DNA of 64,000 nt from an uncultured Gammaproteobacteria bacterium. GTDB lineage: Bacteria > Patescibacteriota > Microgenomatia > UBA10105 > UBA927. Below the pieces are notes generated by a model. That model made no database searches. It saw nothing but the letters and a program-made list of their open reading frames with translations, and was not told the origin of the DNA. Within the stretch, counting starts at the first letter, position 1. Every line of letters begins with the position of its first letter. The translations under genes and the position numbers were made by a program. Location of the stretch: assembly GCA_964553825.1 (NCBI GenBank), contig CAZKLT010000002.1, forward strand, positions 66,068 to 130,067. Reading direction: 5' to 3'. Positions 1 through 64,000 of the stretch are shown here, in pieces.

Positions 1-1683
1 AAAAAACTCGCTTTGCGTATAGTAAATAGACTTACCGAAAAAATTCTCGGCCGTAATCCGGTCATTGTAGTCAGAAAGAATTAACGGCCCGGTCACATTT
101 AAGAGATCAACGATAACAGGAACATTGATTGCGATAACGCCGTCAACCTGCTCCCCTGTCTCTTTTTCGTAAAACCATGCTGCCTGCTCTCCGCTCACCT
201 TAAAGTCTGGATCCCAGTTACTATCCCGCAAATACCAGTGTTCCTGCCCGATTATTTCTGCAATCGGTGCCGGTGGAGGCACGTGCCCCTTCAGTTGACC
301 ATCCACTGCATAGACGTCCTGAATGACGAAGTCAACCAATTTCCCCTGCTCAAACGAGAGCTTCGCAAGACTTCCGATAAAACCACCGGTCGGACGAAGC
401 TCGTTACTATTCTGAAGCAACACCAGATACGTCGTCGGCGTTTCGAACCCTGAAATTCTTGGATACAAAACAAGAAAATGATCAATGAGTCCGAATTGAC
501 GACGGACATCGGCCAGAATGGCGGCGATCTCTCTGCCCTTTTTCCCAACGGCTGGTATCGCAAACGGAAATGATTGTTCCTCAAGCATCACTTGAAGCTG
601 CGCCTGGGCCAATCCCAGAGACCCGTGCACTGATACGACCGAAAGTCGCAACTTCTCCATAAGCACTGCGGGTGAGCCTTCCTGTGCAACTCCCGGAGAC
701 AACAATAAAGACGCCGCCTGCCTTCCAGTGCCCACTAACTCATATGATTCCTTATATATAGTAGCTATGTCCCGAAAAAAAGAAAGCAACCGCTCCTGTC
801 CGCGAATCGTTTTCTCCGCCCCTACCGCTTGCAAAGCACTTCCGGTAATACCAAATGCCACTTCGCTCTGACGTAACCAATACAACGCAACGGAGTCAAA
901 TTTTTTTGCCCGCTCTATATTTCCACTTCTTAACTCCCTTCCGGCAAAACCAAAACCTGCCGCTGAAACCGCAATACTCACTGCATACCATAGCGGGGGC
1001 AGAAACAGTAAAAGCAGAAAAATGAAGAAAAATCCTATTCCTTTTCTCTGTTGTTTCCTTCGTGCCACTGAACGTCGTTCTTTTTCCTTTTTTCGTTTTT
1101 CGATGTCATCGGCTCCGAAAACGTCCTTGATCAATGTCTTTATCCGAATTGCATCGCTCTCTGATTCTTCTTGCATCCGTAAATGATCTTTCGCCGTTTG
1201 CTGAAAACGGGTCAAAACGGGAGCCGGTTCGCTCACCGTCATAATGGTATCGCCTACGGCCTGATGGGACGGCACATGTCTGTTTCGTCTTTTATCAAAG
1301 ACATCAGAATTTCCTGCAAAAAAGAAAGAAAAAATTTCTACGACATCCTGTTGACTTAATTGAATCGGATCGACGACAACGATTTTGTTTTTGTCTGATG
1401 CAAGACTTTTTGCGTCAGAAAAGGATGAATGAATGACAATCCCCAACTGTCGGATTGAGTGTTGGCCGGATGATTCAAGAATATGTTTCACAAATTCCGG
1501 AGACCCAGCGACAATATGGTAATCCACGGATCCCGATATGCCCTGATTGGAGATTACACGGCAACCGTTCGTCTCCAAATATTCCCGCAACGGAAAAATA
1601 AACATTTCATCCTGGCCGTCTATACGGGCCAATGGCAGTGCGTTTGTTTCGTCAACCGCGGAAGTGGTGTTGGCAGGATGCAT
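1..1683 (-). CDS. Large membrane-anchored protein, truncated at the window edge (C-terminus lies beyond position 1). It has an N-terminal cytoplasmic domain of about 180 aa, one strongly hydrophobic TM segment (FFFIFLLLLFLPPLWYAVSIAVSAAGFGF), then a large extracytoplasmic domain. Possibly DUF4012-like.
   Basis: Translated by hand from the minus strand. The ATG is at 1683..1681 (MHPANTTSAVDETNALPL...) and the reading frame stays open to position 1 (561 codons). The ORF track does not list it because no stop codon falls inside the window. The motif LRPTGGFIGS and the bitopic architecture recall envelope-associated DUF4012 proteins, but this assignment is uncertain. Confidence 0.55.
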   Translation of the reverse strand, partial: MHPANTTSAVDETNALPLARIDGQDEMFIFPLREYLETNGCRVISNQGISGSVDYHIVAGSPEFVKHILESSGQHSIRQLGIVIHSSFSDAKSLASDKNKIVVVDPIQLSQQDVVEIFSFFFAGNSDVFDKRRNRHVPSHQAVGDTIMTVSEPAPVLTRFQQTAKDHLRMQEESESDAIRIKTLIKDVFGADDIEKRKKEKERRSVARRKQQRKGIGFFFIFLLLLFLPPLWYAVSIAVSAAGFGFAGRELRSGNIERAKKFDSVALYWLRQSEVAFGITGSALQAVGAEKTIRGQERLLSFFRDIATIYKESYELVGTGRQAASLLLSPGVAQEGSPAVLMEKLRLSVVSVHGSLGLAQAQLQVMLEEQSFPFAIPAVGKKGREIAAILADVRRQFGLIDHFLVLYPRISGFETPTTYLVLLQNSNELRPTGGFIGSLAKLSFEQGKLVDFVIQDVYAVDGQLKGHVPPPAPIAEIIGQEHWYLRDSNWDPDFKVSGEQAAWFYEKETGEQVDGVIAINVPVIVDLLNVTGPLILSDYNDRITAENFFGKSIYYTQSEFF

Positions 1684-1806
1684 AATAAGGCAGCATTTTA
1701 TCCTTTCGTATTATGACAAAGAGATTGCCCGAAAACAACAGAAATCGAACCTCTTCTTTCACATATAATCGCTGGGCACCGACATGAGGCATGCTACAAT
1801 ATCCTT

Positions 1807-3048
1807 ATGCGTGGAGTTATTGCGCTCAATACGATAAGCCAGTTTCTCGGAAAAATTATTAGCGCTGGGACGACGTTTCTTATCACCTTGCTTCTGGCAA
1901 GACAGTTTGGCGTTTCAGGCTATGGGGATTTTGTAAAGGTTACCACGTATGTCGCCTTCTTTTTTCTTATTGCCGATTTTGGATTAAATGCCATCTATCT
2001 GCGCAAACAAAATGAACGTCAGGCTTTTGCCACACTCCTGGGCACTCGCACTATCCTGGCCGGAATACTGATATTTTTTTCCGTTGCCATTCTGGCATTT
2101 CTCCCTCAGGAGGCAACAGACGGCTATACAGCAGCGGTCAGACTTGGCATCATTCTCTTCTCTCCCGCCATTTTATTTCAGTCATTTATAACCACCGCAA
2201 ATGCCGTATTCCAAAAACGTTTACGATACGATATTGCGGCGGTCGCACTGACTGCTGGCAGCATGTGCGCTATCGGAGTCTTATGGATACTTCTCAAAAC
2301 CTCAGCGGGACCGGTATTTATTGGAATCATGGCACTCCTCTTGGGAAGCGCTGCTACGTCTCTGTTTGCTTTCCTTGGCACGAAAATACTAAAACAGGAA
2401 GTTACGGTATCTTTCTCTGCACGTACAAATCTCGCTTTTTTTATTGAATCGGTTCCTTTAGGGTTAACACTCCTTTTTACCCTTATTTACGGTCACATCG
2501 ACAGTGTCATTTTAACCCTCACCCGATCCACGGCAGAGGTCGGCATCTATGGACTTGCCTATAAAATTTTTGAGATGGCACTCGTTTTCCCTACCTTTTT
2601 CATGAACGCCCTCTATCCGGTCCTACTTACGACCAAGTCTCACCATGAACGGTTTATCACACTGCTGCGGCGGTCAGCGCTGTTTCTCGTGGGTGTGTCG
2701 TTTTTGGCAATGCTCGTCGTATGGTTTGCGGCTCCGCATGTCTCAAACATTCAGGTCGGGTTCGCGCAAAGCGTAACTCCTCTGCGGATTCTTTCCCTGA
2801 GCTTTCCGTTTTTCTTCATTTCGGCACTTACCATGTGGGCACTTATTGCATTAAGTAAGCAGCTTTGGCTCGTGGTCATCTATGGATCGGCTATGGTTAT
2901 CAACGTTTTTATGAATATACTTTTTATTCCGCGTTTTGGGTACATCGCGGCAGCGTGGACAACCGTTGCGTCCGAGGGGATAGTCCTGGTAGTATCAGGT
3001 ATCGTTTTACTAAAACTGCTGAATCAACATCAATCACATAACCCATGA
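1807..3048 (+). CDS. MOP-superfamily polysaccharide flippase (Wzx/MurJ-like, 'polysaccharide biosynthesis protein')
   Basis: 413 aa with about 12 predicted TM helices. The N-terminus (ISQFLGKIISAGTTFLITLLLARQFGVSGYGDF) is typical of Wzx/MOP exporters. It sits at the edge of glycan genes. Confidence 0.6.
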   Translation: MRGVIALNTISQFLGKIISAGTTFLITLLLARQFGVSGYGDFVKVTTYVAFFFLIADFGLNAIYLRKQNERQAFATLLGTRTILAGILIFFSVAILAFLPQEATDGYTAAVRLGIILFSPAILFQSFITTANAVFQKRLRYDIAAVALTAGSMCAIGVLWILLKTSAGPVFIGIMALLLGSAATSLFAFLGTKILKQEVTVSFSARTNLAFFIESVPLGLTLLFTLIYGHIDSVILTLTRSTAEVGIYGLAYKIFEMALVFPTFFMNALYPVLLTTKSHHERFITLLRRSALFLVGVSFLAMLVVWFAAPHVSNIQVGFAQSVTPLRILSLSFPFFFISALTMWALIALSKQLWLVVIYGSAMVINVFMNILFIPRFGYIAAAWTTVASEGIVLVVSGIVLLKLLNQHQSHNP

Positions 3049-3446
3049 AGCTTATTATTCACACGGACGGAGGCGCTCGCGGAAATCCTGGACCGGCAGC
3101 CATTGGCGTTACTATTACACAGGATGGGAGAACGATCGGGGAGATCAGCAAAACAATAGGGGACGCCACAAATAATGTCGCTGAATATCGTGCTGTCGTA
3201 GAGGCGCTTCTTTGGATAGAGGACTCGGGCATTCATCCGCAGGAGATTGCCTTTTTTCTTGATTCAACCCTTGTTGTTAATCAGCTCAACGGAATTTTCA
3301 AGATAAAGGAACCACATCTTCGCGAGCTTCTTTTGCGGATACGACATCTGGAACAGGGAATCACCGCAACAATCAGTTATACCGCTGTCCGGCGGGAATT
3401 CAACAAGCGTGCGGACTTTCTTGTAAATCAGGCCCTGGATGCATGA
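3045..3446 (+). CDS. rnhA: Ribonuclease HI (RNase H type 1)
   Basis: 133 aa. The motifs HTDGGARGNPGPAA, NNVAEYRAVVEAL and ADFLVNQAL carry the RNase H catalytic DEDD context. The start overlaps the flippase stop (ATGA coupling). Confidence 0.75.
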   Translation: MKLIIHTDGGARGNPGPAAIGVTITQDGRTIGEISKTIGDATNNVAEYRAVVEALLWIEDSGIHPQEIAFFLDSTLVVNQLNGIFKIKEPHLRELLLRIRHLEQGITATISYTAVRREFNKRADFLVNQALDA

Positions 3447-4630
3447 CGGGAAGCACCCTTTGTGACCAAACAAAGTGCTATAACAATGGTGAAAAGAATT
3501 CTGCCCTGCTGAAGCGTCAGGAAATAGTGATCAACAAACCCCAACAGGAGCACGACAACAAGACTGACTGAGGGATTCATGTGTTTACGGATACGCCACA
3601 ATAGGTAAAGCACTCCCGCAGCTCCGACGAGTCCGATTTCCGATAGCAATAAAAGATAGATATTGTGCACGGGTTGAAGAAAATAGATTGTTCGCGAAGG
3701 GAGCAGGTCGGGGAGTGCGATTAAAAAATTTCCTAACCCGACGCCAAAAAGAGGAGCGCTCGTGATCATAGTAAGCGCAGAAGTGTTCAGTTGGCTTCTT
3801 ATAACGTACGATTCATCCGTTAGGGAAAATGGCACAAAGAACAGCACAAGAAGGGGAATAAAGAAAAAAATTCGTGCCTTCTTCCATAGCCACCAACTGA
3901 GACCTAGGAGCGATAATACGAATGCGCTCCGACTAAATGTCGTCAATAGTGCTATCGCACTAACTGAAATTAGCATCAATCGATATCTGCTCACCGCTCG
4001 CGCCTTATCAACAAGTTTTGCGGACAAAATCAGAGGCACGGCTACCGTCAAAAATCCACCCAATACGTTAGGGTGGGGGAATGTGCTGTATGCACGTAGC
4101 AGTTCGCGCCCAAAAACAGATGTCCTGGCGATCCCCGGGGTATCAATCGCAAATGTGCGCTCACCCAATACCCATAATGGTCCACCAATAGACCGCTGGA
4201 AAATAAATTGTCCGAGTGCAACAACGGAAGACACAAATACGGCAGCACTCAGTGGCTTACTCATGTACTCGACCGTTACCTTTGTTTTGACAATATAGGC
4301 TCCTAGGAGAAAAAATTCTGCAAATTTCAGCCAATGATAGGCGGCCACCATTTGATTTTCTGCAAAAACAATATTCATGCTGACAAAACCGACAAAGAGA
4401 AACACGCCATACACCATCCTGCGTAGTAACGCATACAAACCCTTGATGCTCATTGTTCTGAGCCAGAAAATAATCAAAAGCAAGATAAGAATATCCGTCA
4501 GATGGAGCGTCGGGGAAAGGAAGTCTACCCGTCGGCCCAATACCAATGCCCACGATGGCCAAAGATGATATCCTAGCTGAACAGGGAGGAGAATGATAAG
4601 GAGGGAAAAAATGGCGCGATGCATCCCCAT
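3428..4630 (-). CDS. Polytopic membrane protein, O-antigen ligase/polymerase (Wzy_C)-like
   Basis: 400 aa with about 10 TM helices and a large loop, an architecture typical of the O-antigen ligase / Wzy family. This is a fold and architecture call, not a motif match. Confidence 0.4.
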   Translation of the reverse strand: MGMHRAIFSLLIILLPVQLGYHLWPSWALVLGRRVDFLSPTLHLTDILILLLIIFWLRTMSIKGLYALLRRMVYGVFLFVGFVSMNIVFAENQMVAAYHWLKFAEFFLLGAYIVKTKVTVEYMSKPLSAAVFVSSVVALGQFIFQRSIGGPLWVLGERTFAIDTPGIARTSVFGRELLRAYSTFPHPNVLGGFLTVAVPLILSAKLVDKARAVSRYRLMLISVSAIALLTTFSRSAFVLSLLGLSWWLWKKARIFFFIPLLVLFFVPFSLTDESYVIRSQLNTSALTMITSAPLFGVGLGNFLIALPDLLPSRTIYFLQPVHNIYLLLLSEIGLVGAAGVLYLLWRIRKHMNPSVSLVVVLLLGFVDHYFLTLQQGRILFTIVIALCLVTKGASRHASRA

Positions 4631-4642
4631 CAGTATAGGGGA

Positions 4643-5095
4643 TTATGCCTTTGGTTTCACCAGCAGTGTACGACTGACACCTTCACCAACTGATTCCGTC
4701 TCGACACGATCATCACCGGAAAGGGTGAGATGAACAACGCGACGCTCAGATGCGGATAAGTGTGAAAGCTCAATGGCTCGCCCCTGCGTAATTGCACGAT
4801 CTGCAGCCTGCTGTGCCATAAGCATGAGCGCCTCTTCGCGCTTCTCACGGTAGTCACCTACATTGACATACACTTTTACCCATGAATCTAATGCCTTAGA
4901 AACAAGAAGTCCGAGAATAATCTGCAAACTCTCCAACGTTCTGCCATGAAATCCAATAAGAAGCCCTGTCTCTTCTGTTTCAATATGCACCCGGTAGGCA
5001 TCCGTTTCATCAATATCTACTGATACGCTACCTGAAATACCCAAGCGGGTAAGTAGGTCTTCGGTAATCTGCTGGACTTGATCCTTAGCTTCCAT
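4643..5095 (-). CDS. jag: Jag/KhpB RNA-binding protein (KH + R3H domains)
   Basis: 150 aa carrying a KH-like segment (GLLIGFHGRTLESLQ) and an R3H-like C-terminus. It lies immediately downstream of yidC, as in the canonical rpmH-rnpA-yidD-yidC-jag cluster. Confidence 0.8.
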   Translation of the reverse strand: MEAKDQVQQITEDLLTRLGISGSVSVDIDETDAYRVHIETEETGLLIGFHGRTLESLQIILGLLVSKALDSWVKVYVNVGDYREKREEALMLMAQQAADRAITQGRAIELSHLSASERRVVHLTLSGDDRVETESVGEGVSRTLLVKPKA

Positions 5096-5098
5096 ATA

Positions 5099-5947
5099 TT
5101 ATTTCTCTCGATTTACCGCGAGTTGTTGGATAATACCAAATATTCCAAATACATTCCAGTAGAGGGCCAGCCCCAACGGAAACTGAAAGGCGAAATATCC
5201 GAACATAATGGGCGTTATGATCATCATCTGTCTCTGAATATCACCAGCCATATCTTCCGGTTTCTTTTCAGCTTGAACTGATGCGGGCTTTTTGTCCTTC
5301 TTTTTTCTGCTGGCGTCTTCTACGATCGTATCCAACACTCGATCTCCACTCTTCGTGGGTGGCATCATGAGCTTGCTTTGCCAATACTGAAGCGCTGCAG
5401 TTATCAGAGGAATCGAAAGAAGCCACCACCCATCAGTCTGCCAAGCAGAAGGCTTCAATCCCAGATTTACGCCAAAAAATCCCAAATCAAGTGTGCTGAC
5501 ATGAAGCCAAGGCGCATAAAGTACGGCATTAAGCTCTGATACGAGCTTTTCCAGATTGCCGTTATTCAGCACATGATAAAACACGTTATACAGCGCGATA
5601 AGAACGGGCATTTGGATAAGAAGCGGGAGACATCCGGCAGCCGGATTTACTCCATGCTCCTTATATAACGCAAGCTGTGCCTGTTGAAGCGCCTGCTTGT
5701 CGTTTTTGTGCTTATCATTAAGCGCATCCAGGTGAGGCTTCATTTGGGCCATCTTTTTGGCCGACCGGAGCTGGGCCTGCATAAGCGGGTACAGAACCAC
5801 TCGGATGAGGATAGTCAGGCCTATTACCGCAAAACCAAGCGGCCCTGGGACATGAAGCCACTCAAACATCTTATACAAACCAATAAGCACATTAATGATT
5901 GGCCAGACAAGCAGTTGATTCCAAAGATTCGGATCGGTCATAGACAA
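5099..5947 (-). CDS. yidC: Membrane protein insertase YidC/Oxa1 family (short, Gram-positive-type)
   Basis: 282 aa with multiple TM helices and a conserved C-terminal basic tail (KKKDKKPASVQAEKKPED). It sits between yidD and jag. Confidence 0.85.
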   Translation of the reverse strand: MSMTDPNLWNQLLVWPIINVLIGLYKMFEWLHVPGPLGFAVIGLTILIRVVLYPLMQAQLRSAKKMAQMKPHLDALNDKHKNDKQALQQAQLALYKEHGVNPAAGCLPLLIQMPVLIALYNVFYHVLNNGNLEKLVSELNAVLYAPWLHVSTLDLGFFGVNLGLKPSAWQTDGWWLLSIPLITAALQYWQSKLMMPPTKSGDRVLDTIVEDASRKKKDKKPASVQAEKKPEDMAGDIQRQMMIITPIMFGYFAFQFPLGLALYWNVFGIFGIIQQLAVNREK

Positions 5948-6181
5948 TTACACTGGATCGTATCCACCTGGATTCCACGGGTGGCAACGAATAATGCGTT
6001 TCACTCCTAAAAGCGATCCTCGTAGTATACCATAGCGGCTGATTGCTTGGTACGTATACTCACTGCAGGTTGGCCGGAAACGACAGGCGCCATCAACAAG
6101 CCAAAGCGCTTTGAGCGCCCCTGTGTCCGGTGACAGATATCGCTGATACAGCCGGATGAGAAATAACACGGACTGTTTCAT
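5948..6181 (-). CDS. yidD: Membrane protein insertion efficiency factor YidD
   Basis: Conserved YidD motifs: [11 protein letters not shown] ... [10 protein letters not shown] ... [15 protein letters not shown]. The ORF-track ORF 5948..6298 extends upstream into rnpA. The internal Met ([18 protein letters not shown]) at 6181 gives the canonical ~77-aa protein. Confidence 0.85.
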
Positions 6182-6191
6182 AATAACGCGG

Positions 6192-6536
6192 TTACGTTGC
6201 TTTTTTCGGTAGCAACATCCCGAAGGTTTCCCAAATATCATCATTGACCGCTGATTGAGATAACCCAACGAGACGCTTATTTGCAATAAGAACCCCATCT
6301 ATCGGATGGGGTATCGCTGCAACTATCGCGCCTACTGACTGCCGAAGAAGTCGTCGCACACGATTGCGTGTTACTGCTTTTTTGTCCACTTTTGTTGAGA
6401 CGATAAAACTGAACCTGCTGACTGCTGCTGTACCCGTTTTATATACAAGCGTAAACCCATTTCGACCTATGCGCGCTCCGCTTTTCATGACACGCGGAAT
6501 TTCTTTCGTAGGAAGCCTGTGAGAAGAGGGGAGCAT
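6192..6536 (-). CDS. rnpA: Ribonuclease P protein component
   Basis: 114 aa, basic, with the RnpA signature ([10 protein letters not shown] ...). It sits between rpmH and yidD. Confidence 0.85.
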
Positions 6537-6545
6537 GGACCGATT

Positions 6546-6683
6546 TTATACTGTCAGCCGTTTTCTGCCTGTCGCACGACGCTGCTTAAGGACACGCCTT
6601 CCGGTATGCGTCGCCATGCGCTTACGAAATCCGTGTTTACGCACACGTTTGCCTTTTTTGGGTTGATAGACTCGCTTCACCAT
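6546..6683 (-). CDS. rpmH: 50S ribosomal protein L34
   Basis: Hand translation of the minus strand gives [45 protein letters not shown], a near-consensus L34. It is too short (45 aa) to appear in the ORF track. Confidence 0.9.
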
Positions 6684-6719
6684 GTTGCTAAGTATATCGG
6701 ATTTTCGACAAAAAGTCTA

Positions 6720-8060
6720 TCAATTCGTTCCTTTTCTGTACCCGAAAAGTTCGTATACTGCCCCGCCACCCAAACGGAAAAAAAGAATCGATAACGCATA
6801 TCCCTGAATTATCGATATTCCGGAAACGAATGGCAGATAGTATCGCGACCAATCATTACGTAAGTACCACACCAATGCAACAAAGGTAAAGGATATCCAA
6901 AGCGGAAGAACCGCCAGTTTCGGAAATATCTCGCCGGGCTTCCAAGACGCAAACAGTGAGCGTACCATATAAAATCCTCCCCAGAGGAAGAGAATTGCAT
7001 CGATGGGCAGCAAGGCATTGGAAAAATTCCCAAATTGCGCATTTGGCAATAGCGTTCGGACAAAAATATACCACAAGGCATGCGCCCTGGTAGGAAGGAA
7101 CGTATCTGGATACTCTACAGCGTATGCTGTGCGCGCCACGTCAAACCGTGCCTGATACATGTAGACGAGCTTATGCAGCGTGTCTACATAAAGAAAGGGA
7201 TGTAACACATAAAATACGACGCTGAAAACGAATCCGGTAACAATCATCTGCGTGAAAAGCTGACGTCGAAAAACACTATCACGACAACTCAGAAGCATAA
7301 AACCGTGGTGAACAAGGACAAAAAGAAACGCAAGTACTCCTGTCACCTTCACTCCCGCAGCAAGTGCGGCACTGAATCCAACGGCAACGCTGATGAGGTA
7401 AAGTTTTTTTTGCGATCTATGACTCCATGCCTCCCGCCAAATGAGCAGAAGAAGAATCGTGCAAAGGAAAAAGGCAAGCTGCATGGTATCTGTCATCGCA
7501 AATCCCGAATGCAAGCGAAACAACGTGTTCCCAGCCAATAATAGAGCCGCAAAAAATCCAAACACGGATGACCAGACTGCAGTACCGATAAGAAACATAA
7601 GTATCACTGATACAGCGCCAAACAGTACGGCGACGCGCCGCGCAGTCATAATGAAGGAAAGACTCTGGGACAATTCCGGGGGAAATTCCCTAGGCTCCCG
7701 CAACCACAATTCAACCCACCACGGACGACCATGTATCGTAATGGTGTTAAATCCGCTCTGGCTCAGCGCATTCTCTATACGGGAAACACCGGAAAGATGC
7801 AGCGCCAATCCAAATATATAGGGCCCAACTTTTGGTTGAGGGGCATCCGATTCGATCGCTGCATCCGTCCAGAGCGGTGCATCAATGTTTCTATCAAGAA
7901 AGTACGTATCAAATAGGTAGCTTTTTCGGACAAACTCATATTCATCGATAAAAAAAACCTGCTTCTCAACTATCGGTGCCAGGGGTACCCAGGCCATAAC
8001 GAGCACAACGAAAAAGAGGATGATGTCAAGCGCACGCTCGCGCACAAATTGTATGCCCAT
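6720..8060 (-). CDS. Polytopic integral membrane protein, possible GT-C-fold glycosyltransferase or DUF membrane protein
   Basis: 446 aa. One N-terminal TM, a soluble stretch of about 130 aa, then at least 8 TM helices. No definitive motif was recognised. Confidence 0.3.
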   Translation of the reverse strand: MGIQFVRERALDIILFFVVLVMAWVPLAPIVEKQVFFIDEYEFVRKSYLFDTYFLDRNIDAPLWTDAAIESDAPQPKVGPYIFGLALHLSGVSRIENALSQSGFNTITIHGRPWWVELWLREPREFPPELSQSLSFIMTARRVAVLFGAVSVILMFLIGTAVWSSVFGFFAALLLAGNTLFRLHSGFAMTDTMQLAFFLCTILLLLIWREAWSHRSQKKLYLISVAVGFSAALAAGVKVTGVLAFLFVLVHHGFMLLSCRDSVFRRQLFTQMIVTGFVFSVVFYVLHPFLYVDTLHKLVYMYQARFDVARTAYAVEYPDTFLPTRAHALWYIFVRTLLPNAQFGNFSNALLPIDAILFLWGGFYMVRSLFASWKPGEIFPKLAVLPLWISFTFVALVWYLRNDWSRYYLPFVSGISIIQGYALSILFFRLGGGAVYELFGYRKGTN

Positions 8061-8063
8061 TGC

Positions 8064-9710
8064 TTACGGAGCCACTTCCTGCCACGTCATGGGGATATCG
8101 CGCATTTCGTCCGGCATGGTCAACAGGAGCTGTGGGTTATAAATAAACAATTCCGAAGCTGTTGTGTCATTGGCGCTCACGCTATCCAAATCTCGTGCCA
8201 AATTGAAATTACCGGCGATAAAAATTCCCTCGGCAACAAATCGCTCGGACCCCGCTACTGACGAGGTGCCCGTAGAAAATGTTCCGGAGGGAGATGTAAT
8301 ATAGACGCCCTCAACCACTGGCGCCGATGACGCGGCGCTCCCTCCAACGCTCGGATCCACGACTATGTCTCCGTTGACGATGAAAGAAACAAATCCTGTC
8401 CCGCTGAGATTAATATCCTGATTAATCGTGAGGTTGCCATTGACGAGTACCACGATGCTTTCGCCTGGGGCAACACTCCAGGGATTGGTATCTATCGTAA
8501 GATTACCATCGACATAATACGTTCCGTTTGCGAGCTTACCGGTGAATGTCGTGTCTCCGCTATAGTCAGGATCCGGCGAATCATATCGGTGATACATGAT
8601 GGCATAAAAATCGGTGGGGGAATACGTTTCATTCACGAGCCACCCCGTCGATGAAATGTATGCCTCTCCCAAACCTCCAGAATCGCTATCGAAGTCATAC
8701 GAAACCCCATAGCTGGCAACGCCCGGAAGTCCAGCGCCTCCATTGAGAAGTCCATACCTCGGTGTTGCTAGGGGTGGAATAGGGGAAGAAAGACCGCTTG
8801 CGGCATAAACATCCCCGTCACTGGTCTGAAACCATGAGGTTCCAAAGGTATACCCCAAATCCCATGTTAACGTTGTGTTATTTGACAGATCCGCAGTAAG
8901 GGAAGACCCTTGAGCGGCAGGAACATCGGTTTGCCAGCAGGCGTACCGCAGAACATACCCTGCCGAAGCCGCACTTGCCAGTGTATACGTATCGACAAAG
9001 GCCCCTCCCCATGCCGCATAGGCGCCTCCTGCCGCAACCTGCGAGCCTGGTGCAACATTAGGGGAAAGCGACATTGTAGCGGAAAGATAGTCAGTGCTTG
9101 CACGCACCTCGGCACATGTCGTTGCAGAAGCGGGAATGATAACTGCCCGAGCCTGAATCGTGCCAGAGGCCGGAACGCCACCCGTTGGTGTAGGCGTACT
9201 TCCAGCGTAGCCTCCCTCGCTATAGCTATACGATCCGCCGCCAGGACAGGAACTGCAGCTTACGCCGCCACAATCATCCACGCTGCCGCAGCCGCCCGGA
9301 CAGCCGCCCAGGCCACACGTTGGGCTGCACGAAATGGCATTGCAGCCGACGTTACAACTGGACAATGTTGAGCATGCGCCGCCGTTTTCTATACAATCAT
9401 CGAGCTCTTGGCATGTGGATGTTTCGGTACACTTCCAATATTGGACCCACTGTTGCGTTGGGCCGCATCCGTTTACACCACATCCCTGATCCTCTGCGCA
9501 ATTCTTCGTATAACCGATTCCCGTAGGCGCTGGTCCACAACAGGTATCACCGTTGGTACACACACCTATCGAGACTTCTCCAGATGAACATCCACTACTG
9601 CGACAAGATCCGCTGCATCCGTTATACTGCGCAGACACCGGATGAGCAACCATAGATAGCAACGTCGCTACGGATAAAAGGAATAAAATAAATACTTTCA
9701 TTATTCTCAT
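8064..9710 (-). CDS. Secreted cysteine/glycine-rich protein with a C-terminal parallel beta-helix-like domain
   Basis: Signal peptide MRIMKVFILFLLSVATLLSMVAHPVSA. It is followed by about 150 aa with about 45 Cys (CSGSCRSSGCSSGEV... CGPAPTG... CPGGCGSVDDCGGVSCSSCPGGG), then a TPTPTGG linker. NxT/G-rich repeats follow (VNGNLTINQDINLSGTGFVSFIVNGDIVVD), typical of right-handed beta-helix proteins. Confidence 0.5.
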   Translation of the reverse strand: MRIMKVFILFLLSVATLLSMVAHPVSAQYNGCSGSCRSSGCSSGEVSIGVCTNGDTCCGPAPTGIGYTKNCAEDQGCGVNGCGPTQQWVQYWKCTETSTCQELDDCIENGGACSTLSSCNVGCNAISCSPTCGLGGCPGGCGSVDDCGGVSCSSCPGGGSYSYSEGGYAGSTPTPTGGVPASGTIQARAVIIPASATTCAEVRASTDYLSATMSLSPNVAPGSQVAAGGAYAAWGGAFVDTYTLASAASAGYVLRYACWQTDVPAAQGSSLTADLSNNTTLTWDLGYTFGTSWFQTSDGDVYAASGLSSPIPPLATPRYGLLNGGAGLPGVASYGVSYDFDSDSGGLGEAYISSTGWLVNETYSPTDFYAIMYHRYDSPDPDYSGDTTFTGKLANGTYYVDGNLTIDTNPWSVAPGESIVVLVNGNLTINQDINLSGTGFVSFIVNGDIVVDPSVGGSAASSAPVVEGVYITSPSGTFSTGTSSVAGSERFVAEGIFIAGNFNLARDLDSVSANDTTASELFIYNPQLLLTMPDEMRDIPMTWQEVAP

Positions 9711-9712
9711 GT

Positions 9713-10363
9713 TTATTTATCGCATAATCGGAACGATAACTGAATAATTCTAGGTACTATGGGAGTTCCGCGGGCGCTATACGAAAACTGCTGAGGACTC
9801 GGCGATTCAATGGAAACGATATCGCCCACACAAAAAAGCTCGGTGTACCGATTGTCCCTGATGGTTGAGACAAAATCCCGCTCGCCAATGGAGTCGGCAA
9901 CGCCATAATTATCCAACTTCGGCACCACAGCCATGGATCCGTCCAAGTCTGGGTCAAATCGAACCGATACCGGCCTGCCTAAATAGGAACTCAGAGTCAA
10001 AAGATGGCTTTGCGGATTCCATGTGGAGACCATGCCGTAGATCGTATAGCCTTGGATTGTTCCATCTTTCTTAAACGACGGGACCACGCGAGGGGGGCGA
10101 AAAACATACTTATCACCGTTCCCATACAGCCGGTTGAGCGCCATCATGGACGATGATCGTGCGATAAACGCCTGATTCTGCCTTTCGTCGAATTTCTTAC
10201 GATATGCCTCAACAGATTGAGTCGCTACGAGTGCAGACCGATACAGTACAGAAACGCCCAAAACCATCAAGCTGGCAAACACAATAATTCCCAATACTAT
10301 CCACGCTATTTTCTTCACACTTCTACTATACACCACGTGCCGAAGGAAAAAGCAATACACCAT
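9713..10363 (-). CDS. Hypothetical membrane-anchored protein (single N-terminal TM)
   Basis: 216-aa ORF. TM segment IAWIVLGIIVFASLMVLGVSVLY, then a soluble domain with no recognisable motifs. Operonic with the flanking genes (3-bp and 23-bp gaps). Confidence 0.35.
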   Translation of the reverse strand: MVYCFFLRHVVYSRSVKKIAWIVLGIIVFASLMVLGVSVLYRSALVATQSVEAYRKKFDERQNQAFIARSSSMMALNRLYGNGDKYVFRPPRVVPSFKKDGTIQGYTIYGMVSTWNPQSHLLTLSSYLGRPVSVRFDPDLDGSMAVVPKLDNYGVADSIGERDFVSTIRDNRYTELFCVGDIVSIESPSPQQFSYSARGTPIVPRIIQLSFRLCDK

Positions 10364-10385
10364 GTTGAGACTCTTTGAAGGGAGG

Positions 10386-12317
10386 TTACCGACCCTGAAT
10401 GTTGGTAGCGATGACTACCTGTCCTGAACCAAGATTATCAATGAGCCATTGTGCCATACGCTCGCCATCCGGTGATGATGCCAACAACGCTTTCCATAAC
10501 GACGTTTGATCCGATGTAGATAGAGTTATAAGTGTTACTTTTGTTGAAAATACTGTTTTTCCTATCTCCTGGAGATACCTTAATTGTGCGTCGCGAAATT
10601 CTTCCAGTCGTGGTTCGTGGGCGCTTACGACAACGACGCGCACGTTCTTTCCGTCCTCACCCTGCACGATGGCTTCCCAGAATACCATGTGAACGATTCC
10701 CTCTGGCGTCTGCATGCTCCCTATATAGCGGGTCGTGAGGTTTTCGGGCGTCCCGTACATGGCGACGCTGACACCATTGGCGCCTTTGTTCACCGTAAAA
10801 GTAACGGGTGTTACAGAATCAATATTCGCCGTTAACTTCGGATCGGCAAGTATTTTTTGCTCAAGGAAGGGAACCTGTTCCGCGCTCATTTCCGGAAAAC
10901 TATTCCACCCGATTGACGTAAAGCTCTCTGTTGTTACCGCTTTTCCGACCGGTACTGCTGCAATAACCTCAGCGATCTTCTCCCACGTCCTGGTAAGCGT
11001 GTTGAACCATTCGGAATAGTATTGCTTTCCGTTGATCGTCACTGGGCTTCGTAAGGCTATAACAAATCCATTCACGAGGACTGCTTTCGCATCTTTCGTG
11101 TTTTCAACCTCACGAAGCACTATCCCATCACCCGGATGAATTCCCTGCTCATCGACTTTCAAGATTGTAGGATAGGTCGTTTGTGCACCTTCACCGTCTT
11201 CAGACCATAAGATATTCCCGGTGGCAACTCTGCGAAGCACCATATTCCAGGAATTTCCGTCAAACAGATACTCAATGACCACTTCCGTCCTTGCATATCC
11301 GCTTGCTTCTGCAAGTGCATATGCGGCATTTTCATATACCACAAGCTTCGCCTCGGGAACGCCAGCCTTGGTAATAATTTCGTTTCGTCCGCTTCCCCCG
11401 GAGCCCGGGAGGTATTCAGCCCCACTCATGGACGGGGGACCATATACGGCGGCTGTAGGCGCCGCTTCTGTTGAAAATGGCGCAGGAGTAGGCCCAACTG
11501 TTGATTCTACAGTAGGCTCTGGGCCTCCTGCTCCCGCATCTGCTGTTGGTGTAAACACTTCACCAGCAGGCGTGGAAGTGCCGACAGGTTGTTCATCATC
11601 TCCTGCAGTATACCCAGGCAAACATGAAGCTAACCAGGTCGCCAGTAAGCCAACAGTTACAACAGCCCTGATCACTTTGCGACGATAAGACGCCCGTGAA
11701 GAAACTTTCGCTGTTTTCGGAGCGGTCTTTGTGACCACATCGGTCTCAGGCTCAATCACTTCAAGCGCCCCAACTTCAACACGATTTTCTGATTCCCGCG
11801 CAAGCACCTGCTCTCGTTCGAACCTGCGTGTGCTTTCCAACCATTCTTGCCACGCCTCTTTATGCCGTTCAAGAGCCTCTTTCGGATCTTGGTTTCCCGC
11901 GAGTCGAAAGGCGTCATCTTTTGATAGGGTACCCGCTTCGGCAAACCGCTGAATGGCGTTTAATCGGACACTCTGGATGGCAAATTCCCTTGCCTGAAGC
12001 TGCGGGATAAATGCATGCTCCCCATTGCGCTTATGTCGCAATTCCAAACTCGGCACGATAACATCGACAGTTCCACCCGCTGTTAATGCGCCAAGAGCGA
12101 TCTTTTCGGTCATCTCGTAGACTCTGTACGGAGAATAGGGGGCGCCGTCAGGCTTGTCATAGAAGTACCCATGATCCCGCGCAAGCCGGTGAACCTTCAC
12201 CTCAAACTTTTCCAATACGATCTGAGTTAATTCAGCGTTAAGGTCAAAAACCTGAATGTCTCCGAGACGCTGCTCGGCACCTTCATTTGTTTCACGAGTT
12301 TCCAGCATACCTGGCAT
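10386..12317 (-). CDS. Hypothetical bitopic membrane protein: cytoplasmic N-domain of about 210 aa, TM, Pro/Thr/Ala-rich linker, large extracytoplasmic domain
   Basis: 643 aa. TM segment VIRAVVTVGLLATWLASCL, a low-complexity linker (PTADAGAGGPEPTVESTVGPTPAPFSTEAAPTAA), and no recognised catalytic motif. Confidence 0.4.
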   Translation of the reverse strand: MPGMLETRETNEGAEQRLGDIQVFDLNAELTQIVLEKFEVKVHRLARDHGYFYDKPDGAPYSPYRVYEMTEKIALGALTAGGTVDVIVPSLELRHKRNGEHAFIPQLQAREFAIQSVRLNAIQRFAEAGTLSKDDAFRLAGNQDPKEALERHKEAWQEWLESTRRFEREQVLARESENRVEVGALEVIEPETDVVTKTAPKTAKVSSRASYRRKVIRAVVTVGLLATWLASCLPGYTAGDDEQPVGTSTPAGEVFTPTADAGAGGPEPTVESTVGPTPAPFSTEAAPTAAVYGPPSMSGAEYLPGSGGSGRNEIITKAGVPEAKLVVYENAAYALAEASGYARTEVVIEYLFDGNSWNMVLRRVATGNILWSEDGEGAQTTYPTILKVDEQGIHPGDGIVLREVENTKDAKAVLVNGFVIALRSPVTINGKQYYSEWFNTLTRTWEKIAEVIAAVPVGKAVTTESFTSIGWNSFPEMSAEQVPFLEQKILADPKLTANIDSVTPVTFTVNKGANGVSVAMYGTPENLTTRYIGSMQTPEGIVHMVFWEAIVQGEDGKNVRVVVVSAHEPRLEEFRDAQLRYLQEIGKTVFSTKVTLITLSTSDQTSLWKALLASSPDGERMAQWLIDNLGSGQVVIATNIQGR

Positions 12318-12374
12318 ACAAACCTATAGTATCAACTACTATACGGCTTGTCAATTCTATGCACCTCTTTCGTA

Positions 12375-12995
12375 TCATCCTCGTAGACCGCTTGTCAATG
12401 ATGTGAACACCTCACGCAGTAAGAGACGACAAAGAAACTTAATAGTCCTCAGAGCCAGACGCATATCATAATTCCAGCTTTTCTTTTTTATATAGGCGAT
12501 ATCGCTTTTCATCCATGCATCGAACGCCTGTGTATGGTAGCCGTTTACCACCCAGGGGGAGATAATTCCCGGCCGTATCGTATGCCTTTTGCGCTGCCAC
12601 GCGGTCAGCTTTGCTGCTTCCGAAACTGGCAACGGGCGTGGTCCAAACAGCGCCATGTCACCGTGCAATACATTAAAAAGCTGCGGCAACTCATCCAGCC
12701 CTGTATGCGCCAGAAACTTGCCCACACCCGTAAATCGCGGGTCATTGAGCATTTTAAACACCGGACCGTGCGCTTCGTTCTTCTTCCTCAACGCTGCCTG
12801 CTCTTGTTCGGCATTGCGGCGCATCGTGCGAAATTTGTAGAGAAAAAACGGCTTTCCGTTCATACCTATACGCTTCTGCGAGAAAAAAACCGGAAAGCCG
12901 CTCGTAAGCACGATAACCAGACCGATACCGATCTGCATCGGCAAGGAGATGATCACTAACGCCAAAACAAATAGAATAGCAACCGCGTCTTTCAT
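12375..12995 (-). CDS. Polyprenyl-phosphate sugar-1-phosphate transferase (Bac_transf family, WbaP/WcaJ C-terminal-domain type). Initiating glycosyltransferase.
   Basis: 206 aa. N-terminal TM, then conserved motifs SQKRIG.NGKPF..YKFRTM and DELPQLFNVLHGDMALFGPRP. Confidence 0.8.
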   Translation of the reverse strand: MKDAVAILFVLALVIISLPMQIGIGLVIVLTSGFPVFFSQKRIGMNGKPFFLYKFRTMRRNAEQEQAALRKKNEAHGPVFKMLNDPRFTGVGKFLAHTGLDELPQLFNVLHGDMALFGPRPLPVSEAAKLTAWQRKRHTIRPGIISPWVVNGYHTQAFDAWMKSDIAYIKKKSWNYDMRLALRTIKFLCRLLLREVFTSLTSGLRG

Positions 12996-13004
12996 AGTAT
13001 CAAT

Positions 13005-13832
13005 ATGCCCTTGCTACACGCTATCCTCCATGCAACCCTCTATGTCGTAGAGTATAATACGCCCATGCAAACCGATGTACGCCACTTTATAGAATTACTG
13101 TGGGCCATGACGGAAAAAGAGCTTCGTGCAAGGTATAAGAATACCATATTCGGTTTCGTATGGCTGATCGTCAATCCGCTTTTGCAAATGCTTGTCATCG
13201 GCTTCATCTTTAACTTCTTTATGAATGAGCCTATCAAAAATTACTTCTTTCATCTGTTTATCGGGCTTCTTTCGTGGAATTTCTTTTCTACATCCATCAC
13301 GAAAGCCACGCCATCGGTCGTCTTTGAGCGTGGACTTATCAAAAAAGCCGCATTTCCAGTCGCGGTCATCCCGCTTTCAATCATTCTGTCCAATATTATC
13401 CATTTTGCCATTGCCTTCGGCATGCTGCTCGTACCCGTGTTCTTCCTCGGGACAATGACCATGCTCACCATACCGCTCACCATCGCGGCGTTGCTTACGC
13501 TCTTTATGTTTACCATCGGCCTTAGCCTTATGACGTGTGCGCTAAACGTACGTTATCGGGACGTGAATTTTTTCATCCAGGCGCTGCTTATTATCTGGTT
13601 TTACGCTACCCCCATCGTCTATTCACTTTCTCAAATACCTCCAGGTACTCAGTGGTTATGGAACTTTAACCCGTTTACCACCATCATTCAGCTTTTACAG
13701 CACGCACTCATCCTGGCAGCGCCACCCGCCATAGGCGCGCTACTGACGAATATTGCCATCGTTATGGCGACGTTTTTCCTTGGCATATATGTATTTAATA
13801 AGGAAGCCAAAAATTTCGACGACTGGGTATGA
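13005..13832 (+). CDS. ABC-2 type polysaccharide/teichoic-acid exporter permease (Wzm/TagG-like)
   Basis: 275 aa with 6 TM helices and an ABC-2 family topology. Its stop overlaps the start of the downstream ATPase (ATGA coupling). Confidence 0.75.
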   Translation: MPLLHAILHATLYVVEYNTPMQTDVRHFIELLWAMTEKELRARYKNTIFGFVWLIVNPLLQMLVIGFIFNFFMNEPIKNYFFHLFIGLLSWNFFSTSITKATPSVVFERGLIKKAAFPVAVIPLSIILSNIIHFAIAFGMLLVPVFFLGTMTMLTIPLTIAALLTLFMFTIGLSLMTCALNVRYRDVNFFIQALLIIWFYATPIVYSLSQIPPGTQWLWNFNPFTTIIQLLQHALILAAPPAIGALLTNIAIVMATFFLGIYVFNKEAKNFDDWV

Positions 13833-14584
13833 AAAAAAATAAAGAGATAGCCATACAGCTTTCCAACATCAGCAAACGCTATGAAATTCACCATGACAAG
13901 CCGACACTGGCTGAAACGTTGCTTCATGGGCGCAACGAACTGTTCTGGGCGCTAAGAGACATTAACCTCTCCATACGCAAGGGTGAACGCGTCGGCATCA
14001 TCGGTCCCAATGGTTCCGGAAAAACAACATTGCTGAAAATCATATCAGGCATTGCAACACCCACAACCGGCACAGTGCAGACAACGGGCCGCCTGGTATC
14101 TCTTATCAACCTTGAAGCTGGTTTTCTCCCAGAATTAAGCGGCATTCAGAATATTTATCTCAATGGTATGATTCTTAACATGAGTAAACGGGAAATCGAT
14201 GCGAAAATAGATGCGATCGTCAAATATGCCGACATCGGCAGATTCGTGGACGCACCCATGTTCACCTATTCAGACGGCATGAAGCTAAAACTGGGCTTCT
14301 CCATCACGATTCATACTAACCCCGACATTCTTATATTGGATGAAAGCATGTATGTCGGAGACCAGAAATTTCAGGATAAGGCGCTGCGAACTATCGAGAA
14401 GTTTTACAAAATGCACACAACGATTCTTATCGTGACACATTGGCTTTCCTATGTGAAAAATAATTGCGACCGCATCATTGTGCTCGAGAAAGGACGAATC
14501 GCCAAAAACGGATCCAAAAAACTCGTCGATAACTTTTACCGATCTATGCAGGGGAAAAATCTTGAGTATACAGCGCCACTGTAA
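13829..14584 (+). CDS. ABC transporter ATP-binding protein (Wzt/TagH-like, short form)
   Basis: Walker A GPNGSGKTT, signature YSDGMKLKLGF, Walker B ILILDES. Confidence 0.8.
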   Translation: MKKNKEIAIQLSNISKRYEIHHDKPTLAETLLHGRNELFWALRDINLSIRKGERVGIIGPNGSGKTTLLKIISGIATPTTGTVQTTGRLVSLINLEAGFLPELSGIQNIYLNGMILNMSKREIDAKIDAIVKYADIGRFVDAPMFTYSDGMKLKLGFSITIHTNPDILILDESMYVGDQKFQDKALRTIEKFYKMHTTILIVTHWLSYVKNNCDRIIVLEKGRIAKNGSKKLVDNFYRSMQGKNLEYTAPL

Positions 14585-14600
14585 CCTAACGCACTCAGCC

Positions 14601-15479
14601 ATGAACTCGTCTTTCGTTCGACAATCCCATGCCCCAAAAAACTGGTGGAAAAAAGAGTTCGGCAGTTCCTACTATACCCTGTACAATCCCGTCCTAAACC
14701 CGCAGCGCACCAAACAGGAAGTATCATTTATCATTCGCGCGACGGGCCTTGCTCGTCCGACGCGCATTCTAGACGTTGGTTGCGGACATGGCAGGCACGC
14801 CATAGGACTCGCGAAGATGGGACATGACGTTATCGGCATCGATTATTCGACGTATTTTCTTAAAATTGCCCGAACGGAAGCAAAAAAACAGCAGGCCACC
14901 GCTACATTTATCCGTCAGGATATTCGCAGCATGAATTTTTCAGACGAATTTGATGTCGCGCTTTCTATGTATTCTGCTTTTGGATACTTCTCGTTGCGCG
15001 AAAATCTTACGGTCCTTCGCCGGATCCATTCGGCACTCAAGCCGGGCGGAAAATTTCTTCTGGATGTCATCAATGCCGAATGCCATGTCAAACACATCAC
15101 GTCGGCAGGGAAAAAAGTGAAAAAAGGTATTTATCAATTTTCCCAAAACAACGAAATAAACGGCTACAGTGTTCAGGATACCAATATTTATTTCACCAAA
15201 ACGCAGTTGGATTCCTATCATAGGCGTTGGCGAAAAGGAACAAAAACAGGGTCCTATAATTACTATATGTACCAATACACCGTGCCACAGTATCGCGACA
15301 TGCTTAGGCTGACAGGATTTGAAATGCTTAACATTTGGGGAGACTATCAAGGCGCACGATGGAGCCCAAGCAGCTGGCGCACCATTATCCTGTGCTACAA
15401 GCCTCGCAGCGGTGTCTTCGACAAAAACAAAATCGCGCAGTGGATTCAATTACGATTGTTACGCCGATGGCCGGATTGA
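14601..15479 (+). CDS. Class I SAM-dependent methyltransferase
   Basis: Motif I ILDVGCGHGRHA plus post-I acidic GIDYS. The ORF-track ORF 14478..15479 overlaps the ABC ATPase. The first non-overlapping Met (MNSSFVRQ) at 14601 was chosen as the start. Confidence 0.7.
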   Translation: MNSSFVRQSHAPKNWWKKEFGSSYYTLYNPVLNPQRTKQEVSFIIRATGLARPTRILDVGCGHGRHAIGLAKMGHDVIGIDYSTYFLKIARTEAKKQQATATFIRQDIRSMNFSDEFDVALSMYSAFGYFSLRENLTVLRRIHSALKPGGKFLLDVINAECHVKHITSAGKKVKKGIYQFSQNNEINGYSVQDTNIYFTKTQLDSYHRRWRKGTKTGSYNYYMYQYTVPQYRDMLRLTGFEMLNIWGDYQGARWSPSSWRTIILCYKPRSGVFDKNKIAQWIQLRLLRRWPD

Positions 15480-15480
15480 T

Positions 15481-16233
15481 ATGACACGTAATTCTGTGAA
15501 AGCTGTACTGCTTTTGGCGGGGGATGGGGGACGGCTTAGGCCGTATACTGCTACTCGACACAAAAGTCTCATCCCGATTGCAGGCAAACCAATTCTCTGG
15601 TATTCGATGATGAATCTCATCCAACTTGGAATCTCAGAGTATATTCTTGTGCTCGGACACCAGGCAGAAAGCGTCAAATCGTATATACAAACGACATTCC
15701 CGAATAGTATGTGCACATATGTCATAAACGACAGATATCGCGAAACGAATGTTGTGTACTCATTTTATCTCGCGTGCACGCATCTTCAAAACTCAGGATT
15801 TCTTCGCGTTGAAGGGGACCTTCTGTATAATAGAGCGATTGCGCGGCGACTTTTGGATTCGGGAAAACAACTTGTGTCAGCCGTTGAGCCGAGAGACAGA
15901 CGATCGGCGGAAGAATTCTGCGTGCAGGTGGACAAAGCGTCACATACGATACTTCGGTATGGGAAAAATCTCCCCAATCGGTCTGTGTATGGTATAGCCC
16001 AGGGGATAGATTTCGTTTCCCAGAAGGCCGCATGGTCAGTGTCGCAGGAGCTAGCGCGGATTGTCGAGGAGGGAAATCTGGATCAATACGCCGAATACGC
16101 ATTCGAGCGACTCTCTCAGCGCAGCGTCTATCACCCTTCGTACTGCGATATACAGGCGAGCGATTTTTGGTGTGACATAGACACCGCTGAGGATATCCTA
16201 TATGCGACAAAACATATTGACAAGCTTACCTAA
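15481..16233 (+). CDS. Sugar/alcohol-phosphate nucleotidyltransferase, LicC-like cytidylyltransferase family (NTP_transferase fold)
   Basis: AVLLLAGDGGRLRPYTATRHKSLIPIAGKPILWY matches the G-rich NTP_transferase N-terminal motif. It is about 250 aa, the same size and pattern as LicC/TarI-type CTP transferases. The internal Met at 15481 was chosen because the upstream part of the listed ORF (15319..) overlaps the methyltransferase. Confidence 0.65.
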   Translation: MTRNSVKAVLLLAGDGGRLRPYTATRHKSLIPIAGKPILWYSMMNLIQLGISEYILVLGHQAESVKSYIQTTFPNSMCTYVINDRYRETNVVYSFYLACTHLQNSGFLRVEGDLLYNRAIARRLLDSGKQLVSAVEPRDRRSAEEFCVQVDKASHTILRYGKNLPNRSVYGIAQGIDFVSQKAAWSVSQELARIVEEGNLDQYAEYAFERLSQRSVYHPSYCDIQASDFWCDIDTAEDILYATKHIDKLT

Positions 16234-17548
16234 AACATTCACGAGTCAAAAAACGGCAATACCATGTTTTATTATGGCCATTGATTCTTCCGTCGGATCT
16301 GGTCGGAATATGGATGCGTACTACGAGAATCTTTCAAATTCCCAGCTGATTATTCCTGTGATGGTATACTCTCGAGGCGAAAGCTACGAGACGGCCCCGG
16401 CGTGGATACAAAACAAAGTCTTATTGGACATGCCCTATGCGACCCATCCCATTGACCTATGCAGGCACAGCCACTGCAAAATTCCTATACACGCGCATAT
16501 AACCCATGACCAATGGATGCGGCAATTTGCAAAATCCGTGCCCATGGTGCGCGCCACAACCTCTGTCGCGCCCATATGGCTCCTGGATATGGTCCTGCCA
16601 ATTATCGAGGCTCCCATGAAGCGTCATATCGTGCAAGTGTTTCACGGTGAACTCTTTCCAATCGGACCGCTTCCGTATATCCGTCCTGAGCACATCGATT
16701 CGATCCTTTCCTACGACCGGCTGCTACTTTCTGGACAGGTCATTGAAGATGCCTTGATGGCATCAGGTGTCATTGATCCTGAAGATACGCGAATCAGAAG
16801 AATCGGCCGCGTGCTTGACGATACGCTCTACAATGGAACGATCAAAAAACAAACGGTGCTTCGGGAGTTTGGCTTGGATCCAAAGCGCAAAACGCTTCTA
16901 TACGCCCCGACGTGGGAATCATTAAAGCTGTGGCCTATGGGAACACGCGCAGATGACGCGCGGTATCTGCGCCGGTTCTGCTCATTTGCGCAGAAACAGA
17001 ACCTAAACGTAATCCTTCGTCCGCATCCAATATCCATTATCCAGTATGGCGTACAACCGCTGATTGCGCGGAGTACAAAACTCTACCGGAACGTATATTT
17101 CGACAATGCCCGACTCTCCTCATACTACGGCCCAAATAAAGCACTAATCGCAGCAGACATCCTGATTACGGACTTATCAAGCATATCTGCTGAATTTTTG
17201 TCATTGGGAAAACCGGTCGTGTACCTGTATCCGGATAGATCTGTTGGCATCTGGGGCGAGGGATTTCCTTCTATCGCAGCGGTTCGGAAGCTCTCCTATA
17301 CCGTGCAGGGAATTTCGGAATTACTATCCGTGCTCACGCGTCTGCTCTCAAAAGAAGAGGATTCCCGAATCATAAAAAAACGCGCTCAGACAGCGGCGTA
17401 TTTTCTGGACCATCGAGACGGATCTTCCGGACGGCGGTTTCGTCAGGAAATGGAACAGCTTGCCCGGGAGCGCACAACAACGGAGTCTCGCATGTTTCTC
17501 CGGTTGTATCGTACTGTTATTCGTCGATTTTCCCGTAAAGATCGCTAG
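16202..17548 (+). CDS. CDP-glycerol/alditol-phosphate glycerophosphotransferase family protein (TagB/TagF-like, Glyphos_transf)
   Basis: C-terminal ILITDLSSISAEFLSLGKPVVYLYPD matches the TagF 'ITDYSS...KP' signature, with a preceding Rossmann-like region. The true start is probably an internal Met (MAIDSS at 16274 or MDAYYEN at 16310), since the ORF as listed overlaps the upstream gene by 32 nt. Confidence 0.65.
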   Translation: MRQNILTSLPKTFTSQKTAIPCFIMAIDSSVGSGRNMDAYYENLSNSQLIIPVMVYSRGESYETAPAWIQNKVLLDMPYATHPIDLCRHSHCKIPIHAHITHDQWMRQFAKSVPMVRATTSVAPIWLLDMVLPIIEAPMKRHIVQVFHGELFPIGPLPYIRPEHIDSILSYDRLLLSGQVIEDALMASGVIDPEDTRIRRIGRVLDDTLYNGTIKKQTVLREFGLDPKRKTLLYAPTWESLKLWPMGTRADDARYLRRFCSFAQKQNLNVILRPHPISIIQYGVQPLIARSTKLYRNVYFDNARLSSYYGPNKALIAADILITDLSSISAEFLSLGKPVVYLYPDRSVGIWGEGFPSIAAVRKLSYTVQGISELLSVLTRLLSKEEDSRIIKKRAQTAAYFLDHRDGSSGRRFRQEMEQLARERTTTESRMFLRLYRTVIRRFSRKDR

Positions 17549-17566
17549 CATCTCATTTCGCTCCGC

Positions 17567-18592
17567 ATGGAAACCATGAGGTATAATACCTATTCAGCGC
17601 GAGGAAACATGAACTATCGTACGCTCGGCAAAACAGGATATACCGTATCAGAGATCGGGTACGGAAGCTGGTCATTGGGATCCGACTGGGGGACAGTCAC
17701 GGATGACGACGCACTGCGCGTGCTGGCCAGTCTTCCTGCCGAAGGCATCAACTTTATAGACACGGCGGACATCTATGGCGACGGGAGAAGTGAGCGACTC
17801 ATCGCCCAACATAGGCAAATAACCGGACATCATGCGATCATCGCGACAAAAATCGGCAGGCGTCTTTCCCCGCATGCGGCAGAGGGATATACTGAGAAAA
17901 ACATACGTACCTTCGTTGAAAGAAGTCTTCAGAATCTCAAAACATCGTGTATAGACCTTTTGCAGCTTCATACGCCACCTTCACAGGTGTACTATATGCC
18001 AGACGTGTTTATGTATTTGGATCGTCTCGTGAAACACGGGAAAATTCGCCACTATGGCGTCAGCGTCGAAAAGGTTGAGGAGGGACTAAAGGCAATAGAG
18101 TATCCCGGCGTCGCGACAATCCAGATAATCTTTAACATCGTGCGCCAGCGCCCGATGGAACATCTGCTGAATGAAGCGCATCGCCGTAACGTCGGTGTTA
18201 TTGTACGCGTTCCGCTCGCAAGTGGATTACTTACCGGTAAATACAACATCTTTTCCCGGTTCCCGCGTAATGACCACCGGTCGTTCAACAGGCATGGCGA
18301 GATTTTTGATCGCGGTGAAACATTTGCTGGGGTAAATTTTCTTTCCGGCCTTCGGATTGTAAAAGCGCTACGGGGAGTAAAGCCACCATCGTATACCATG
18401 GCTCAATTTGCATTACGATGGATTCTTATGCATCCCGCCGTATCGACAGTGATCGTCGGAGGAAAAACACCTGCGCAAGTCCATGAAAACGCCCAGGCAA
18501 GCGGCATGCCAAGGCTTACCAAGAGAACCATGCAGCAGGTAAGTGCGCTATATGCAAAATTCGTTAAGCCTCAGGTGCATGATCGCTGGTAG
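17567..18592 (+). CDS. Aldo/keto reductase family oxidoreductase
   Basis: YRTLGKTGYTVSEIGYGSWSLG ... IDTADIYG ... HYGVS are AKR signatures. The start may be the internal MNYRTLG at 17609. Confidence 0.8.
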   Translation: METMRYNTYSARGNMNYRTLGKTGYTVSEIGYGSWSLGSDWGTVTDDDALRVLASLPAEGINFIDTADIYGDGRSERLIAQHRQITGHHAIIATKIGRRLSPHAAEGYTEKNIRTFVERSLQNLKTSCIDLLQLHTPPSQVYYMPDVFMYLDRLVKHGKIRHYGVSVEKVEEGLKAIEYPGVATIQIIFNIVRQRPMEHLLNEAHRRNVGVIVRVPLASGLLTGKYNIFSRFPRNDHRSFNRHGEIFDRGETFAGVNFLSGLRIVKALRGVKPPSYTMAQFALRWILMHPAVSTVIVGGKTPAQVHENAQASGMPRLTKRTMQQVSALYAKFVKPQVHDRW

Positions 18593-19823
18593 GTGCATAC
18601 GGGAAACAAAATCGTGCGGTTGAATATTTTTTGGCAAGCTGGGCAGCATCTTTACTCACATCTTTTCCGTCAAGAATACGCTGTATAAGCACCCCCAGCA
18701 GATTCATGTCTGCCTCTTTCATGCCCCGTTTTGTTGCTTCCTGCGTCCCAAGGCGAATGAACGTACGGCCACCAAGCGCGTTACTTGTGCTTATCGATAG
18801 GCCGTTCTGTGCGAAGCGCCGGACTATTGAGGAGCCCTCGGCATCGACGAGGAGGTGAACCTGATGATTATGGCTATATACGCCGTTTATCGACCTGACG
18901 TGTAGCCCGTTTTTCGCAAGCGCGCTACCAAGCGCCTGAGAGTTGCGAACAATCTGCCGCGCATACCCACGGCCATACATGTCCATTTCTAGCACCGTAA
19001 TCGCCAGGGCCATGAGGCTATTTGTGTGGACCGTCGAGTACGTATTCCGGACGATGCTATCCATTTCAGTCGCCAACGACTTGTCACGAAACGCAAGTAT
19101 GCCCTTATGCGGCCCGGGAAATGTCTTGTGCGTATTGGCAACAATAACGTCCGCCCCTTCCCGAAGGGGGGATTGAAATTCGCCGCCCATAATTAATCCA
19201 AGCGTGTGACTGGCATCATAGATAAGAAGCACGTCATGCGGAAGACCGTTTCGCAACTGGCGAAGCGGATGCGGCTGAAGCAGCACAGAGGTGTCCAGAT
19301 ACACGATGCGTGCTTTTTTTCTGCGGGCCAGATAAACCGTCTTCGCGACATCAAGAGTCAGCCGAGAGATATCATACGCTGCGTATACATGCTTTCTGCC
19401 GATGCTTTCTGCTATGTGCTTCGTGCAAAAATGACCACCATCCTCCTCACGGACGGACATTACGGTATCGCCCGGCCGAGTAGATCCCAGAAGCGCACAC
19501 AGCATTGCGTGCGCTCCGGACAGACATTCAAGGTTCACATCCTCGGCGGCCAGCATTTTTTTAGCTTTTGCCTTTGCACGGTCGAGAATATCGTGAAGTC
19601 GCGGGTAGGTAATGGCCGAAAAGTCTCCGAAGTTATTCGCAGTCATAACGCCCCCGATCCCTCTTCCGAAATCATATCGCAGCCCCATGGGTGACCGGTA
19701 AAACCGCATTGCAAGCGGGGAGAGTATGTTCTGGTTGGCGGTTAGATTGACCATCCGGTCGTTATACGACTCAATGTCCTGGAGCGTACGAAAAAGGCGG
19801 TTGGCTGTCAGCGAATCAAACAT
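18564..19823 (-). CDS. Divergent serine hydroxymethyltransferase-fold PLP enzyme (SHMT/threonine-aldolase-like)
   Basis: N-terminal MVNLTANQNILSPLA corresponds to SHMT 'IELIASENFTSPAV'. The PLP-lysine region VIVANTHKTFPGPHKGILAF corresponds to SHMT 'TTTHKTLRGPRGG'. It is divergent from housekeeping GlyA. Confidence 0.6.
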   Translation of the reverse strand: MFDSLTANRLFRTLQDIESYNDRMVNLTANQNILSPLAMRFYRSPMGLRYDFGRGIGGVMTANNFGDFSAITYPRLHDILDRAKAKAKKMLAAEDVNLECLSGAHAMLCALLGSTRPGDTVMSVREEDGGHFCTKHIAESIGRKHVYAAYDISRLTLDVAKTVYLARRKKARIVYLDTSVLLQPHPLRQLRNGLPHDVLLIYDASHTLGLIMGGEFQSPLREGADVIVANTHKTFPGPHKGILAFRDKSLATEMDSIVRNTYSTVHTNSLMALAITVLEMDMYGRGYARQIVRNSQALGSALAKNGLHVRSINGVYSHNHQVHLLVDAEGSSIVRRFAQNGLSISTSNALGGRTFIRLGTQEATKRGMKEADMNLLGVLIQRILDGKDVSKDAAQLAKKYSTARFCFPYAPTSDHAPEA

Positions 19824-19859
19824 ATCTGCGATTGTAGCACAGCCCTTGACGCTGTCTGA

Positions 19860-20897
19860 TTATTTTTTCTCCCGAAGCCTACGATCTACTGTTCGCAAAA
19901 CACCAAGAAAACTGTCCGTGTGAACCCGCATACCGATCGTTACGCGCATATAGACCTCGGTCATAAATTTGGCTATCAGGACATCCTGATTGTCCAATGC
20001 ATCCACCAATAACGGCTTTGCCTTTGCATTAACTTTTACTAATACCAGGTTAGCACGGGAATCGAATGCCACGAAATGGTCAAGGGCATTGACGGACCGA
20101 ATAAAGTATTCCCTATCAGAGATAATGGTCCGTGCTAATTTACGATAGTACATCCGGGCCGTAAGGGCAGCCAAGGCAACCTCTTCCAATATCCTATTTC
20201 CTCCGAGGTACGGATCCTGATACCGCAACATTGCTTTGATGTTTTTACCGCACAATGCGTACCCCATACGCAGTCCTGCCAGGGCGTACTGTTTTGAGAA
20301 GCTTCTAAGTATCATAAGATTGCCAAATTGATCCAGGAGGCGTCGAAAACCCGCTGCATCATATTTATCATCAAAACCAAAATATGCCTCATCAAGAATA
20401 ACAAGAGTGTTACTGGAAACGCGACGAAGGATTCTTTTGGCATCGGCCACAGAGATAACATTGCCGCTCGGGTTGTTTGGCGTCGTGATAAGCACCAGTT
20501 GCGGCGCGTACCGATGAATTTTTTTTACGCAATCCTCTATATCAAATGAAAACGCGCTCTTACCCTCTGTGATCCGGAAGGTGTGAAGCTTGATATTGCG
20601 AAATGCAAGGTATTTCGCATAAAAGCCGAAGTGAAGTTCATGGGTAAGCACACTGCTTTTTCCAACCTGAAGGCTATTAAAGACAAGGCGCAATATCTCT
20701 TCAGCGCCGTATCCGATAAGAATACGGCTCCGTGGCAAGGAAAATCGCTTAGCCAACTCCGGAGCCAGAATGGATCCCGAATACCCATCAAAATACCGTG
20801 CGAGCTTGTCAGCGGATGCGGCATGCAGCACCTGTAGGCACACCGGAGCAGGGCCAAGAACAACTTCGTTTCGATTCAAAAGCAACTGGTTTTTCAT
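19860..20897 (-). CDS. Class II PLP aminotransferase of the HisC/CobD family (histidinol-phosphate aminotransferase / threonine-phosphate decarboxylase-like)
   Basis: PLP-lysine motif SFSKQYALAGLRMGYAL (compare HisC SFSKAYGLAGLRVGY), plus TPNNPSG upstream. Confidence 0.7.
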   Translation of the reverse strand: MKNQLLLNRNEVVLGPAPVCLQVLHAASADKLARYFDGYSGSILAPELAKRFSLPRSRILIGYGAEEILRLVFNSLQVGKSSVLTHELHFGFYAKYLAFRNIKLHTFRITEGKSAFSFDIEDCVKKIHRYAPQLVLITTPNNPSGNVISVADAKRILRRVSSNTLVILDEAYFGFDDKYDAAGFRRLLDQFGNLMILRSFSKQYALAGLRMGYALCGKNIKAMLRYQDPYLGGNRILEEVALAALTARMYYRKLARTIISDREYFIRSVNALDHFVAFDSRANLVLVKVNAKAKPLLVDALDNQDVLIAKFMTEVYMRVTIGMRVHTDSFLGVLRTVDRRLREKK

Positions 20898-20904
20898 GCC
20901 GGTA

Positions 20905-22218
20905 CTAGAAAATTACATGCGTCTTTGGCTTGTCGAAAATAAATTCCGGTGTAAGCGACGCGTTGTATGCGCCTATGCAATAGTAGACGATGACATCACC
21001 TTCAGACACTGATGGCAACCATCCGCGGAAAAGCACATCGTCTTCTCGCAGCGTAGCGCCATAAATAATCGTCGGCTGTATGTTTCCATTTCGCTGCTGA
21101 AATGAAGGGGAAAAAATCCGCAGTATTTGCGGCCGATAGGGGATAAGCGACAACATGGTCGTTGCGCCGTCAGCAAATACTGTTTGCTTCATGCCTTTAT
21201 GTACGCGCTGAACGCGTGTTACAAACACCGCGGCATCATCAACCAGATATCTTCCCGGCTCGATCATAAGCCTGAGCTTGCCAGCATCAGGATATTGCGT
21301 GCGCATTGCTTCCCAGATGGTTTGTGCATATTCGTCCGTTGTATACGCATTCCACGACTGTCTTTCGTATGGCTTGCGGCCGTGGGATTTCATGCCACCA
21401 CCGCAATTCACATAACGAGCGTGTAGCCCCGCCTTCTCCATTTGAGTGAGAGTTTCAGCTGCGGCCCGAGCCGCATTTCCAAACACGTCAAGCTGATCAA
21501 TATCAGTGCCCGTATGCACATGTACACCCTCAAATCGTATATAACGTTTTTTCAGCGTTACCAACACCGGAAGACTTATAAGGTCTGCCCGCGAAAAACC
21601 GAAATGACTGTGCCCCATGCTATGACCGCTGAGATTAAGACGGCATCCTATCCGGACACGAAGCTTTACTGTCCGGGAAAACTCCTCCAGTCGCATTAAC
21701 TCGGCTCGGTTGTCCACCTGAACAAGCACGTTATGCCTCATGGCAGTAACAAGGGAGGATTTTGTTTTGTTGGGGCCGTTGAACACGATTTTTTCACCTG
21801 CATATCCATACCGCAGTGCTAAGTGAAGTTCTCGCTCTGATCCAACGTCTGCGTACGTCCCGACGCGGCGAAGCGCAGATGCGGGAGCGTAATTAGTTTT
21901 AAATGAATACGCAATCGCCACCTTCTTCCAGTATCGGGAAAGGCTTCGTTTCACGCTGTCAAGGCGCTGCTCCATAATGCACATGTCAAGCAGATAGGCC
22001 GGCGTTTTTTCCGTACGGGCAAACTTTTTGATGTATGGCGCGATACGATCGTCAGAAGGAAAATGTGAAAAATTCACATCATCCCTGCCGACAAATATCG
22101 GATGGTTCCGTAGATAATACAGGCTTGCCGCTATCATAATTCCTTTACTTTTTGGATAATGCCGAGACCTGCTGCCACAGAGAGTTTGACTTTGGTTTGG
22201 ATCGGAATTGTTCGCCAA
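20905..22218 (-). CDS. PLP-dependent decarboxylase, Orn/DAP/Arg decarboxylase (alanine-racemase-fold, group IV) family
   Basis: PLP-Lys region IAYSFKTNYAP (compare LysA YAVKAN), Gly-rich CGGGM, and a C-terminal beta-domain. The start may be the internal MIAASLYYL at 22140, which removes the overlap with the upstream gene. Confidence 0.7.
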   Translation of the reverse strand: MANNSDPNQSQTLCGSRSRHYPKSKGIMIAASLYYLRNHPIFVGRDDVNFSHFPSDDRIAPYIKKFARTEKTPAYLLDMCIMEQRLDSVKRSLSRYWKKVAIAYSFKTNYAPASALRRVGTYADVGSERELHLALRYGYAGEKIVFNGPNKTKSSLVTAMRHNVLVQVDNRAELMRLEEFSRTVKLRVRIGCRLNLSGHSMGHSHFGFSRADLISLPVLVTLKKRYIRFEGVHVHTGTDIDQLDVFGNAARAAAETLTQMEKAGLHARYVNCGGGMKSHGRKPYERQSWNAYTTDEYAQTIWEAMRTQYPDAGKLRLMIEPGRYLVDDAAVFVTRVQRVHKGMKQTVFADGATTMLSLIPYRPQILRIFSPSFQQRNGNIQPTIIYGATLREDDVLFRGWLPSVSEGDVIVYYCIGAYNASLTPEFIFDKPKTHVIF

Positions 22219-22958
22219 AGCTTCCAGACCCCATAGGGGAGTTGTTCTTTGATAACACGCACATCCGTGTCATGCAACAGCATGAGGCCTCCTTTTTTCA
22301 ATCTGGGCCATGCATTGTTGAAATCTTTTTTAACGCCCTCATACGTATGATCTCCGTCAATATAGATATATTCGTATGATTTTCTCGTTTTTCTAAAATA
22401 TTCATCCGTTGTCATTACGTGTGTCGTTATGTGCGTGTCAAGCCCGAGAAATGAGAAATGCACCTGGGGATTTTGCGAACGCCAGAACCCTATTCCACCC
22501 CAATGCTTCGTTCCGTTGGCATCAGACTCAGAATATCCGGCATCCACAAAATCGACATGGCCACGTCCGACATCCCTGCAAGCCATAGCGCATAACGCGG
22601 GTATGAATCCTTTTTTCGACCCTATGCAAAGTATACGGGCCGGCTTCATGTTTACAATTAAGGCATGGTGCAGCAGGCCGAAGCCCAACAGACCGCGCCT
22701 GGCATCGGCATTCTGCAGAAGATATCCGTCAAAATACTGAAGAACTTCGTATGCAAGCGATGCGTCGTATAAAAAACGTTGATTCAGGACAGGAACGCGA
22801 AAAAAATGGCGGAATAATATGCGCACAGTATCGCGAATTCCCAGTTCCGAAAAACTTTTCGAAAACTCTCCGATTCTAAAGGTACCCGCAAACATACGCG
22901 GATTATATCTTAGACTATATGGCTGAACAAGGACAGTAAAACACAAATTTTTTTCCAA
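22134..22958 (-). CDS. SAM-dependent methyltransferase, Methyltransf_24 / TylF-MycF-like O-methyltransferase family (paralog A)
   Basis: ILCIGSKKGFIPALCAMAC and YIYIDGDHTYEGVKKDF...GGLMLLHD. It is a clear paralog of the divergently transcribed 23049..23753 gene. Confidence 0.6.
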   Translation of the reverse strand: MEKNLCFTVLVQPYSLRYNPRMFAGTFRIGEFSKSFSELGIRDTVRILFRHFFRVPVLNQRFLYDASLAYEVLQYFDGYLLQNADARRGLLGFGLLHHALIVNMKPARILCIGSKKGFIPALCAMACRDVGRGHVDFVDAGYSESDANGTKHWGGIGFWRSQNPQVHFSFLGLDTHITTHVMTTDEYFRKTRKSYEYIYIDGDHTYEGVKKDFNNAWPRLKKGGLMLLHDTDVRVIKEQLPYGVWKLWRTIPIQTKVKLSVAAGLGIIQKVKEL

Positions 22959-23048
22959 CTACAAACGCATCTGCATCAAATCGATTCCACTTGTCAGCTA
23001 CACGAAGAAGGGTATAATACGCATGTCAGTTTAACGCAAACGATTGGA

Positions 23049-23753
23049 TTGGTTATGAACTATGCACTCTCTTCACTATTTCCACTCGTAAACACATCCG
23101 TTGCACAAGACATTATCAACTCATACGCACGCGAGCATAATTGGCACGAGCTGGACGTACGTACCGGAAACCTGGGGTACGGATGGATTCACTACGCATT
23201 TATTCGGCTCATTCGTCCCAAACGTGTCCTATGTGTCGGAAGCCGTTACGGGTTCATACCAATTCTCTGTGCCATGGCGTGCAAAGATAATGGCACGGGC
23301 ATTGTCGATTTCGTCGACGCGGGATTCGATGAGCGAGACCCGAAAAATCCCGATCACTGGGGAGGAGTGGGGACGTGGCGGGAAATTAATCCGGATCGAT
23401 ACTTCCGCAAGCACTCGGTCCATAAGCATATCGTACTGCACGTTCAAACAACTGCCCAGTTCAACGCCGCTTATCCTGATAGACACTGGGACTACATATA
23501 TATCGATGGCGACCATTCGTATAAAGGATCTCGATTCGACTTCAACACATTCTGGCCGAGACTCAATCGAGGAGGAATGCTCTCTCTGCATGACATTCGC
23601 GTGAAACGAATCAACAAGCTGGTTTTAGGAGTACACCGGTTATGGAACGAAATCAAGCGCAAGCACCCCCACGAAACACTTGAATTGCCTGGAGCCTACG
23701 GACTTGGCATTTTGACGAAGCCTCAAAGGTCCTCTCTGCTCGTAGACGTATGA
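23049..23753 (+). CDS. SAM-dependent methyltransferase, Methyltransf_24 / TylF-MycF-like family (paralog B)
   Basis: VLCVGSRYGFIPILCAMAC and YIYIDGDHSYKGSRFDF...GGMLSLHD. Paralogous to 22134..22958. Confidence 0.6.
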   Translation: MVMNYALSSLFPLVNTSVAQDIINSYAREHNWHELDVRTGNLGYGWIHYAFIRLIRPKRVLCVGSRYGFIPILCAMACKDNGTGIVDFVDAGFDERDPKNPDHWGGVGTWREINPDRYFRKHSVHKHIVLHVQTTAQFNAAYPDRHWDYIYIDGDHSYKGSRFDFNTFWPRLNRGGMLSLHDIRVKRINKLVLGVHRLWNEIKRKHPHETLELPGAYGLGILTKPQRSSLLVDV

Positions 23754-23760
23754 TGTCACC

Positions 23761-24660
23761 GTGCCTGTGAACAGCCATCTCCCTATCAGCGTCATAGTTG
23801 CAACGAAAAATCGGCCGATGCGCCTGAGGCAGTGTATTATGTCGCTATTAAAGACGGTCGGCACTACGTATGAGGTTATCGTCGTAGACCAAAGCAAACA
23901 TTCAGCCCCATTGACGCGTATTTCAGGGAAGATTCATTCTGTGCATGCACCAGGCAGCGGAAAAGCCCTTGCATTGAACCAGGGCGCCAGAATAGCCTCG
24001 GGAGAAATACTTGCATTTACCGACGATGACTGTATCGTATCGCCAGGTTGGCTTTTCGCGTTGGTGCGGCAGTTTAAAAAAACGCCAAGTGTGTCAGCAG
24101 TATTCGGCAGTACACGCCCATATCAGCCCATGCGGCATCAACATCGCTTTTGCCCATCGATATTTGCCGTTCGACAAACGCTCATCCATACCAAACCAGT
24201 ACTCCACTCTACACATATAGGTTACGGAAACAATATGGCAATAAGGAAAACGGTCTTTGACACGCTCGGGCCGTTCAAGACATGGCTGGGCCCCGGCTCG
24301 ATAGGCAGTAATGCAGAGGACGCTGAGTATGCGCTTCGCATACTGACGAAGGGGGGAACAATCGCCAGTACGCCTCGCGCGATTGTCTATCACAATAGAT
24401 GGCTCTCTTCCGTTGCGATGGATCGTCTGGAATTGTCATACGTATGCGGAGAAATGGCGTGTTACACATATTATTATCTTCAAGGGCTTCCGTTTGCGAA
24501 AACTATTATCCGAGCAAACATCAGTGACTCGTTACGGTCAATCGGAAAGAATGCACGCCCGACTATCAAAAAGCAGGCGCTTTTTCACGAAACGGGAAAA
24601 CTGTTCATGAGAATGCGCGGGTGTATCGTCGGCGTTTTGGCTGCAACATTCGAAAAATAG
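23761..24660 (+). CDS. Glycosyltransferase family 2
   Basis: ISVIVATKNRPMRLRQCIMSL ... VVDQS ... FTDDDC (DxD) is the GT2 / GT-A N-terminal pattern. Confidence 0.75.
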   Translation: MPVNSHLPISVIVATKNRPMRLRQCIMSLLKTVGTTYEVIVVDQSKHSAPLTRISGKIHSVHAPGSGKALALNQGARIASGEILAFTDDDCIVSPGWLFALVRQFKKTPSVSAVFGSTRPYQPMRHQHRFCPSIFAVRQTLIHTKPVLHSTHIGYGNNMAIRKTVFDTLGPFKTWLGPGSIGSNAEDAEYALRILTKGGTIASTPRAIVYHNRWLSSVAMDRLELSYVCGEMACYTYYYLQGLPFAKTIIRANISDSLRSIGKNARPTIKKQALFHETGKLFMRMRGCIVGVLAATFEK

Positions 24661-25639
24661 CAGCTACCTTCTTTTCCCACGTATTCTGTCGTGCAATCAA
24701 CCGTTGTGTACGAACGTTTTTTTGAGGCCATCCTGCCTTACGTAGGTGACTAATCGTTCTCGCTGCATCCGTGGAATTATGTACTATGAACAAAAGCCTC
24801 TTCTGAACATAGGGAGCCAACGCTTCAATAGGAAGACTGACTACCGGTTTGCCTGCAAAAAAATATTCCATCGTTTTCATAGGAAACGAAAAACGGTTAA
24901 ACGGAACACTGCGATAGGGAATTAAGCCGACGTCAATCTCTTTAAGCGCGCGAGGGATGTGTTGCTTCGGCACGCTGCCGACCCACTGCACATTCGTTAG
25001 GGAGCGCAACTTTTCCCATTGTATCAGCAGAGCGTCCGGTCTGCCGTATACATACTGCTCAAGTGGGCCTACGAAACGAAACGTTACGGCAGGAAGCCTA
25101 CGCGCAAGGGCAAAAAGAAAAGGAAAATCCATCCGATCACTGATGCTTCCTATGTATCCGACCACGAATGTTCGTGCCCGCTTTTTTCTCCATTGAGTAG
25201 TGGACGGTGCAAACAGATGTTCTGCAAATCCCAGCGGAATAGCAACTGTGTCAGGACGCACTTCGCCAAGCTTCCGCGATAAGACCTGAGAATTGGCAAA
25301 AACATACTCAGACAGAATCAGTAGCTCTCTGTGTTGATTGCTGGCGCTCTTGGTGAAACCGGGATAATAGTCAACACAATCATACACCGACCTGTATCCT
25401 TGATACACGGGAAGAAGCAGCGGAAGAAAAAACGGCTCAAAATACCAAAGTATTTTTTGTTCACCCCGATGAATCAAGTCTATGTAGCAACGAATAAGTG
25501 CTGCCCACATCACATAGGTCACTCCGCGCACCCATTTATAACGCACACCAGGGAAAATACTTATCGGACGAATCACAACGCCTCTAGACAAACGGCGTAT
25601 CACCCAAGGGTGTGGCGAAAAAAAAGCTTTGGAAGCCAA
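24605..25639 (-). CDS. Glycosyltransferase family 4 (GT1/GT-B fold) candidate
   Basis: C-terminal FPMKTMEYFFAGKPVVS resembles the GT4 'E(x7)E' / GT-B donor-binding region. About 340 aa. Assigned on that one motif and size only. Confidence 0.5.
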   Translation of the reverse strand: MASKAFFSPHPWVIRRLSRGVVIRPISIFPGVRYKWVRGVTYVMWAALIRCYIDLIHRGEQKILWYFEPFFLPLLLPVYQGYRSVYDCVDYYPGFTKSASNQHRELLILSEYVFANSQVLSRKLGEVRPDTVAIPLGFAEHLFAPSTTQWRKKRARTFVVGYIGSISDRMDFPFLFALARRLPAVTFRFVGPLEQYVYGRPDALLIQWEKLRSLTNVQWVGSVPKQHIPRALKEIDVGLIPYRSVPFNRFSFPMKTMEYFFAGKPVVSLPIEALAPYVQKRLLFIVHNSTDAARTISHLRKAGWPQKNVRTQRLIARQNTWEKKVAAIFRMLQPKRRRYTRAFS

Positions 25640-25835
25640 ACAATATCTCCCAGGGCAAGGCCGTAGACCGTATGCGTTCGAGCGACAATGGTCATTGTTT
25701 GCCAGACATAATCACACCCGCTTGCCAACGGAGCGTTAAAGACAAAAAGTACCGGTTCGTTTTTCACCTCCGCAATTATACCAGCGCGTGACGAAATATT
25801 GAGAAGCACTGGCAACACTGCTACAATTCCTCGAC

Positions 25836-26828
25836 ATGAATAGGAGAGTGCGCGCTGTTATCGTGGGGGCAGGATTATTTGGCACGAAAAGACTGCGCGC
25901 ATGTCTTGCCATGCCGACAGAGTTTGACGTCGTAGGCGTTGTAGACATATTGCCGGATCAACGGGAAAAAATTCGGTCTCAGTTCCACGTGCCCACCTTC
26001 GGACACATTTCAGAAACGCCTAAAGACGTCGATCTGGCAATCATATCGACTCCTAATGCGTTCCATGAACGCCTTACCGTTGAATCCCTTGCGCATGGTA
26101 TGAACGTACTGTGTGAAAAGCCTCTTGCTCCCACGGTAAATGAATGCCGAAGAATAATACGAGCGGCAAAAAAATACCATAAGCTCGTCAAGACCGGCTC
26201 GAATCATAGATTTTTCCCGACGGTTCAAAAAGCAAAAGAACTGTTTGAGCAAGGTACAATCGGAAAACTGCTACTTTTTAAAGCGAGCATTGGTATAAAC
26301 GGAGAGCGGGTAGCCAACAAATGGTTTTGGAATCACCGTATGTCTGGAGGAGGATCCTTCATCGACAATGGGTGTCATGTCCTGGATATCGCTCGCATGT
26401 TTATGGGAAATTTTACCAAATGCAGCGCGCACATGACCAACACATACTGGAAAGGCACCTCAGTAGAAGACGTCGGCTCTGCAATCTTCGTGACCCGCGA
26501 TGACAGACAGGCTGTCATCACTTCCTCCTGGATTCAGTGGGCGGGATACTTGCACATCGAACTTTGGGGGGAGAAAGGCTATATTATTATTGATTCAACA
26601 ACGCACGACATCGTCACCATGGGAAACAAAGAGGGAGTCGTAACAACCTATGACTATTCCAACGAACCCAAAGATTCATATCATCGCGAACTTCTGTATA
26701 TGAAGCGCTGCATCTTAACGAAAACAGATCCGCACCCGGACGCGATGGACGGTTCATATGTTATTGGTATGATTGAAAGCGCATATCGTTCGTCACAGAA
26801 AAAATCATGGACAACCATCCGCCCGTAA
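25836..26828 (+). CDS. Gfo/Idh/MocA family NAD(P)-dependent sugar oxidoreductase (WbpB-like UDP-sugar 3-dehydrogenase candidate)
   Basis: N-terminal Rossmann motif VRAVIVGAGLFGTKR, then the family motif NVLCEKPLA. Confidence 0.7.
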   Translation: MNRRVRAVIVGAGLFGTKRLRACLAMPTEFDVVGVVDILPDQREKIRSQFHVPTFGHISETPKDVDLAIISTPNAFHERLTVESLAHGMNVLCEKPLAPTVNECRRIIRAAKKYHKLVKTGSNHRFFPTVQKAKELFEQGTIGKLLLFKASIGINGERVANKWFWNHRMSGGGSFIDNGCHVLDIARMFMGNFTKCSAHMTNTYWKGTSVEDVGSAIFVTRDDRQAVITSSWIQWAGYLHIELWGEKGYIIIDSTTHDIVTMGNKEGVVTTYDYSNEPKDSYHRELLYMKRCILTKTDPHPDAMDGSYVIGMIESAYRSSQKKSWTTIRP

Positions 26829-27931
26829 TTCCAGTCAACCGCCCAAGCGTACCCAAAAACGCAAAAAAATATCTTGACACATGTGTATCGTCAGGATGGT
26901 TTTCTTCGGAAGGACCGTATGTCAAAACGTTTGAAAAAGCGTTTGCAGACACACTCGGCGTTTCCTACGCCTCAGCAACAAGCTCGGGTACGGCATCCCT
27001 TCACCTTGCCCTGCTTGCCCTGGACATCGGAAAGGGGGATGAGGTTATCCTGCCGGCAACCACCATCGCATCGTGTTATTTCGCCATATGGTACACCGGT
27101 GCGGTAGCGGTGCCTGTTGATATCACTTCCGATACGTACACCATAGACCCTTCGCTCATTGAGCGCGCCATTACCAAACGGACGAAAGCAATTATGGTCG
27201 TGCATTTATTTGGACATCCCTGCGACATGGACCCCATTATGGAAATTGCCCGTAAGCATAATTTTGCAGTTATAGAGGACGCTGCAGAGGCCCATGGAGC
27301 GCGTTATAAGGGAAGGAGGGTTGGAACAATCGGAGACATTGGCATTTACAGTTTTTACGCAAATAAGATCGTCACTACCGGGGAGGGTGGAATGGTTGTC
27401 AGCAATAACAAAACACTTATAGAGCGGGTGAATTCTCTCAAATCTCTGAACCACTCCTCCACGCGATTTATCCACGTCGGCATCGGCTATAACTACCTTA
27501 TGAGCAATATGCAGGCGGCTGTAGGACTTGCAAGTCTGGAAGAACTCGGCCAGTCTCTAAGGAAGAAAAAAAATATGGCCAAAAACTACAAAAGACTCCT
27601 GTCAGATACCCCAGGCCTCATTCTGCCGGTCGAAAAGCCCTGGGCAGACAGTGTTTACTGGATGTACGCAGTGCGCATTGATCATAAAAAAACAAAAAAA
27701 ACTCGCGATGAGGTAATGAGCTATCTCCTAAGGAATGGTGTCCAGACGCGAACCTTTTTTTACTCCCCTCGCACCGCATTTAAAAAATTAGCATTTTTTG
27801 TAAATGAAAAATTTCCCGTAGCCGAGGAGGTAGAGAAAACAGGATTTTACCTGCCATCTGGCCTGGGCAATACTCATAAAGAATTTCGTGCAGTGGCAAA
27901 GGCACTAACCATAAGAACTAATTCAATTTGA
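26807..27931 (+). CDS. DegT/DnrJ/EryC1/StrS-family sugar aminotransferase (WbpE/ArnB-like)
   Basis: Motif SSGTASLHLAL and a PLP-lysine context ...FYANKIVTTGEGG. Typical of the sugar transaminase family. The start overlaps the upstream oxidoreductase. Confidence 0.75.
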   Translation: MDNHPPVIPVNRPSVPKNAKKYLDTCVSSGWFSSEGPYVKTFEKAFADTLGVSYASATSSGTASLHLALLALDIGKGDEVILPATTIASCYFAIWYTGAVAVPVDITSDTYTIDPSLIERAITKRTKAIMVVHLFGHPCDMDPIMEIARKHNFAVIEDAAEAHGARYKGRRVGTIGDIGIYSFYANKIVTTGEGGMVVSNNKTLIERVNSLKSLNHSSTRFIHVGIGYNYLMSNMQAAVGLASLEELGQSLRKKKNMAKNYKRLLSDTPGLILPVEKPWADSVYWMYAVRIDHKKTKKTRDEVMSYLLRNGVQTRTFFYSPRTAFKKLAFFVNEKFPVAEEVEKTGFYLPSGLGNTHKEFRAVAKALTIRTNSI

Positions 27932-28103
27932 GAGATACTCGATGAGGGGTAACAATCTTGAATCAACCGAATCTCATACTATGTGAGAAATGAAAACTCA
28001 TAACTGGGACGTCTTGGATGGATGCACGCTTTTGGACGCGAAGCTACTGATAATTTATTATGTTATTGGGTAGAATAATATTCTAAAAAGGTTGTATACG
28101 ATA

Positions 28104-29636
28104 CTACATACTAATTCTTGAGTAAATCGTGGCTCTTGTCTCAGGAAATATTTTTACTTTTACCACATCTGGACAACGACCCCTATTAAGGATGTCAATA
28201 AAAACGACTTCGGGAAATGCTGACTCCAGCAAACACGCCTCTCGTTCGTTTGAAGCAATAATCGGTGGAGCGCTTTTATAGCGTCTTGCATACCACAAAA
28301 GACTTATTTGAGCTCCCTGACCTGGCTCATCAGAGCTATACGTTACTATTTGCTTTGTGGTAATTTTACTTGCCATAACAACAGCATCTTTAAAACCATA
28401 AATAGATTTTGAGAAATTTCTTGGAAGACCAAGCGCGCCCTGCATCTGTCCATTTATCCATGAATAAGTAAAAACGCTAGTCAGTGCAATAACATATATT
28501 ATTGATGCCCTACGTTTCAGTCGAAATAAGGGAGTAACTAAAAGAAAGTACATAATCGGCAAAGCAAAAAGATAGTGTCGCACATGAAACGATGCATATT
28601 GACTATATAAAGCTATTGCAATAACTATCGTAATTGACCACAAAAACAAACTCAGGAAATAAACGGTTTTTTTCGTAAAAAAACAAAGTCCATAGACTAT
28701 GATTCCCAACAAGAAAATAAACTGTGCTCTTTCAGCCAACAAAACTTCATGCATATGTACAAGCGGACTCATAACGAATGAAAAAGTAGGAATCGTCTGA
28801 GGGACGGTAGCAATAAGCATTTTGTGAAAAAATATCACAAATAGTCCAACAAAAATGCCAAGCATGAATATCGCCTGACGTCTATTCTTTTTATCGCACA
28901 GACTCCATACTAAATATGGAATGACTATAATATGCTGGTAAATGGAGTTTACGGTAAAAATTACGACAATAGGAAAATTTTTTGTTGAGTAAAAAGACCC
29001 ATAGTCCATCATACGTACAGCGAGAATAACACCAAGAAATGATAATGCATAGAATCTGACTTCATAAGAGTATTGCAGTAAAAACGGATTTAAAAAATAC
29101 AATAAGAATATACATATTCCTATAAACATCTTTTCGAGATAGCTTCTTTTATAAGAAGCCTGATTTAGGGCATAAAAAACTAAAATTATCCCTGCAACAA
29201 TATGGAAAATCATATACGGAATTCGATAAATAAATTCCTGGTAATCCTTTGAAAAGAAAATTACTATGTGATTCCAGGCCCACATGTTCCAATAATCCAA
29301 AGGCAATGCTGAGGCATGCCACATAAACACTGATCGAGCGATCAAAGAAAAAGGGGATTCTGCAATCTGAATTACTCCAACTTCGTCACTCCACAATTCA
29401 AGAGAATTGATATTGTGAAAGTTAATGAGGTAATATGAAGCACCTATAGCCCAGAGTGCAAGTCCTATAAATCGCCGATCAAACGAAAGGTTTTTTAAAT
29501 GCAAAATGATTACATTCAAAAAAATATATAATAGTACAATGTACCATAATAAAGACAGGCTAGAAGCATAAAAAAGAAGAATAATGGCAACAATAAACAC
29601 GAAATTCTTAACTATCGATGGACTCAAATTTGCCAT
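28104..29636 (-). CDS. GT-C fold membrane glycosyltransferase (ArnT/PMT-like, GT39/GT83-type). Low-GC gene.
   Basis: 510 aa with about 12 TM helices. An acidic motif LWSDEVG in the first extracytoplasmic loop is the DE motif of GT-C enzymes. The coding sequence is conspicuously AT-rich compared with its neighbours. Confidence 0.5.
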   Translation of the reverse strand: MANLSPSIVKNFVFIVAIILLFYASSLSLLWYIVLLYIFLNVIILHLKNLSFDRRFIGLALWAIGASYYLINFHNINSLELWSDEVGVIQIAESPFSLIARSVFMWHASALPLDYWNMWAWNHIVIFFSKDYQEFIYRIPYMIFHIVAGIILVFYALNQASYKRSYLEKMFIGICIFLLYFLNPFLLQYSYEVRFYALSFLGVILAVRMMDYGSFYSTKNFPIVVIFTVNSIYQHIIVIPYLVWSLCDKKNRRQAIFMLGIFVGLFVIFFHKMLIATVPQTIPTFSFVMSPLVHMHEVLLAERAQFIFLLGIIVYGLCFFTKKTVYFLSLFLWSITIVIAIALYSQYASFHVRHYLFALPIMYFLLVTPLFRLKRRASIIYVIALTSVFTYSWINGQMQGALGLPRNFSKSIYGFKDAVVMASKITTKQIVTYSSDEPGQGAQISLLWYARRYKSAPPIIASNEREACLLESAFPEVVFIDILNRGRCPDVVKVKIFPETRATIYSRISM

Positions 29637-30336
29637 TGGAGGAATAAATGATGTTGTCTCCCATATTATATATCAATCAAAACGCAGTACGAAAGGATGC
29701 GTAATCTTACCCTGCTCACTTAACGATCTCGCACACAAGAATAAAACCGAGTATAACCAAAAAGCCTATACAGAGGTAGACATGCTGCTGCCTGATGGTA
29801 TGCCCCTGGTGTGGGCAATTAGCCTGAAAGGCAAAAAAACCGATCGCATTTATGGACCGGACCTTATGAAACGACTTCTTTCGTTACAAGAAGTCCAAAG
29901 GACAAGGCACGTCTTCTACGGATCCTCTAAACGAACACTTAATAAACTTGAAATGTATATCCAAAAAAAGCATCCATACATGAAGCACACTCTTTTTATT
30001 TCTCCTCCATTCCGCCAGTTAAGCCAACAAGAGGAGTGGGGATATGTAACGCAAATCCGTCACTATAAACCTGATTATGTATGGATTGGATTAAGCTCTC
30101 CTAAGCAGGTTATAGTAGCTGTTCAATGGAAAAATCAGCTTCCCAATACCATAATTCTCTGTGTCGGAGCGGCGTTTGATTTTATCGCTGGAACAGTGCC
30201 ACAAGCGCCAAAGTGGATGCAACGGATGGGTCTTGAGTGGGCGTTTCGCTTAGGAACAAATCCCCGCCGTCTTTGGAGACGCTACCTTGTCACTATTCCA
30301 TCGTATCTTCTCAGCGGCTCACTTTTCAAGGCCTAG
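29584..30336 (+). CDS. WecB/TagA/CpsF family glycosyltransferase (GT26)
   Basis: DMLLPDGMPLVWAISLKGKK...RIYGPDLMKRLL ... HVFYGSS ... DYVWIGLSSPKQ ... LCVGAAFDFIAG match the GT26 (TagA/WecG) family. Confidence 0.8.
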   Translation: MATINTKFLTIDGLKFAIGGINDVVSHIIYQSKRSTKGCVILPCSLNDLAHKNKTEYNQKAYTEVDMLLPDGMPLVWAISLKGKKTDRIYGPDLMKRLLSLQEVQRTRHVFYGSSKRTLNKLEMYIQKKHPYMKHTLFISPPFRQLSQQEEWGYVTQIRHYKPDYVWIGLSSPKQVIVAVQWKNQLPNTIILCVGAAFDFIAGTVPQAPKWMQRMGLEWAFRLGTNPRRLWRRYLVTIPSYLLSGSLFKA

Positions 30337-31291
30337 AAGATAAGTTCAGTTGTTTTTCGATCCACTGATATGTGTCTTTCAGGCCCTTCTCGAGGGGGAC
30401 AGACGGTTCCCATGATAACGTTTTTTGAAGCAACGTATTATCAGAGTTTCTTCCGCGAACTCCCTGAGGTTTTGTGGTGTCGTACCGTTTTTTTATACGC
30501 TTGCCAGCGATTATTGCGATCATATCGATAAGTTCGTTCACCGTTACCAGCCTCGATGAGCCGATATTGATCGGTCCCATAAATGGCTGATGCACGAATC
30601 GGTACACGCCTTCGCAGCAATCGTCTATATAACAATACGAACGCCCTTGGGCTCCATCGCCCCATACTTCTATTTCATCGTCAGGGGAGGCAAGGGCTAT
30701 TTTCCTACAAAGCGCCGCTATCGATTTTTCCCTTCCTCCATCGTATGTTGATTCAGGTCCATAAATATTATGAAACCGCCCGACGTATACCTTCATGCCA
30801 AAATCTAAACTATAAGAGGCGCACATCTGTTCTGTGAAGAGTTTTTCCCATCCATACATGGTGTCGGGATTTGCAGGAACGGCATCCTGCTCTTTGAGGC
30901 CGGTGTTGTTGGGATCTACTTGTTTTTCCATCGGATACACGCAGGCAGACGATGCATAGAATACGAGCGGAATACCAGCGTTTTTAGCAGCGGCAAGGGA
31001 GTGCGCGTTAATAAGTACGTTGTTATGTATGAGGTTGGCCCGCACGTGATCGATATACCCCATGCCACCCATGTCGGCCGCAAACATATACAACTCGTCG
31101 GCGGCTTGAATGAGCTTTCTGGCTGTCGCAGCATCCCGCAAGTCACCCAAATGAAACGTATCGGCGGCTGATTCAGAAAATTCGGGAGGTTTCAAATCAA
31201 TTCCGGTCACCTGGTATCCTCGCGCTTTCAAATATTTCACAAAATACGATCCGATAAATCCACCCGCACCGGTTACAACAGCTTGTTTCAT
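30326..31291 (-). CDS. NAD-dependent epimerase/dehydratase (extended SDR) family protein
   Basis: N-terminal VVTGAGGFIGSY is the Rossmann GxxGxxG motif. Catalytic Y...K context YGWEK. About 320 aa. Confidence 0.75.
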   Translation of the reverse strand: MKQAVVTGAGGFIGSYFVKYLKARGYQVTGIDLKPPEFSESAADTFHLGDLRDAATARKLIQAADELYMFAADMGGMGYIDHVRANLIHNNVLINAHSLAAAKNAGIPLVFYASSACVYPMEKQVDPNNTGLKEQDAVPANPDTMYGWEKLFTEQMCASYSLDFGMKVYVGRFHNIYGPESTYDGGREKSIAALCRKIALASPDDEIEVWGDGAQGRSYCYIDDCCEGVYRFVHQPFMGPINIGSSRLVTVNELIDMIAIIAGKRIKKRYDTTKPQGVRGRNSDNTLLQKTLSWEPSVPLEKGLKDTYQWIEKQLNLSSRP

Positions 31292-31309
31292 ATGTGATAG
31301 TGTAGTGTA

Positions 31310-32332
31310 TCAACTCCGCATGTTCGTCCGCAAGAATAAAACGAACCGTTGTGTAAGCGTCGAAGGTTGCCTTGTGGGTTGTCTTGCTGACCAGATAAAC
31401 CAGTTGTTCATGTATTGCGCGGAAACGGTCCGGCGCGTGCGGTTAAAAGGAAAAACAGCTGCACGTCGCATCACGGCACTCAATAAGCGCAATCCCTTCC
31501 TTGGTGTGGTAAGAAGACGAAGAAGAACATGTCCGGTCAGACGCGGGATATTGTACAGTAAAAGATCAGAGAGAATCGCATTCTTAAAAACACTTCGATA
31601 CCGGTTTGCCAGTGCTTCTATTTCATACGCGGAGCGGAATCCGCCACCGGGATGCTCGGCAGTTGCCGCCGGTTCGTACCAACAGCGGAACCCTAACAGT
31701 CTCGCCCGCCAATCCACGTCAACATCTTCGTAATACAAAAACATGCGCTGGTCGAAAAACGATCCACTTCTTGAAAGCGCCTTAATAAGCTTGAACGTAT
31801 AAAGGGGGGCTGCACCAGGAGCACCAAAAATCTCCCTTCCCTGATTCCAATAGGCACTGTCTTTCTCCCCATAACCAATATTGATTGCGTACCCGTCTTT
31901 CCGTAGCCCATGACCTGCACTGTAGAGCTTCCGTGATCGAACATCTTTATATAACTTCCCCGTAGCCCAATGGGCTTTATGCGTTTTACATGCCTTTACC
32001 AATTCAAGCACATAAGAGGGGCTCATCCGCACATCCGGATTCAATGCAACATAATAATCGCCCTGTTTGAGCCGTATTGATGAAATGATTGCGTTATGCG
32101 CCCTGCCAAAACCGAGATTTTTCCGACTCTCAATAAGCGTAACTCCTTTTTGCGTCCGCAACCAAGCAACGCTTCGGTCTGAGGAATTATTATCCAATAC
32201 GATAATCCGTAGGTCCTTATACGTCTGCTTTTTGACACAGGCGATACAGTCCGGCAAATCAGAAAGCGTGTTAAAAGACACAATACCTACATACACCATA
32301 GTGTTATATAAACCACCTCCCCATGGACACAT
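31310..32332 (-). CDS. Glycosyltransferase family 2 (rhamnosyltransferase/WbbL-like), tandem paralog 1
   Basis: VGIVSFNTLSDLPDCIACVKKQTY..IIVLDNNSSD ... YYEDVDVDWRARLLGFRCWYEPAATAEH. The start is probably MVYVGIVS at 32299. Confidence 0.7.
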   Translation of the reverse strand: MCPWGGGLYNTMVYVGIVSFNTLSDLPDCIACVKKQTYKDLRIIVLDNNSSDRSVAWLRTQKGVTLIESRKNLGFGRAHNAIISSIRLKQGDYYVALNPDVRMSPSYVLELVKACKTHKAHWATGKLYKDVRSRKLYSAGHGLRKDGYAINIGYGEKDSAYWNQGREIFGAPGAAPLYTFKLIKALSRSGSFFDQRMFLYYEDVDVDWRARLLGFRCWYEPAATAEHPGGGFRSAYEIEALANRYRSVFKNAILSDLLLYNIPRLTGHVLLRLLTTPRKGLRLLSAVMRRAAVFPFNRTRRTVSAQYMNNWFIWSARQPTRQPSTLTQRFVLFLRTNMRS

Positions 32333-33275
32333 CAGATACTCTTCTTCGCAGGAAGATCCACTCCCTTTTTTTCAACATAGTGCCAAGCATTTCGTAGGCC
32401 TGTATATACGAAGCAAAGGATGCGCGTTCCCGGAATACAATATAGAAGAATATTCCTATCTCGTATATGAGAATTGGTACGATATCGCGCAGAAAAAGCG
32501 ATGCGCTTTCGTTTTTCATCATCATGAGATATCTATTGCGAAGTGCCATGGTACGAAGTTCCTGTGGCACACGCTCCCGCCTCCCTGCGCGAAATGTTCG
32601 GATATGACGGGCTATCGCAGTGGGAACAAACACCGATTTCCACCCGCGCCACTTAGCCCGCCAGCACACATCAACGTCTTCTTTGTGCATAAAAAAATCC
32701 TCATCAAAATACTCCTGTCCGTACCCGATGTCTTCAAGCATTTTCCTTCGATAAAACGCAGCTGCCCCGTCGGGGCCGAATATGGAAACGGTATGCTTTG
32801 GATGCTCCTGCATCACTTTCATCTCACCGCGCAACCCCTGACGTCGGTTCCTTCGCATAAAAAGCCCCTCTCCGTCGACAATAACCGGTCGATCCCGAAG
32901 TCGTTCTACACGATAGAGGAGTCCTGCCGCCGACCCAACGCGCGGACTGGCGTCAAGCGTTCGCACCATCTTCCGTAAAAAATGCCTATCTAATACAACG
33001 TCCGGATTAAGCGTAAGTACATACTCACTCTTCGTCCGGCGTATCGCCATATTGTGTGCCGCTGCGTATCCGATGTTCCGTCGGCTGCGCACTAGGGTTA
33101 TTTTCAAACCCCTCACAACGCTTCGTGTTTTATCGGTCGAGGCATTGTCAATGACAAGAAGCGAAAAATCACGGAAACTCTGCGCCTGGACTGAACGGAT
33201 ACAGTCAACGACCGTCGCGGCATTATTATATGTCACGATCTGGACGACAACCCGTTTACGCTTTATCCTGCCCAT
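32304..33275 (-). CDS. Glycosyltransferase family 2, tandem paralog 2
   Basis: VVVQIVTYNNAATVVDCIRSV..LLVIDNASTD ... HKEDVDVCWRAKWRGWKSVFVPTAIARH. Clearly paralogous to 31310..32332. Confidence 0.7.
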   Translation of the reverse strand: MGRIKRKRVVVQIVTYNNAATVVDCIRSVQAQSFRDFSLLVIDNASTDKTRSVVRGLKITLVRSRRNIGYAAAHNMAIRRTKSEYVLTLNPDVVLDRHFLRKMVRTLDASPRVGSAAGLLYRVERLRDRPVIVDGEGLFMRRNRRQGLRGEMKVMQEHPKHTVSIFGPDGAAAFYRRKMLEDIGYGQEYFDEDFFMHKEDVDVCWRAKWRGWKSVFVPTAIARHIRTFRAGRRERVPQELRTMALRNRYLMMMKNESASLFLRDIVPILIYEIGIFFYIVFRERASFASYIQAYEMLGTMLKKREWIFLRRRVSDVSMGRWFI

Positions 33276-34647
33276 ATTTTGTATGAAAACCCATCCAACT
33301 CGTCAGAACGCCACCAAACAAGAGAATGTACACAATATTTTGCGGATAAATATTTTCAAACCATATATAAAAAAATATGGAAAGCCAGGAGATGCCGGAC
33401 GCCAACAAGAACAGACGGTCAATTCGGGAAATCTTGCCCGATTTCAAATATAAAAACATTTGTTTAGCCGGAAGATACAAAATAAAAAGAAAGAAACATA
33501 ACCCAAAAATTCCTGTTTCTGCCAGCACGGTATAAAACTCGTTATGTGAGGCTATTGGCACCGGAAGCGGTTCAAATTGGTCAAAAATAGAAAAATATTG
33601 CATATGGGGAAATGGCCATACGACAGCGTAGTAATTCCCATATCCCGTACCGAAAAGGGGATAGGCTTGAAATACCGCCAGCGCCTGACTATAGAGCGTA
33701 ATCCTTCCTGCGGTTTCCTGAATGTCACGATGTGCATCACGCAAGAGAAAACGATCGACCAGATTATAGCCCAAAACGACCCGTGCAACCGTTAGTCCAA
33801 AAAGAAGCGACACGACTGCCGTCACCAGGACAAATTTTATTTTCCGTATGGAAACGAGCAACCGTCGAAACGCGTAAATGGCATATGCCAACGAACATCC
33901 TGCGAACACCAAAAACGTCCACCGGAAATTCGCAACTGCCATGGCTCCTAAGATGGACAAAAAACCTATAAAAACATACAGCGATACCCATATGCGTGAT
34001 CGCCATGATAATAAGAGCGACGACGAATAAAAAAACGGAAATATAAAAACAAGCGCGCCCCAATGAAGCAGTCTTCCGCGGTCAAACTCGATTGTTATTC
34101 CATATGCTGCTCGCCCCAACAGATACCGCTCTGCAAATGCATTCATGACTGCAGGAAAAATCGCTTGTGCTAGGCTTAGACATGCGATAAATACGGCTGT
34201 GGCGCCAAGCACGTGAATAAATATCTCTTTTTGTTTTTCCGAGGGACGAACCTCGCCGGTGAGCCAAAAAAGAATAACACCGGAAAAAAGCAACCTCAGG
34301 GGCGTACTGTCATACACGGTGGGAACGGTTAACAGTGAAACCATCACTGACAAAAAATAAAACGCGACGACATACGAGAGCGGCCGCCACGAGCTTCGCA
34401 CAAAAAGCGAAAATGCCCTCCCACGGACAACCAACGCAAGAATAAGGCCTAAAAATGAGATCGCATTGATAAGGCCGATACTCGTCTTTGGACGGAGCGG
34501 AGCGGGCAAACTAAACACAAACAGCGAAGAGAGCACTGTCGCAACAACCACGAAAAGAAATATCGTTGCCGTATAATACCGTCTTGGATATAATCTATCA
34601 ATGCGCGTCCTAATGGCCGCGTAGGACGATGAGAGCTTCTTTTGCAT
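33256..34647 (-). CDS. Polytopic membrane protein, O-antigen ligase/polymerase (Wzy_C)-like
   Basis: 463 aa with at least 10 TM helices and a large extracytoplasmic loop. An architecture call only. Confidence 0.45.
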   Translation of the reverse strand: MQKKLSSSYAAIRTRIDRLYPRRYYTATIFLFVVVATVLSSLFVFSLPAPLRPKTSIGLINAISFLGLILALVVRGRAFSLFVRSSWRPLSYVVAFYFLSVMVSLLTVPTVYDSTPLRLLFSGVILFWLTGEVRPSEKQKEIFIHVLGATAVFIACLSLAQAIFPAVMNAFAERYLLGRAAYGITIEFDRGRLLHWGALVFIFPFFYSSSLLLSWRSRIWVSLYVFIGFLSILGAMAVANFRWTFLVFAGCSLAYAIYAFRRLLVSIRKIKFVLVTAVVSLLFGLTVARVVLGYNLVDRFLLRDAHRDIQETAGRITLYSQALAVFQAYPLFGTGYGNYYAVVWPFPHMQYFSIFDQFEPLPVPIASHNEFYTVLAETGIFGLCFFLFILYLPAKQMFLYLKSGKISRIDRLFLLASGISWLSIFFYIWFENIYPQNIVYILLFGGVLTSWMGFHTKYGQDKA

Positions 34648-35329
34648 GCTAGAAATTACTTCATTAAAGAAATCTTTGGGCGGAAAACGTATTGTATCAA
34701 ATCTATCACTTTTCGTGGGTCAAGGGGAAATTGTCGGTATTGCGGGACCGGTAGGAGTAGGGAAGTCTACGTTACTTCACATGCTGACGGGATTACTGGA
34801 TCAGGACGGCGGCTCTCTATCCTTCTTTGACGTTAAAGCGAGTCCTTCAACGCGTCCTGCAATCGCACAACAAATCAATTATGCTTCATCAAGCCAGCGG
34901 CTGAGCGGCTACGCAACGGTCTGGGAAAATTTCGCCACATATGCAGATTTATACGAAACGGATAATTGGCAGGCACTCATTAAAACCCTTTGGAAGACAT
35001 TTGATATGGCCCCTACGCTCCTTGGACGAAAAGTGTACCGGCTTTCTTCCGGGGAAAATTCTCTCGTGAATTTTGTAAAAGCACTCTTAAACGATCCGAA
35101 AATTCTCTTCTTAGATGAAATAACGGCCCACATGGATCCGTCTCTTGCCCAAAAGGTCCGCTCCTGCATCGTGTCGCGCAACGAGGGCGCCCGCGCCACC
35201 GTGCTCGTATCACAGAACCTTGAAGAAATGAAAATCATGTGCACCCGGATGATTATCTTAAAAAATGGCACCGTCTCATATGACGGCAAACCGTTGGGAG
35301 ACCGAGCCGGCGCGAAGTATTTTATCTGA
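34646..35329 (+). CDS. ABC transporter ATP-binding protein (second exporter)
   Basis: Walker A GPVGVGKSTLL, signature LSSGENSLV, Walker B ILFLDEITAHMD. Confidence 0.75.
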   Translation: MLEITSLKKSLGGKRIVSNLSLFVGQGEIVGIAGPVGVGKSTLLHMLTGLLDQDGGSLSFFDVKASPSTRPAIAQQINYASSSQRLSGYATVWENFATYADLYETDNWQALIKTLWKTFDMAPTLLGRKVYRLSSGENSLVNFVKALLNDPKILFLDEITAHMDPSLAQKVRSCIVSRNEGARATVLVSQNLEEMKIMCTRMIILKNGTVSYDGKPLGDRAGAKYFI

Positions 35330-35333
35330 ATTT

Positions 35334-36113
35334 ATGAGACGTTTTCGAGGGCTCTATCTGCATTATCTCTATTCCATGCGACGCAATCCTGCGCGGATTA
35401 TAGAAATCCTTATTTGGCCCAGCTTTGAAGCACTTCTCTTCGGCCTTTTGGCCTCTGGGAGCACCCGCGCGCTTCCTGGCGCACAGGAGGTCACCTTACT
35501 GCTTCTGACTGGTATCGTCTACTGGAATTGTACCGCAAGGGTAATTCAGGAATCAGTTGCCCAGTTTATTGACGACTTTATGTCGAAAAATATCCAGAAT
35601 TTGATGATTTCTCCGATATCCATCCGTGAGCTGCTTTTTGCGGTAACCGCAGCATCTCTCACAAAAATCATACTGTCTCTTGCCGCACTTCTTCTCGTCC
35701 TTGTTTTCGTGTTCCCCGCATTTCTTGGGACGATTGGCCCGCACGTTCTTCTCTGGGTTATCCAACTTGAACTCTTCGGCGTCGCGCTTTCGCTTATAGC
35801 CATATCCGGAATATTTCTTTTCGGAGAACGGGCGAGTTTTTCCGGTTGGATGCTTAGCACCATCGTTCAGATATTTTCGCTGGTATTTTACGATAGGTCG
35901 GTACTCCCGCAGCCATTGTATGCCTTTTCGTATCTTGTTCCGTCTTCATATATCTTCGAATCATTACGCCTCTATATGACCGGGGCACCGATTATTCATA
36001 CAAGTCAGCTTATCGCATTTGGGCTAAACATTATGTATCTTATTACGGGAATGGGAATGGCCTTTGCCACATTCCGACTGGCAAAACGGACCGGCACGAT
36101 GACGAAACTATGA
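35334..36113 (+). CDS. ABC-2 type transporter permease (second exporter)
   Basis: 6-TM ABC-2 topology. The Met at 35334 (MRRFRGLYL...) was chosen because the listed ORF start (35265) overlaps the ATPase. Confidence 0.65.
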   Translation: MRRFRGLYLHYLYSMRRNPARIIEILIWPSFEALLFGLLASGSTRALPGAQEVTLLLLTGIVYWNCTARVIQESVAQFIDDFMSKNIQNLMISPISIRELLFAVTAASLTKIILSLAALLLVLVFVFPAFLGTIGPHVLLWVIQLELFGVALSLIAISGIFLFGERASFSGWMLSTIVQIFSLVFYDRSVLPQPLYAFSYLVPSSYIFESLRLYMTGAPIIHTSQLIAFGLNIMYLITGMGMAFATFRLAKRTGTMTKL

Positions 36114-37291
36114 AGCGACATCCTTTCAAGTTTCATGTCCTTCATACGGAAAGCCTGTATTCCAGAGGTGGGGAGAAGTATTTGTACGAACTTCTCGTCC
36201 GCGTGGCCAAAACCCATACCGTGCACTTGTATATACATGCCATAAGCACAAAATGGCGACACCGATATGTTACGGCCGGCATTTCCGTGCATGTATTGTG
36301 GAGACCCCCAAGGCTTTTCTGGATGCTACTGCCGGTAACGCTTGTGGCTAATTACGCTGAGCTGAAGCGGGATATCGATGCAAACGCCGTGGTGTTTGCA
36401 ACAAATTTCCCCATGAATCTGCTTGCCGTGCTGATTTCAAAACGGACGATCTGTCACTGCTTTGAGCCTCTTGCCATTTTTTATGACCCCCTGCGGATCG
36501 CATCACTTTCTCCGTTTTCCCGGCTTTGCGTACGATTGGCTAAGCTCGTCTACTCCTGGCTTGACCGCGGCGCTTACAACAAAGCCGCTATACTGACAGC
36601 GCTGGCACCATCAGTTGAACCCTATATTTTGGAAACATACGGGCGCAAACCCGATGTTTTTCTTCCAAATGGCGTTGATACGGATTTTTTTGTCCCCATC
36701 CCGAGGCGCAAACGCACGCATGCCCCTCACGTCCTGGGACACAGCACTGATTACACAATATTTAAGGGAACGGAAGACTTTCTAAAAATTCTTACCTTCC
36801 TGAGACGCAAAAGCCCACCCTTCACTGCGCTCATTTCGGAAAGTATCTCCGATCAAAAAATAAAAAAACAGTACCGGTCCTTCATACGTGCCAATGGGCT
36901 TACGGATGTGGTACGATTTGTGGGCACGATTGATGAATCAGGATTGCCTGCGTACTATCGCTCTCTTGATCTTTTTGTGTACACGGGCTCGACCACAAGC
37001 GCAGGCGGATCAACCGCAAGCCTGTCGGTGCTGGAAGCACAGGCATCGGGAACTCCCGTAATACGAAGCGGTGGCGACGACCGGGAAATTATCGGTGGAG
37101 AAACCGGATTTTACATACATCCGCCTGATCATGAAAAAGCGGCATCGGTTATCGACCGTTTTTTACGTCTATCGGACGAGGAAAAACAGCACATGCGCCG
37201 GGCTGCTCGGGTGTACGTAGAATCGCAATTCAGCTGGAATATCACCAGTAAAATTCTTATACAAACCGCACATACACTTTTTACCCAATGA
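36110..37291 (+). CDS. Glycosyltransferase family 4 (GT-B)
   Basis: C-terminal motif SLSVLEAQASGTPVIRSGGDDREII matches the GT4 E..A.G.PVI signature. Confidence 0.75.
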   Translation: MKRHPFKFHVLHTESLYSRGGEKYLYELLVRVAKTHTVHLYIHAISTKWRHRYVTAGISVHVLWRPPRLFWMLLPVTLVANYAELKRDIDANAVVFATNFPMNLLAVLISKRTICHCFEPLAIFYDPLRIASLSPFSRLCVRLAKLVYSWLDRGAYNKAAILTALAPSVEPYILETYGRKPDVFLPNGVDTDFFVPIPRRKRTHAPHVLGHSTDYTIFKGTEDFLKILTFLRRKSPPFTALISESISDQKIKKQYRSFIRANGLTDVVRFVGTIDESGLPAYYRSLDLFVYTGSTTSAGGSTASLSVLEAQASGTPVIRSGGDDREIIGGETGFYIHPPDHEKAASVIDRFLRLSDEEKQHMRRAARVYVESQFSWNITSKILIQTAHTLFTQ

Positions 37292-38073
37292 GCACAAAAG
37301 ACACACCATCGCCTTTTTCTTATACTGCGCCGTATTACGATCTCATCTATGGGAAAAGGGATATAACACAAACCGCAAAAAAAATTATCCATCACGTTCG
37401 GGCGCTTTTGCAAACAAAGAAAGATCTCTCGATCCTTGATGTTGGCTGTGGAACCGGTGCGTATACGATTGAATTGTGGCGCCAGGGGGTGCATATAACC
37501 GGAATCGACCAATCCGATGTGATGCTACAGATCGCCAGAGCAAAAGCAAAACTGGCATCAGCAGACATAAAGTTTACCGCGCAAAATTTTCTTACCTTTA
37601 ACGCAACAAAAACGTACGACGCGGTTGTATCGTTGTTTGACGTGGTGAGCTACATTACTGCCACAAGAGACGTGAATTTATTCTTCCGTAAGGCCGCGTC
37701 TCTGATACCGAACGGAGGTGTTTTTATGTTTGATTGTTGGTATGGTCCTGGCGTGTTCTTATCCAAACCCAAAATAACCAGACAGCGATATAAAAACGAC
37801 ACGCTTGAGGTGTTCCGAAAAAAAACACCCGTTCTTACGCACGAGGCAAACACCGTATCGGTATATCATGAGCTGTCGGTGCGAAAGAAAGGGGAGGATC
37901 CCATCATGATCCGCGAAACACACGTCATGCGATATTATTTTTATCCAGAACTGGAAGAGTTGGCAGCAAACGCAGGCTTTCGCATCATTCACTGGGGAAA
38001 CCTTGAGCTTTCCATGCGTCCTCCCCAAACTCCCCCCTGGAGCATATGGGTGGTTGCACAAAAGCAGGATTAA
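37288..38073 (+). CDS. Class I SAM-dependent methyltransferase
   Basis: ILDVGCGTGAYTIEL is motif I. The start overlaps the GT4 stop. Confidence 0.7.
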   Translation: MSTKDTPSPFSYTAPYYDLIYGKRDITQTAKKIIHHVRALLQTKKDLSILDVGCGTGAYTIELWRQGVHITGIDQSDVMLQIARAKAKLASADIKFTAQNFLTFNATKTYDAVVSLFDVVSYITATRDVNLFFRKAASLIPNGGVFMFDCWYGPGVFLSKPKITRQRYKNDTLEVFRKKTPVLTHEANTVSVYHELSVRKKGEDPIMIRETHVMRYYFYPELEELAANAGFRIIHWGNLELSMRPPQTPPWSIWVVAQKQD

Positions 38074-38915
38074 TCCCCAGCCGTAACAGACATGATATTA
38101 ACCTCTATTGCGTATTTCGGAAACTGAACGCGTATCCTATTGCCAATCTCTACAGGTTGATAAAAATTAAAATATTTCATGTTTCCATCCCTCATAACGC
38201 GCATTTTTATTTTTATTGTCGCGTCGCGTAGAAGCGGATTTTTCCGATGAAGCGTCTCACCGGCCCATGTGGTTGTCATGACATCGGCATTTTCCACATG
38301 AACGTCCAACACCTGAGCGACAAGCTGTCCATTGTTGTCCGCAACCGTATCGCCCACAGTAATAGCTGCGGCTTCCCAAGGCTGGATATGTATCGCCTTG
38401 CCCACAACGTCTATATACTCGGGGTTCCATGCGCTTCCCACGCCCTCAATGCCGACGATCTGTCCGATGAGTGCAATGTTATTGGGTGCAAAATGAATAG
38501 TTTTTCCAATTTGAAGCGTTTCCTGCTTAAATGTATATGTCTTTGTAAGCACATTTTGTTTCGCCAGAAGGCGCACTTTCATCCACATAAATTTTCGGTC
38601 ATCCTCTCCATACTTCACCAGGTCAGTAATTTCCGCGGTTAATTTTCGGAACGAATCATGTTCTTTGGCGCCAATCGCCAGGTCTCGCGCATTCCAATAA
38701 TAGGGAGGGGGGACGCCCCACCACCACTCGCCACCGGAAGCAAGAAGTTCAACGGTAACATATGTGTCTTTCTGCAAGACAAGCTTGACGGCAACACCTA
38801 TTCCAGTCAGCAGCATGACAATACAAAGGAGAATAACAATATCAACTCGGGTCAGATATCCCTTGACGAAATATTTAGAAAAGCGCTTCCCCAGATTGTT
38901 CACAAATGAATTCAT
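38070..38915 (-). CDS. Hypothetical membrane-anchored protein (N-terminal TM, extracytoplasmic beta-rich domain)
   Basis: TM VDIVILLCIVMLLTGIGVAV, then a soluble domain with no recognised motifs. 281 aa. Confidence 0.35.
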   Translation of the reverse strand: MNSFVNNLGKRFSKYFVKGYLTRVDIVILLCIVMLLTGIGVAVKLVLQKDTYVTVELLASGGEWWWGVPPPYYWNARDLAIGAKEHDSFRKLTAEITDLVKYGEDDRKFMWMKVRLLAKQNVLTKTYTFKQETLQIGKTIHFAPNNIALIGQIVGIEGVGSAWNPEYIDVVGKAIHIQPWEAAAITVGDTVADNNGQLVAQVLDVHVENADVMTTTWAGETLHRKNPLLRDATIKIKMRVMRDGNMKYFNFYQPVEIGNRIRVQFPKYAIEVNIMSVTAGD

Positions 38916-38931
38916 AGATGATGATCACGCA

Positions 38932-40941
38932 TTATATAAACAAATACAGGAAATCACCAGGCGGGGCAACTTCTGCTGATTCTTCCTGACACTGTTTTTT
39001 GGGAGAAGCAAACTTCTGACAGAACTCGAGCACTTCATGCGCCTTCTGAGAATCACCACCAACATGATAGTAATATCGCGCCAGATCAATATGGATAAAG
39101 CCAAGATCAGGATATATGTCGCGGGCAAACAGTAAAAGTGACTCTGCAAGTTTGCTATCAGAAGGCATCGCCTCCAAGGCGAGCACATACGCTGCGCCCG
39201 CATACCCCTCTCTCCATTGCGGCTTGGCACGACCATATACTTGCTGCAGAGCGGTTCCAATCCGGATTGATATGTTTTCCAAGGAAAAAAGATCGCTCCG
39301 TCCGTTGCGTGGCCACTGGCGCTCAAATAACCGAATAACCGCTTCTCCCGCCTCCTCAGAAGATAAAAACTTCGCTACATATCCGAGGTAAGAGGAGATA
39401 TACATTTGGTTGTGGGGGTCACCGTCCATGGTGCGGGCATACCACATCTTGGCCTCCGCTTCGTTCTTGTCGATGGAATAAGTTGCCATTGCATAGGCAA
39501 CTTCGGGATCCTTCCTGTGAAAAAAAGCAATTAGGCGCTCGGGCGCTCCCGCGCGATACCGTCTTGCTTCAGATTCTTGCCGGAGATAATCCAATGCACT
39601 CGTTACCATGTGGGGCTGCAAGATATAGGCAGTCCGGTAGTCCTTCCAAACCACACCAAAAAGCGTAGCTATCACCGCAAAACAGTAATATACTCCCAAA
39701 ATTCCCGAAAACAAGCTCGGTGAAAAAAAATGCTCTCCGTGAGCATCACTACGCTCATATATCGCAACACGCCGATAGAGAACTCCCAGCGTTGCCCAAA
39801 AAAGAATCCATATAACAAGAAAGTCCAAAAGCATCTCAAAAAAACTGTATACAAGTACGAGTATCACAGCGTGAAAAAGCGCGGTGCGCGCCCGATCAGA
39901 CTCCTTTTTTGTTTTCCTGCCCCGCATAATGAGAAAAAGGGGGTACCCCACGGCCGCACTCACACTCAAAAGTCCTATTAAGCCGGTTTCCGACAAGGTC
40001 TGAAGGAAAAAACTATGCGCATACCAGGAGTTGGTAGAAGAGGCTTTTTGATATTTCCGGGATATAAGATAATACGTGCCCGGTCCAAAACCGGTAATTG
40101 GCCGGTGGACAAATGCGCTTGCTGCCTGACTCCAGTACTGGATCCTGCTTTGAAGAGCAGCTCCTTTTGACGCCGATCCCGGCAAAATCGATGGCCGCGC
40201 CAAAACAACGAACAGCATACACACCGCAAGAAGCCCTCCGACAGCAACCAGTTTTTTCTTTTCAAGGTGTGACCTCAGTGAAAAAAGAAACCACGCACCA
40301 TACGCCAAAAAAACAACAATCGCACCTCTGGCCCTGGATAGCACAACGGCTGCGCCAAAGCTGAAAAAAGCCGCCCAAACAGCAGGACTCCGAGCGGAAA
40401 ATAATTCCCCTACGATAAAGGGCAGGACAAAAATAATGATATCAACGATATGATTGTGACCATAAACCGGAAATAATAGATTCATGCCCGGCAGAAACGC
40501 TCCGAGCCGAGAAAACGCAAGCACAATAAACGACGCTCCCACACACCCCGCCGCAAAAACAAGAAGTCCTCGTACAAAAGTTGCGGCTTGAACTTCTTTC
40601 TGGGAAAATGCAAAATATCCAAACGCCATGAAGGCGATACTGTAACGAACCAAACTCGTAACAGAATACCCCGGACTGTCAGAAATAAATACGCTAATAA
40701 AAAAATAGACGAAAAGCGTCCCCCACACAATTCGGAATGCCCTTGTGGGTTTAAGAAATGAGACCCCTGAAATGAGCGCAATAAGATAAAGTGCAAGAAT
40801 AAATGCGACACCAGCGACGTCTATTGTCCCTTGTTTATCGTCACCGAGAAATACCAAAAAGAATAACCCAACGAAAAATACAAGGACTTTCAAAAAAAAT
40901 AGGCGGAAGAAATTCATACCAAGTTTACAAAAACAGATCAC
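38932..40941 (-). CDS. O-antigen ligase/Wzy-like polytopic membrane domain fused to a C-terminal TPR/Sel1-like repeat region
   Basis: 669 aa. The N-terminal roughly 400 aa have at least 10 TM helices. The C-terminal roughly 230 aa are helical repeats (AYAMATYSIDKNEAEAKMWYARTMDGDP..., ARYYYHVGGDSQKAHEVLEF). Confidence 0.45.
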   Translation of the reverse strand: MICFCKLGMNFFRLFFLKVLVFFVGLFFLVFLGDDKQGTIDVAGVAFILALYLIALISGVSFLKPTRAFRIVWGTLFVYFFISVFISDSPGYSVTSLVRYSIAFMAFGYFAFSQKEVQAATFVRGLLVFAAGCVGASFIVLAFSRLGAFLPGMNLLFPVYGHNHIVDIIIFVLPFIVGELFSARSPAVWAAFFSFGAAVVLSRARGAIVVFLAYGAWFLFSLRSHLEKKKLVAVGGLLAVCMLFVVLARPSILPGSASKGAALQSRIQYWSQAASAFVHRPITGFGPGTYYLISRKYQKASSTNSWYAHSFFLQTLSETGLIGLLSVSAAVGYPLFLIMRGRKTKKESDRARTALFHAVILVLVYSFFEMLLDFLVIWILFWATLGVLYRRVAIYERSDAHGEHFFSPSLFSGILGVYYCFAVIATLFGVVWKDYRTAYILQPHMVTSALDYLRQESEARRYRAGAPERLIAFFHRKDPEVAYAMATYSIDKNEAEAKMWYARTMDGDPHNQMYISSYLGYVAKFLSSEEAGEAVIRLFERQWPRNGRSDLFSLENISIRIGTALQQVYGRAKPQWREGYAGAAYVLALEAMPSDSKLAESLLLFARDIYPDLGFIHIDLARYYYHVGGDSQKAHEVLEFCQKFASPKKQCQEESAEVAPPGDFLYLFI

Positions 40942-41965
40942 TCCATCGCACCATTGCCAATCTTAACCTGTCGAAGTAGTCGGTTTTAGGAAAATTGATA
41001 CGCTCTGCCATCTCCCGGTAACAGGCGGCGGGGGTTTTTTGCGTGAGCTCTACTGCTGCAATCCGCTCCCAGAGGACCTCGTTGACGGCAAGGCCGCTTT
41101 TTTCCTTAATTAAATTCTTCTGAGGGTCCGACGCTTTTCGGTGCTCTACAAATGGGGATCCGTTGGCTACGGCCCACCCGAGATGATCAAGAACTTTTTT
41201 TGTAAATATTCCCGCCCAAATATCATCAAACCGGTCAAATCCCCAGGCGTTTCCCAGCGGGTCATATCCCATGAGCGGAAAATACATAAGCGGCGTGACC
41301 TCACGGGTGAAAGCGAGATTCATGGAACTCATGGGAAAATACTCACCCCTGGGAACAAAACTCCGCAATAGGGGATATGCAGGAATGTTGACATCGCCGA
41401 TGGTGAGCTGCGTCTGCGCGTCCATGTCCATCTTGTTTGACCAAAGCCCGTGGTTCACGACAACCCGGCGCTTCCCACGAATTGCATACGGGAAACCCCG
41501 CGTGTAGAGATACGCAGGGTGGGGAAACGTAGGGAACCAGCCTTCAGGAGCAGAGGCGGCCAGAGCATCAAGATGTTTCTCAACAAACTGCTCTTCGGCC
41601 GGAAAACAGTCATCGTCGAGCGTGAGTATCACGTCAGCGCCAAGGGTATACGCTTTCCAAAACCCAAACGACCGGATTCCTGCGTTCTGACGGGAAAAAA
41701 TCCACTCATCCACTCCAAACTCCGAAGCGATATCTCTCCAATCAACATGATGAATGGAGGCAAACTGCCCGGACGGAGACTTCACCGTTTTTGCCGGACG
41801 ATCCTCAACAATAAGGAGGTGGCAATCGCGAAATTGTCCCTGCCACTCTGCAAGAAAATCAAGATTACGAATTGTGGGAATAACAAGAAATACTTTCATC
41901 TTGTGCCGAAAAGAAATCTTTCTAAGGGTATCACACGCGCCCACGCATAGGGAAGTGCGCCTCAT
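40925..41965 (-). CDS. Reversibly-glycosylated-polypeptide (RGP)/GT75-like protein (UDP-arabinopyranose-mutase-like fold)
   Basis: LIVEDRPAK... and the DxD context VILTLDDDCFP resemble the RGP family core. The likely start is the internal MKVFLVIPTIRN. This is a remembered motif similarity, not a computed alignment. Confidence 0.4.
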   Translation of the reverse strand: MRRTSLCVGACDTLRKISFRHKMKVFLVIPTIRNLDFLAEWQGQFRDCHLLIVEDRPAKTVKSPSGQFASIHHVDWRDIASEFGVDEWIFSRQNAGIRSFGFWKAYTLGADVILTLDDDCFPAEEQFVEKHLDALAASAPEGWFPTFPHPAYLYTRGFPYAIRGKRRVVVNHGLWSNKMDMDAQTQLTIGDVNIPAYPLLRSFVPRGEYFPMSSMNLAFTREVTPLMYFPLMGYDPLGNAWGFDRFDDIWAGIFTKKVLDHLGWAVANGSPFVEHRKASDPQKNLIKEKSGLAVNEVLWERIAAVELTQKTPAACYREMAERINFPKTDYFDRLRLAMVRWSDLFL

Positions 41966-44841
41966 TCATCAAACACTATTTTAACGGCAATATCCAAAAG
42001 AAATGGCGGCGTTACGACATCGAGCCTTCCTGCGGGAACATGGGCCTCACCCAACAACACGCCTGTCGCCGCATCGTGCCAGCTTAGCGTACCGCTTTTT
42101 GGCGACTGGAAAGACACGACTGTGCTCTTTTTTTCGCTTCGATCAGTGACGTAAAGGAAATATCCCCACAGCCCTGCTGTATCAACAAGTCCGTGCCCAC
42201 GGACAGAAGTATCTGATTCAAACACGACCTGCTTGGCGTTAATCCCGATATCTTTTACAAACGTATTTACCGTTCGCATTGTCGCGCGCTCCTCTCGTCC
42301 TATATATTGATTTCCGTTCATGTCTGATCGGGCAGGTGTATAATTTTTGATGCCTGACGTGCTCCAAAATATAGCGCCAACCCCATGCATGACCGCGGTC
42401 CACGCGCGCACCCGCATGCGGGCGGCTGATAGCACGTCCCAGTTTGCTGTTTTGTTCCCCAGCTCACCAAATATCACAGGCTTCCCGCTCACGGAGGCTT
42501 CCCGCGCGTTCATTCTCGTGAGAAGCGCAAGATCAGAGGAGCCGGGATTCTCGTTGGCATACCAATGAGGTGAAACGATATCTATCACAGAAAGATCTGG
42601 CCGCTCCCAGCTTATGCTCACCGGGCGCTTTTCCTGATCTATCGTTTTCAGATATCCGACAAGCTCTTCTATAACCATGTCGCGTGTGTCCGCCTCGTTG
42701 GTTAACTCCCAAATACTAACAAATGCGCCGTACCGGGCGAGAACATATCGGATGTATTGTTTTGCCAAGAATGAAGGCAGGGGAGATGCGCTCCACATTG
42801 TCTCACCCGGCACTCCTGGCTCAAATAGCGTCATCCACACGCGAAGGTCATGTGTCGCAGCAGACCGCACCAATCGGTCTGCTGCCTTGCCCTCAAACAG
42901 AAGCGTGCGGTTCTGCCCTGGAATCAAATCTTCAGAAAGACCAAAAGAAGCATTATTCGGTCCCCATCGAAATATCGTAAACATCCTTCCACCTTCTGAG
43001 TGCAACCGCATAAAATCGTCTACCGCGTGATTCTGGTCACGCCCGCCCGCAGACCCGGTCGCCTCTCCGATCGTAAAATCATCCAACGGATTTCCATTTG
43101 CATTGAAGTCCATCTGTGTGGTTTCGATGCCGAGCGCGGGAAACATGCGCATACCGTCCTCTGAAAGTCTCCCAATACCGCCGGATTGGTACACTGTTTT
43201 CAGGCGCGCTATATCAGAGGAGGAACGACTCACCAGGAATCCCTTTTGACTCAGGCTGTCCCCGTCGGGAAAATTGAACCGTATCTCATACTCCCATCTT
43301 CCCTCCGAAGGTGGGTTAAAAACAATTTTCCAGACATCCTTATCGTAATAGTATCCATACATGGAAACGGTCTTTCCGTTTCCACTGAAAACTGCCTCTG
43401 TCTGAATGTCGTTCCATGGCGCAAGGAACTGATCTTCAGGATACGTAATAGTAAATTCGCTTATAGTATTTTTGCCAACTTCGTGTTCTTCCCTTGTGAT
43501 TGAAAAGTCATGGCTCCCTCGTTTTTGCGGAATTTTCCCATCAAGAACCAAAAGCGTATACATGTCGCCATTTGCGTTTCCAAACCGAAGATGTCGTGAG
43601 CCAACAACCGCAGGCGAAACTATTGGCCCACTTGAACGAAATTTCCATGCGACAACGCCACGTGCATCGTCTATTGCGAGCATCACCCCTTCGTGGTCGC
43701 CTACATAAAGCGTGCGGACGCAAAAACTGCCCAATATATTCATCGGAATAATTGCCACTAGGGGATTGCGACAACCCACAGCGGGCGCAGAACCAAGTCG
43801 GACAGACTGGACATGCTCCCACGCAATGCGTCCCGTAGCAATTTCTATCTTTGTGAGCCGGTGATCTCTTCCGGCTGTGACAAGCCACAGGGAGCCATCA
43901 TGCGTCACGGGCGGCGTCACGATACTACCGGCAAGCGAAAGCGTATACGCTTCTTGGCCCGTGTGAACGTCTCTTGCTGTCACGGTCCCGTCTGCCTGGC
44001 TCACTATAACCAAAGGGGTACGGAAAAATCCTCCTTTTTTCAACCCAAAGGTCACGTATGTTTGACTTGACGCGTTTGGTGCTTCCCACAGGGGTGTTCC
44101 GTCTTCAGAAAGTCTCACAAGCAGCCCCCTGGCTCCCGAGGCAACGAGTGTATGCTCATCGTATACAAGCGCATTCACACGCGATCCCAGTGGGCGTTCC
44201 CACAGTTTGCTCCCGTCTTTTTGAGAAAAGGCCATCACCACGCCGGCGTGCCCTCCCACAATAATTTTCGCAGGAATCATCACAATATTGCTAAACCATG
44301 CGCTCCCACCCGTGACACCCTGAGAACTCAACATATCAGGCGTTGCCGTGCTCCACACCCTTTCTCCGTTCTGAGCATTAAACGCATGCAGCGTGCCTCC
44401 GCTGTCTCCGATAAAGAATCTATCGTCAACAAGAAGCGGGTTGGTGAAAAAAACATATCCGTTGTCCAGCGTGTAACGCCATATTTCCTTTCCATTCTCA
44501 GCACGACGGGCAAACACCGTGTCGCCGGAGGCCCCATAAACCCGCCCGTGATGAAAAATCTCACGGTCTTGTGGTTGTGCCCAGAACCGAATGAAGGTTG
44601 GGGAAGAAACAAACGGTATGCCCGTGTGAATTCGCCATTGACTGTCCCTGTGCGTGACCACGCCTGCCAAAATCATCGTCACAAGGAAAAGGGCGCCTCC
44701 CAGAAGGAAAAATTTCCCTTTATCGCTATTTATTTCCTCGATCACAAGCCTAGTATATGCGGGCGCCTCTGGGTGCGCTGTACGATATCCCATGTTCTCC
44801 AAAAGCAGGGAGTTGTCTTGACAGCGTTTCATTTTTCTCAT
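41962..44841 (-). CDS. Membrane-anchored extracytoplasmic protein: N-terminal TM, PQQ/BamB-like beta-propeller repeats, C-terminal clan GH-A (GH5-like TIM-barrel) glycoside hydrolase domain
   Basis: TM KFFLLGGALFLVTMILAGVV. Repeated G(T/S)L.A.....G...W motifs (GGTLHAFNAQNGERVWS, DGTVTARDVHTGQEAY, GRIAWEH) are PQQ-propeller-like. The C-terminal domain carries WELTNEAD (the acid/base NE motif) and PVIFGELG (the nucleophile Glu context), as in GH5. Confidence 0.5.
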   Translation of the reverse strand: MRKMKRCQDNSLLLENMGYRTAHPEAPAYTRLVIEEINSDKGKFFLLGGALFLVTMILAGVVTHRDSQWRIHTGIPFVSSPTFIRFWAQPQDREIFHHGRVYGASGDTVFARRAENGKEIWRYTLDNGYVFFTNPLLVDDRFFIGDSGGTLHAFNAQNGERVWSTATPDMLSSQGVTGGSAWFSNIVMIPAKIIVGGHAGVVMAFSQKDGSKLWERPLGSRVNALVYDEHTLVASGARGLLVRLSEDGTPLWEAPNASSQTYVTFGLKKGGFFRTPLVIVSQADGTVTARDVHTGQEAYTLSLAGSIVTPPVTHDGSLWLVTAGRDHRLTKIEIATGRIAWEHVQSVRLGSAPAVGCRNPLVAIIPMNILGSFCVRTLYVGDHEGVMLAIDDARGVVAWKFRSSGPIVSPAVVGSRHLRFGNANGDMYTLLVLDGKIPQKRGSHDFSITREEHEVGKNTISEFTITYPEDQFLAPWNDIQTEAVFSGNGKTVSMYGYYYDKDVWKIVFNPPSEGRWEYEIRFNFPDGDSLSQKGFLVSRSSSDIARLKTVYQSGGIGRLSEDGMRMFPALGIETTQMDFNANGNPLDDFTIGEATGSAGGRDQNHAVDDFMRLHSEGGRMFTIFRWGPNNASFGLSEDLIPGQNRTLLFEGKAADRLVRSAATHDLRVWMTLFEPGVPGETMWSASPLPSFLAKQYIRYVLARYGAFVSIWELTNEADTRDMVIEELVGYLKTIDQEKRPVSISWERPDLSVIDIVSPHWYANENPGSSDLALLTRMNAREASVSGKPVIFGELGNKTANWDVLSAARMRVRAWTAVMHGVGAIFWSTSGIKNYTPARSDMNGNQYIGREERATMRTVNTFVKDIGINAKQVVFESDTSVRGHGLVDTAGLWGYFLYVTDRSEKKSTVVSFQSPKSGTLSWHDAATGVLLGEAHVPAGRLDVVTPPFLLDIAVKIVFDE

Positions 44842-44845
44842 ACTA

Positions 44846-44864
44846 TGTGGACAACTTATCCACC
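44846..44864. promoter_or_regulatory. Two DnaA-box-like 9-mers upstream of dnaA (autoregulatory region)
   Basis: tgTGGACAA at 44846..44854 is the reverse complement TTGTCCACA. TTATCCACC lies at 44856..44864. Each has one mismatch to TTATCCACA. They sit 35-50 bp upstream of the dnaA ATG. Confidence 0.5.
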
Positions 44865-44897
44865 ATACTCCCGCCCGACTCGCCCTGGTGTAATCCT

Positions 44898-46259
44898 ATG
44901 GACACGGAAAAACTTTGGAAGTCTGTTTTGGCCGAAATAGAGCTCTCTGTTTCGAAGGCAACGTTTCAAACGCACTTTGCCAACGCCCGACTCATATCCC
45001 TTGTTGATGGGGTGGCAACGATTGCGTTTACCAGTCCTCTTATGCGAACGCTTGTTGAAACGCGGTACTATTCACTGGTTAAAAGCATCCTGGATCATCA
45101 CGCTGGCGGCAACACCAGCCTCGTTTTTTCGGTGGTGCCCAAAAAGGAAACACTCAAAGAAAGCGAGGTGGGACCCTTGTTTACTGAGTCCACGCCCGAG
45201 CCGACAATAAGCACGGCAGCCATTGCCCGCAGGCTCCACATCCGCCCCGATGCATCATTTGATAATTTCGCCGTTTCTACCACCAATCAAATGGCATACG
45301 CGGCGGCCACAGCAGTGGCCAAGTCTCCCGGCGTTGCATATAACCCTCTTTTTATTTACGGCGGCGTGGGAGTCGGAAAAACACACCTCATGCACGCCGT
45401 GGCCAATAGCATTCTTGCCAGAAAGCCCGGAGCCAGAGTTGTGTACTGTATGGGGGAAGAGTTTCTTAACGAGATCGTAGAGGCAATCCAAACAAAAACT
45501 GCAAGACAGTTTAAGCAAAAATATCGCACCGCAGAATTGCTTTTGGTCGATGACGTGCAGTTTATTGCGGGCAAACAGACCGCGCAGGAAGAATTTTTTC
45601 ACACATTTAACGCTGTGCACCGAGAGGGTGGACAGATCATTCTTATCTCCGACCGATCGCCTTCAGAAATATCAAAACTGGAAGACCGGCTCCGCAGCCG
45701 GTTTGAGGGCGGACTCACGGTTGATGTCGCAGCGCCCGACTTCGAACTTCGCGTTGCCATTATAAACATCAAGTCCGAAGTTTTAGGAATAACCGTTCCC
45801 TCTGATGCGGCTCAACTCATTGCCGCCAACCTTTCAGACACACGCGCCATTGAAGGCTTCCTGCGACGACTCGCCACAGAGGTGGCCACACGGAAAACTC
45901 CGATAACACCCGAGCTTGTTTCTTCGCTGTTGAGCCTGAAACCCGCAGGAGAATCGGTTAAAACCACCAGACGAATTCCTGCAACAGAAGTGCTCGACGC
46001 GGTCGCGCTCTATTTTGGCGTGAAAACAACGGCAATAAAGGGTCCGAAACGGGACCGTCCCCTTGCCCGCCCCAGACAGGTATTTATGTATCTCTGCCGA
46101 ACCGAGCTCGGACTGACGCTTGATGATATCGGCGGCGCCCTTGGCGGACGGGATCACACAACGGTTATGCATGGAGTAGAAACAATAACCCGCGAATTGT
46201 CCACAAACGAAAGATTAAGGGAGGCAGTGATGGGGATAAAACAGCGACTATGGGTATAG
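44898..46259 (+). CDS. dnaA: Chromosomal replication initiator protein DnaA
   Basis: N-terminal LWKSVLAEIE.., AAA+ Walker A GGVGVGKTHL, Walker B LLVDDVQF, sensor and C-terminal DNA-binding domain (...DIGGALGGRDHTTVMHG). The Met at 44898 (MDTEKLWK) was chosen. The listed ORF begins upstream at 44757, in a region that overlaps the divergent gene. Confidence 0.9.
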   Translation: MDTEKLWKSVLAEIELSVSKATFQTHFANARLISLVDGVATIAFTSPLMRTLVETRYYSLVKSILDHHAGGNTSLVFSVVPKKETLKESEVGPLFTESTPEPTISTAAIARRLHIRPDASFDNFAVSTTNQMAYAAATAVAKSPGVAYNPLFIYGGVGVGKTHLMHAVANSILARKPGARVVYCMGEEFLNEIVEAIQTKTARQFKQKYRTAELLLVDDVQFIAGKQTAQEEFFHTFNAVHREGGQIILISDRSPSEISKLEDRLRSRFEGGLTVDVAAPDFELRVAIINIKSEVLGITVPSDAAQLIAANLSDTRAIEGFLRRLATEVATRKTPITPELVSSLLSLKPAGESVKTTRRIPATEVLDAVALYFGVKTTAIKGPKRDRPLARPRQVFMYLCRTELGLTLDDIGGALGGRDHTTVMHGVETITRELSTNERLREAVMGIKQRLWV

Positions 46260-46459
46260 GCATGCTTACTTTTCCACTTTTCCACAAAAAGGTGTTCTTT
46301 ATCCACAACGTTATCCCCACGATCTTCACCCTGTTTTCTTCAAAAAATATCGCTAAATCGTCGCGCCCGAACAGCCCGTTGACACCCTCTCCGATTTGCC
46401 ATACACTTTTCCACGCCGCTCTTCTATTATTACTACTAATATAGATATTAGATAGCACG
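46260..46459. promoter_or_regulatory. Candidate oriC: dnaA-dnaN intergenic region with a DnaA-box cluster and an AT-rich unwinding element
   Basis: A perfect TTATCCACA at 46299..46307. TTTTCCACA at 46278..46286. TTATCCCCA at 46311..46319. Further degenerate TTTTCCAC(T/G) boxes at 46270 and 46407. An AT-rich run cttctattattactactaatatagatattagatag lies at about 46425..46457, just before the dnaN start. Confidence 0.6.
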
Positions 46460-47566
46460 ATGCTCATCTCAACACTTCAAGAAAACTTATTAAAAGCACT
46501 ATCCCGAACAGGGAGGATTGTGCCAATTAAACCACAGCTTCCTGTAACGGCAAACGTGCTTCTTGTAACCGAGGCGGGGAGACTGAGGATAACAGCGACG
46601 AACCTGGAAACAACAGAAACGATTTGGATCGGAGCAAAAGTGGAGAAAGAAGGAGGTATCTGTGTATCTTCCCGACTTTTCCTGGAGCTTGTATCTTCTC
46701 TTCCTCAATCTACCGTGGAGCTCGCCGTGAAAGACGGGAGTCTTACCGTGAAAACGAACGGCGTTAAAGCGAGCATCCCCGGAGTAGGAGCGGGGGAGTT
46801 TCCCCAGGTTTCACTCATAGACAAAAAATCAACGTCGTCGCTTGATAAAAAAGAGATTATCAGAGCGGTTGAGCAGGTGGTTTTTTCGGCAGCAACAGAC
46901 GAAGGAAGGCCGCTCTTGACCGGGGTCCGGATTTTGCAGAAAGACGACGAGACCCTTTTTGCCGCAACGGACGGATTTCGGCTATCGCTTAAACGGGCGA
47001 GTCTGACAACGAAAGACCCGCTTGATCTTCTGGTTCCCGCACGCGCCCTTTCAGAAGTGATAAAGGTTGCTCTTGAGGACAAAGAGACAACAGAGCTCCT
47101 TATGGGCAAGCCTGTAGATGGGCAATTAGCATTTCTTATTGGAGAAACCGAGATACACACGCGCCTTATAGAGGGAGACTACCCAAACTTCGAGAAGATT
47201 ATCCCGACAAAGTGGAACACGCGAGTGCTTATTGATAAAGACGCGCTTCTTCGGGCAACCAAGTCTGCCGCGATATTTGCCCGCGACAACGCAAATATTA
47301 TAAAGCTGCATATCGAAAACCAAACCGTTACGGTTTCAGCAAACACCCCGCAGGTCGGAGAAAACGAAGTAGATGTAGATGCCAAAGTGGACGGGGAAGG
47401 TGGCGACATGGCTATAAACAGCAGGTTTTTACTCGAATGCCTTTCGAACTTTCCGGGGGAAGAAGTGTTATTTGAGATGACAGGATCACTTAATCCCGGT
47501 GTTTTTAAATCGGCAAAAGACGCGTCATATCTTCATATTATCATGCCCGTGCGCGTGCAGGGTTAA
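46460..47566 (+). CDS. dnaN: DNA polymerase III beta sliding clamp
   Basis: 368 aa. N-terminal MLISTLQENLLKALSRTGRIVP and the three-domain clamp pattern. Position immediately downstream of dnaA. Confidence 0.85.
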   Translation: MLISTLQENLLKALSRTGRIVPIKPQLPVTANVLLVTEAGRLRITATNLETTETIWIGAKVEKEGGICVSSRLFLELVSSLPQSTVELAVKDGSLTVKTNGVKASIPGVGAGEFPQVSLIDKKSTSSLDKKEIIRAVEQVVFSAATDEGRPLLTGVRILQKDDETLFAATDGFRLSLKRASLTTKDPLDLLVPARALSEVIKVALEDKETTELLMGKPVDGQLAFLIGETEIHTRLIEGDYPNFEKIIPTKWNTRVLIDKDALLRATKSAAIFARDNANIIKLHIENQTVTVSANTPQVGENEVDVDAKVDGEGGDMAINSRFLLECLSNFPGEEVLFEMTGSLNPGVFKSAKDASYLHIIMPVRVQG

Positions 47567-48582
47567 AGCTGTTCATATGTTGCGGGCACAAGATAGCTCA
47601 CAATGGCGCCCCGCGAGGCGGGCGAACCCCCGGTAACAGACCCCTCAAAGAGATAAATTGGGAGCATTCTCGATGTAACCTCGTTGTACATGTAGAGAAG
47701 CTTCACATGGGAAATCACAACCGATGAGAAGCTTGCTTCAGTTATCGATGTTTCGTTTGGTTGTTTGGATCGGATAGACACAAGAACGCCCTTGTTATTG
47801 CTCAGGTGCGATGCTGCCTGAGCGAGCGGAATGGTGTCTTTTTCCGATGAGGAGGTGATAAGCGGAGGAATGGGCACCATAACCGAACGTAGCGTGCCTG
47901 CCGCATGGACCTGCGCCGTGGCTTCTATTGGAAGGCCGGAGCGCGTAACAAGTGACGCGTTGTTTATCTGATATTCAAGCGATGCTATCGCCATAGACGC
48001 CCCCGATGCTCCCTGTGTTGGCGTATAATGCTGACCGTTTGTTGTGACGAATTGAACTTTTGTTGGAGACAGGTTGATCGCGCCGCCCGTAATGCCTGCG
48101 CGAGAGACGAATGAAGATAGCGCCGATGCGGCTTCTTGTTCCGTGGGAGGACCGACGGGATCACCTGAAGCGGTGAATGTGATTTGGGCGGGCTGGGAAT
48201 ATATTTTTAACGTTCCCGATTGATTTATCCACCAGCGCATGGTTGGAGTGTCTGCGGGTGATGTTCCGGCTCCCGAGAATCCCAATCCTTGGGCAATCTG
48301 AGCTCGCGACTGTTCTACCGCCTGTGGCCTGGTGGCATAGAGCGGGAGGGTTGTGGGGATGGATATGGGGGCAAACGTGAGAACGAAGCGGATAGTTGGT
48401 TGAGCGTTTTGAATAGAAGAGGGCGGAAGCGTCGGTATCTCACGAGGAGCAGTGCCTGTTTCTGGCGTGGGGGCAGGGGGGCGTGTGACAGGAGGATTTG
48501 TCCGCGCGGAAAGCCAAAGCAAAACCGAAATGACGGCAAAAAGTGTCCCGATAATAATAAATCGTTTCATTGATGTGGTCAT
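47563..48582 (-). CDS. Hypothetical bitopic protein (N-terminal TM/signal-anchor, Pro-rich stalk, extracytoplasmic domain). Candidate T4SS structural component (VirB8/ConB-like position).
   Basis: The start is taken at the Met at 48582 (MTTSMKRFIIIGTLFAVISVLLWL) because the longer listed ORF overlaps the upstream gene by 140 nt. PPVTRPPAPTPETGTAP linker. No motif match. It is the first gene of the T4SS-like block. Confidence 0.4.
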   Translation of the reverse strand: MTTSMKRFIIIGTLFAVISVLLWLSARTNPPVTRPPAPTPETGTAPREIPTLPPSSIQNAQPTIRFVLTFAPISIPTTLPLYATRPQAVEQSRAQIAQGLGFSGAGTSPADTPTMRWWINQSGTLKIYSQPAQITFTASGDPVGPPTEQEAASALSSFVSRAGITGGAINLSPTKVQFVTTNGQHYTPTQGASGASMAIASLEYQINNASLVTRSGLPIEATAQVHAAGTLRSVMVPIPPLITSSSEKDTIPLAQAASHLSNNKGVLVSIRSKQPNETSITEASFSSVVISHVKLLYMYNEVTSRMLPIYLFEGSVTGGSPASRGAIVSYLVPATYEQL

Positions 48583-48601
48583 ATGGTTAAGTATACGGCG
48601 T

Positions 48602-50911
48602 TTAATCAGACCAGCAATACCCGATTGCGTATTCAGGCGGAAGAATTTTTTCGATACTCTGTACACTGGCTCCGTTGATGCCGCGATATTCGAAATGAAG
48701 ATGGGGGCCGGTTGAGTTTCCGTTGTTGTCGACATAGCCAAGTATTTGTCTTTTCCTCACAGATGCCCCCGTACTAATACCGGGTCCCGGCTTAAGCAAA
48801 TGACTGTAAAGAAACTGTGTTTTTCCGTCGTTACAATTCAGGTACACGAAGTTTCCATATCCAAATCCACATGTCGGACTGGTAAAATCTTTGCAAATTT
48901 GCCCGTCTCCGAGTCCGAAATAAGTGTTGGAAATCGTACCGTCACACATTGCATACGCCGGTGGGGCGCTGGGCGGATTTCCGTCATATGACCTATTACA
49001 GATGGTGCTGTTGTTCGTGCCGGCATCAATAGCATTGAGGTCAGAATGCGATCCGCCGCTGTTTGGCCCCTGGGTAATGCACCCGCAGGGTGTTGGCCAA
49101 TCACAGCTTTGCTTTGTTGGATCACAAAAAAGTGGTACGCAGGTAGGATCAGTCACGGGGTCGCACGCGTCGGGAGCCTGATATCCGCCGCCACCAATAG
49201 GAAGCATCGCTGAGCGGCGCACCTGGGTTTGGCTCGCAGAAGAAGGGATAAGCGATGTGATGGGAAGAACAACCAATATCGGCGAGGCAACGAGCGCGAG
49301 AATAATCATCCACTGAGGAACAGGGTCCTTGTACCTGCTATACGACTGAAGGAAAGCTGCCCAGTTGGCAGCAAAGCCGTCGCTGGCCGCCCGCACGCCC
49401 GAAAGGAGCCCTCCGGAAAAGGCCCCCATGACGCTGTTTAATCGTCCCTTCACCCAGTCCCAAACATAAGGCAGCACTATGGTAACGGCAAAGACAACCC
49501 ATCCGACCGGTCCGCCCGCAAGCGCGACGAGCCTGCTTCCCGCGGGAACACCCATCTTGAGAAGAAAGTTTGTGCCAAGCTTTTTGATTGATTCTTTGCT
49601 CCATGCTCCTAGCCCCGTTCGAGCAGCTGTTCCCGCAGCTGATGCCGCTGCTTCTTCCTTGACGCCAAAACGAAAAATCAAACTCAGCGGAGATTCGCCG
49701 ATTTCGAAATGGAAATGCTGGGGATCGTTTGCGTACGCCTTCCCCCCAAAAAAGTCATCGCTGCTGTATGTGCGTTCTCCCACTTTTTTGTAGAGCGCCT
49801 CCAGATAATCCTCCATGTCAGGATCGGGCGCCTGTGGAGCGGAAAACATGCCACTAAACGCGTTCGTAAATGCTCCTCCGCCAGCGCCGCGCCCCCTGAC
49901 GTACGTGTTTCCCTGCTCGATAAACTCCTTAAATTCACGACTTGAAACCACATCTTCTCCCAGGCGGTTCGTCATGTTTCCTATAAATGACTCTGCCTTG
50001 GTGGTTGTGTTCCAGGTGGCCGTAAAGACCCGGTCAATAGCTTCTCGGCGATTGGGGAAAACAGTGGTCACCACATCCTCAAAGGCATTTTTGAGCGGAA
50101 CGTGTTGGATGTTTTGGACGGGATGCTCCACAACGGTGGCGATGCGTGAAAGACGAAGCGCAGCGTCGGCAGTGTCGCCTCGCGCAATCGACTCGGACAG
50201 GACGGTGGTATTGGTGATATCAGGATGCTCAAGAACCGCTTTCGCTGTCCGCGCGGTGTGCAGAATGGGTGCGGAAAAATCTGGTGCGGTAAACGTAGGG
50301 GCAAATTCTTCTATGACAGCGCGGGTCTGCTCAACGTCCTGGCTGTTTCCGCGACGCCGGGCCTCTTCTATCAGTTCGTTTCTGATTTCCTCAAATGTTT
50401 TTAGGTGTATCTTCTCTTCGATTTTTTTGACTTCTTTTTCCGCTTCGGGTGTTCCATAGGCCCGAATTTTATGGAGTTTACTGAAAAACTGTTGGGTTTT
50501 GACGCGATTTTTTGCTATGCGCTTGGCCAGCCGTACGCGCTCCTGCGTAACAAGATCCTCCCATGCCTTTTCGCGCACCGGTGTTACCTCGCGGACAGGG
50601 AAGCTCTGGGCAAATCGTTGTTCTGGCTCCGTAAACTGCGTCAGTTTTTGTGCCTCTTTCGGGGCAATCTCTGCGAGTATGTCCCGCGGGCGACTAAACA
50701 GATCCCGTATTTTTTGCGGAGCAGTTTTGGGGTCCAAAAGAATCTCCGTTACTGTTTCCGGTTTTTTGAGAAAATACTCGCGAAGCTCAGGGTAGGTCTC
50801 CGCGTGGGCGAAAACAGCGGCAATCGATATTTCGTGACCACTATCAATGCTGCTCGTTACCTCATCGAGAAAGTCTGTTAACGATAACTGTGGAGTTTTC
50901 GGTGTGTCCAT
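48602..50911 (-). CDS. Large T4SS-associated cell-wall hydrolase: long helical N-region, central TM segments, C-terminal M23 (LytM-type) metallopeptidase domain
   Basis: C-terminus carries ...GKTQFLYSHL... and GPHLHFEYRGINGASV (the HxH zinc motif of M23). Hydrophobic segments VGWVVFAVTIVLPYVWDWV and MIILALVASPILVVLPITSLIP. It is adjacent to VirB4, as for the CwlT/TcpG/PrgK-type hydrolases of monoderm conjugation systems. Confidence 0.6.
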   Translation of the reverse strand: MDTPKTPQLSLTDFLDEVTSSIDSGHEISIAAVFAHAETYPELREYFLKKPETVTEILLDPKTAPQKIRDLFSRPRDILAEIAPKEAQKLTQFTEPEQRFAQSFPVREVTPVREKAWEDLVTQERVRLAKRIAKNRVKTQQFFSKLHKIRAYGTPEAEKEVKKIEEKIHLKTFEEIRNELIEEARRRGNSQDVEQTRAVIEEFAPTFTAPDFSAPILHTARTAKAVLEHPDITNTTVLSESIARGDTADAALRLSRIATVVEHPVQNIQHVPLKNAFEDVVTTVFPNRREAIDRVFTATWNTTTKAESFIGNMTNRLGEDVVSSREFKEFIEQGNTYVRGRGAGGGAFTNAFSGMFSAPQAPDPDMEDYLEALYKKVGERTYSSDDFFGGKAYANDPQHFHFEIGESPLSLIFRFGVKEEAAASAAGTAARTGLGAWSKESIKKLGTNFLLKMGVPAGSRLVALAGGPVGWVVFAVTIVLPYVWDWVKGRLNSVMGAFSGGLLSGVRAASDGFAANWAAFLQSYSRYKDPVPQWMIILALVASPILVVLPITSLIPSSASQTQVRRSAMLPIGGGGYQAPDACDPVTDPTCVPLFCDPTKQSCDWPTPCGCITQGPNSGGSHSDLNAIDAGTNNSTICNRSYDGNPPSAPPAYAMCDGTISNTYFGLGDGQICKDFTSPTCGFGYGNFVYLNCNDGKTQFLYSHLLKPGPGISTGASVRKRQILGYVDNNGNSTGPHLHFEYRGINGASVQSIEKILPPEYAIGYCWSD

Positions 50912-50916
50912 GAATG

Positions 50917-52842
50917 TTATTCAGGTCCGCTTACCGGCTCTACGGTAAAAATGGGTCTGTTTGGGGCAGGGGCCGCTGGGCGAGCTTCCTGTTTTTGCGC
51001 AGGCGGAATAATAGTTCCGGATGGCGCAGGGGCAGCAGGATTTGCTTGGGCAATTTTTTGTGCCGCAAGGTCCTGCGGCTTTGTCGTAATTATAGCGTGT
51101 TCCTGGGGCGAAGCGATTATCCGGATAGCCGCATGAGATGGTCCGGCAAAAAAGAGACCCTCGCCAACCGAAGCTGAGAGAAGAAGCTGTTTTTCTCCTT
51201 CTGAAAGAAAAAATACTTCGCCGACACGATCGATTGCGGCCGTCGACTGCTTGAGAAGTATTTGTAAGCTGCTGTTTTGGATAATTGTTTTGCCCAGATC
51301 GACGGACAGAAAGTCTTCCACATCCTGAGTGATTGTTGTGAGACCCAGATAGTATTTGCGGGCACGTTTTGCGATAGAGTTCAGAAATGCGCCGGAATCA
51401 GGAAATTTCATCATGTACCATGCTTCGTCCACGATAAGGATGCGCCGCTTTGTATCGCGCCGAACTTTTGTCCAAATAAAATCGAGAATAAGGTACATGG
51501 CGATCGGCCGTAACTCATCTTCCAGATCACGAATGGAGAATACCGTAAGCTGGTTTCGGATTGCGACATTTGTTTGTTGATCAAAGATGCCGACGAGGCT
51601 CCCTTTTACGAATTTTTCGATTCGGTCTGCAAGCCCGCGCGCAATAGGATCTTCCATCCCAACGAGCGTTTTATAGAGATCCTCCATGAGTGGCGGCTCT
51701 TTACCCTGAGTTGCCGGGTCTGGCGTAATACCCTTTTGCCGATAGGCAAGGATAAGGGCGCGGTCCAGAAGCGCATCCTCGGTGGGCGTGAGTTTTCCCA
51801 TAACTACCCGGAAAAATCCGTGAAGCGATAGAATTTTTTGGTTGAGTTCGCTGTCTTCCCGCTCTTTCCCTGTCTGATGAAGAAGGGCGATATCAAAGGG
51901 ATTAATTTTCGTAGTCGTGCCGAAATGGAATCGGATATACTCGCCACCGAGGGCGCGCGTAAGGGTCTCGTATTCGTTTTCCGGGTCGATGACGATGACC
52001 TCGGTGTCAAACATAAGGCTTCGGAGAATTTCAAGTTTTACCATAAACGATTTTCCTGAGCCTGATTTTCCAAACACTACCGTGTTTGCGTTTTCCAGTG
52101 TGAATCGGTCAAAAACAACAAGACTGTCGTTGTGTGAGTTGATGCCATAGAGAATTCCCTCATTGGCGGTAAGTTCGCTTGTTGTAAAGGGGAAGGTTGT
52201 CGCAAGCGATGTCGTGTCCATATTTCTGGTGATGACCAGGCGGTCTTGCCCCATGGGGAGTGTTGTTTTGAGCCCCTCTTCCATTTGAAGTGTCGCTCTT
52301 TTGGTAACGATGAGAAGGGACGCGAGCGTGGCCTCTACCTGTTTTGTGGTTTTATTGAGGTCCTCCAGATTTTTGGCAGGGATCGTTACGTAGAGACCGA
52401 ATTGAAAAAAACGCTGCGCTCCCTTGGCAAGCTCCTGCTGGAGGGCGAGGGCGTCTTCGAGGGCGACCTGAATGGACGGTTCAATGACCCGACCCCGCTT
52501 CATGTCGGACTGAATGGTGGCCTCCATCTCGCCAACTTTTCTTTTGAGATTTTCCAGCACCTCCTCGCTGCGCGTCGGATAGACGTACATAGCGATATCC
52601 AGAGTGTGATTAAACGATATAAGGGGTTCCAGCCAGTTTGCGCTGACGAATCGGGGATATCCGGCAACAAAAAGCGTTCGGTAATGGTAGTTGCCGATTT
52701 TTAGATTATCAAAATCCACGTCGATGTTCGGCGGCGCGATAATGTCTTTGACCGTCAGGCGCTCGGTGTCCAAATTTTGATTTACCGGCTTTTCGTCGGG
52801 CATCGGATCGATAATTTTCTTGAGTGTTGCTTTTATACTCAT
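50917..52842 (-). CDS. VirB4/TrsE/ConE-family type IV secretion ATPase
   Basis: 641 aa. Walker A VVFGKSGSGKSF, Walker B ILIVDEAWYMM. The size and C-terminal pattern are typical of VirB4/CagE ATPases. Confidence 0.8.
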   Translation of the reverse strand: MSIKATLKKIIDPMPDEKPVNQNLDTERLTVKDIIAPPNIDVDFDNLKIGNYHYRTLFVAGYPRFVSANWLEPLISFNHTLDIAMYVYPTRSEEVLENLKRKVGEMEATIQSDMKRGRVIEPSIQVALEDALALQQELAKGAQRFFQFGLYVTIPAKNLEDLNKTTKQVEATLASLLIVTKRATLQMEEGLKTTLPMGQDRLVITRNMDTTSLATTFPFTTSELTANEGILYGINSHNDSLVVFDRFTLENANTVVFGKSGSGKSFMVKLEILRSLMFDTEVIVIDPENEYETLTRALGGEYIRFHFGTTTKINPFDIALLHQTGKEREDSELNQKILSLHGFFRVVMGKLTPTEDALLDRALILAYRQKGITPDPATQGKEPPLMEDLYKTLVGMEDPIARGLADRIEKFVKGSLVGIFDQQTNVAIRNQLTVFSIRDLEDELRPIAMYLILDFIWTKVRRDTKRRILIVDEAWYMMKFPDSGAFLNSIAKRARKYYLGLTTITQDVEDFLSVDLGKTIIQNSSLQILLKQSTAAIDRVGEVFFLSEGEKQLLLSASVGEGLFFAGPSHAAIRIIASPQEHAIITTKPQDLAAQKIAQANPAAPAPSGTIIPPAQKQEARPAAPAPNRPIFTVEPVSGPE

Positions 52843-52843
52843 A

Positions 52844-53503
52844 TCAGATATTCTTAATCGCGTCTTTTATTGTTTCGTCGTCTGGTGCGGGAATCCCCGC
52901 GTTGTATGCCGTAAAAAACAACTTCACCAACTGTTCGTTGGTCAGTTGGCTTGCGTTAAGCCCAACCCTGCTGAGAAGTCGAAGGATATGGTCCCGTTTT
53001 GGGTTCAGCACAGTGAGCGCCCGCTCAAAGATAAAGGAGAGAGGATACGGAAGTCCGCGTTTTTTGTTGCCGAATAATACTCCCGGAGTAGCGCCCAATT
53101 CCAAGCTGGAAAACGGAATAATGATATAGAACTTTTTATCCAGAACGTCCTTCTCCTTCACGGTTGCGGCCACGAAAAGACGATAGTCATGAATGCTTTT
53201 CTGTAATTTTGGATTTTTCTGTTTCCGTTCCTGATCTTCAAGAAGCCGTAGGTATGCGGTGACATCCTTGTGTTGCGTGCGGATAAGCACTTCGATAGGG
53301 AACGAGAGTGAGTTCAGCAGTCCCGCATACGCGGCTATGATGGAATCCTGTTCCCGTTCAGAGAGAAGTCCGAAGTTTACCGCGGTTGTCGAGATGACGA
53401 GGCTTGCCGAGCCATCCTGATAGATGACGATGTCGCGGTCGATCGTTTCTATTTCAATAAAGAGTTGTGTTGTAGATCTGATGGGGATGATTTTTTGTGT
53501 CAT
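52844..53503 (-). CDS. Hypothetical protein translationally coupled to VirB4 (T4SS accessory component candidate)
   Basis: 219 aa with no recognised motifs. Its stop and the virB4 start are separated by 1 nt, and its start lies 1 nt from the upstream gene's stop, so it is tightly operonic. Confidence 0.35.
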   Translation of the reverse strand: MTQKIIPIRSTTQLFIEIETIDRDIVIYQDGSASLVISTTAVNFGLLSEREQDSIIAAYAGLLNSLSFPIEVLIRTQHKDVTAYLRLLEDQERKQKNPKLQKSIHDYRLFVAATVKEKDVLDKKFYIIIPFSSLELGATPGVLFGNKKRGLPYPLSFIFERALTVLNPKRDHILRLLSRVGLNASQLTNEQLVKLFFTAYNAGIPAPDDETIKDAIKNI

Positions 53504-53504
53504 A

Positions 53505-55013
53505 TCAGCTGCCGAATATTTCTTTTGCTAATTTGTCTCGTGCGACTTCCTTTTGGCTTTTGGCGATAATTTCCAGTGCTGGAACGATGGACCCATTGAG
53601 CGTAATTTGTACCCGGTCAAACGTATATCTTCCTCTGGGGTCCTCGATCTCCACGAAGTAGGTGCCGTTGGAAAGGGGGGTGGAGGCAGCAAATTGTCCA
53701 AGACGGTTTGTTTTAAGCGCGCGCACCGGAACGCTGTCGTGGTCCCGCACGGTCACCAAAACGCCCGGGAGGAAGTTGTTATCCGAGTCGCGCGTAATGC
53801 CGGTAACGACGTTGGGGAACGTTGTTAGCCTGGGGAGCCCCGCTTTGACGGCATCCTGAGGAGTAATGATTTTTACCGTGGGTCCGGTATGCGCTTGTGC
53901 CGTTGGGCCCTGTGCGGACGCAGTTGGGGCGGCGGGCGGTGGAGCGATGGGCTGCTGAGCGGCGGGGGGAGCGACAGGCGCCGTCACACGCACAGGGGAA
54001 GGCATGGGTTTCGGTGCCGGCGCGGGTGCTGCTGAGCGAAGCGTTTCAATTTCCTTTTTCATGCGGTCACGCTCCGTGAGTGTATCGGTGAGCTGTTTTT
54101 GGAGTTCAAGAACATGGACATGTGTTTGCGTTTTCGATTCCAGTGCTTGTTTCGGTGCCGGCGCTTTCACCTCCAGCTCCTTGGCATGTGCGGTTTGTGC
54201 AGCCGCTTCCTGGGTAATTACTTTCGGCGGCGGCGTGAGATCAAGATGTCTGCCCGTGACTGATGGCGTGGAAACGCTGGGTGCAGTCTGCGCCGCCGCC
54301 GCTGTATGCTGCGCGTACGAAGATGTCATCGTTGTTTTTTTGACTGGTGTAAATAGTGCAAAAAGCCAATCAAACGGACCGGCGCTCTGAGCCGGGTGAA
54401 CGGTGGGGGACTGGGTGGCTCCCGCAGCTGGGAAATGAGCAGGTGGCACAGGTGCGGGAGCCTGCGCGGGTGGCGTGACTGTTTTTGGAGAAGCGAATAT
54501 TCCCTGAAGCACATCCGAAACCGGTCGCGTTGGAGTTGTTGCACTTCCAGTTGTTTGCGGAGCTACAGGAGTACTATGTGTTGGTGCGGCAACCGAAGGG
54601 CGCATGGGAGCAGTCTGCACTGACGGCGCGGGCGCGGCTGGCTTCTGGGTTTCGGGAGTCTTTTCCCAGACAAACTGCGTCGGATTGTAGACGTTTTTAA
54701 TAAAAGACATGACCCAGATATCCATTGGGCGCTCTTCGACGGGAATGAACGCAAAACCAAATCCTGCAAGTCCCGAGATGATAGCCATCGGCCATGTGAA
54801 GAAAAAAGGAAGGGGGAGCTTGTAGCAGACATACGCCAGAATGGCGCCGCCTGCCAGGTAGCCGAATTGTTTAATAGTCATGTCGCCGATCAGTCGAAAC
54901 TGAAATGTGGTGACATTTTGTGGTACTGGATGTTGTTCCATAGACATACCCCAGCATGGGCGAGCTGGTACTACCATTTTAGGGGCTTTTTGCGCACAAG
55001 CGCAATAGCACAA
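53505..55013 (-). CDS. Membrane protein: N-terminal 2-TM VirB3/ConD-like segment, long Pro/Ala/Thr-rich linker, coiled-coil, C-terminal CarboxypepD_reg-like beta-sandwich domain
   Basis: N-terminal FQFRLIGDMTIKQFGYLAGGAILAYV...WPMAIISGLAGFGFAF (two TM helices). About 250 aa of low complexity (PAPVPPAHFPAAGATQSP...). C-terminal VLVTVRDHDSVPVRALKTNRLGQFAASTPLSNGTYFVEIE resembles carboxypeptidase-regulatory-like domains. The probable start is the internal MEQHPVPQ at 54941. Confidence 0.4.
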   Translation of the reverse strand: MCYCACAQKAPKMVVPARPCWGMSMEQHPVPQNVTTFQFRLIGDMTIKQFGYLAGGAILAYVCYKLPLPFFFTWPMAIISGLAGFGFAFIPVEERPMDIWVMSFIKNVYNPTQFVWEKTPETQKPAAPAPSVQTAPMRPSVAAPTHSTPVAPQTTGSATTPTRPVSDVLQGIFASPKTVTPPAQAPAPVPPAHFPAAGATQSPTVHPAQSAGPFDWLFALFTPVKKTTMTSSYAQHTAAAAQTAPSVSTPSVTGRHLDLTPPPKVITQEAAAQTAHAKELEVKAPAPKQALESKTQTHVHVLELQKQLTDTLTERDRMKKEIETLRSAAPAPAPKPMPSPVRVTAPVAPPAAQQPIAPPPAAPTASAQGPTAQAHTGPTVKIITPQDAVKAGLPRLTTFPNVVTGITRDSDNNFLPGVLVTVRDHDSVPVRALKTNRLGQFAASTPLSNGTYFVEIEDPRGRYTFDRVQITLNGSIVPALEIIAKSQKEVARDKLAKEIFGS

Positions 55014-55101
55014 AGCGCATCAGGATCGTGAAAACTCGTATTTTCAGTTTTCACGAAACCGCCCGGCGACAGCATCTGTCAATTTTTGATACTATAGCCT
55101 C

Positions 55102-57288
55102 ATGACGGATTCCCCGTTTGTACTGCTAGAAGTAAAAAACAGTCGTGACTCAGAGGAGACGCCTGCTGCGATGGAACAGATTTTTGCGGCGCTTGGCGCC
55201 GGTGGTGGTCACGGAGGCTTTTTGTCATTTCTTTTCCGTCCGCGGCATGCTCCCAAGTATTTTAGCTTTGAGCTGGTCGCCGTAAATTCCAGAATCCATT
55301 TTTTTGTGGGAATTCCATCGACGCTCCAGACATATGTAGAAAGCCAGCTGACGGCGCAATACCCCAAGCTTCTTTTGGCGCCGGTTGAAGATTACGCGCC
55401 GCATTTTCTCACGCTCCCGCACAAGGCTGCCCAGGTTGTTTTGTCCAACGCCTACTACTATCCGCTGAAGACATATAAGGACGTGAAAGACCTTGACGTT
55501 TTGGCGAGTTTATTGGGGCAGTTGGCGAAGCTTCCGGTGGGCGAGGCCGTAGCAATTCAATTCCGGGTGACGCCGGCGGGAACGAATTGGCAGCATGCAG
55601 CCTCAGCAATCGTTGCCAGAGGCGTTCCTGACGTGTCATCGACAACCGGCCGGACAAAGGCGCATCCACACGCCCGGCTGATAGAGTCGAAGATAGCTCA
55701 GGTAGGATTTGGGACTGCAATCCGCCTGGTCGCGGTTGCCGCAACAGAGTCTCGGGCAGCGGAATTGGTGCATGCAGTAGGAGGTACGTTTGGGGTCTAC
55801 ACGCTGGGAGAGGGTAACGGGCTTGTAGTAAGCGAACCCGCCTTCTGGCAAAAGAAAAAACTGGAACAGGGATTTGTCGAGAGAAACGGGAGTTTGGCGC
55901 CCAGATTTCAGGTTCTCAATGCAAGCGAGCTTGCCTCCTTGTGGCACCCTCCGGGGCTTGCACTATCGATGATTAAAAATATTTCCTGGGGCTCCCAGCT
56001 TTCCGGTGAGGCTCCTGAGAATCTTCCGGTGGCAACGGATAACGAGGAGGAGAAAAAGCAGATTAACTTTTTCGGCCGCACGGAATACAAGAATAAACTG
56101 GCAACATTCGGTATTCAAAAGGCAGACCGGCGCAAGCATGTGTATATCGTCGGGAAGACGGGCACCGGTAAATCCACGATGATTGCCAATATGGCAATAA
56201 ACGACATGAAAAACGGGGAGGGAGTCGCTGTGGTCGATCCTCACGGAGATTTGTGCGATATTTTGCTGGATTATGTTCCGTCTCACCGCATTAACGACGT
56301 TGCGTATCTGGATCCGGCCGACCTCGAGTACCCATTTCATTTGAATCCGCTTGAAGTGCGCAATACGGCGTACCGCGAACTTGTATCAAGCGGCATCGTA
56401 TCGATTTTCTACAAGCTGTACCATTTAAGCTGGGGACCCCGGCTGGAATACATTCTTCGCAATACCATTCTCACGCTCACAAATGTTCCGAATTCGACGC
56501 TTCTTCAGGTGCCCGAGCTTCTGACAAATGAGAATTACCGCGGGAAAGTGGTTGAGAAGATGACCGACCAGGTGCTTAAGAATTTCTGGCTGAATGAATT
56601 TGCAAAAATGTCACCTCAGATGCGGTCCGAGGCGGTGTCTCCCATTCTTAACAAGGTCGGACAATTTCTTTCTTCCCAGACGATTCGTAATATCGTGGGG
56701 AGTCCTACGTCAACGGTTGACCTTGAAGACATGATGAACCAGGGCAAGATCGTGCTCGTGAACTTGTCGCAGGGAAAACTGGGCGAAGACAGCAGTGCGC
56801 TTCTGGGAGCCATGATTATTACCAAAATGCAGCTTGCTGCCATGAACCGTGTGTATCTGGCTGAGGGCGAGCGGCGCGACTTCTACCTGTACGTCGACGA
56901 ATTTCAGAATTTTGCCACCACGTCATTTATCAAGATTCTTTCAGAAGCCCGTAAATACCGGCTCGATCTAACCCTTGCCAACCAATATATCGGACAAATA
57001 GATGAGGATGTCCAGAAGGCAATTTTTGGCAATGCGGGTTCCATTATTTCGTTCGGTGTTGGAGCGGCAGACGCCAGAATTCTTTCCCGCGAATTTGGTG
57101 AGAAATATGAGGAAGGCGAGCTTGTCGCCATGGGAAACTATGAGGTTGTTATGAAACTTTCGATTGATAATCACACAAGCTCGCCGTTTTCCGCAAAAAC
57201 GCTGCCGCTTCCCAAATCCCGTAATCAAAGCCGTGAAAAGGTGATTCGTTCATCCCGCGAGCGGTATACAAAGAAAGTGAGCCGGTAG
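55102..57288 (+). CDS. VirD4/TraG-like type IV coupling-protein-family ATPase (T4SS-DNA_transf / TraM-recognition domain type), apparently without TM anchor
   Basis: Walker A VYIVGKTGTGKST..AVVDPHGD. Walker B and C-terminal region YLYVDEFQNFATTSFIKILSEARKYRLDLTLANQYIGQ, typical of the TraD/TraG/VirD4 C-terminal domain. It has a 330-aa N-terminal domain of unknown function. Confidence 0.6.
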   Translation: MTDSPFVLLEVKNSRDSEETPAAMEQIFAALGAGGGHGGFLSFLFRPRHAPKYFSFELVAVNSRIHFFVGIPSTLQTYVESQLTAQYPKLLLAPVEDYAPHFLTLPHKAAQVVLSNAYYYPLKTYKDVKDLDVLASLLGQLAKLPVGEAVAIQFRVTPAGTNWQHAASAIVARGVPDVSSTTGRTKAHPHARLIESKIAQVGFGTAIRLVAVAATESRAAELVHAVGGTFGVYTLGEGNGLVVSEPAFWQKKKLEQGFVERNGSLAPRFQVLNASELASLWHPPGLALSMIKNISWGSQLSGEAPENLPVATDNEEEKKQINFFGRTEYKNKLATFGIQKADRRKHVYIVGKTGTGKSTMIANMAINDMKNGEGVAVVDPHGDLCDILLDYVPSHRINDVAYLDPADLEYPFHLNPLEVRNTAYRELVSSGIVSIFYKLYHLSWGPRLEYILRNTILTLTNVPNSTLLQVPELLTNENYRGKVVEKMTDQVLKNFWLNEFAKMSPQMRSEAVSPILNKVGQFLSSQTIRNIVGSPTSTVDLEDMMNQGKIVLVNLSQGKLGEDSSALLGAMIITKMQLAAMNRVYLAEGERRDFYLYVDEFQNFATTSFIKILSEARKYRLDLTLANQYIGQIDEDVQKAIFGNAGSIISFGVGAADARILSREFGEKYEEGELVAMGNYEVVMKLSIDNHTSSPFSAKTLPLPKSRNQSREKVIRSSRERYTKKVSR

Positions 57289-57291
57289 CCT

Positions 57292-64000: not shown

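Follow-up and report, generated by a model that had tools for sequence, protein, structure and literature searches.

The window (the 64-kb stretch of DNA that was analysed) carries three adjacent genes on the minus strand, A643 (10386..12317, 643 aa), B216 (9713..10363) and the gene for the secreted modular protein C548 (8064..9710). All three ORFs lie exactly where they had been predicted. A fourth gene, D446 (6720..8060, minus strand), codes for a polytopic PMT-type GT-C glycosyltransferase. The intergenic gaps are 22 nt (A643-B216), 2 nt (B216-C548) and 3 nt (C548-D446), so that the close packing ascribed to the trio holds and continues into D446. Because all trio genes are on the minus strand, their order is A643, B216, C548. 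The Cys-rich C548 is thus the third gene, not the leader as the original prediction had it. The gene upstream of A643 (12375..12995, minus strand) codes for a polyprenyl-phosphate sugar-phosphate transferase (Bac_transf, PF02397, E=4.7e-52). A candidate sigma70-like promoter (TTGACA-17-TG-TACTAT; 12326..12354, minus strand) is found just upstream of A643. It is a consensus match only (10/12 positions), the best when both strands were scanned from 4.4 to 13.2 kb. Its -10 element ends 9 nt before the ATG of A643, so the mRNA would be nearly leaderless, and no Shine-Dalgarno sequence precedes A643, B216 or C548. Within the block there is no strong minus-strand terminator-like site, only a weak match inside C548 (9108-9093, 5 pairs). 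From these sequence features, A643-B216-C548-D446 are read as a four-gene transcription unit of a Candidatus Gottesmanbacteria genome. This supports the view of the trio as envelope proteins without assigned function in one close-packed unit. In keeping with the reported lack of a recognisable catalytic motif, no catalytic family was matched in A643, B216 or C548.

According to Pfam scans of the window ORFs, the flanks of the trio are part of a ~40-kb locus of the wall-glycopolymer or teichoic-acid-like type, which includes TagA/WecG, TagF-like, TagGH-like ABC exporter (ABC-2) and Wzy_C genes and a flippase. The neighbouring "glycosylation machinery" is therefore mainly of this type, and what is left of that claim is one candidate protein glycosyltransferase, the PMT-like GT-C protein D446. 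It scores 24.6 bits with Pfam PMT (cut-off 22.7), and its PMT_2 match (18.8 bits) is under the cut-off of that family. D446 has at least 8 hydrophobic segments, and its first helix is followed by a DE motif (FIDEYEF, aa 37-43). Orthologs (42-54% identical) are encoded downstream of the C548 homologue in three related loci (L002, L003 and L004), and at other loci two GT-C genes occupy this position. As a co-transcribed PMT-like protein, D446 would point to O-glycosylation of the Pro/Thr linkers.

C548 starts with a Sec signal peptide, as predicted (aa 1-27; 9630..9710, minus strand). Read directly from the sequence, cleavage follows VSA (MRIMKVFILFLLSVATLLSMVAHPVSA, followed by QY), and the mature N-terminus QYNGC is shared with homologue P0001. 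The Cys-rich region (aa 28-160; 9231..9629, minus strand) contains 22 Cys, all in residues 32-155, and the whole protein has 24; the figure of about 45 had doubled the true count. Even so, this density (22 per 130 aa) is extreme: Cys content is 0.84% window-wide, and the next-densest ORF reaches 11. The first 170 residues contain 30 Gly. The CxxC, CC and CGxxGC patterns are present, as is a short Thr/Pro linker (STPTPTGG). Small beta modules (aa ~32-120, AF2 pLDDT ~80) are followed by a CGLGGCPGGCG..DDCGG..CSSC module, which is predicted to be disordered. Compared with P0001 (76% identical), 41 codons of the stretch 28-160 are unchanged, 52 differ synonymously and 38 non-synonymously. All 22 Cys are kept in spite of the 52 synonymous changes, and the segment is therefore coding in the annotated frame, under purifying selection. 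That it is an artefact, i.e. mistranslated GC-rich or repeat DNA or the shadow of an opposite-strand gene, is refuted by this comparison and hardly conceivable: the opposite strand does hold an open stretch of 161 codons, but this is not conserved (longest 83 in P0001), the region has no tandem or dispersed repeat, and AF2 folds aa 32-120.

Most of the remainder of C548 is modelled with confidence by AF2. The proposed beta-helix-like domain is borne out as a beta-solenoid, with pLDDT >90 across residues ~180-530. A beta-sandwich domain (Ig/CnaB/prealbumin-like; aa ~186-290; 8841..9155, minus strand), with strands at pLDDT >90, holds the conserved pair C199 and C258; two Cys occur in the conserved part of nearly all homologues. 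This domain has weak Foldseek matches to CnaB-type domains of Gram-positive pilins, and homologues have weak Pfam matches to SdrD_B, SpaA and CarboxypepD_reg. The beta-solenoid domain (aa ~291-530; 8121..8840, minus strand; pLDDT 90-98) includes a match to Pfam DUF7305 (PF23981; aa 390-486, 31.5 bits, cut-off 27). Foldseek returned only weak matches for the solenoid, to ice-binding DUF3494-type solenoids (TM 0.39-0.44) and to ComZ, and no structure search for C548 or A643 gave a match with E<0.001. An alignment of 48 C548 homologues shows only Gly, Trp and hydrophobic residues at invariant positions, and none of its invariant or near-invariant columns holds Asp, Glu, Lys, Arg or His; this pattern favours a scaffold over an enzyme.

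The protein ends in a highly conserved tail that is predicted to be unstructured (aa 531-548; 8067..8120, minus strand; ..DEMRDIPMTWQEVAP-COOH); pLDDT drops to 77 in the next-to-last block of 10 residues and to 48 in the last. This tail is absent from the original prediction. Its near-invariant ending is ...TWQEVAP-COOH, and W[QE]EVAP before the stop is found in most of the 48 aligned homologues and in 40 places across the window and 45 loci. Searches among 5.8 billion clusters yielded 50 C548 homologues. By this measure the family is rare, and it is almost restricted to Gottesmanbacteria and other Microgenomates. Its C-terminal ~360 aa and tail are conserved, whereas the Cys-dense N-terminal modules differ between genomes: the region before the conserved part measures 0-515 aa and has 0-48 Cys. 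That the variation falls in the Cys-rich part had also been missed.

The beta-helix-like domain of C548 had been described as rich in N-glycosylation sequons, which is overstated. There are 8 sequons; shuffling the whole protein gives an expectation of 4.9 (P=0.09), and within the C-domain 3.3 are expected (P=0.008). The best-conserved sequon, NLT426, is kept in 38 of 48 homologues. It is part of a conserved GNLTIN motif of the C-domain and may thus be structural. With this marginal enrichment, and no STT3/PglB-type family in Pfam scans of the window ORFs, the N-glycosylation reading is not upheld.

A643 is bitopic as proposed, with ~210 cytoplasmic residues, one helix and ~410 residues outside; charges are positive before the helix and acidic residues follow it. 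A folded cytoplasmic domain (aa ~20-180) precedes the single membrane helix (aa 208-230) and a lipobox (LASC). On the outer side, aa 233-290 make up a linker rich in Pro and Thr, and two extracytoplasmic domains follow (aa ~291-460 and 461-643). The AF2 model has a pLDDT of 81 (>90 over aa ~40-170). The lipobox had been overlooked so far. The putative internal lipoprotein-type signal segment (aa 211-232; 11622..11687, minus strand; ..RRKVIRAVVTVGLLATWLAS-C) ends in C232 (codon 11622-11624), the sole Cys of A643, which is invariant across 8 A643 homologues. At related loci, 22 of 22 A-like proteins have a hydrophobic stretch followed by [G/A/S]-Cys, and in 9 of them this Cys is the only one. 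In eight relatives (P0054, P0057, P0064, P0067, P0069, P0078, P0085 and P0087) the motif belongs to an ordinary N-terminal lipoprotein signal peptide. Window-wide, the A643 segment is the only start that fits the lipoprotein signal pattern. An invariant sole Cys in a lipobox after the only helix suggests that A643 is the precursor of a lipoprotein whose signal peptide is internal. The genes lgt and lspA were not found in the window and short flanks, which is what the scan covered of the genome. The cytoplasmic part is under purifying selection (58 synonymous versus 54 non-synonymous codons). A643 matches no Pfam, NCBIfam or PHROG family and has no significant PDB fold match. A suspected helix-turn-helix-like stretch (aa 104-128) was rejected, since AF2 models it as one continuous helix. 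The cytoplasmic domains of A-like proteins vary from about 30 to 480 aa, are non-homologous between loci and are absent in several relatives.

B216 has the predicted single membrane helix, an N-terminal signal anchor (aa ~19-42); the domain beyond it, of ~170 aa, is extracytoplasmic. A search of 5.8 billion clusters yielded only 4 relatives. C177, C213 and an RFDP motif are invariant, except that the D is present in 4 of 5. Codons 46-216 show 71 synonymous versus 49 non-synonymous changes, and no family was matched in Pfam, NCBIfam or PHROG. Since homologues begin at a position matching V15/K16, translation may actually start ~14 codons past the listed ATG.

The trio is a real conserved gene set in the uncultured ultra-small lineage Candidatus Gottesmanbacteria. 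A large protein, a membrane-anchored protein of ~200 aa and a C548 homologue are encoded together in most loci of this lineage, where the order is Bac_transf, A-like, B-like, C, GT-C. With this linkage conserved and the Cys-rich segment coding in its frame, the finding withstands both checks that had been proposed for refuting it. The order large, ~190-200-aa, C recurs in at least 4 different genomic neighbourhoods, which include translation genes (L006), a pilus cluster (L116) and rplA/rplK/nusG (L117). In 8 non-redundant loci (L014, L023, L026, L031, L032, L035, L060 and L083) there is no B-like gene upstream of C. No sequence similarity was detectable between the A-like or B-like proteins of different loci; these appear to have diverged beyond sequence detection. 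It is only in position and architecture that A and B are "conserved", and non-homologous replacement could account for part of this.

Our preferred reading, which is tentative, is that the block builds a cell-surface display or attachment module (adhesin). The 22 + 2 Cys of C548 would pair in disulfides and make its variable "head" compact and protease-resistant; this head might bind an external ligand, e.g. a host cell, mineral or polymer. The conserved C-terminal half and tail would be a "foot" that holds the protein on the cell, and its target may be the ectodomains of A and/or B or the wall glycopolymer of the surrounding locus. A643 would be diacylglyceryl-modified at C232, and signal peptidase II may cut there, which would separate a surface lipoprotein from a tail-anchored cytoplasmic fragment. 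The PMT-like D446 might O-glycosylate the Pro/Thr/Ser linkers of A643 and C548. Several observations speak against the display module: the lack of detectable similarity among A-like and among B-like proteins, the 8 loci without a B-like gene, and the structure searches without a significant match. One would also expect a conserved tail to have a partner that is conserved too, but no genes of the locus are less conserved than A and B. Furthermore, two distant loci adjoin type IV pilus genes, as is expected for a pilus-associated protein.

A pilus-associated adhesin is the first alternative, and we consider it rather unlikely. C548 would be a Sec-exported non-pilin that docks by its solenoid and tail on a type IV pilus tip and presents the Cys-rich head, with A and B as assembly or docking factors. 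The conserved domain matches DUF7305, and sub-threshold DUF2572 matches occur in the same region of homologues; we take both families to be found in PilX/ComQ-type minor pilins. PilY1 has a variable N-terminus and a conserved C-terminus, a layout that the C548 family mirrors. One of the two distant loci (L116) has five N_methyl pilin genes and genes for prepilin peptidase, PilC and PilB from 0.7 kb downstream, and the other (L115) has PilM and PilO upstream. However, these small genomes hold many pilus genes, and their presence beside two distant loci may therefore be due to chance. C548 itself has no prepilin leader or N-terminal pilin helix, and neither the Pfam scans of the window nor the inspected Gottesmanbacteria locus gene tables contain a pilus gene. 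The Foldseek match (6qvi, E=0.07) to ComZ, a solenoid-bearing competence pilin (PMC6561018), is not significant (TM 0.22-0.24, rmsd 19.6).

The genomic setting suggests a second alternative, a role of the trio in export, length control, attachment or cleavage of the wall glycopolymer, with the C548 solenoid as a polysaccharide-binding or polysaccharide-cleaving domain. In Gottesmanbacteria, the ~40 kb locus has the trio flanked by the initiating sugar-phosphate transferase on one side and by one or two GT-C genes on the other. Many polysaccharide lyases and hydrolases contain right-handed beta-helices, and the C548 fold resembles flat-surfaced DUF3494-type solenoids. The lack of conserved charged residues or His among the 48 homologues speaks against this role, and no LCP, Wzz, lyase or hydrolase family was matched (Pfam, NCBIfam). 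At L006, L116 and L117 the trio lies apart from glycan genes, and a hypervariable Cys-rich head is hard to explain in a housekeeping assembly factor. This role is unlikely.

It is improbable that A643 is a bitopic sensor, B216 its small membrane-anchored co-sensor and C548 the ligand or target of A643. A large bitopic protein followed by an N-anchored one of ~200 aa fits such a transmembrane signalling pair, as do the folded, selectively constrained cytoplasmic domain and a lipobox processing site exactly at the outer helix end, where cleavage would free that domain. But no DNA-binding, anti-sigma, kinase or other signalling family (Pfam, NCBIfam) and no fold was matched, the helix-turn-helix candidate is a continuous helix, and the cytoplasmic domains of A-like proteins are as variable as described above.

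Of the adhesin, S-layer and glycoprotein systems originally considered, the S-layer has the lowest probability, since the proteins of such layers are typically poor in Cys, and also abundant. A lattice is highly improbable for a rare family (50 matches in 5.8 billion clusters) with a hypervariable outer part (0-515 aa) and no SLH or other S-layer family match (Pfam), even though C548 is secreted, lacks an anchor of its own and is encoded beside membrane-anchored partners within an envelope locus. Also in favour of a lattice, Luef and colleagues reportedly saw surface layers by cryo-EM in 2015 on ultra-small groundwater bacteria of these lineages.

In the S-layer reading, C548 would form the lattice as a canopy protein on membrane stalks made of A and B, which would correspond to SlaA/SlaB of Sulfolobales. 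A643 as a sensor would resemble ToxR/ToxS-type or anti-sigma-type proteins, which combine a cytoplasmic effector, one helix and an outside sensor. As a pilus-associated adhesin, C548 would act like PilY1, which docks on minor pilins.

The Cys-rich secreted protein (C548) is encoded on the minus strand, in a four-gene unit that starts with the gene for a large bitopic protein (A643, 12317 to 10386), followed by the genes for a signal-anchored protein of about 200 residues (B216, 10363 to 9713), for C548 itself (9710 to 8064) and for a polytopic, PMT-like GT-C protein (D446, 8060 to 6720). The gaps between the four genes are 22, 2 and 3 nt. The 57-nt spacer upstream of A643 contains a sigma70-like promoter match (TTGACA-17-TACTAT with a TG extension, 12354-12326), the strongest of its kind between 4.4 and 13.2 kb. 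Because of this gene order and the position of the promoter match, C548 is the third of four genes; the original prediction, which had the Cys-rich protein lead the operon, must be corrected in this respect. On the minus strand, the only terminator-like site within A643, B216 and C548 is a weak 5-pair match inside C548 (9108-9093). Downstream of the unit follow rpmH (recognized by translation), rnpA, yidD, yidC and jag, the last four family names being transferred from syntenic loci. The trio A643, B216 and C548 has no paralogs elsewhere in the window.

C548 begins with an ordinary Sec signal, MRIMKVFILFLLSVATLLSMVAHPVSA followed by QYNGC, with a VSA-QY cleavage site; the mature end QYNGC is shared with a homolog that is 76% identical (P0001). 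The protein has 24 Cys in total, and 22 of these fall within residues 32-155, so that the earlier count of about 45 was a two-fold overestimate. There are also 30 Gly in the first 170 residues. With 22 Cys per 130 residues, this head region stands far above the average of 0.84% Cys over 48 ORFs of the window, the next-densest of which has 11 Cys per 130 aa. In the AF2 model, the Cys-rich region consists of small beta modules (residues ~32-120, pLDDT ~80), followed by a low-confidence stretch. The first six Cys (aa 32-58, window 9534-9617) have the spacing C-x3-C-x4-C-x9-C-x5-CC, with three short predicted strands. This is reminiscent of beta-defensins but only suggestive, as Pfam Defensin_beta_2 scores 10.8 bits (E=0.68) at a cut-off of 22.2 bits.

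C548 belongs to a small family. Only 50 relatives were retrieved from 5.8 billion protein clusters. A scan of one genome per species resulted in 38 loci, and a metagenome scan in 69 further ones. The informative labels among the 38 are Candidatus Gottesmanbacteria or "Patescibacteria group"; three are labeled Chloroflexi, and the others carry the uninformative placeholder "uncultured Gammaproteobacteria/Pseudomonadales". The C-terminal ~360 residues align throughout the family. The N-terminal region ranges from 0 to 515 residues with 0 to 48 Cys, and its Cys-rich repeat types differ by genome. Because conservation is polar in this way, the Cys-rich part is the variable part of the family. The N-terminal regions of the bacterial homologs P0021, P0023 and P0025 contain thrombospondin-type-1-like repeats (WGxCSxSCGxGxQT), and many other members have CGDGTCxGSETCxxCxxDCGxC repeats; Pfam recognizes neither of them.

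The conserved part of C548 is modeled with confidence (48 sequences, mean pLDDT 83, above 90 for residues ~180-530) as a beta-sandwich with a conserved Cys pair, followed by a beta-solenoid. Within the latter part, aa 390-486 match Pfam DUF7305 (PF23981) with 31.5 bits (E=2e-7, gathering cut-off 27). This domain is also found in P0006 and P0014 and in the precomputed annotations of many homologs, and is the sole family matched by any of the three proteins in scans of Pfam, NCBIfam and PHROGs. To our knowledge, no function has been assigned to DUF7305 itself. The invariant and near-invariant columns of the family are Gly, Trp, Tyr, Phe and aliphatic residues; since they do not include a conserved acid/base set, the domain is read as a scaffold rather than an enzyme. 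Profile searches with all three families against PDB sequences gave nothing significant, and Foldseek returned no match at E<0.001 for the models of C548 and A643 against the PDB or for C548 against viral structures. The best weak matches are CnaB-type domains of Gram-positive pilins for the sandwich, and ice-binding (DUF3494-type) solenoids and the ComZ solenoid for the remainder. The DUF3494-type matches (E=0.06-0.4, TM 0.39-0.44 relative to the target) reflect a resemblance of the modeled solenoid only, and Pfam finds no DUF3494 domain in C548.

Nearly every family member ends with P(V/I)(T/S)W(Q/E)EVAP directly at the stop codon (40 occurrences in the window and 45 loci). In the model of C548, this tail is unstructured, with the pLDDT falling to 77 and then to 48. 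A strongly conserved but unstructured extreme C-terminus is what is expected of a docking or sorting motif, and the tail of C548 looks like such a signal. It is not an LPXTG sortase signal, as the protein ends with IPMTWQEVAP and has no hydrophobic segment there. Extra 3' ends of C genes (ending with MRDVPITWEEVAP and a stop) are found downstream of the gene in two loci (L027, 8500-8660 and 9880-10190; L013, ~1980-2022). In L027, a repeat of ~45 nt (CCTTCGTCCCTCGACTAGGCTCGGGACTACGGACGGGTGA) splits two such copies between ITW and EEVAP. Cassette exchange or a small mobile repeat may account for these copies.

From its sequence, the product of the first gene, A643, looks like the precursor of a lipoprotein whose signal peptide is internal. 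It has one Cys in 643 residues (C232), which directly follows its only membrane helix; positive charges precede the helix and acidic residues follow it. The sequence at this site, RRKVIRAVVTVGLLATWLAS-C232-LPGY, includes the lipobox L-A-S-C and fits the pattern [LVI][ASTVI][GAS]C. C232 is invariant in the homologs found (8/8). An exhaustive profile search of 1.84 billion representatives resulted in only 53 relatives. Upon manual inspection of large positional equivalents from other loci (a set chosen separately from, and partly overlapping with, that of the linkage survey below), a hydrophobic stretch followed by [G/A/S]-Cys was present in 22/22; in nine of them, proteins of 640-775 residues, this is the sole Cys. 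Several of the A643 relatives that were read begin with an ordinary lipoprotein signal peptide (e.g., MKNLTLLFTLLLIVSAC), and the N-terminal lipoprotein Cys is seen in relatives such as P0054, P0057, P0064, P0067, P0069 and P0078. Other relatives have 170-250 residues in front of the lipoprotein signal. A643 itself has its Cys at position 232 and none within the first ~40 residues.

AF2 models the ~210 residues of A643 upstream of the signal as folded (pLDDT >90 for ~40-170), and the cytoplasmic part is under purifying selection (58 synonymous versus 54 non-synonymous codons). In most positional equivalents, the cytoplasmic region before the signal comprises ~30-480 residues. An internal start (GTG at 11675), which would lead to an ordinary lipoprotein, was considered and rejected. 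The homologs have no conserved start codon at this site, and the upstream domain is in frame and selected, so the fusion protein must be made. A MerR-like helix-turn-helix at aa 104-128 was also dismissed, as this segment is modeled as one long helix and matches no family. For the ectodomains, which are confidently modeled, no structure or family matched significantly. Lgt and LspA were sought by their motifs in the window and the loci; neither enzyme was detected, which is uninformative given the small part of the genomes covered. We know of no described lipoprotein class with a folded cytoplasmic extension before the signal. Literature searches on DUF7305, DUF2572, Gottesmanbacteria lipoproteins, CPR signal peptidase II, internal lipoboxes and Cys-rich Patescibacteria surface proteins retrieved nothing relevant, and precursors with such an internal lipoprotein signal were not found.

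In the outside domain of B216, the second gene product, two Cys and an RFDP motif are invariant. The protein evolves under purifying selection. Only four relatives were retrieved from a large database, and no entry of a family or structure database matches it.

The linkage of the three genes, which the original prediction made a point to be checked, is upheld. Close relatives have the genes in the order Bac_transf, A-like, B-like, C, GT-C, rpmH, rnpA, yidD, yidC, jag, Wzy_C and flippase, the A-like and B-like genes being positional equivalents of A643 and B216, and C the homolog of C548. The order of a large protein, a ~190-aa protein and C recurs in three unrelated neighborhoods: among translation genes in a Beckwithbacteria locus (L006), beside rplA, rplK and nusG in L117, where the lipobox is LSSC at C78, and in L116. 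A large protein precedes C in nearly all of 29 non-redundant loci with enough upstream sequence, and 15 of these large proteins pass a strict lipobox filter. About half of the 29 loci have an N-anchored protein of ~160-300 residues between A and C. In a few, the B-like gene is found upstream of A instead, and no B-like gene was found upstream of C in eight loci (L014, L023, L026, L031, L032, L035, L060 and L083). Between different loci, neither the A-like nor the B-like proteins show detectable homology. They form several sequence groups with mosaic domain sharing, and profile-profile and iterative HMM searches did not link B216 or the domains of A643 to their equivalents in more distant loci. 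What is conserved across loci is architecture and position, as expected of fast-evolving surface proteins; non-homologous replacement of these genes between loci may be involved.

Two loci have additional features. In L036, short A-like lipoproteins (354 and 358 aa, 82% identical) with an ordinary N-terminal lipoprotein signal are encoded on both sides of the C homolog (5123-6187 and 8595-9671). The ORF of this C homolog extends beyond the family match, and its end is 72% identical to the last ~100 residues of the lipoprotein. In L004, a 123-aa gene (9516-9887) of the 23S_rRNA_IVP/bAvd-like four-helix-bundle family lies between the C homolog and the GT-C gene. Proteins known as bAvd are associated with diversity-generating retroelements.

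A single, long envelope-glycan region extends over ~1.8 to 44 kb of the window. It codes for an initiating Bac_transf transferase, two ABC-2 exporters, a TagF-like glycerophosphotransferase, TagA/WecG, three Wzy_C proteins, a flippase, several GT2 and GT4 enzymes, and sugar-modifying enzymes. These are components of wall-polymer machinery, not of a system for protein N-glycosylation, and the "glycosylation machinery" described as a neighbor of the trio has to be reinterpreted accordingly. The N-glycosylation suggested for C548 is not borne out. An STT3-family oligosaccharyltransferase was not matched among 45 ORFs scanned (most of those of at least 180 aa in the window). The excess of sequons in C548 (8 versus 4.9 expected in the whole protein, P=0.09; 8 versus 3.3 in the C-domain, P=0.008) is marginal, and part of it can be put down to the conserved GNLTIN motif of the C-domain, which contains the best-kept sequon.

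D446 passes the cut-off for Pfam PMT marginally (24.6 versus 22.7 bits) and is below that for PMT_2 (18.8 versus 26.1 bits). It has at least eight hydrophobic segments, with a DE motif (FIDEYEF, aa 37-43) after the first helix. By analogy to Pmt of actinobacteria, D446 could add O-glycans to the Pro/Thr/Ser linkers of the two exported proteins (aa 233-290 of A643 and aa ~160-185 of C548), but could equally act on the wall polymer instead. Elsewhere in the glycan locus, 40925-41965 (minus strand) codes for a protein of the "reversibly glycosylated polypeptide" family (PF03214, E=1e-44), best known from plants as UDP-arabinopyranose mutase. An islet with a GC content of 36%, compared with ~47% around it (28104-29636, minus strand), codes for a polytopic membrane protein of 510 aa that matches nothing in Pfam and may be a polymerase or GT-C of the locus acquired by lateral exchange.

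The window spans the replication origin, because it contains dnaA and dnaN (44757-47566) and a sign change of the GC skew at ~46 kb. The trio is ~33 kb from the origin. Beyond it, a Gram-positive-type conjugation or type IV secretion-like block (48602-61971) begins with the gene for an M23 peptidase protein (48602-50911), which likewise has a Cys-dense stretch (11 Cys per 130 aa). The block also codes for a VirB4/TraG-type ATPase (50917-52842), a protein of the PrgI family (53505-55013), a coupling-protein-like ATPase (55102-57288) and, at 57910-61971, a protein of 1353 aa that matches no family and has a C-terminal membrane helix.

Our tentative reading, to which we give somewhat less than an even chance, is that the trio and D446 form a surface display or attachment module. 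C548 would be exported by Sec and would fold with disulfides, as suggested by the even Cys numbers (22 in the head and the conserved pair in the sandwich). It would then present a genome-specific head, and its conserved foot and tail would hold it on the cell. The holder may be the ectodomains of the predicted lipoprotein A643 and of B216, or the wall polymer made next door.

Alternatively, C548 may be a pilus-associated tip adhesin, which we regard as unlikely. Hints are the DUF7305 match and the weak Foldseek match of the solenoid to ComZ (6qvi_C; E=0.073, TM 0.22/0.24, rmsd 19.6), a competence pilin described to have a solenoid (PMC6561018). C548 does not match any PDB chain by sequence. 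Also, pilus genes adjoin two distant homologs of C548: five N_methyl pilin genes and those for prepilin peptidase, PilC and PilB in L116 (8588-15557), and PilM, PilO and one pilin in L115 (1-1659 and 15701-16270). However, C548 has a Sec signal and neither a prepilin leader with a Glu5 helix nor an N_methyl Pfam match, and no pilus assembly genes were found in the window or the inspected Gottesmanbacteria loci.

With a low probability, the trio is a wall-polymer assembly or remodeling factor; its place within the glycan region speaks for this, and the scaffold character of the conserved domain of C548 against it. A transmembrane signaling pair is very unlikely. A643 and B216 are like ToxR/ToxS and GspL/GspM-type pairs in gene order and membrane topology, but no sequence or fold similarity was found, and A643 has a lipobox and ~410 extracytoplasmic residues. 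The chance is slimmer still for an S-layer system, as was initially considered for the block; no SLH or other S-layer family domain was matched in the trio by Pfam or NCBIfam. That the Cys-rich segment is a translation artefact of a frameshift or a GC-rich repeat is ruled out for practical purposes by the comparison of codons 28-160 with P0001 (41 identical, 52 synonymous, 38 non-synonymous), by the retention of 22/22 head Cys, by the lack of conservation of the 161-codon open stretch on the opposite strand, and by the absence of repeats in this region. Repeats or cassette copies of the C548 gene were not found in the window.

The display module that we favor could also be extended to a more speculative and rather improbable version. 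The A643 class would then be a so far undescribed kind of "split" lipoprotein precursors, from which processing by Lgt/LspA would release a tail-anchored cytoplasmic protein and a surface lipoprotein in a 1:1 ratio, or which would couple both sides of the membrane. Together with B216, they would be the receptor that holds head-swapping proteins by their TWQEVAP tail, a sorting and anchoring system particular to Microgenomates, without sortase or known wall-binding domains.

Bacteria of the Candidate Phyla Radiation are assumed to live in attachment to other cells, and their surface proteins are very little known. As a candidate surface module of Gottesmanbacteria, the block is concrete and conserved, and it has three features of interest: a variable, disulfide-rich head on a solenoid foot, the tail motif, and a lipoprotein partner with an internal signal. 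If A643 is processed as its sequence suggests, the concept of a lipoprotein precursor would be extended; otherwise, the block can still serve as a useful marker of envelope biology specific to the lineage. No open question of long standing depends on it. DUF7305 is already catalogued, and a variable head on a conserved anchor is a known design of surface proteins. As far as we found, the combination of Cys-dense swapping heads, the WQEVAP tail, the internal-signal partner and a trio conserved across neighborhoods is undescribed.

Several known systems can be compared. The candidate lipoprotein A643 differs from bacterial lipoproteins of the Lgt/LspA pathway in that its signal is internal, behind a folded cytoplasmic region. 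Pmt (GT39) O-mannosylates secreted proteins rich in Pro/Thr and lipoproteins in actinobacteria, and the co-transcription of the PMT-type D446 with two exported linker proteins, one a predicted lipoprotein, is reminiscent of O-mannosylation there; the Pfam score of D446 is, however, marginal, and the enzyme may equally act on the wall polymer. DUF7305 proteins include solenoid-bearing minor pilins of the PilX/ComZ type; the solenoid of C548 scores above the cut-off for DUF7305 and matches the ComZ fold weakly. C548 has, however, a cleavable Sec signal instead of a prepilin leader and pilin helix, and has an additional beta-sandwich, the Cys-rich modules and the WQEVAP tail. PilY1/PilC-type tip adhesins are non-pilin proteins exported by Sec, with an N-terminal binding region that varies and a C-terminal docking domain that is conserved. 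C548 shares the mode of export and this layout, but lacks a beta-propeller domain, and the link to pili comes from two distant loci only. Finally, wall proteins may be encoded beside the polymer that anchors them, as for the Cwp proteins and the PSII locus of C. difficile, and the SLH proteins, CsaB and the secondary cell-wall polymer of B. anthracis. CWB2, SLH, LysM and choline-binding domains were not found in C548. These wall proteins have a conserved module for non-covalent anchoring and a variable functional one. Like them, C548 is secreted, combines variable and conserved modules, and is encoded inside a wall-glycopolymer locus.

What the first reader, a model, noticed from the sequence alone, without database searches (positions are those of the whole stretch)
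12375..17548. Teichoic-acid-like polymer module: Bac_transf initiator, TagGH-like ABC exporter, methyltransferase, LicC-like cytidylyltransferase and TagB/TagF-like phosphotransferase
A TagF-family polyol-phosphate transferase (ITDLSS...KP signature), a LicC/TarI-type cytidylyltransferase and a TagGH-like ABC-2 exporter sit next to each other. A TagA-like GT26 lies further on at 29584. Together they indicate synthesis and export of a phosphodiester-linked (teichoic-acid-like) polymer, or a phospho-alcohol decoration, rather than a simple O-antigen. If this genome is from a CPR/Patescibacteria-like lineage, a teichoic-acid-type pathway would be notable.
Basis: partly seen in the sequence, partly recalled or inferred. 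Interest (0 to 1): 0.55.

Follow-up and report, generated by a model that had tools for sequence, protein, structure and literature searches.

The report
CPR phospho-headgroup glycan decoration operon
A candidate-phyla-radiation bacterium (Gottesmanbacteria) carries an operon that most likely activates a small, probably amine-bearing, alcohol phosphate with CTP and attaches it through a phosphodiester bond to a cell-surface sugar chain that an ABC pump then exports. It is a lineage-specific variant of teichoic-acid and phosphocholine chemistry, not a classical teichoic acid pathway.

Summary
Window 12375-18592 encodes a small Bac_transf initiator (minus strand). On the plus strand it encodes a tight operon: ABC-2 permease, ATPase, class-I methyltransferase, LicC/PntC-type cytidylyltransferase, TagF-family phosphotransferase and an aldo-keto reductase.

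- The TagF-like protein keeps both family histidines and the ITDLSS/KP core. Its model matches TagF along its whole length.
- The nucleotidyltransferase sits with PntC, LicC and IPCT by sequence and by fold, not with glucose-1-phosphate enzymes.

The DnaA encoded in the window places the genome in Candidatus Gottesmanbacteria (CPR). The TagF-like clade is very rare and appears restricted to that lineage. Cytidylyltransferase and TagF-like genes are adjacent in all 12 loci examined, usually with the methyltransferase and the exporter.

The enzyme is a bare GT-B domain without the extra N-terminal domain of polymerases. That favours a decoration, cap or primer over a long polymer. Neighbouring PLP enzymes, an NmbA-like methyltransferase and a P-loop kinase in sister loci point to an N-methylated amino-alcohol phosphate. 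The head group is inferred, not shown.

This is not a canonical wall teichoic acid pathway: no TagO, TagD/TarIJ or LCP gene lies in the window. It is a new variant of a known kind, of moderate interest.

The parts
12375..12995 (-). Small monotopic polyprenyl-phosphate phosphoglycosyl transferase (Bac_transf). It is the initiator of the lipid-linked glycan and is divergently transcribed from the operon.
   Evidence: Pfam PF02397, E 4.7e-52. The DE dyad GLDELPQL lies at 12678-12701 and GPRPL at 12630-12644. Orthologues hold the same position in L001, L002, L017 and L021.
13005..13832 (+). ABC-2 permease (Wzm/TagG class).
   Evidence: PF01061, E 1.2e-19. The best NCBIfam model is galactan Wzm/RfbD at 72 bits, below its cut-off.
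13829..14584 (+). ABC exporter ATPase (Wzt/TagH class). It is the nucleotide-binding domain only (251 aa) and has no C-terminal carbohydrate-binding domain.
   Evidence: PF00005, E 9.5e-23. TagH models score 183-186 bits and galactan Wzt 163 bits, all below their cut-offs. Walker A lies at 14003-14029, the YSDGM signature at 14267-14284 and Walker B at 14327-14344.
14601..15479 (+). Class-I SAM methyltransferase of the NmbA-like small-molecule class. It is the proposed N-methyltransferase of the head group.
   Evidence: Methyltransf_25/11/31. The best PDB match is 9ri2 (NmbA, bacillithiol N-methyltransferase), E 2e-23 over nearly the full length. The SAM motif ILDVGCGHG lies at 14766-14798. 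Orthologues lie directly upstream of the cytidylyltransferase in 10 of 12 loci.
15481..16233 (+). LicC/PntC-type CTP:phospho-alcohol (or phosphonate) cytidylyltransferase.
   Evidence: Pfam NTP_transferase, NTP_transf_3 and DUF6564. Profile against PDB: LicC 3.3e-22, PntC 2.1e-14. AlphaFold pLDDT 91; Foldseek PntC TM 0.82, LicC 0.80/0.86. Motifs: LLLAGDGGRLRP at 15508-15543, VEGDLLY at 15808-15828, YAEYAFE at 16087-16107.
16274..17548 (+). Divergent TagF-family CDP-alcohol phosphotransferase. It consists of the GT-B domain only and has a long basic amphipathic C-terminal helix.
   Evidence: PF04464, 58.4 bits. The top structural hits are TagF 3l7i-m, E 4e-11, TM 0.58-0.62. Invariant His codons lie at 16643-16645 and 17024-17026. 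YAPTWES lies at 16901-16921, ITDLSS at 17165-17182 and GKP at 17207-17215. The predicted C-terminal helix is encoded at about 17430-17545 (model residues 385-423).
17609..18592 (+). Aldo-keto reductase, the last gene of the operon. Its role is unresolved: head-group precursor reduction, or removal of an aldehyde by-product.
   Evidence: PF00248, E 4.3e-61. PDB matches are generic. Orthologues at 64-68% identity lie directly after the TagF-like gene in L001, L002 and L017, and an Aldo_ket_red gene holds the same position in the P0006 locus.
18564..19823 (-). SHMT-fold PLP enzyme that resembles L-threonine transaldolases as much as SHMT. It is a convergent accessory gene.
   Evidence: NCBIfam fluorothreonine transaldolase 250 bits against SHMT 174 bits, both below their cut-offs. 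PDB: ObiH 7k34 8.6e-49, M. jannaschii SHMT 2.4e-43. The PLP-Lys motif NTHKT lies at 19110-19136. The gene is conserved in the five closest loci.
19860..20897 (-). HisC/CobD-family PLP enzyme, found only in this locus. It is the proposed source of an amino-alcohol phosphate without a kinase.
   Evidence: PF00155, E 2.2e-33. HisC model 204 bits and CobD model 123 bits, both below their cut-offs. PDB: HisC 3.4e-26, a threonine-phosphate-decarboxylase-like enzyme 1.3e-19. The PLP motif SFSKQYALAGLRMGY lies at 20259-20303. No orthologue in L001, L002, L006, L007, L009, L010, L013, L014, L017, L018, L020 or L021.
20905..22218 (-). Fold-III (Orn/DAP-type) PLP decarboxylase, called 'DecB' here. Accessory gene of unknown substrate.
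   Evidence: PF02784, E 5.7e-32. It is 53% identical to L001 14980-16215. It is only 24-25% identical to the in-operon decarboxylase 'DecA' of L001, L002 and L006.
29584..30336 (+). GT26 WecG/TagA/CpsF-family glycosyltransferase, 12 kb downstream in the same glycan region.
   Evidence: PF03808, E 5.3e-50. The superfamily model TIGR00696 scores 133 bits against a cut-off of 69. The TarA equivalog scores 83 bits against a cut-off of 350.

Best explanation
The locus is a phospho-headgroup module for a cell-surface glycan of a Gottesmanbacteria (CPR) cell.

Shown at the level of homology and fold:
- A LicC/PntC-type enzyme condenses CTP with a small phosphorylated alcohol to give a CDP-alcohol.
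- A divergent TagF-family GT-B enzyme uses one histidine to deprotonate an acceptor hydroxyl. It uses a second histidine to protonate the leaving CMP.
- The result is transfer of alcohol-phosphate onto the acceptor as a phosphodiester.
- A Wzm/Wzt-type ABC-2 pump is encoded in the same operon, and a Bac_transf phosphoglycosyl transferase diverges from it.

Inferred:
- The acceptor is an undecaprenyl-diphosphate-linked glycan assembled in the cytoplasm and then exported by the pump.
- The TagF-like protein is only the GT-B domain and lacks the N-terminal domain found in polymerases. It therefore most likely adds one or a few units (decoration, cap or primer) and does not build a long poly(alditol phosphate).
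- The head group is most likely an amino-alcohol phosphate that the NmbA-like methyltransferase N-methylates. Candidates are phosphoethanolamine or phosphocholine-like, serinol-phosphate or aminopropanol-phosphate.
- In sister loci the precursor would come from an in-operon PLP decarboxylase plus a small P-loop kinase. In this window both are missing. A HisC/CobD-family PLP enzyme, whose characterised relatives all act on phosphorylated substrates, would supply the amino-alcohol phosphate directly.
For: Gene identities and motifs.

TagF-like enzyme:
- AlphaFold pLDDT 88. The top PDB fold matches are TagF, then Bcs3 and Cps3D, over the full length.
- His251 aligns with TarL His433.
- Phe-His124 is invariant in 19 family members and in 5 second-tier relatives that carry the canonical WxQxFHS motif.
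- The roles of the two histidines, and the statement that polymerases carry an extra N-terminal domain, come from PMC10901376.

Cytidylyltransferase:
- LicC and PntC are the best matches by profile and by fold.
- The closest outside relatives (35% identity) are Rhodobacteraceae 'phosphocholine cytidylyltransferase family' proteins. They sit next to a CDP-alcohol phosphatidyltransferase, and in one of the two genomes checked also a class-V aminotransferase.
- Glu111 occupies the position of PntC Glu104 / LicC Asp105, which contacts the substrate amine.
- Glu205, invariant in the six orthologues aligned, lies in a Y-x-E motif on the helix that carries LicC Asp192 / PntC Glu196.

Methyltransferase:
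- The best solved relative is the N-methyltransferase NmbA.
- Several further hits are N-methyltransferases: CypM, the daptide methyltransferase, glycine-sarcosine methyltransferase, DesVI, CcbJ and phosphoethanolamine methyltransferases.

Synteny:
- The cytidylyltransferase and TagF-like pair is adjacent in 12 of 12 loci. A methyltransferase is adjacent in 10. An exporter is in the operon or nearby in 9.
- A decarboxylase lies directly upstream of the methyltransferase in L001, L002, L006 and L017.
- A conserved 199-220 aa gene lies between the cytidylyltransferase and the TagF-like gene in L001, L002 and L017. It has a Walker A motif (IGMSGTGKS in L017, one of the two sequences read) and shikimate-kinase/AAA_33 hits in all three.
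- The window has no homologue of that kinase or decarboxylase, but uniquely has the HisC-like gene.
- Campylobacter Cj1437 (DHAP to serinol-P) and Cj1436 (Ser-P to ethanolamine-P) are precedents for amino-alcohol-phosphate supply to a surface glycan (PMC11800397). That they belong to the HisC/CobD fold is from my own knowledge.
Against: No substrate is identified by any curated equivalog model. All specific NCBIfam hits are below their cut-offs.

The amine-contact position (PntC Glu104) is not conserved among orthologues: it reads E/A/A/A/D/E. The C-terminal alignment to LicC/PntC is uncertain by about one helical turn.

Five more distant loci (L013, L014, L018, L021 and the P0019 locus) have no PLP enzyme or kinase next to the pair. 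Either the head group differs there or the precursor comes from elsewhere.

One locus (L021) lacks the methyltransferase, and in L014 it lies 6 kb away. The methyltransferase could therefore act on the glycan and not on the head group.

The HisC-like protein scores best as a true histidinol-phosphate aminotransferase, and its link to the operon is positional only.

The roles of the conserved aldo-keto reductase and of the SHMT/transaldolase-like enzyme are unexplained.

The acceptor, the export substrate and the final anchoring are all inferred.
Confidence: 0.55

Rival explanations
1. Classical polyol-phosphate (teichoic-type) chemistry. The aldo-keto reductase plays the TarJ role and reduces a sugar or triose phosphate to an alditol phosphate (glycerol-, erythritol- or ribitol-phosphate). 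The cytidylyltransferase plays the TarI/Gtp2 role. The TagF-like enzyme adds or polymerises alditol phosphate. The PLP enzymes and the methyltransferase serve other decorations of the same glycan.
For: The order cytidylyltransferase, TagF-like, reductase is contiguous and conserved in the five closest loci. The reductase has weak matches to L-glyceraldehyde-3-phosphate reductase YghZ (1e-17; 3.9e-17). All characterised TagF-family enzymes use CDP-glycerol or CDP-ribitol (PMC10901376). IPCT, a polyol-phosphate cytidylyltransferase, is also among the top fold matches. A related spirochaete TagF-like protein is fused to an Fe-alcohol dehydrogenase.
Against: The reductase is absent from the other loci whose flanks could be read, while the methyltransferase accompanies the pair in 10 of 12. 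The in-operon decarboxylase and kinase of sister loci have no role in this scheme. The reductase matches are generic and far below cut-off. The cytidylyltransferase is closer to LicC and PntC than to IPCT. No TarI/IspD-type or TagD-type enzyme is present: the only CTP_transf_like gene is NadD.
Confidence: 0.2
2. Chain-terminating cap. In an ABC-transporter-dependent pathway the module adds a methylated phospho-group to the non-reducing end of the glycan. This would stop elongation and set chain length, as WbdD does with methyl phosphate in E. coli O9a.
For: The genes follow wzm-wzt directly in 7 loci, as wbdD does in E. coli O8/O9a (gene order from my own knowledge). A methyltransferase is paired with a phosphotransfer step. 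The GT-B-only enzyme suits a single addition.
Against: The ATPase is a bare 251-aa nucleotide-binding domain. It lacks the C-terminal carbohydrate-binding domain that reads the cap in terminator-dependent systems. No coiled-coil ruler or kinase domain like that of WbdD is present. This reading is compatible with the best explanation and differs from it only in the site of attachment.
Confidence: 0.12
3. Phosphonate tailoring. The PntC-like enzyme makes CMP-2-aminoethylphosphonate (possibly N-methylated), which is transferred to the glycan.
For: PntC is the top structural match (TM 0.82). In one of the two Rhodobacteraceae genomes checked, the relative is linked to a class-V, AEP-transaminase-like aminotransferase. 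PntC-type activation is widespread in phosphonate clusters (PMC6697681).
Against: No PEP mutase, phosphonopyruvate decarboxylase or AEP transaminase was found among the ORFs of 150 aa or more in the window that were scanned with Pfam, or among the called genes of the related loci. TagF-family enzymes attack the beta-phosphorus of a CDP-diester, and no phosphonate transfer is known for them.
Confidence: 0.04
4. The pair is an ordinary sugar-1-phosphate nucleotidyltransferase plus a GT-B glycosyltransferase of a plain O-antigen-like cluster, with no phosphodiester chemistry.
For: The NCBIfam hits with the lowest E-values for the nucleotidyltransferase are sugar-1-P enzymes, matched in the N-terminal region. 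GT-B epimerases and glycosyltransferases also appear in the Foldseek list.
Against: Full-length sequence and fold matches are to LicC, PntC and IPCT. The second protein passes the Glyphos_transf gathering score. It carries both TagF-family histidines and the ITDxSS/KP motif, and TagF is its top fold hit.
Confidence: 0.03

Closest known systems
Wall teichoic acid enzymes TagB/TagF/TarF/TarL with the TagGH exporter (Bacillus, Staphylococcus)
   Same: The fold is the same GT-B fold as the TagF C-terminal domain. Both catalytic histidines are kept, as are the YAPTW, HP, ITDxSS and KP motifs. The inferred donor is a CDP-activated alcohol phosphate. An ABC-2 exporter lies in the same operon, and a GT26 gene lies in the region.
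   Different: Identity to TagF is only about 14% (13-14% in the Foldseek rows), and the N-terminal half is not alignable by sequence. The enzyme has no polymerase N-terminal domain, so by architecture it resembles the primases TagB/TarF. Initiation is by a Bac_transf enzyme and not by TagO. The nucleotidyltransferase is LicC/PntC-type and not TagD or TarI. No LCP ligase is present in the window.
Lic pathway for phosphocholine decoration (LicA/LicB/LicC/LicD, Streptococcus pneumoniae, Haemophilus)
   Same: A LicC-fold cytidylyltransferase makes a CDP-alcohol that decorates a surface glycan through a phosphodiester.
   Different: The transferase is TagF-family and not LicD. The window has no LicA choline kinase and no LicB permease. 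The head group appears to be made de novo, by PLP enzymes plus a SAM methyltransferase, and not taken up as choline.
PntC phosphonate cytidylyltransferase (Treponema denticola Tde1415; PMC6697681)
   Same: It is the best structural match of the cytidylyltransferase (TM 0.82). The window enzyme has Glu at the position of PntC Glu104.
   Different: No phosphonate biosynthesis genes are present. That Glu is not conserved in orthologues. The downstream transferase is of a different family.
TagF-like capsule polymerases of Gram-negative pathogens (Cps3D, Bcs3; PMC5974469, PMC10299916)
   Same: They carry a TagF-like phosphotransferase domain. They give the best sequence-profile PDB hit (Cps3D, 5.8e-7). 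They work in an ABC-transporter-dependent pathway.
   Different: They are large multi-domain polymerases (more than 1000 aa) that build long polymers. The protein here is a stand-alone 424-aa domain.
Serine-decarboxylase / phosphoethanolamine-methylation route to CDP-choline (Plasmodium, plants, nematodes)
   Same: The sister loci L001, L002 and L017 contain the same logical set: PLP decarboxylase, small-molecule kinase, SAM methyltransferase and cytidylyltransferase.
   Different: None of the enzymes is orthologous. The decarboxylase is fold III, the kinase is P-loop and the methyltransferase is NmbA-like. The product would go to a glycan and not to a lipid. The chemistry is inferred only.
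Campylobacter jejuni Cj1436/Cj1437 (ethanolamine-P and serinol-P for capsule decoration; PMC11800397)
   Same: These PLP enzymes (HisC/CobD-fold, from my own knowledge) generate an amino-alcohol phosphate inside a surface-polysaccharide cluster exported by an ABC transporter.
   Different: In Campylobacter the product is amide-linked to glucuronate by an ATP-grasp ligase and then dephosphorylated. Here a CDP-activation and phosphodiester route is proposed.

Membership tests
TagF-like phosphotransferases (Pfam PF04464 Glyphos_transf) | Significant match to the family profile | tested here: met
   58.4 bits against a gathering score of 22.1, E 7.7e-16. The match covers only profile positions 159-360.
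TagF-like phosphotransferases (Pfam PF04464 Glyphos_transf) | GT-B fold like the TagF C-terminal domain | tested here: met
   AlphaFold pLDDT 88, pTM 0.87. Foldseek's top ten hits are all TagF 3l7i-m: E 4e-11, TM 0.56-0.62, about 440 aligned columns.
TagF-like phosphotransferases (Pfam PF04464 Glyphos_transf) | Second invariant histidine (TarL H433), which protonates the leaving CMP | tested here: met
   The RPHP His251 aligns with the 'kmHPf' motif of TarL, whose His is residue 433 when counted from the alignment. It is invariant in alignments A1 and A3. The residue's role comes from PMC10901376.
TagF-like phosphotransferases (Pfam PF04464 Glyphos_transf) | Catalytic-base histidine preceded by an aromatic residue (TagF H444, TarL W299-H300) | tested here: inconclusive
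   Phe123-His124 is invariant and lies 127 residues before His251 (TarL: 133). It aligns with the FHS motif of second-tier relatives that carry the canonical WxQxFHSxPxKK. No direct sequence or residue-level structural alignment to TagF or TarL was obtained for this half.
TagF-like phosphotransferases (Pfam PF04464 Glyphos_transf) | Donor-binding core ITDxSS ... KP | tested here: met
   ITDLSS (298-303) and GKP (312-314) align with 'litDySS ... kP' of Cps3D and TarL. D300, S302 and P314 are invariant.
TagF-like polymerases (TagF, TarL, TarK subgroup) | Additional N-terminal domain in front of the GT-B domain | tested here: not met
   The whole 424-aa protein is accounted for by the GT-B domain. 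PMC10901376 states that polymerases carry an extra N-terminal domain.
LicC/PntC-type cytidylyltransferases | N-terminal NTP-binding signature (L-x-x-A-G-x-G-x-R-L-x-P ... K) | tested here: met
   LLLAGDGGRLRP ... HKSL occupies residues 10-30. G14, G16, R18 and K28 are invariant.
LicC/PntC-type cytidylyltransferases | Closer to LicC, PntC and IPCT than to sugar-1-phosphate nucleotidyltransferases | tested here: met
   Profile: LicC 3.3e-22; PntC 2.1e-14 over 239 positions. Sugar-1-P enzymes score 1e-13 or weaker, over the N-terminal ~50-90 residues only. Fold: PntC 0.82, LicC 0.80/0.86 and IPCT 0.79 rank first. No tree was built.
LicC/PntC-type cytidylyltransferases | Acidic residues that contact the substrate amine (LicC D105/D192; PntC E104/E196) | tested here: inconclusive
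   Window Glu111 aligns with PntC Glu104, but the orthologues read E/A/A/A/D/E. Invariant Glu205, or Glu209 (Gln in orthologues), may match D192/E196. The alignment there is uncertain.
LicC/PntC-type cytidylyltransferases | CTP specificity and activity on a phospho-alcohol or phosphonate | not testable with these tools
   An enzyme assay is needed.
Canonical wall teichoic acid pathway (Tag/Tar) | TagO/WecA-type GlcNAc-1-P initiation | tested here: not met
   No Glycos_transf_4/MraY-like gene was found among the ORFs of 150 aa or more in the window that were scanned with Pfam. The initiator present is a Bac_transf enzyme.
Canonical wall teichoic acid pathway (Tag/Tar) | TagD, or TarI plus TarJ, for donor synthesis | tested here: not met
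   The only CTP_transf_like gene (57292-57846) is NadD, which scores above its equivalog cut-off. The cytidylyltransferase is LicC-type and not IspD/TarI-type.
Canonical wall teichoic acid pathway (Tag/Tar) | TagA/TarA GT26 ManNAc transferase | tested here: inconclusive
   A GT26 superfamily member lies at 29584-30336. The TarA equivalog model scores 83 bits against a cut-off of 350.
Canonical wall teichoic acid pathway (Tag/Tar) | LCP (LytR-CpsA-Psr) ligase to peptidoglycan | tested here: not met
   None is present in the 64-kb window. Three Wzy_C proteins are present. The rest of the genome could not be searched.
Lic phosphocholine pathway | LicA kinase, LicB permease and LicD transferase | tested here: not met
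   No choline kinase, permease or LicD family hit occurs in the window. Sister loci carry a P-loop kinase that is not LicA-like.
ABC-transporter-dependent (Wzm/Wzt, TagGH) glycan export | ABC-2 permease plus cognate ATPase in the biosynthetic operon | tested here: met
   The arrangement is conserved in the operon in 7 loci.
ABC-transporter-dependent (Wzm/Wzt, TagGH) glycan export | C-terminal carbohydrate-binding domain on Wzt (terminator-reading subtype) | tested here: not met
   The ATPase is 251 aa and consists of the nucleotide-binding domain only.

The most novel reading that the evidence does not exclude
Gottesmanbacteria synthesise an N-methylated amino-alcohol phosphate de novo, without exogenous choline. 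It may be phosphocholine-like, or a serinol- or aminopropanediol-phosphate that can still be polymerised. They attach it to an ABC-exported surface glycan with a lineage-specific TagF-type enzyme, giving a zwitterionic 'teichoic-like' coat. Two interchangeable precursor routes would have evolved: decarboxylase plus P-loop kinase in some strains, and a HisC/CobD-type PLP enzyme acting on a phosphorylated precursor in this one. This would be a bacterial counterpart of the eukaryotic serine-decarboxylase / phosphoethanolamine-methylation pathway.
Probability: 0.2. Interest if true: 0.7.

Novelty: new variant of a known kind. Interest (0 to 1): 0.42.

Why it matters
CPR/Patescibacteria are mostly uncultured, apparently host-attached bacteria, and the chemistry of their surfaces is essentially unknown. 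Published genome surveys suggest rhamnose polymers 'instead of teichoic acids' (PMC11809585).

A conserved, lineage-restricted operon that installs a phosphodiester-linked, possibly cationic, head group on an exported glycan would be a concrete and testable element of that surface. It bears on attachment, phage recognition and charge balance.

It would also extend TagF-family chemistry beyond glycerol- and ribitol-phosphate. It offers a small set of soluble enzymes (methyltransferase, cytidylyltransferase, HisC-like enzyme, TagF-like enzyme) that can be expressed and assayed without culturing the organism.

Tried and rejected
- **Source contig.** Exact look-ups of the window's TagF-like protein found no record. 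Cluster look-ups gave unnamed singletons from one 177-kb NCBI contig. Taxonomy was obtained from DnaA homologues instead.
- **MAG titles.** The titles 'uncultured Gammaproteobacteria/Pseudomonadales' on related loci were rejected as mislabels. The DnaA proteins on the contigs that carry L002, L014 and P0009 are 75-78% identical to the window's DnaA, and the named relatives in that identity range are Gottesmanbacteria.
- **Promoters and terminators.** The scan of 12200-23200 found nothing above shuffled expectation.
- **N-terminal half of the TagF-like family.** hhalign against a more ordinary TagF-like protein (L009) aligned only the C-terminal half.
- **Accessory enzymes.** PDB and NCBIfam searches of the reductase, the fold-III decarboxylases, the group-II decarboxylases and the HisC-like protein gave only generic family matches, with no substrate assignment.
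- **TagD candidate.** The candidate at 57292-57846 is NadD.
- **O-methyl-phosphoramidate pathway.** A Campylobacter-like pathway was considered because of an APS-kinase gene in L013. It was rejected: there is no glutamine kinase or amidohydrolase. That protein has an N-terminal FHKGH (HxGH-type) motif ahead of the APS-kinase domain and sits near sulfotransferases, so it probably makes PAPS.
- **Phosphonate route.** Rejected for lack of PEP mutase.
- **Metagenome scan.** The scan with the family patterns added only one new informative family locus, L021; L020 is a 2.3-kb fragment.
- **Structure job.** An alignment of database homologues was used instead.

Full report
**1. Observation**

- A 206-aa Bac_transf phosphoglycosyl transferase lies at 12375-12995 on the minus strand.
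- On the plus strand there is a tightly packed operon:
  - ABC-2 permease, 13005-13832.
  - ATPase, 13829-14584, overlapping the permease by 4 bp.
  - Class-I SAM methyltransferase. Its real start is probably 14601, 17 bp after the ATPase stop.
  - Nucleotidyltransferase. Its real start is 15481, one base after the methyltransferase stop.
  - Glyphos_transf protein. Its start is 16274 according to the 100%-identical database protein P0001.
  - An aldo-keto reductase (17609-18592), which the finding did not include.
- Catalytic motifs are intact in all of these genes.
- The GT26 gene at 29584 is confirmed.

**2. The two refutation tests**

*TagF-like protein*
- The Pfam match covers only the C-terminal half.
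- Single-sequence PDB hits were marginal.
- A 19-member family alignment (A1) hits Cps3D at 5.8e-7 and TarL at 8.6e-4.
- In that alignment the family's RPHP histidine falls on TarL His433. According to the TarL cryo-EM paper this residue contacts the alpha-phosphate and assists CMP departure (PMC10901376).
- The catalytic base of TarL is His300, stacked on Trp299, 133 residues upstream.
- The family has an invariant Phe-His (QVFHGELF) 127 residues upstream.
- That His aligns with the His of the canonical WxQxFHSxPxKK motif in second-tier relatives recovered by the exhaustive search.
- The AlphaFold model (pLDDT 88, pTM 0.87) returns TagF structures as its ten best PDB matches over about 440 columns. 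Bcs3 and Cps3D follow.
- The protein is therefore a TagF-family member with its catalytic apparatus intact.

*Nucleotidyltransferase*
- A profile of six orthologues (A2) ranks LicC first (3.3e-22) and PntC second (2.1e-14, full length). Sugar-1-phosphate enzymes match only the N-terminal NTP-binding region.
- The AlphaFold model (pLDDT 91) ranks PntC (TM 0.82), LicC (0.80/0.86) and IPCT (0.79) first.
- It does not group with glucose-1-phosphate thymidylyl- or uridylyltransferases.

**3. Organism**

- The window holds dnaA, dnaN and a GC-skew switch near 46 kb.
- It also holds a short YidC with Jag and Gram-positive-type type IV secretion genes.
- DnaA homologues with names, at 73-78% identity, are Candidatus Gottesmanbacteria.
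- The DnaA proteins of three other contigs that carry the TagF-like family appear in the same list.
The 'Gammaproteobacteria' titles on related MAGs are wrong.

**4. Rarity and conservation**

- The word-indexed search found only 20 relatives among 5.8 billion clusters.
- The exhaustive search of 1.84 billion representatives found 2524 TagF-family hits. Only 15 had E below 1e-30. About five were full-length 50%-identity clusters, followed by a drop from 446 to 136 bits.
- Twelve loci were compared, counting the window:
  - The cytidylyltransferase and TagF-like genes are adjacent in all 12.
  - The NmbA-like methyltransferase is directly upstream in 10. It is 6 kb away in L014 and not found in L021.
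  - The ABC-2 exporter is directly upstream in 7 and nearby in 2.
- The conserved core is exporter, (methyltransferase), cytidylyltransferase, TagF-like enzyme.

**5. Polymer or decoration**

- The TarL paper states that all TagF-like enzymes have the GT-B domain and that the polymerases carry an extra N-terminal domain.
- Here the whole 424-aa protein is the GT-B domain plus a long basic C-terminal helix.
- This resembles primases and single-addition enzymes more than polymerases.
- I therefore favour a decoration, cap or primer. This is an inference from architecture, not a demonstration.

**6. What is transferred**

No curated model names the substrate. The indications for an amine-bearing head group are these.
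- (a) The methyltransferase's best solved relative is NmbA, an N-methyltransferase of a small-molecule amine. Other hits are enriched in N-methyltransferases.
- (b) The cytidylyltransferase is nearest to the two enzymes that activate amino-alkyl phosph(on)ates.
  - Window Glu111 sits at the PntC Glu104 / LicC Asp105 amine-contact position.
  - A Y-x-E motif with invariant Glu205 lies on the helix that bears LicC Asp192.
- (c) In L001, L002, L006 and L017 a fold-III PLP decarboxylase lies directly upstream of the methyltransferase.
- (d) In L001, L002 and L017 a conserved small gene lies between the cytidylyltransferase and the TagF-like gene. It has an N-terminal Walker A motif and weak but repeated shikimate-kinase/AAA_33 matches. 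That gives decarboxylase, kinase, methyltransferase and cytidylyltransferase, the logic of the eukaryotic route to CDP-choline.
- (e) The window lacks both that decarboxylase and the kinase. It alone has a HisC/CobD-family PLP enzyme.
  - Characterised members of that family act on phosphorylated substrates.
  - In Campylobacter they make serinol-P or ethanolamine-P for capsule decoration (PMC11800397).
  - This would remove the need for a kinase.

Against this reading:
- The Glu104-equivalent is not conserved among orthologues.
- Five distant loci have no PLP enzyme nearby.
- The conserved reductase and the SHMT/threonine-transaldolase-like enzyme have no assigned step.
- I put about 0.4 on an amino-alcohol phosphate. 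I put about 0.2 on a polyol phosphate, with the reductase as a TarJ analogue.

**7. Comparison with known systems**

- The chemistry is that of TagF/TarL combined with LicC.
- The locus fails several defining features of the canonical wall teichoic acid pathway. It has no TagO, no TagD or TarIJ, and no LCP in the window. The TarA and TagH equivalog models score below their cut-offs.
- It also fails several features of the Lic pathway: no LicA, LicB or LicD.
- It works like these systems but is a member of neither pathway.
- At protein level it is a new, lineage-restricted clade of the TagF family paired with a DUF6564-type LicC/PntC relative.

**8. Verdict**

- It is a new variant of a known kind, and the interest is moderate.
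- The head-group identity and the acceptor remain to be shown. The enzymes are small and soluble enough for direct assay.

Noticed in passing
window 44757-47566 and GC skew around 46 kb: dnaA and dnaN lie together, and cumulative GC skew turns from falling to rising near 46 kb. The window therefore spans the replication origin, and the glycan region lies directly beside it.
   Followed up: partly
window 50917-57288: Gram-positive-type type IV secretion genes are present: a PrgI-like protein, a VirB4/TraG P-loop ATPase, a coupling protein and an M23 peptidase. They lie next to the origin.
   Followed up: no
window 8064-12317; L001 1-3716; L002 1-3004: Three genes lie upstream of the initiator. 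One is a Cys-rich secreted protein with DUF7305. The other two (216 aa and 643 aa) have no Pfam match. In L001 the same three-gene set precedes the initiator; L002, where fewer genes are readable, shows two no-Pfam genes there. They may be surface or pilus-associated proteins linked to the glycan.
   Followed up: partly
window 28104-29636: A 510-aa ORF without any Pfam match sits in a 2-kb block of 36% G+C, while the rest of the window is 46-54%. It lies between the DegT aminotransferase and the GT26 gene. It may be a horizontally acquired membrane polymerase or flippase.
   Followed up: no
window 40925-41965: A homologue of the plant 'reversibly glycosylated polypeptide' (UDP-arabinopyranose mutase family, E 1.2e-44) is encoded in a CPR genome, next to a 669-aa Wzy_C protein.
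   Followed up: no
window 16445-16498 (TagF-like residues 58-75): An H-x5-C-x4-C-x6-H motif (HPIDLCRHSHCKIPIHAH) in the N-terminal domain is conserved in most family members. It is absent in P0015, P0017 and P0019. It may be a metal site specific to this clade.
   Followed up: no
window 3428-4630, 33256-34647, 38932-40941 and 6720-8060: The window holds three Wzy_C (O-antigen ligase / O-oligosaccharyltransferase-like) proteins, a PMT-like GT-C protein, a Wzx-like flippase (1807-3048) and a second ABC ATPase (34646-35329). Several glycan pathways therefore coexist, and protein O-glycosylation is possible.
   Followed up: no
L001 9132-9731 (-), L002 9253-9882 (-), L017 8043-8705 (-): A conserved small protein with no Pfam family has an N-terminal Walker A motif and weak shikimate-kinase matches. 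It is a candidate head-group kinase and is absent from the window.
   Followed up: yes
L013 6231-10004: Two tandem paralogues of the cytidylyltransferase are present. A 326-aa fusion combines an N-terminal region carrying an FHKGH (HxGH-type) nucleotidyltransferase-like motif with an APS kinase domain. It sits beside sulfotransferases and radical-SAM enzymes, so this strain probably has a sulfated glycan.
   Followed up: partly
L007/L008 8357-10765: A spirochaete TagF-like domain is fused to an N-terminal iron-containing alcohol dehydrogenase (802 aa). One polypeptide would make the polyol and transfer it.
   Followed up: no
L015 5889-8822; L016 7198-8819: The nearest non-CPR relatives of the cytidylyltransferase are Rhodobacteraceae proteins with DUF6564. 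They sit directly after a CDP-alcohol phosphatidyltransferase and, in L015, a class-V aminotransferase. This looks like an uncharacterised lipid head-group (possibly aminophosphonate) pathway.
   Followed up: partly
L004, L005, L006 record titles: Public MAG records that carry this family are titled 'uncultured Gammaproteobacteria' or 'Pseudomonadales'. For L005's contig, DnaA identity places it with Gottesmanbacteria; L004 and L006 are inferred from carrying the same rare family. The taxonomy labels are likely wrong.
   Followed up: partly

Follow-up and report, generated by a model that had tools for sequence, protein, structure and literature searches.

What would a surface-glycan locus make with three PLP enzymes and a methyltransferase in one operon? 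The question is raised by four co-directional minus-strand genes, coding for a Methyltransf_24 enzyme (MT24a), a fold-III decarboxylase, a HisC-family aminotransferase and an SHMT-fold enzyme, which span 18564-22958 of a 64 kb stretch of DNA (hereafter, the window; Table 1). A preliminary description had read these genes as one pathway towards an amino-alcohol phosphate head group that decorates a glycopolymer. The answer we prefer, and to which we give a probability of about 0.45, is that they serve as an accessory 'head-group' module within a locus for a wall-teichoic-acid-like glycopolymer exported by an ABC transporter, in an uncultured, ultra-small bacterium of the Patescibacteria (CPR) type.

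Table 1. Operon genes and their neighbours in the window, with the matches on which each assignment is based.
Feature	Position	Strand	Length	Support
Bac_transf initiating phosphoglycosyl transferase	12375-12995	-		Pfam, 177 bits
ABC-2 permease and TagH-like ATPase, glycopolymer exporter	13005-14584	+		Pfam ABC2_membrane, ABC_tran
Class I SAM methyltransferase	14601-15479	+		Pfam Methyltransf_25/11
LicC/IPCT-like nucleotidyl (probably cytidylyl) transferase with DUF6564	15481-16233	+		Pfam NTP_transferase, DUF6564
TagF-like CDP-alditol/alcohol phosphotransferase	16202-17548	+		Pfam Glyphos_transf, 58 bits
Aldo-keto reductase, conserved neighbour convergent with the operon	17567-18592	+		Pfam Aldo_ket_red, 207 bits
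SHMT-fold PLP enzyme, predicted threonine-transaldolase-type clade, last operon gene	18564-19823	-	419 aa	NCBIfam, structure match, residues, tree; Pfam SHMT, 1.6e-18
HisC-family class I/II PLP aminotransferase, distinct subfamily mostly in CPR bacteria	19860-20897	-	345 aa	Pfam Aminotran_1_2, 116 bits, 2.2e-33
Fold-III (Orn/DAP/Arg-type) PLP decarboxylase, rare family	20905-22137 (likely gene); 20905-22218 (ORF call)	-	410 aa	Pfam Orn_Arg_deC_N, 111 bits, 5.7e-32
MT24a, Methyltransf_24 SAM-dependent methyltransferase, first operon gene, TTG start	22134-22958	-	274 aa	Pfam PF13578, 5.4e-18
MT24b, second Methyltransf_24 gene, divergent from the operon	23049-23753	+		Pfam, 58 bits
GFO/IDH/MocA and DegT genes	25836-27931

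Results

Layout and conservation of the operon

ORFs and Pfam matches bear out the four consecutive genes and, going by these matches, the operon encodes a methyltransferase and three PLP enzymes, two belonging to different subtypes of fold I and one to fold III; the decarboxylase also matches Orn_DAP_Arg_deC weakly. Spacers of 8-37 bp, as described previously, are essentially right for two of the junctions (36 and 7 bp), while the third is a 4-nt ATGA overlap between the MT24a stop codon and the most likely decarboxylase start, the ATG at 22137; the public gene call on the contig gives an identical decarboxylase product. At the other end of the operon, the 3' ends of the SHMT-like gene and the convergent reductase gene overlap. 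The order MT24-decarboxylase-aminotransferase-SHMT-like is repeated in two related metagenomic loci, L090 and L091 (52-64% protein identity), and is partly kept, in order and content, in L004 and the P0005 locus. Comparison between relatives places all four genes under strong purifying selection, with dN/dS values of 0.04-0.13 (0.04-0.10 for the decarboxylase, 0.09 for MT24a). The four-gene arrangement is not due to chance. Between MT24a and the divergent MT24b, the sequence at 22991-23018 resembles a promoter (11/12 matches).

The SHMT-fold protein resembles threonine transaldolases

Among NCBIfam models, the top match of the SHMT-fold protein is fluorothreonine transaldolase (TIGR04506; 250 bits, cutoff 650, aligned to model positions 4-407 of 609 only), ahead of SHMT itself (PRK00011; 174 bits, cutoff 335), with neither cutoff reached, and its best solved relative is ObiH (7k34; 8.6e-49, 170 bits), with which it aligns nearly full length at low identity. 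An active-site Glu (E. coli E57, T. thermophilus E53, in 'KY(A/S)EG') has been reported as conserved in all SHMTs, and its replacement by Gln nearly abolishes THF-dependent catalysis (PMC11323337). In our alignment archaeal SHMTs and E. coli GlyA show 'AEG' at this site, which is Phe52 ('RYDFG') in the SHMT-like protein. The folate/substrate-loop motif RYYGG, G(K/x)R(Y/F)Y(G/Q)G, is likewise absent from the aligned protein, which has a longer, unrelated loop, 'GRGIGGVMTANNFGDFSAIT', in its place. The PLP lysine, Lys233 in 'NTHKTFPGP' (SHMT 'THKT'), is invariant across 39 relatives, and His131, Asp203, Lys233 and Arg357, all invariant in the family alignment, align with the catalytic/PLP residues H131, D204, K234 and R366 of ObiH (PMC10495429). 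In an NJ tree (315 columns, with ObiH as the characterised transaldolase), ObiH, the actinomycete homologs and the SHMT-like family fall into one clade with bootstrap 99, from which M. jannaschii and other archaeal SHMTs are separated.

Together, model, structure, residue and tree comparisons predict that the SHMT-fold protein works without folate, as an enzyme of the transaldolase type and not as an SHMT; if so, it would bring C-C bond chemistry into the operon, which the preliminary description did not include. It has the SHMT-like fold-I PLP scaffold in common with ObiH/ObaG, LipK and fluorothreonine transaldolase, and, like L-threonine transaldolases, has neither the SHMT Glu nor the folate-loop motif. 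It differs from fluorothreonine transaldolase in that it lacks the extra C-terminal domain of the 609-residue FTase model, from ObiH in its specificity loop (loop 1), which has a clade-specific 3-residue insertion, and from L-threonine transaldolases in that its gene lies in a cell-wall glycan locus, not an antibiotic cluster.

Aminotransferase, decarboxylase and methyltransferases of the operon

The next enzyme was previously called HisC/CobD-like. Its HisC-family membership holds; CobD, however, scores lower (TIGR01140; 123.4 bits, cutoff 290.55) than HisC (TIGR01141; 203.8 bits, cutoff 276.55), so that an aminotransferase reading is the likelier one, and HisC structures also outscore CobD-type ones. 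Since both equivalog scores stay far under their cutoffs, we reject an identity as canonical HisC or canonical CobD. The protein has about 50 relatives (40-57% identity). It retains the SFSK, PNNP and DEAY motifs and the equivalent of E. coli R335 ('MRVT'), and at the R322 site has Ala/Ser with a conserved Lys after it ('I(S/A)KF'); from HisC structures we take R322 and R335 to be the phosphate-binding Arg pair of the E. coli enzyme. The gene holds the same position in L090 and L091, is not found in L004, L001, L102 or the P0005 locus, and is present outside glycan loci in L092.

With LysA, ODC and FslC (7kh2, its best solved relative at 2.4e-29) the decarboxylase has in common the PLP Lys (AYSFKTN) and the HxH, GGG, EPGR and GAY motifs; unlike them, it comes from a family that is rare, numbering just 22 database relatives at E<=1e-15, and linked to glycan loci. 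LysA carries the motif GPxCESxD, with the Cys and, for the distal centre of DAP, Glu/Ser. In the window this motif reads GATLREDD, with the Cys gone and an Arg at LysA's Glu position, and as the lysA equivalog score is also below cutoff (TIGR01048; 157.9 bits, cutoff 297.9), we reject LysA, too. The exchange of the GPxCExxD active-site Cys for Leu is a feature of the subclade, 'YGATLRE(D/E)D' being common to the window, L004, L090 and L091, and the wider family retains Cys in 'SC(R/K/Q)E(D/N)D'. This Cys controls product formation in ornithine decarboxylase (PMC5518511), and its loss raises the option that the enzyme is possibly not a simple decarboxylase.

MT24a passes the gathering score of PF13578 (66.2 vs 26.3 bits), which upholds its family; the earlier label 'TylF-like' is a loose one, as the TylF family is absent from the Pfam hits (E<=0.01). 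The NCBIfam search gave no match, and the sole solved-structure match is 6g7d (E 0.005), which we take to be a mannoside O-methyltransferase, so that MT24a may act on a glycan, not an amine. L090 and L091 have orthologs of 274 aa at this position, and the divergent MT24/decarboxylase arrangement also occurs in L103, L004, L090, L091 and the P0005 locus.

Conserved partners and related loci

The LicC-like cytidylyltransferase, the TagF-like transferase and the methyltransferases at 14601 and 23049, to which the preliminary description had drawn attention, are indeed present, and LicC-like, TagF-like and methyltransferase genes are conserved partners. Best solved relatives of the LicC-like protein are LicC (1jyk, 4.4e-12) and then PntC (6pd1), and it matches the inositol-1-P cytidylyltransferase (IPCT) model full length. 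Its ATG (15481) lies one base past the stop codon of the class I methyltransferase, whose gene adjoins the LicC-like one in every relative locus that has it. The best solved relative of this methyltransferase is 9RI2 (3.1e-23, a full-length match), that is NmbA, a bacillithiol N-methyltransferase acting on an amine (PMC12719100), and by this similarity it probably is an amine N-methyltransferase as well. The exporter ATPase scores 183-186 bits against the TagH model, the exporter genes are 64-81% identical in L004, and L002, L004 and L091 likewise have the conserved Bac_transf gene at the edge of the locus. A TagF-like gene is conserved in L001, L004, L091, L102 and the P0005 locus; reductase orthologs (63-71% identity) adjoin the SHMT-like gene in L001, L004, L090 and L091, a position taken by same-family genes in L102 and the P0005 locus. 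No LicA-type kinase (choline-kinase, APH-type), LicB-type transporter or LicD-type transferase matched among the annotated ORFs across the window, and no kinase, LicD, phosphatase or amide ligase gene adjoins the operon.

Close SHMT-like relatives with readable context (7 distinct loci, 54-64% identity) all reside in syntenic glycan loci (7/7), between glycosyltransferases and a TagH-type exporter. These loci carry aldo-keto reductase and ABC exporter genes and, except for L002, TagF-like, LicC-like and N-methyltransferase-like genes. Thus, neither of two doubts voiced along with the preliminary description, that the orthologs keep together where there is no glycan locus or that LysA and HisC are canonical (see above), was borne out. 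In the window and in 6/7 related loci, the reductase/TagF-like/LicC-like block directly adjoins the SHMT-like gene. In L002 it is present and no TagF-like, LicC-like or N-methyltransferase gene is found within 10 kb, so its product need not be CDP-activated.

The preliminary description had treated the four genes as one pathway, which our comparisons contradict: MT24 plus decarboxylase and aminotransferase plus SHMT-like enzyme behave as two separate cassettes, not as one indivisible pathway. L103 has MT24 and the decarboxylase in a glycan locus beside an ABC exporter, without SHMT-like, reductase, TagF-like or LicC-like genes, and the HisC-like gene is missing from several loci. Between L004 and L090 the decarboxylase is 98% identical and the SHMT-like protein 79%, a contrast that points to a recombination boundary between the two genes, and the HisC-like gene occurs only in L090 of this pair. 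Moreover, relatives swap in other decarboxylases and aminotransferases. In all seven related loci (7/7) the reductase gene is neighboured by a group II decarboxylase that the window lacks; with the reductase C-terminus intact, it is cleanly absent here. Amine-type genes in relatives comprise extra group II decarboxylases (histidine decarboxylase/MfnA group), a second fold-III decarboxylase and a gamma-glutamyl-amine-ligase-like protein. Distant SHMT-like family members (41-48% identity) have another partner set, Aminotran_1_2 and GTP cyclohydrolase II; members of 40-47% identity are widespread in CPR genomes, and one sits in a specialised cluster of Paenibacillus, where a normal glyA is to be expected.

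Discussion

Gene content, operon structure, conservation under selection, PLP enzymes distinct from housekeeping ones and the fact that close relatives lie in glycan loci only are the observations from which our reading starts. The operon probably makes an amine-bearing decoration for the glycan polymer and, as judged from sequence comparison, our best guess for its product is an amino-alcohol or amino-alditol phosphate head group. In a first step, the SHMT-fold enzyme, as a PLP aldolase/threonine transaldolase, would join a glycyl unit and a small carbonyl metabolite into a beta-hydroxy-alpha-amino acid; as no kinase is encoded, this metabolite is probably phosphorylated beforehand. A decarboxylase would then convert the beta-hydroxy-alpha-amino acid to a 1-amino-2-ol (amino-alcohol or amino-alditol phosphate). 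The HisC-family aminotransferase may be envisaged as an optional tailoring or precursor step on a carbonyl, and the N-methyltransferase-like neighbour may methylate the amine. Activation of the phospho-alcohol with CTP would fall to the LicC-like enzyme and its attachment to the polymer as a phosphodiester to the TagF-like enzyme, and the MT24 enzymes may methylate the product or the glycan. We infer all substrates, the step order, the aldol direction and the phosphodiester attachment. The aldo-keto reductase has no step in this model and, with no kinase, LicD, phosphatase or amide ligase adjoining the operon, the phosphate source is an assumption of it.

That the LicC-like protein matches phospho-alcohol cytidylyltransferases (LicC, PntC, IPCT) speaks in favour of the head-group model, for which capsule-locus HisC/CobD-family enzymes forming amino-alcohol phosphates may serve as a precedent by analogy. 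The Campylobacter example brought up in the preliminary description is real: in the C. jejuni HS:2 capsule, the DHAP aminotransferase Cj1437 yields serinol-P and the serine-P decarboxylase Cj1436 ethanolamine-P, accompanied by amide ligase Cj1438C and phosphatase Cj1435 (PMC12409886). Both systems place a HisC/CobD-family PLP enzyme, which in C. jejuni makes the decoration amine, within a surface-glycan locus (PMC12409886); compared by gene content, the window locus has no amide ligase or phosphatase and adds LicC-like, TagF-like, transaldolase-type and fold-III decarboxylase genes. With the pneumococcal Lic phosphocholine pathway (LicA/B/C/D) it shares the LicC-like nucleotidyltransferase and a teichoic-acid-like polymer context, yet only the LicC-like member is found in the window and the amine seems to come from de novo synthesis, with methylation by an NmbA-like enzyme. 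Of the amino-alcohol phosphate head group proposed before, the non-housekeeping character, the glycan context and the conserved partners stand, while the transaldolase-type enzyme, the two cassettes and the lack of a kinase or LicD do not fit it as first drawn.

TarI/TarJ/TarL and Gtp1-3 (CDP-2-glycerol) are CDP-alditol routes of wall teichoic acids and capsules, and their logic of reductase, cytidylyltransferase and TagF-family transferase, together with a TagG/H-type exporter, is alike in the window. In contrast to these routes, the window reductase is of the aldo-keto rather than MDR type, its cytidylyltransferase LicC/IPCT-like rather than IspD-like, and the block is flanked by PLP enzymes and an N-methyltransferase. 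The likeness to TarJ/TarI/TarL lends some support to a different scenario, rather unlikely to our minds, with two unrelated functions in the operon and a product that is not CDP-activated. Here, MT24 and decarboxylase would modify or terminate the ABC-exported chain, aminotransferase and SHMT-like enzyme would supply an amino-acid-derived acyl/amide substituent (for example on a 3-amino sugar from the GFO/IDH/MocA and DegT genes), and reductase, LicC-like and TagF-like enzymes would make an ordinary poly(alditol phosphate). The cassette alone beside the exporter in L103, the recombination boundary and L002 are in line with such a split, and so are the GFO/IDH/MocA and DegT genes, with no acetyltransferase among the annotated ORFs at 9.7-41 kb. 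However, the window's part of the locus yielded no ATP-grasp, acyl-CoA ligase, acyltransferase or amide ligase, the four genes show translational coupling or come close to it and occur together in three loci, and the SHMT-like gene keeps abutting the reductase/TagF-like/LicC-like block.

More improbable still is a module that is merely parked in the glycan island and has a free small molecule as its product: a polyamine or amino alcohol, a precursor of lipids or osmolytes that resembles choline or ethanolamine, or a natural product of the beta-hydroxy-amino-acid kind that is secreted. ObiH, LipK and FTase are enzymes of secondary-metabolite pathways, relatives have a gamma-glutamylputrescine-synthetase-like gene typical for amine handling, and the HisC-like subfamily also occurs outside glycan loci. 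In addition, the threonine transaldolase types compared in PMC10495429 all use small-molecule aldehyde acceptors. Against this, NRPS, PKS, ligase and dedicated exporter genes are absent, all close SHMT-like relatives examined are within glycan loci, and adjacency to LicC-like and TagF-like genes is conserved. That we are looking at housekeeping SHMT, HisC and LysA of a reduced genome, in a glycan island by chance, can hardly be credited, in agreement with the preliminary description: these families are the best or near-best Pfam/NCBIfam matches and the SHMT-like family is widespread in CPR genomes, but every equivalog score is far under cutoff, the SHMT Glu and RYYGG are missing, LysA CESxD reads TLREDD, the decarboxylase family is rare, the Paenibacillus member lies in a specialised cluster, and the 64 kb hold no other histidine or lysine pathway genes.

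In the head-group module that we prefer, the SHMT-fold protein would bring into a cell-wall glycan locus an enzyme of the transaldolase type, a type that to date has been characterised from antibiotic pathways alone.

Results

Since the intergenic gaps measure 36 bp and 7 bp and the ATG at 22137 starts the decarboxylase on the MT24a stop codon as ATGA, the four minus-strand genes for a Methyltransf_24 protein (MT24a), a fold-III decarboxylase, a HisC-family aminotransferase (HisC-like) and an SHMT-fold PLP enzyme (SHMT-like) are packed as an operon. In its listed form the decarboxylase ORF shares 85 nt with MT24a; the 410-aa product that starts at the ATG at 22137 is exactly the one in the public gene call of the contig. 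Promoter and terminator counts from a consensus scan were not above those of shuffled sequence, the exception being the divergent second Methyltransf_24 gene (MT24b), which has a good promoter-like site; tRNA and Rfam scans gave no matches.

Coordinates of the genes discussed (in the window unless a related locus is named)
Feature	Location	Strand	Family or remark
MT24a	22134-22958	-	Methyltransf_24 (Pfam)
Decarboxylase	20905-22218 as listed	-	Orn_Arg_deC_N (Pfam)
HisC-like, 345 aa	19860-20897	-	Aminotran_1_2 (Pfam)
SHMT-like, 419 aa	18564-19823	-	SHMT (Pfam)
MT24b	23049-23753	+	Methyltransf_24
yidC/jag	4643-5947		left part of island
Wzy_C proteins (n=3)	3428-4630, 33256-34647, 38932-40941		O-antigen ligase/polymerase-like
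Second ABC ATPase	34646-36113		
510-aa ORF	28104-29636	-	no Pfam match
'Reversibly glycosylated polypeptide' family protein, plant-type	40925-41965	-	PF03214, 1.2e-44
PQQ-like beta-propeller + DUF5060 protein, 959 aa	41962-44841; L001:1-2772, L002:1-349, L102:1-2723	- (window)	
dnaA	44757-46259		
dnaA + dnaN	44757-47566		
T4SS-like gene set, Gram-positive type	48602-57288		M23 peptidase protein, VirB4/TraG-like ATPase, PrgI-like protein, VirD4/TraD-like coupling protein
Leu-for-Cys decarboxylase genes	20905-22137; L004:8683-9918; L090:7495-8730; L091:8705-9940		
Gamma-glutamylputrescine-synthetase-like gene	L001:8530-9876; L102:8552-9892		328 bits, below cutoff
SHMT-like trio loci	L084:8938-14861; L086:8001-11116		Paenibacillus sp. 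FSL H8-0122; Saccharibacteria MAG
SHMT fusion, 789 aa	L088:4080-6449		Solirubrobacterales MAG

A glycan/envelope island of ~43 kb (from about 1.8 to 44.8 kb) dominates the window and surrounds the operon with genes for a Bac_transf initiating transferase, a TagG/TagH-type ABC exporter, a class I methyltransferase, a LicC-like nucleotidyltransferase, a TagF-like phosphotransferase, an aldo-keto reductase, MT24b, GT2 and GT4 glycosyltransferases, GFO/IDH/MocA and DegT proteins, WecG/TagA, an epimerase, further GT2 enzymes, several Wzy_C proteins and a second ABC ATPase. With three Wzy_C proteins and that second ATPase in one island, more than one glycan system is probably encoded. The 510-aa ORF, in a 2-kb stretch at 36% GC (vs about 48% around), may have been gained by horizontal transfer and encode a serotype-specific membrane protein, for instance a polymerase. 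The PF03214 protein is unusual in bacteria; its family comprises UDP-arabinopyranose mutases, a hint that one of the glycans contains a furanose sugar. The PQQ-like beta-propeller/DUF5060 protein is kept at the glycan-locus edge in related genomes. Both dnaA and dnaN directly adjoin the island and cumulative GC skew reaches its minimum near 45 kb, which makes an origin of replication at the edge of the locus probable; the T4SS-like gene set stands to the right of dnaN and is followed by a CTP_transf_like gene.

Among NCBIfam models, SHMT-like best matches that of fluorothreonine transaldolase (250 bits, N-terminal 407 positions only) and falls well short of the SHMT model (174 bits, cutoff 335), while its best solved relative is the obafluorin L-threonine transaldolase ObiH (7k34, 8.6e-49), ahead of M. 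jannaschii SHMT (2.4e-43) and bacterial SHMTs (1e-22 or weaker). When motifs were aligned with archaeal SHMTs from the fetched loci and E. coli GlyA, Phe52 ('RYDFG') was found where SHMTs have the Glu of 'KY(A/S)EG' (E. coli E57) and ObiH has Cys, and a longer loop occupies the site of the SHMT 'GKRYYGG' motif. All SHMTs are reported to share this Glu, whose exchange for Gln nearly abolishes THF-dependent catalysis (PMC11323337); equivalents of the catalytic/PLP-binding residues listed for transaldolases (H131, D204, K234, R366; PMC10495429) are invariant in SHMT-like and its family. In a neighbour-joining tree (315 columns, 100 bootstraps) the whole window family falls into one clade with ObiH and three actinomycete homologs (bootstrap 99), archaeal SHMTs lying apart; the glycan-locus subclade is supported at 80. 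Taken together, model scores, the lost Glu and GKRYYGG motifs, the retained residues and the tree lead us to read SHMT-like as a folate-independent enzyme of aldolase/transaldolase type. We rejected Gln29 ('TANQN') as the SHMT catalytic Glu, since it aligns to E. coli E36 whereas E57 aligns to Phe52; Gln29 marks a subclade only, and Gln in this 'TANEN' motif is shared by the four loci (window, L004, L090, L091) whose decarboxylases carry the Leu described below.

Elsewhere in the SHMT-like family, members of 45-48% identity from Paenibacillus and a Saccharibacteria MAG stand in a conserved trio with an Aminotran_1_2 protein (417-424 aa) and GTP cyclohydrolase II, HAD and GT2 genes alongside. 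This trio has the appearance of a separate pathway yet to be characterised, for which a GluRS-like/glutamyl-tRNA-reductase fusion, additionally present in Paenibacillus, could supply an amino-aldehyde acceptor. The Solirubrobacterales fusion combines an SHMT domain with oxidoreductase domains of GFO/IDH/MocA type; its neighbours are a class I methyltransferase and a separate, unfused SHMT-like gene.

Judged by model scores, the window aminotransferase and decarboxylase are not HisC and not LysA: HisC-like reaches 204 bits with hisC (cutoff 277) and 123 with CobD (cutoff 291), the decarboxylase 158 with lysA (cutoff 298). HisC-like and its relatives make up a compact subfamily, some 50 sequences at 40-57% identity, whose named members are CPR MAGs (Giovannonibacteria, Magasanikbacteria); HisC-like keeps the PLP Lys as well as the PNNP and DEAY motifs. 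One of the HisC phosphate/carboxylate Arg pair is retained and the other is Ala/Ser with a conserved Lys adjoining, so a substrate with an anionic group is plausible. A relative of 53% identity (L092) lies outside any glycan locus, and a link to the class I methyltransferase via L092 was dismissed because the methyltransferase there shares the SAM-binding region only (29% over 94 residues).

The decarboxylase, which among solved structures comes closest to FslC, a siderophore enzyme, is of a rare family (22 matches at E<=1e-15) in which the LysA 'GPxCESxD' site reads 'YGxSC(R/K/Q)E(D/N)D' in most members; in the window, P0242, L004, L090 and L091, Cys is replaced by Leu ('GATLREDD'). Cys360 of ornithine decarboxylase, at the equivalent position, controls product formation (PMC5518511). 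Between L004, L090 and L091 the decarboxylase dN/dS is 0.04-0.10, a strong purifying selection which argues that the Leu-bearing enzyme is not decaying. The ornithine decarboxylase mutant C360A reportedly diverts to decarboxylation-dependent transamination and, by analogy, we speculate that the Cys-less enzyme might do likewise and itself supply the aldehyde acceptor.

In the activation block, the LicC-like protein best matches LicC (4.4e-12), then the 2-aminoethylphosphonate cytidylyltransferase PntC, and also matches the inositol-1-phosphate cytidylyltransferase model over its full length. Directly upstream, with its stop one base before the LicC-like ATG, is the class I methyltransferase, a full-length match (3.1e-23) to 9RI2, the bacillithiol N-methyltransferase NmbA that methylates the bacillithiol amine (PMC12719100). 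No kinase is encoded near the block; if the LicC-like substrate is the product of the PLP enzymes, its phosphate must come from a phosphorylated precursor.

A tblastn comparison of the window proteins with 83 loci taken from the surroundings of SHMT-like relatives showed the glycan locus to be common only to the closest of these (54-64% identity); a metagenome scan added one further close relative only, L093. Among species-representative genomes, none of which has an identical copy, the relatives nearest to SHMT-like come from MAGs assigned to Gottesmanbacteria or to other Patescibacteria, two of them under the label 'uncultured Gammaproteobacteria'. Together with gene content, including the T4SS-like set, these relatives make a CPR bacterium the most likely source of the window.

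PLP and amine genes of related loci (Pyridoxal_deC, group II decarboxylase)
Locus	At SHMT-like, upstream	Other PLP/amine genes
Window	MT24b divergent from MT24a-decarboxylase-HisC-like-SHMT-like	none; group II decarboxylase absent
L091, L090	window order	Pyridoxal_deC (448 aa) between SHMT-like and reductase
L004	window order without HisC-like	448-aa ORF at Pyridoxal_deC position (family by position only); second, Cys-containing fold-III decarboxylase
P0005 locus	decarboxylase, MT24, SHMT-like	Pyridoxal_deC
L001, L102	Pyridoxal_deC + gamma-glutamylputrescine-synthetase-like replace MT24a-decarboxylase-HisC-like	Aminotran_4, second Pyridoxal_deC, second fold-III decarboxylase
L002 (Gottesmanbacteria)	SHMT-like-cupin-GT2	distant reductase, Pyridoxal_deC, MT24, Aminotran_4

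In L091, L004, L001, L102 and the P0005 locus, the block that converges on SHMT-like holds Pyridoxal_deC, reductase, TagF-like, LicC-like and methyltransferase genes, with the ABC exporter next in line; in L090 the start of the Pyridoxal_deC/reductase block is visible before the contig ends, and L002 lacks both TagF-like and LicC-like genes within 10 kb. From the window the group II decarboxylase is cleanly missing, the reductase C-terminus being intact. That HisC-like takes its place between SHMT-like and reductase was rejected, given that L090 and L091 have both. Between L004 and L090, decarboxylases are 98% and SHMT-like proteins 79% identical and HisC-like occurs in L090 only, which marks a recombination boundary. 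A distant decarboxylase (33% identity) in L103 is divergent from an MT24 gene and followed by ABC permease and ATPase genes, in an unrelated glycan locus with no SHMT-like, reductase, TagF-like or LicC-like gene. We conclude from these gene orders that the operon is a composite of two or more cassettes, among them [MT24-decarboxylase] and [(HisC-like)-SHMT-like], and that the PLP-enzyme complement of the locus is mosaic, its constant theme being putative amine production next to a phospho-alcohol activation/transfer block. The gamma-glutamylputrescine-synthetase-like gene beside SHMT-like in L001 and L102 suggests that the amine is gamma-glutamylated in these variants.

Discussion

To our minds, a head-group pathway is the best-supported reading of the operon plus activation block; what we observe are enzyme classes, their conservation and their context only, and from these we infer substrates and step order. 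An aldol or transaldol reaction would form a beta-hydroxy-alpha-amino acid, decarboxylation would yield a 1-amino-2-ol, and after optional transamination and N- or O-methylation the product would be activated with CTP and transferred to the polymer by the TagF-like enzyme; we speculate that the reductase may remove acetaldehyde if threonine is the donor. In the most far-reaching version, SHMT-like would be the first threonine-transaldolase-type enzyme in cell-envelope glycopolymer synthesis, joining glycine to a phosphorylated aldehyde by a new C-C bond and making an amino-alditol phosphate with the decarboxylase. After CDP activation, the TagF-like enzyme would polymerise or attach this compound, so that CPR bacteria would have a teichoic-acid analogue of cationic character, a scenario that we consider unlikely at roughly one chance in seven.

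In the main alternative, the cassettes would serve different purposes - chain modification versus an amide- or N-acyl-type substituent - and reductase, LicC-like and TagF-like enzymes would make a plain poly(alditol phosphate). That these are housekeeping enzymes is essentially excluded, model scores placing them outside SHMT, HisC and LysA.

The Campylobacter precedent, brought up in the preliminary description for capsule serinol and ethanolamine phosphates, is real: Cj1437 makes serinol-P and Cj1436 ethanolamine-P (PMC12409886). That system uses an amide ligase and a phosphatase, both absent from the window locus. Glycopolymer head-group biosynthesis itself is already known. Among the papers listed for threonine transaldolases and polysaccharides, judged by title and abstract, none concerned a transaldolase in glycan synthesis; in the literature covered, a transaldolase-type enzyme conserved in a cell-wall glycan locus appears undescribed. 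SHMT-fold transaldolases serve as biocatalysts for beta-hydroxy amino acids and, to our knowledge, have so far been characterised in antibiotic and fluorometabolite pathways.

Surface polymers of CPR/Patescibacteria probably mediate host-cell attachment, and we know of no chemical characterisation of them. The swapping of decarboxylase and aminotransferase genes between otherwise syntenic loci suggests that their decoration is diversified in a serotype-like manner. If the head-group pathway holds true, it would widen the role of SHMT-fold transaldolases to cell-wall biosynthesis, define a way in which phospho-alcohol head groups bearing an amine are made without a kinase, and offer a naturally Cys-less fold-III decarboxylase of use for studies of reaction specificity.
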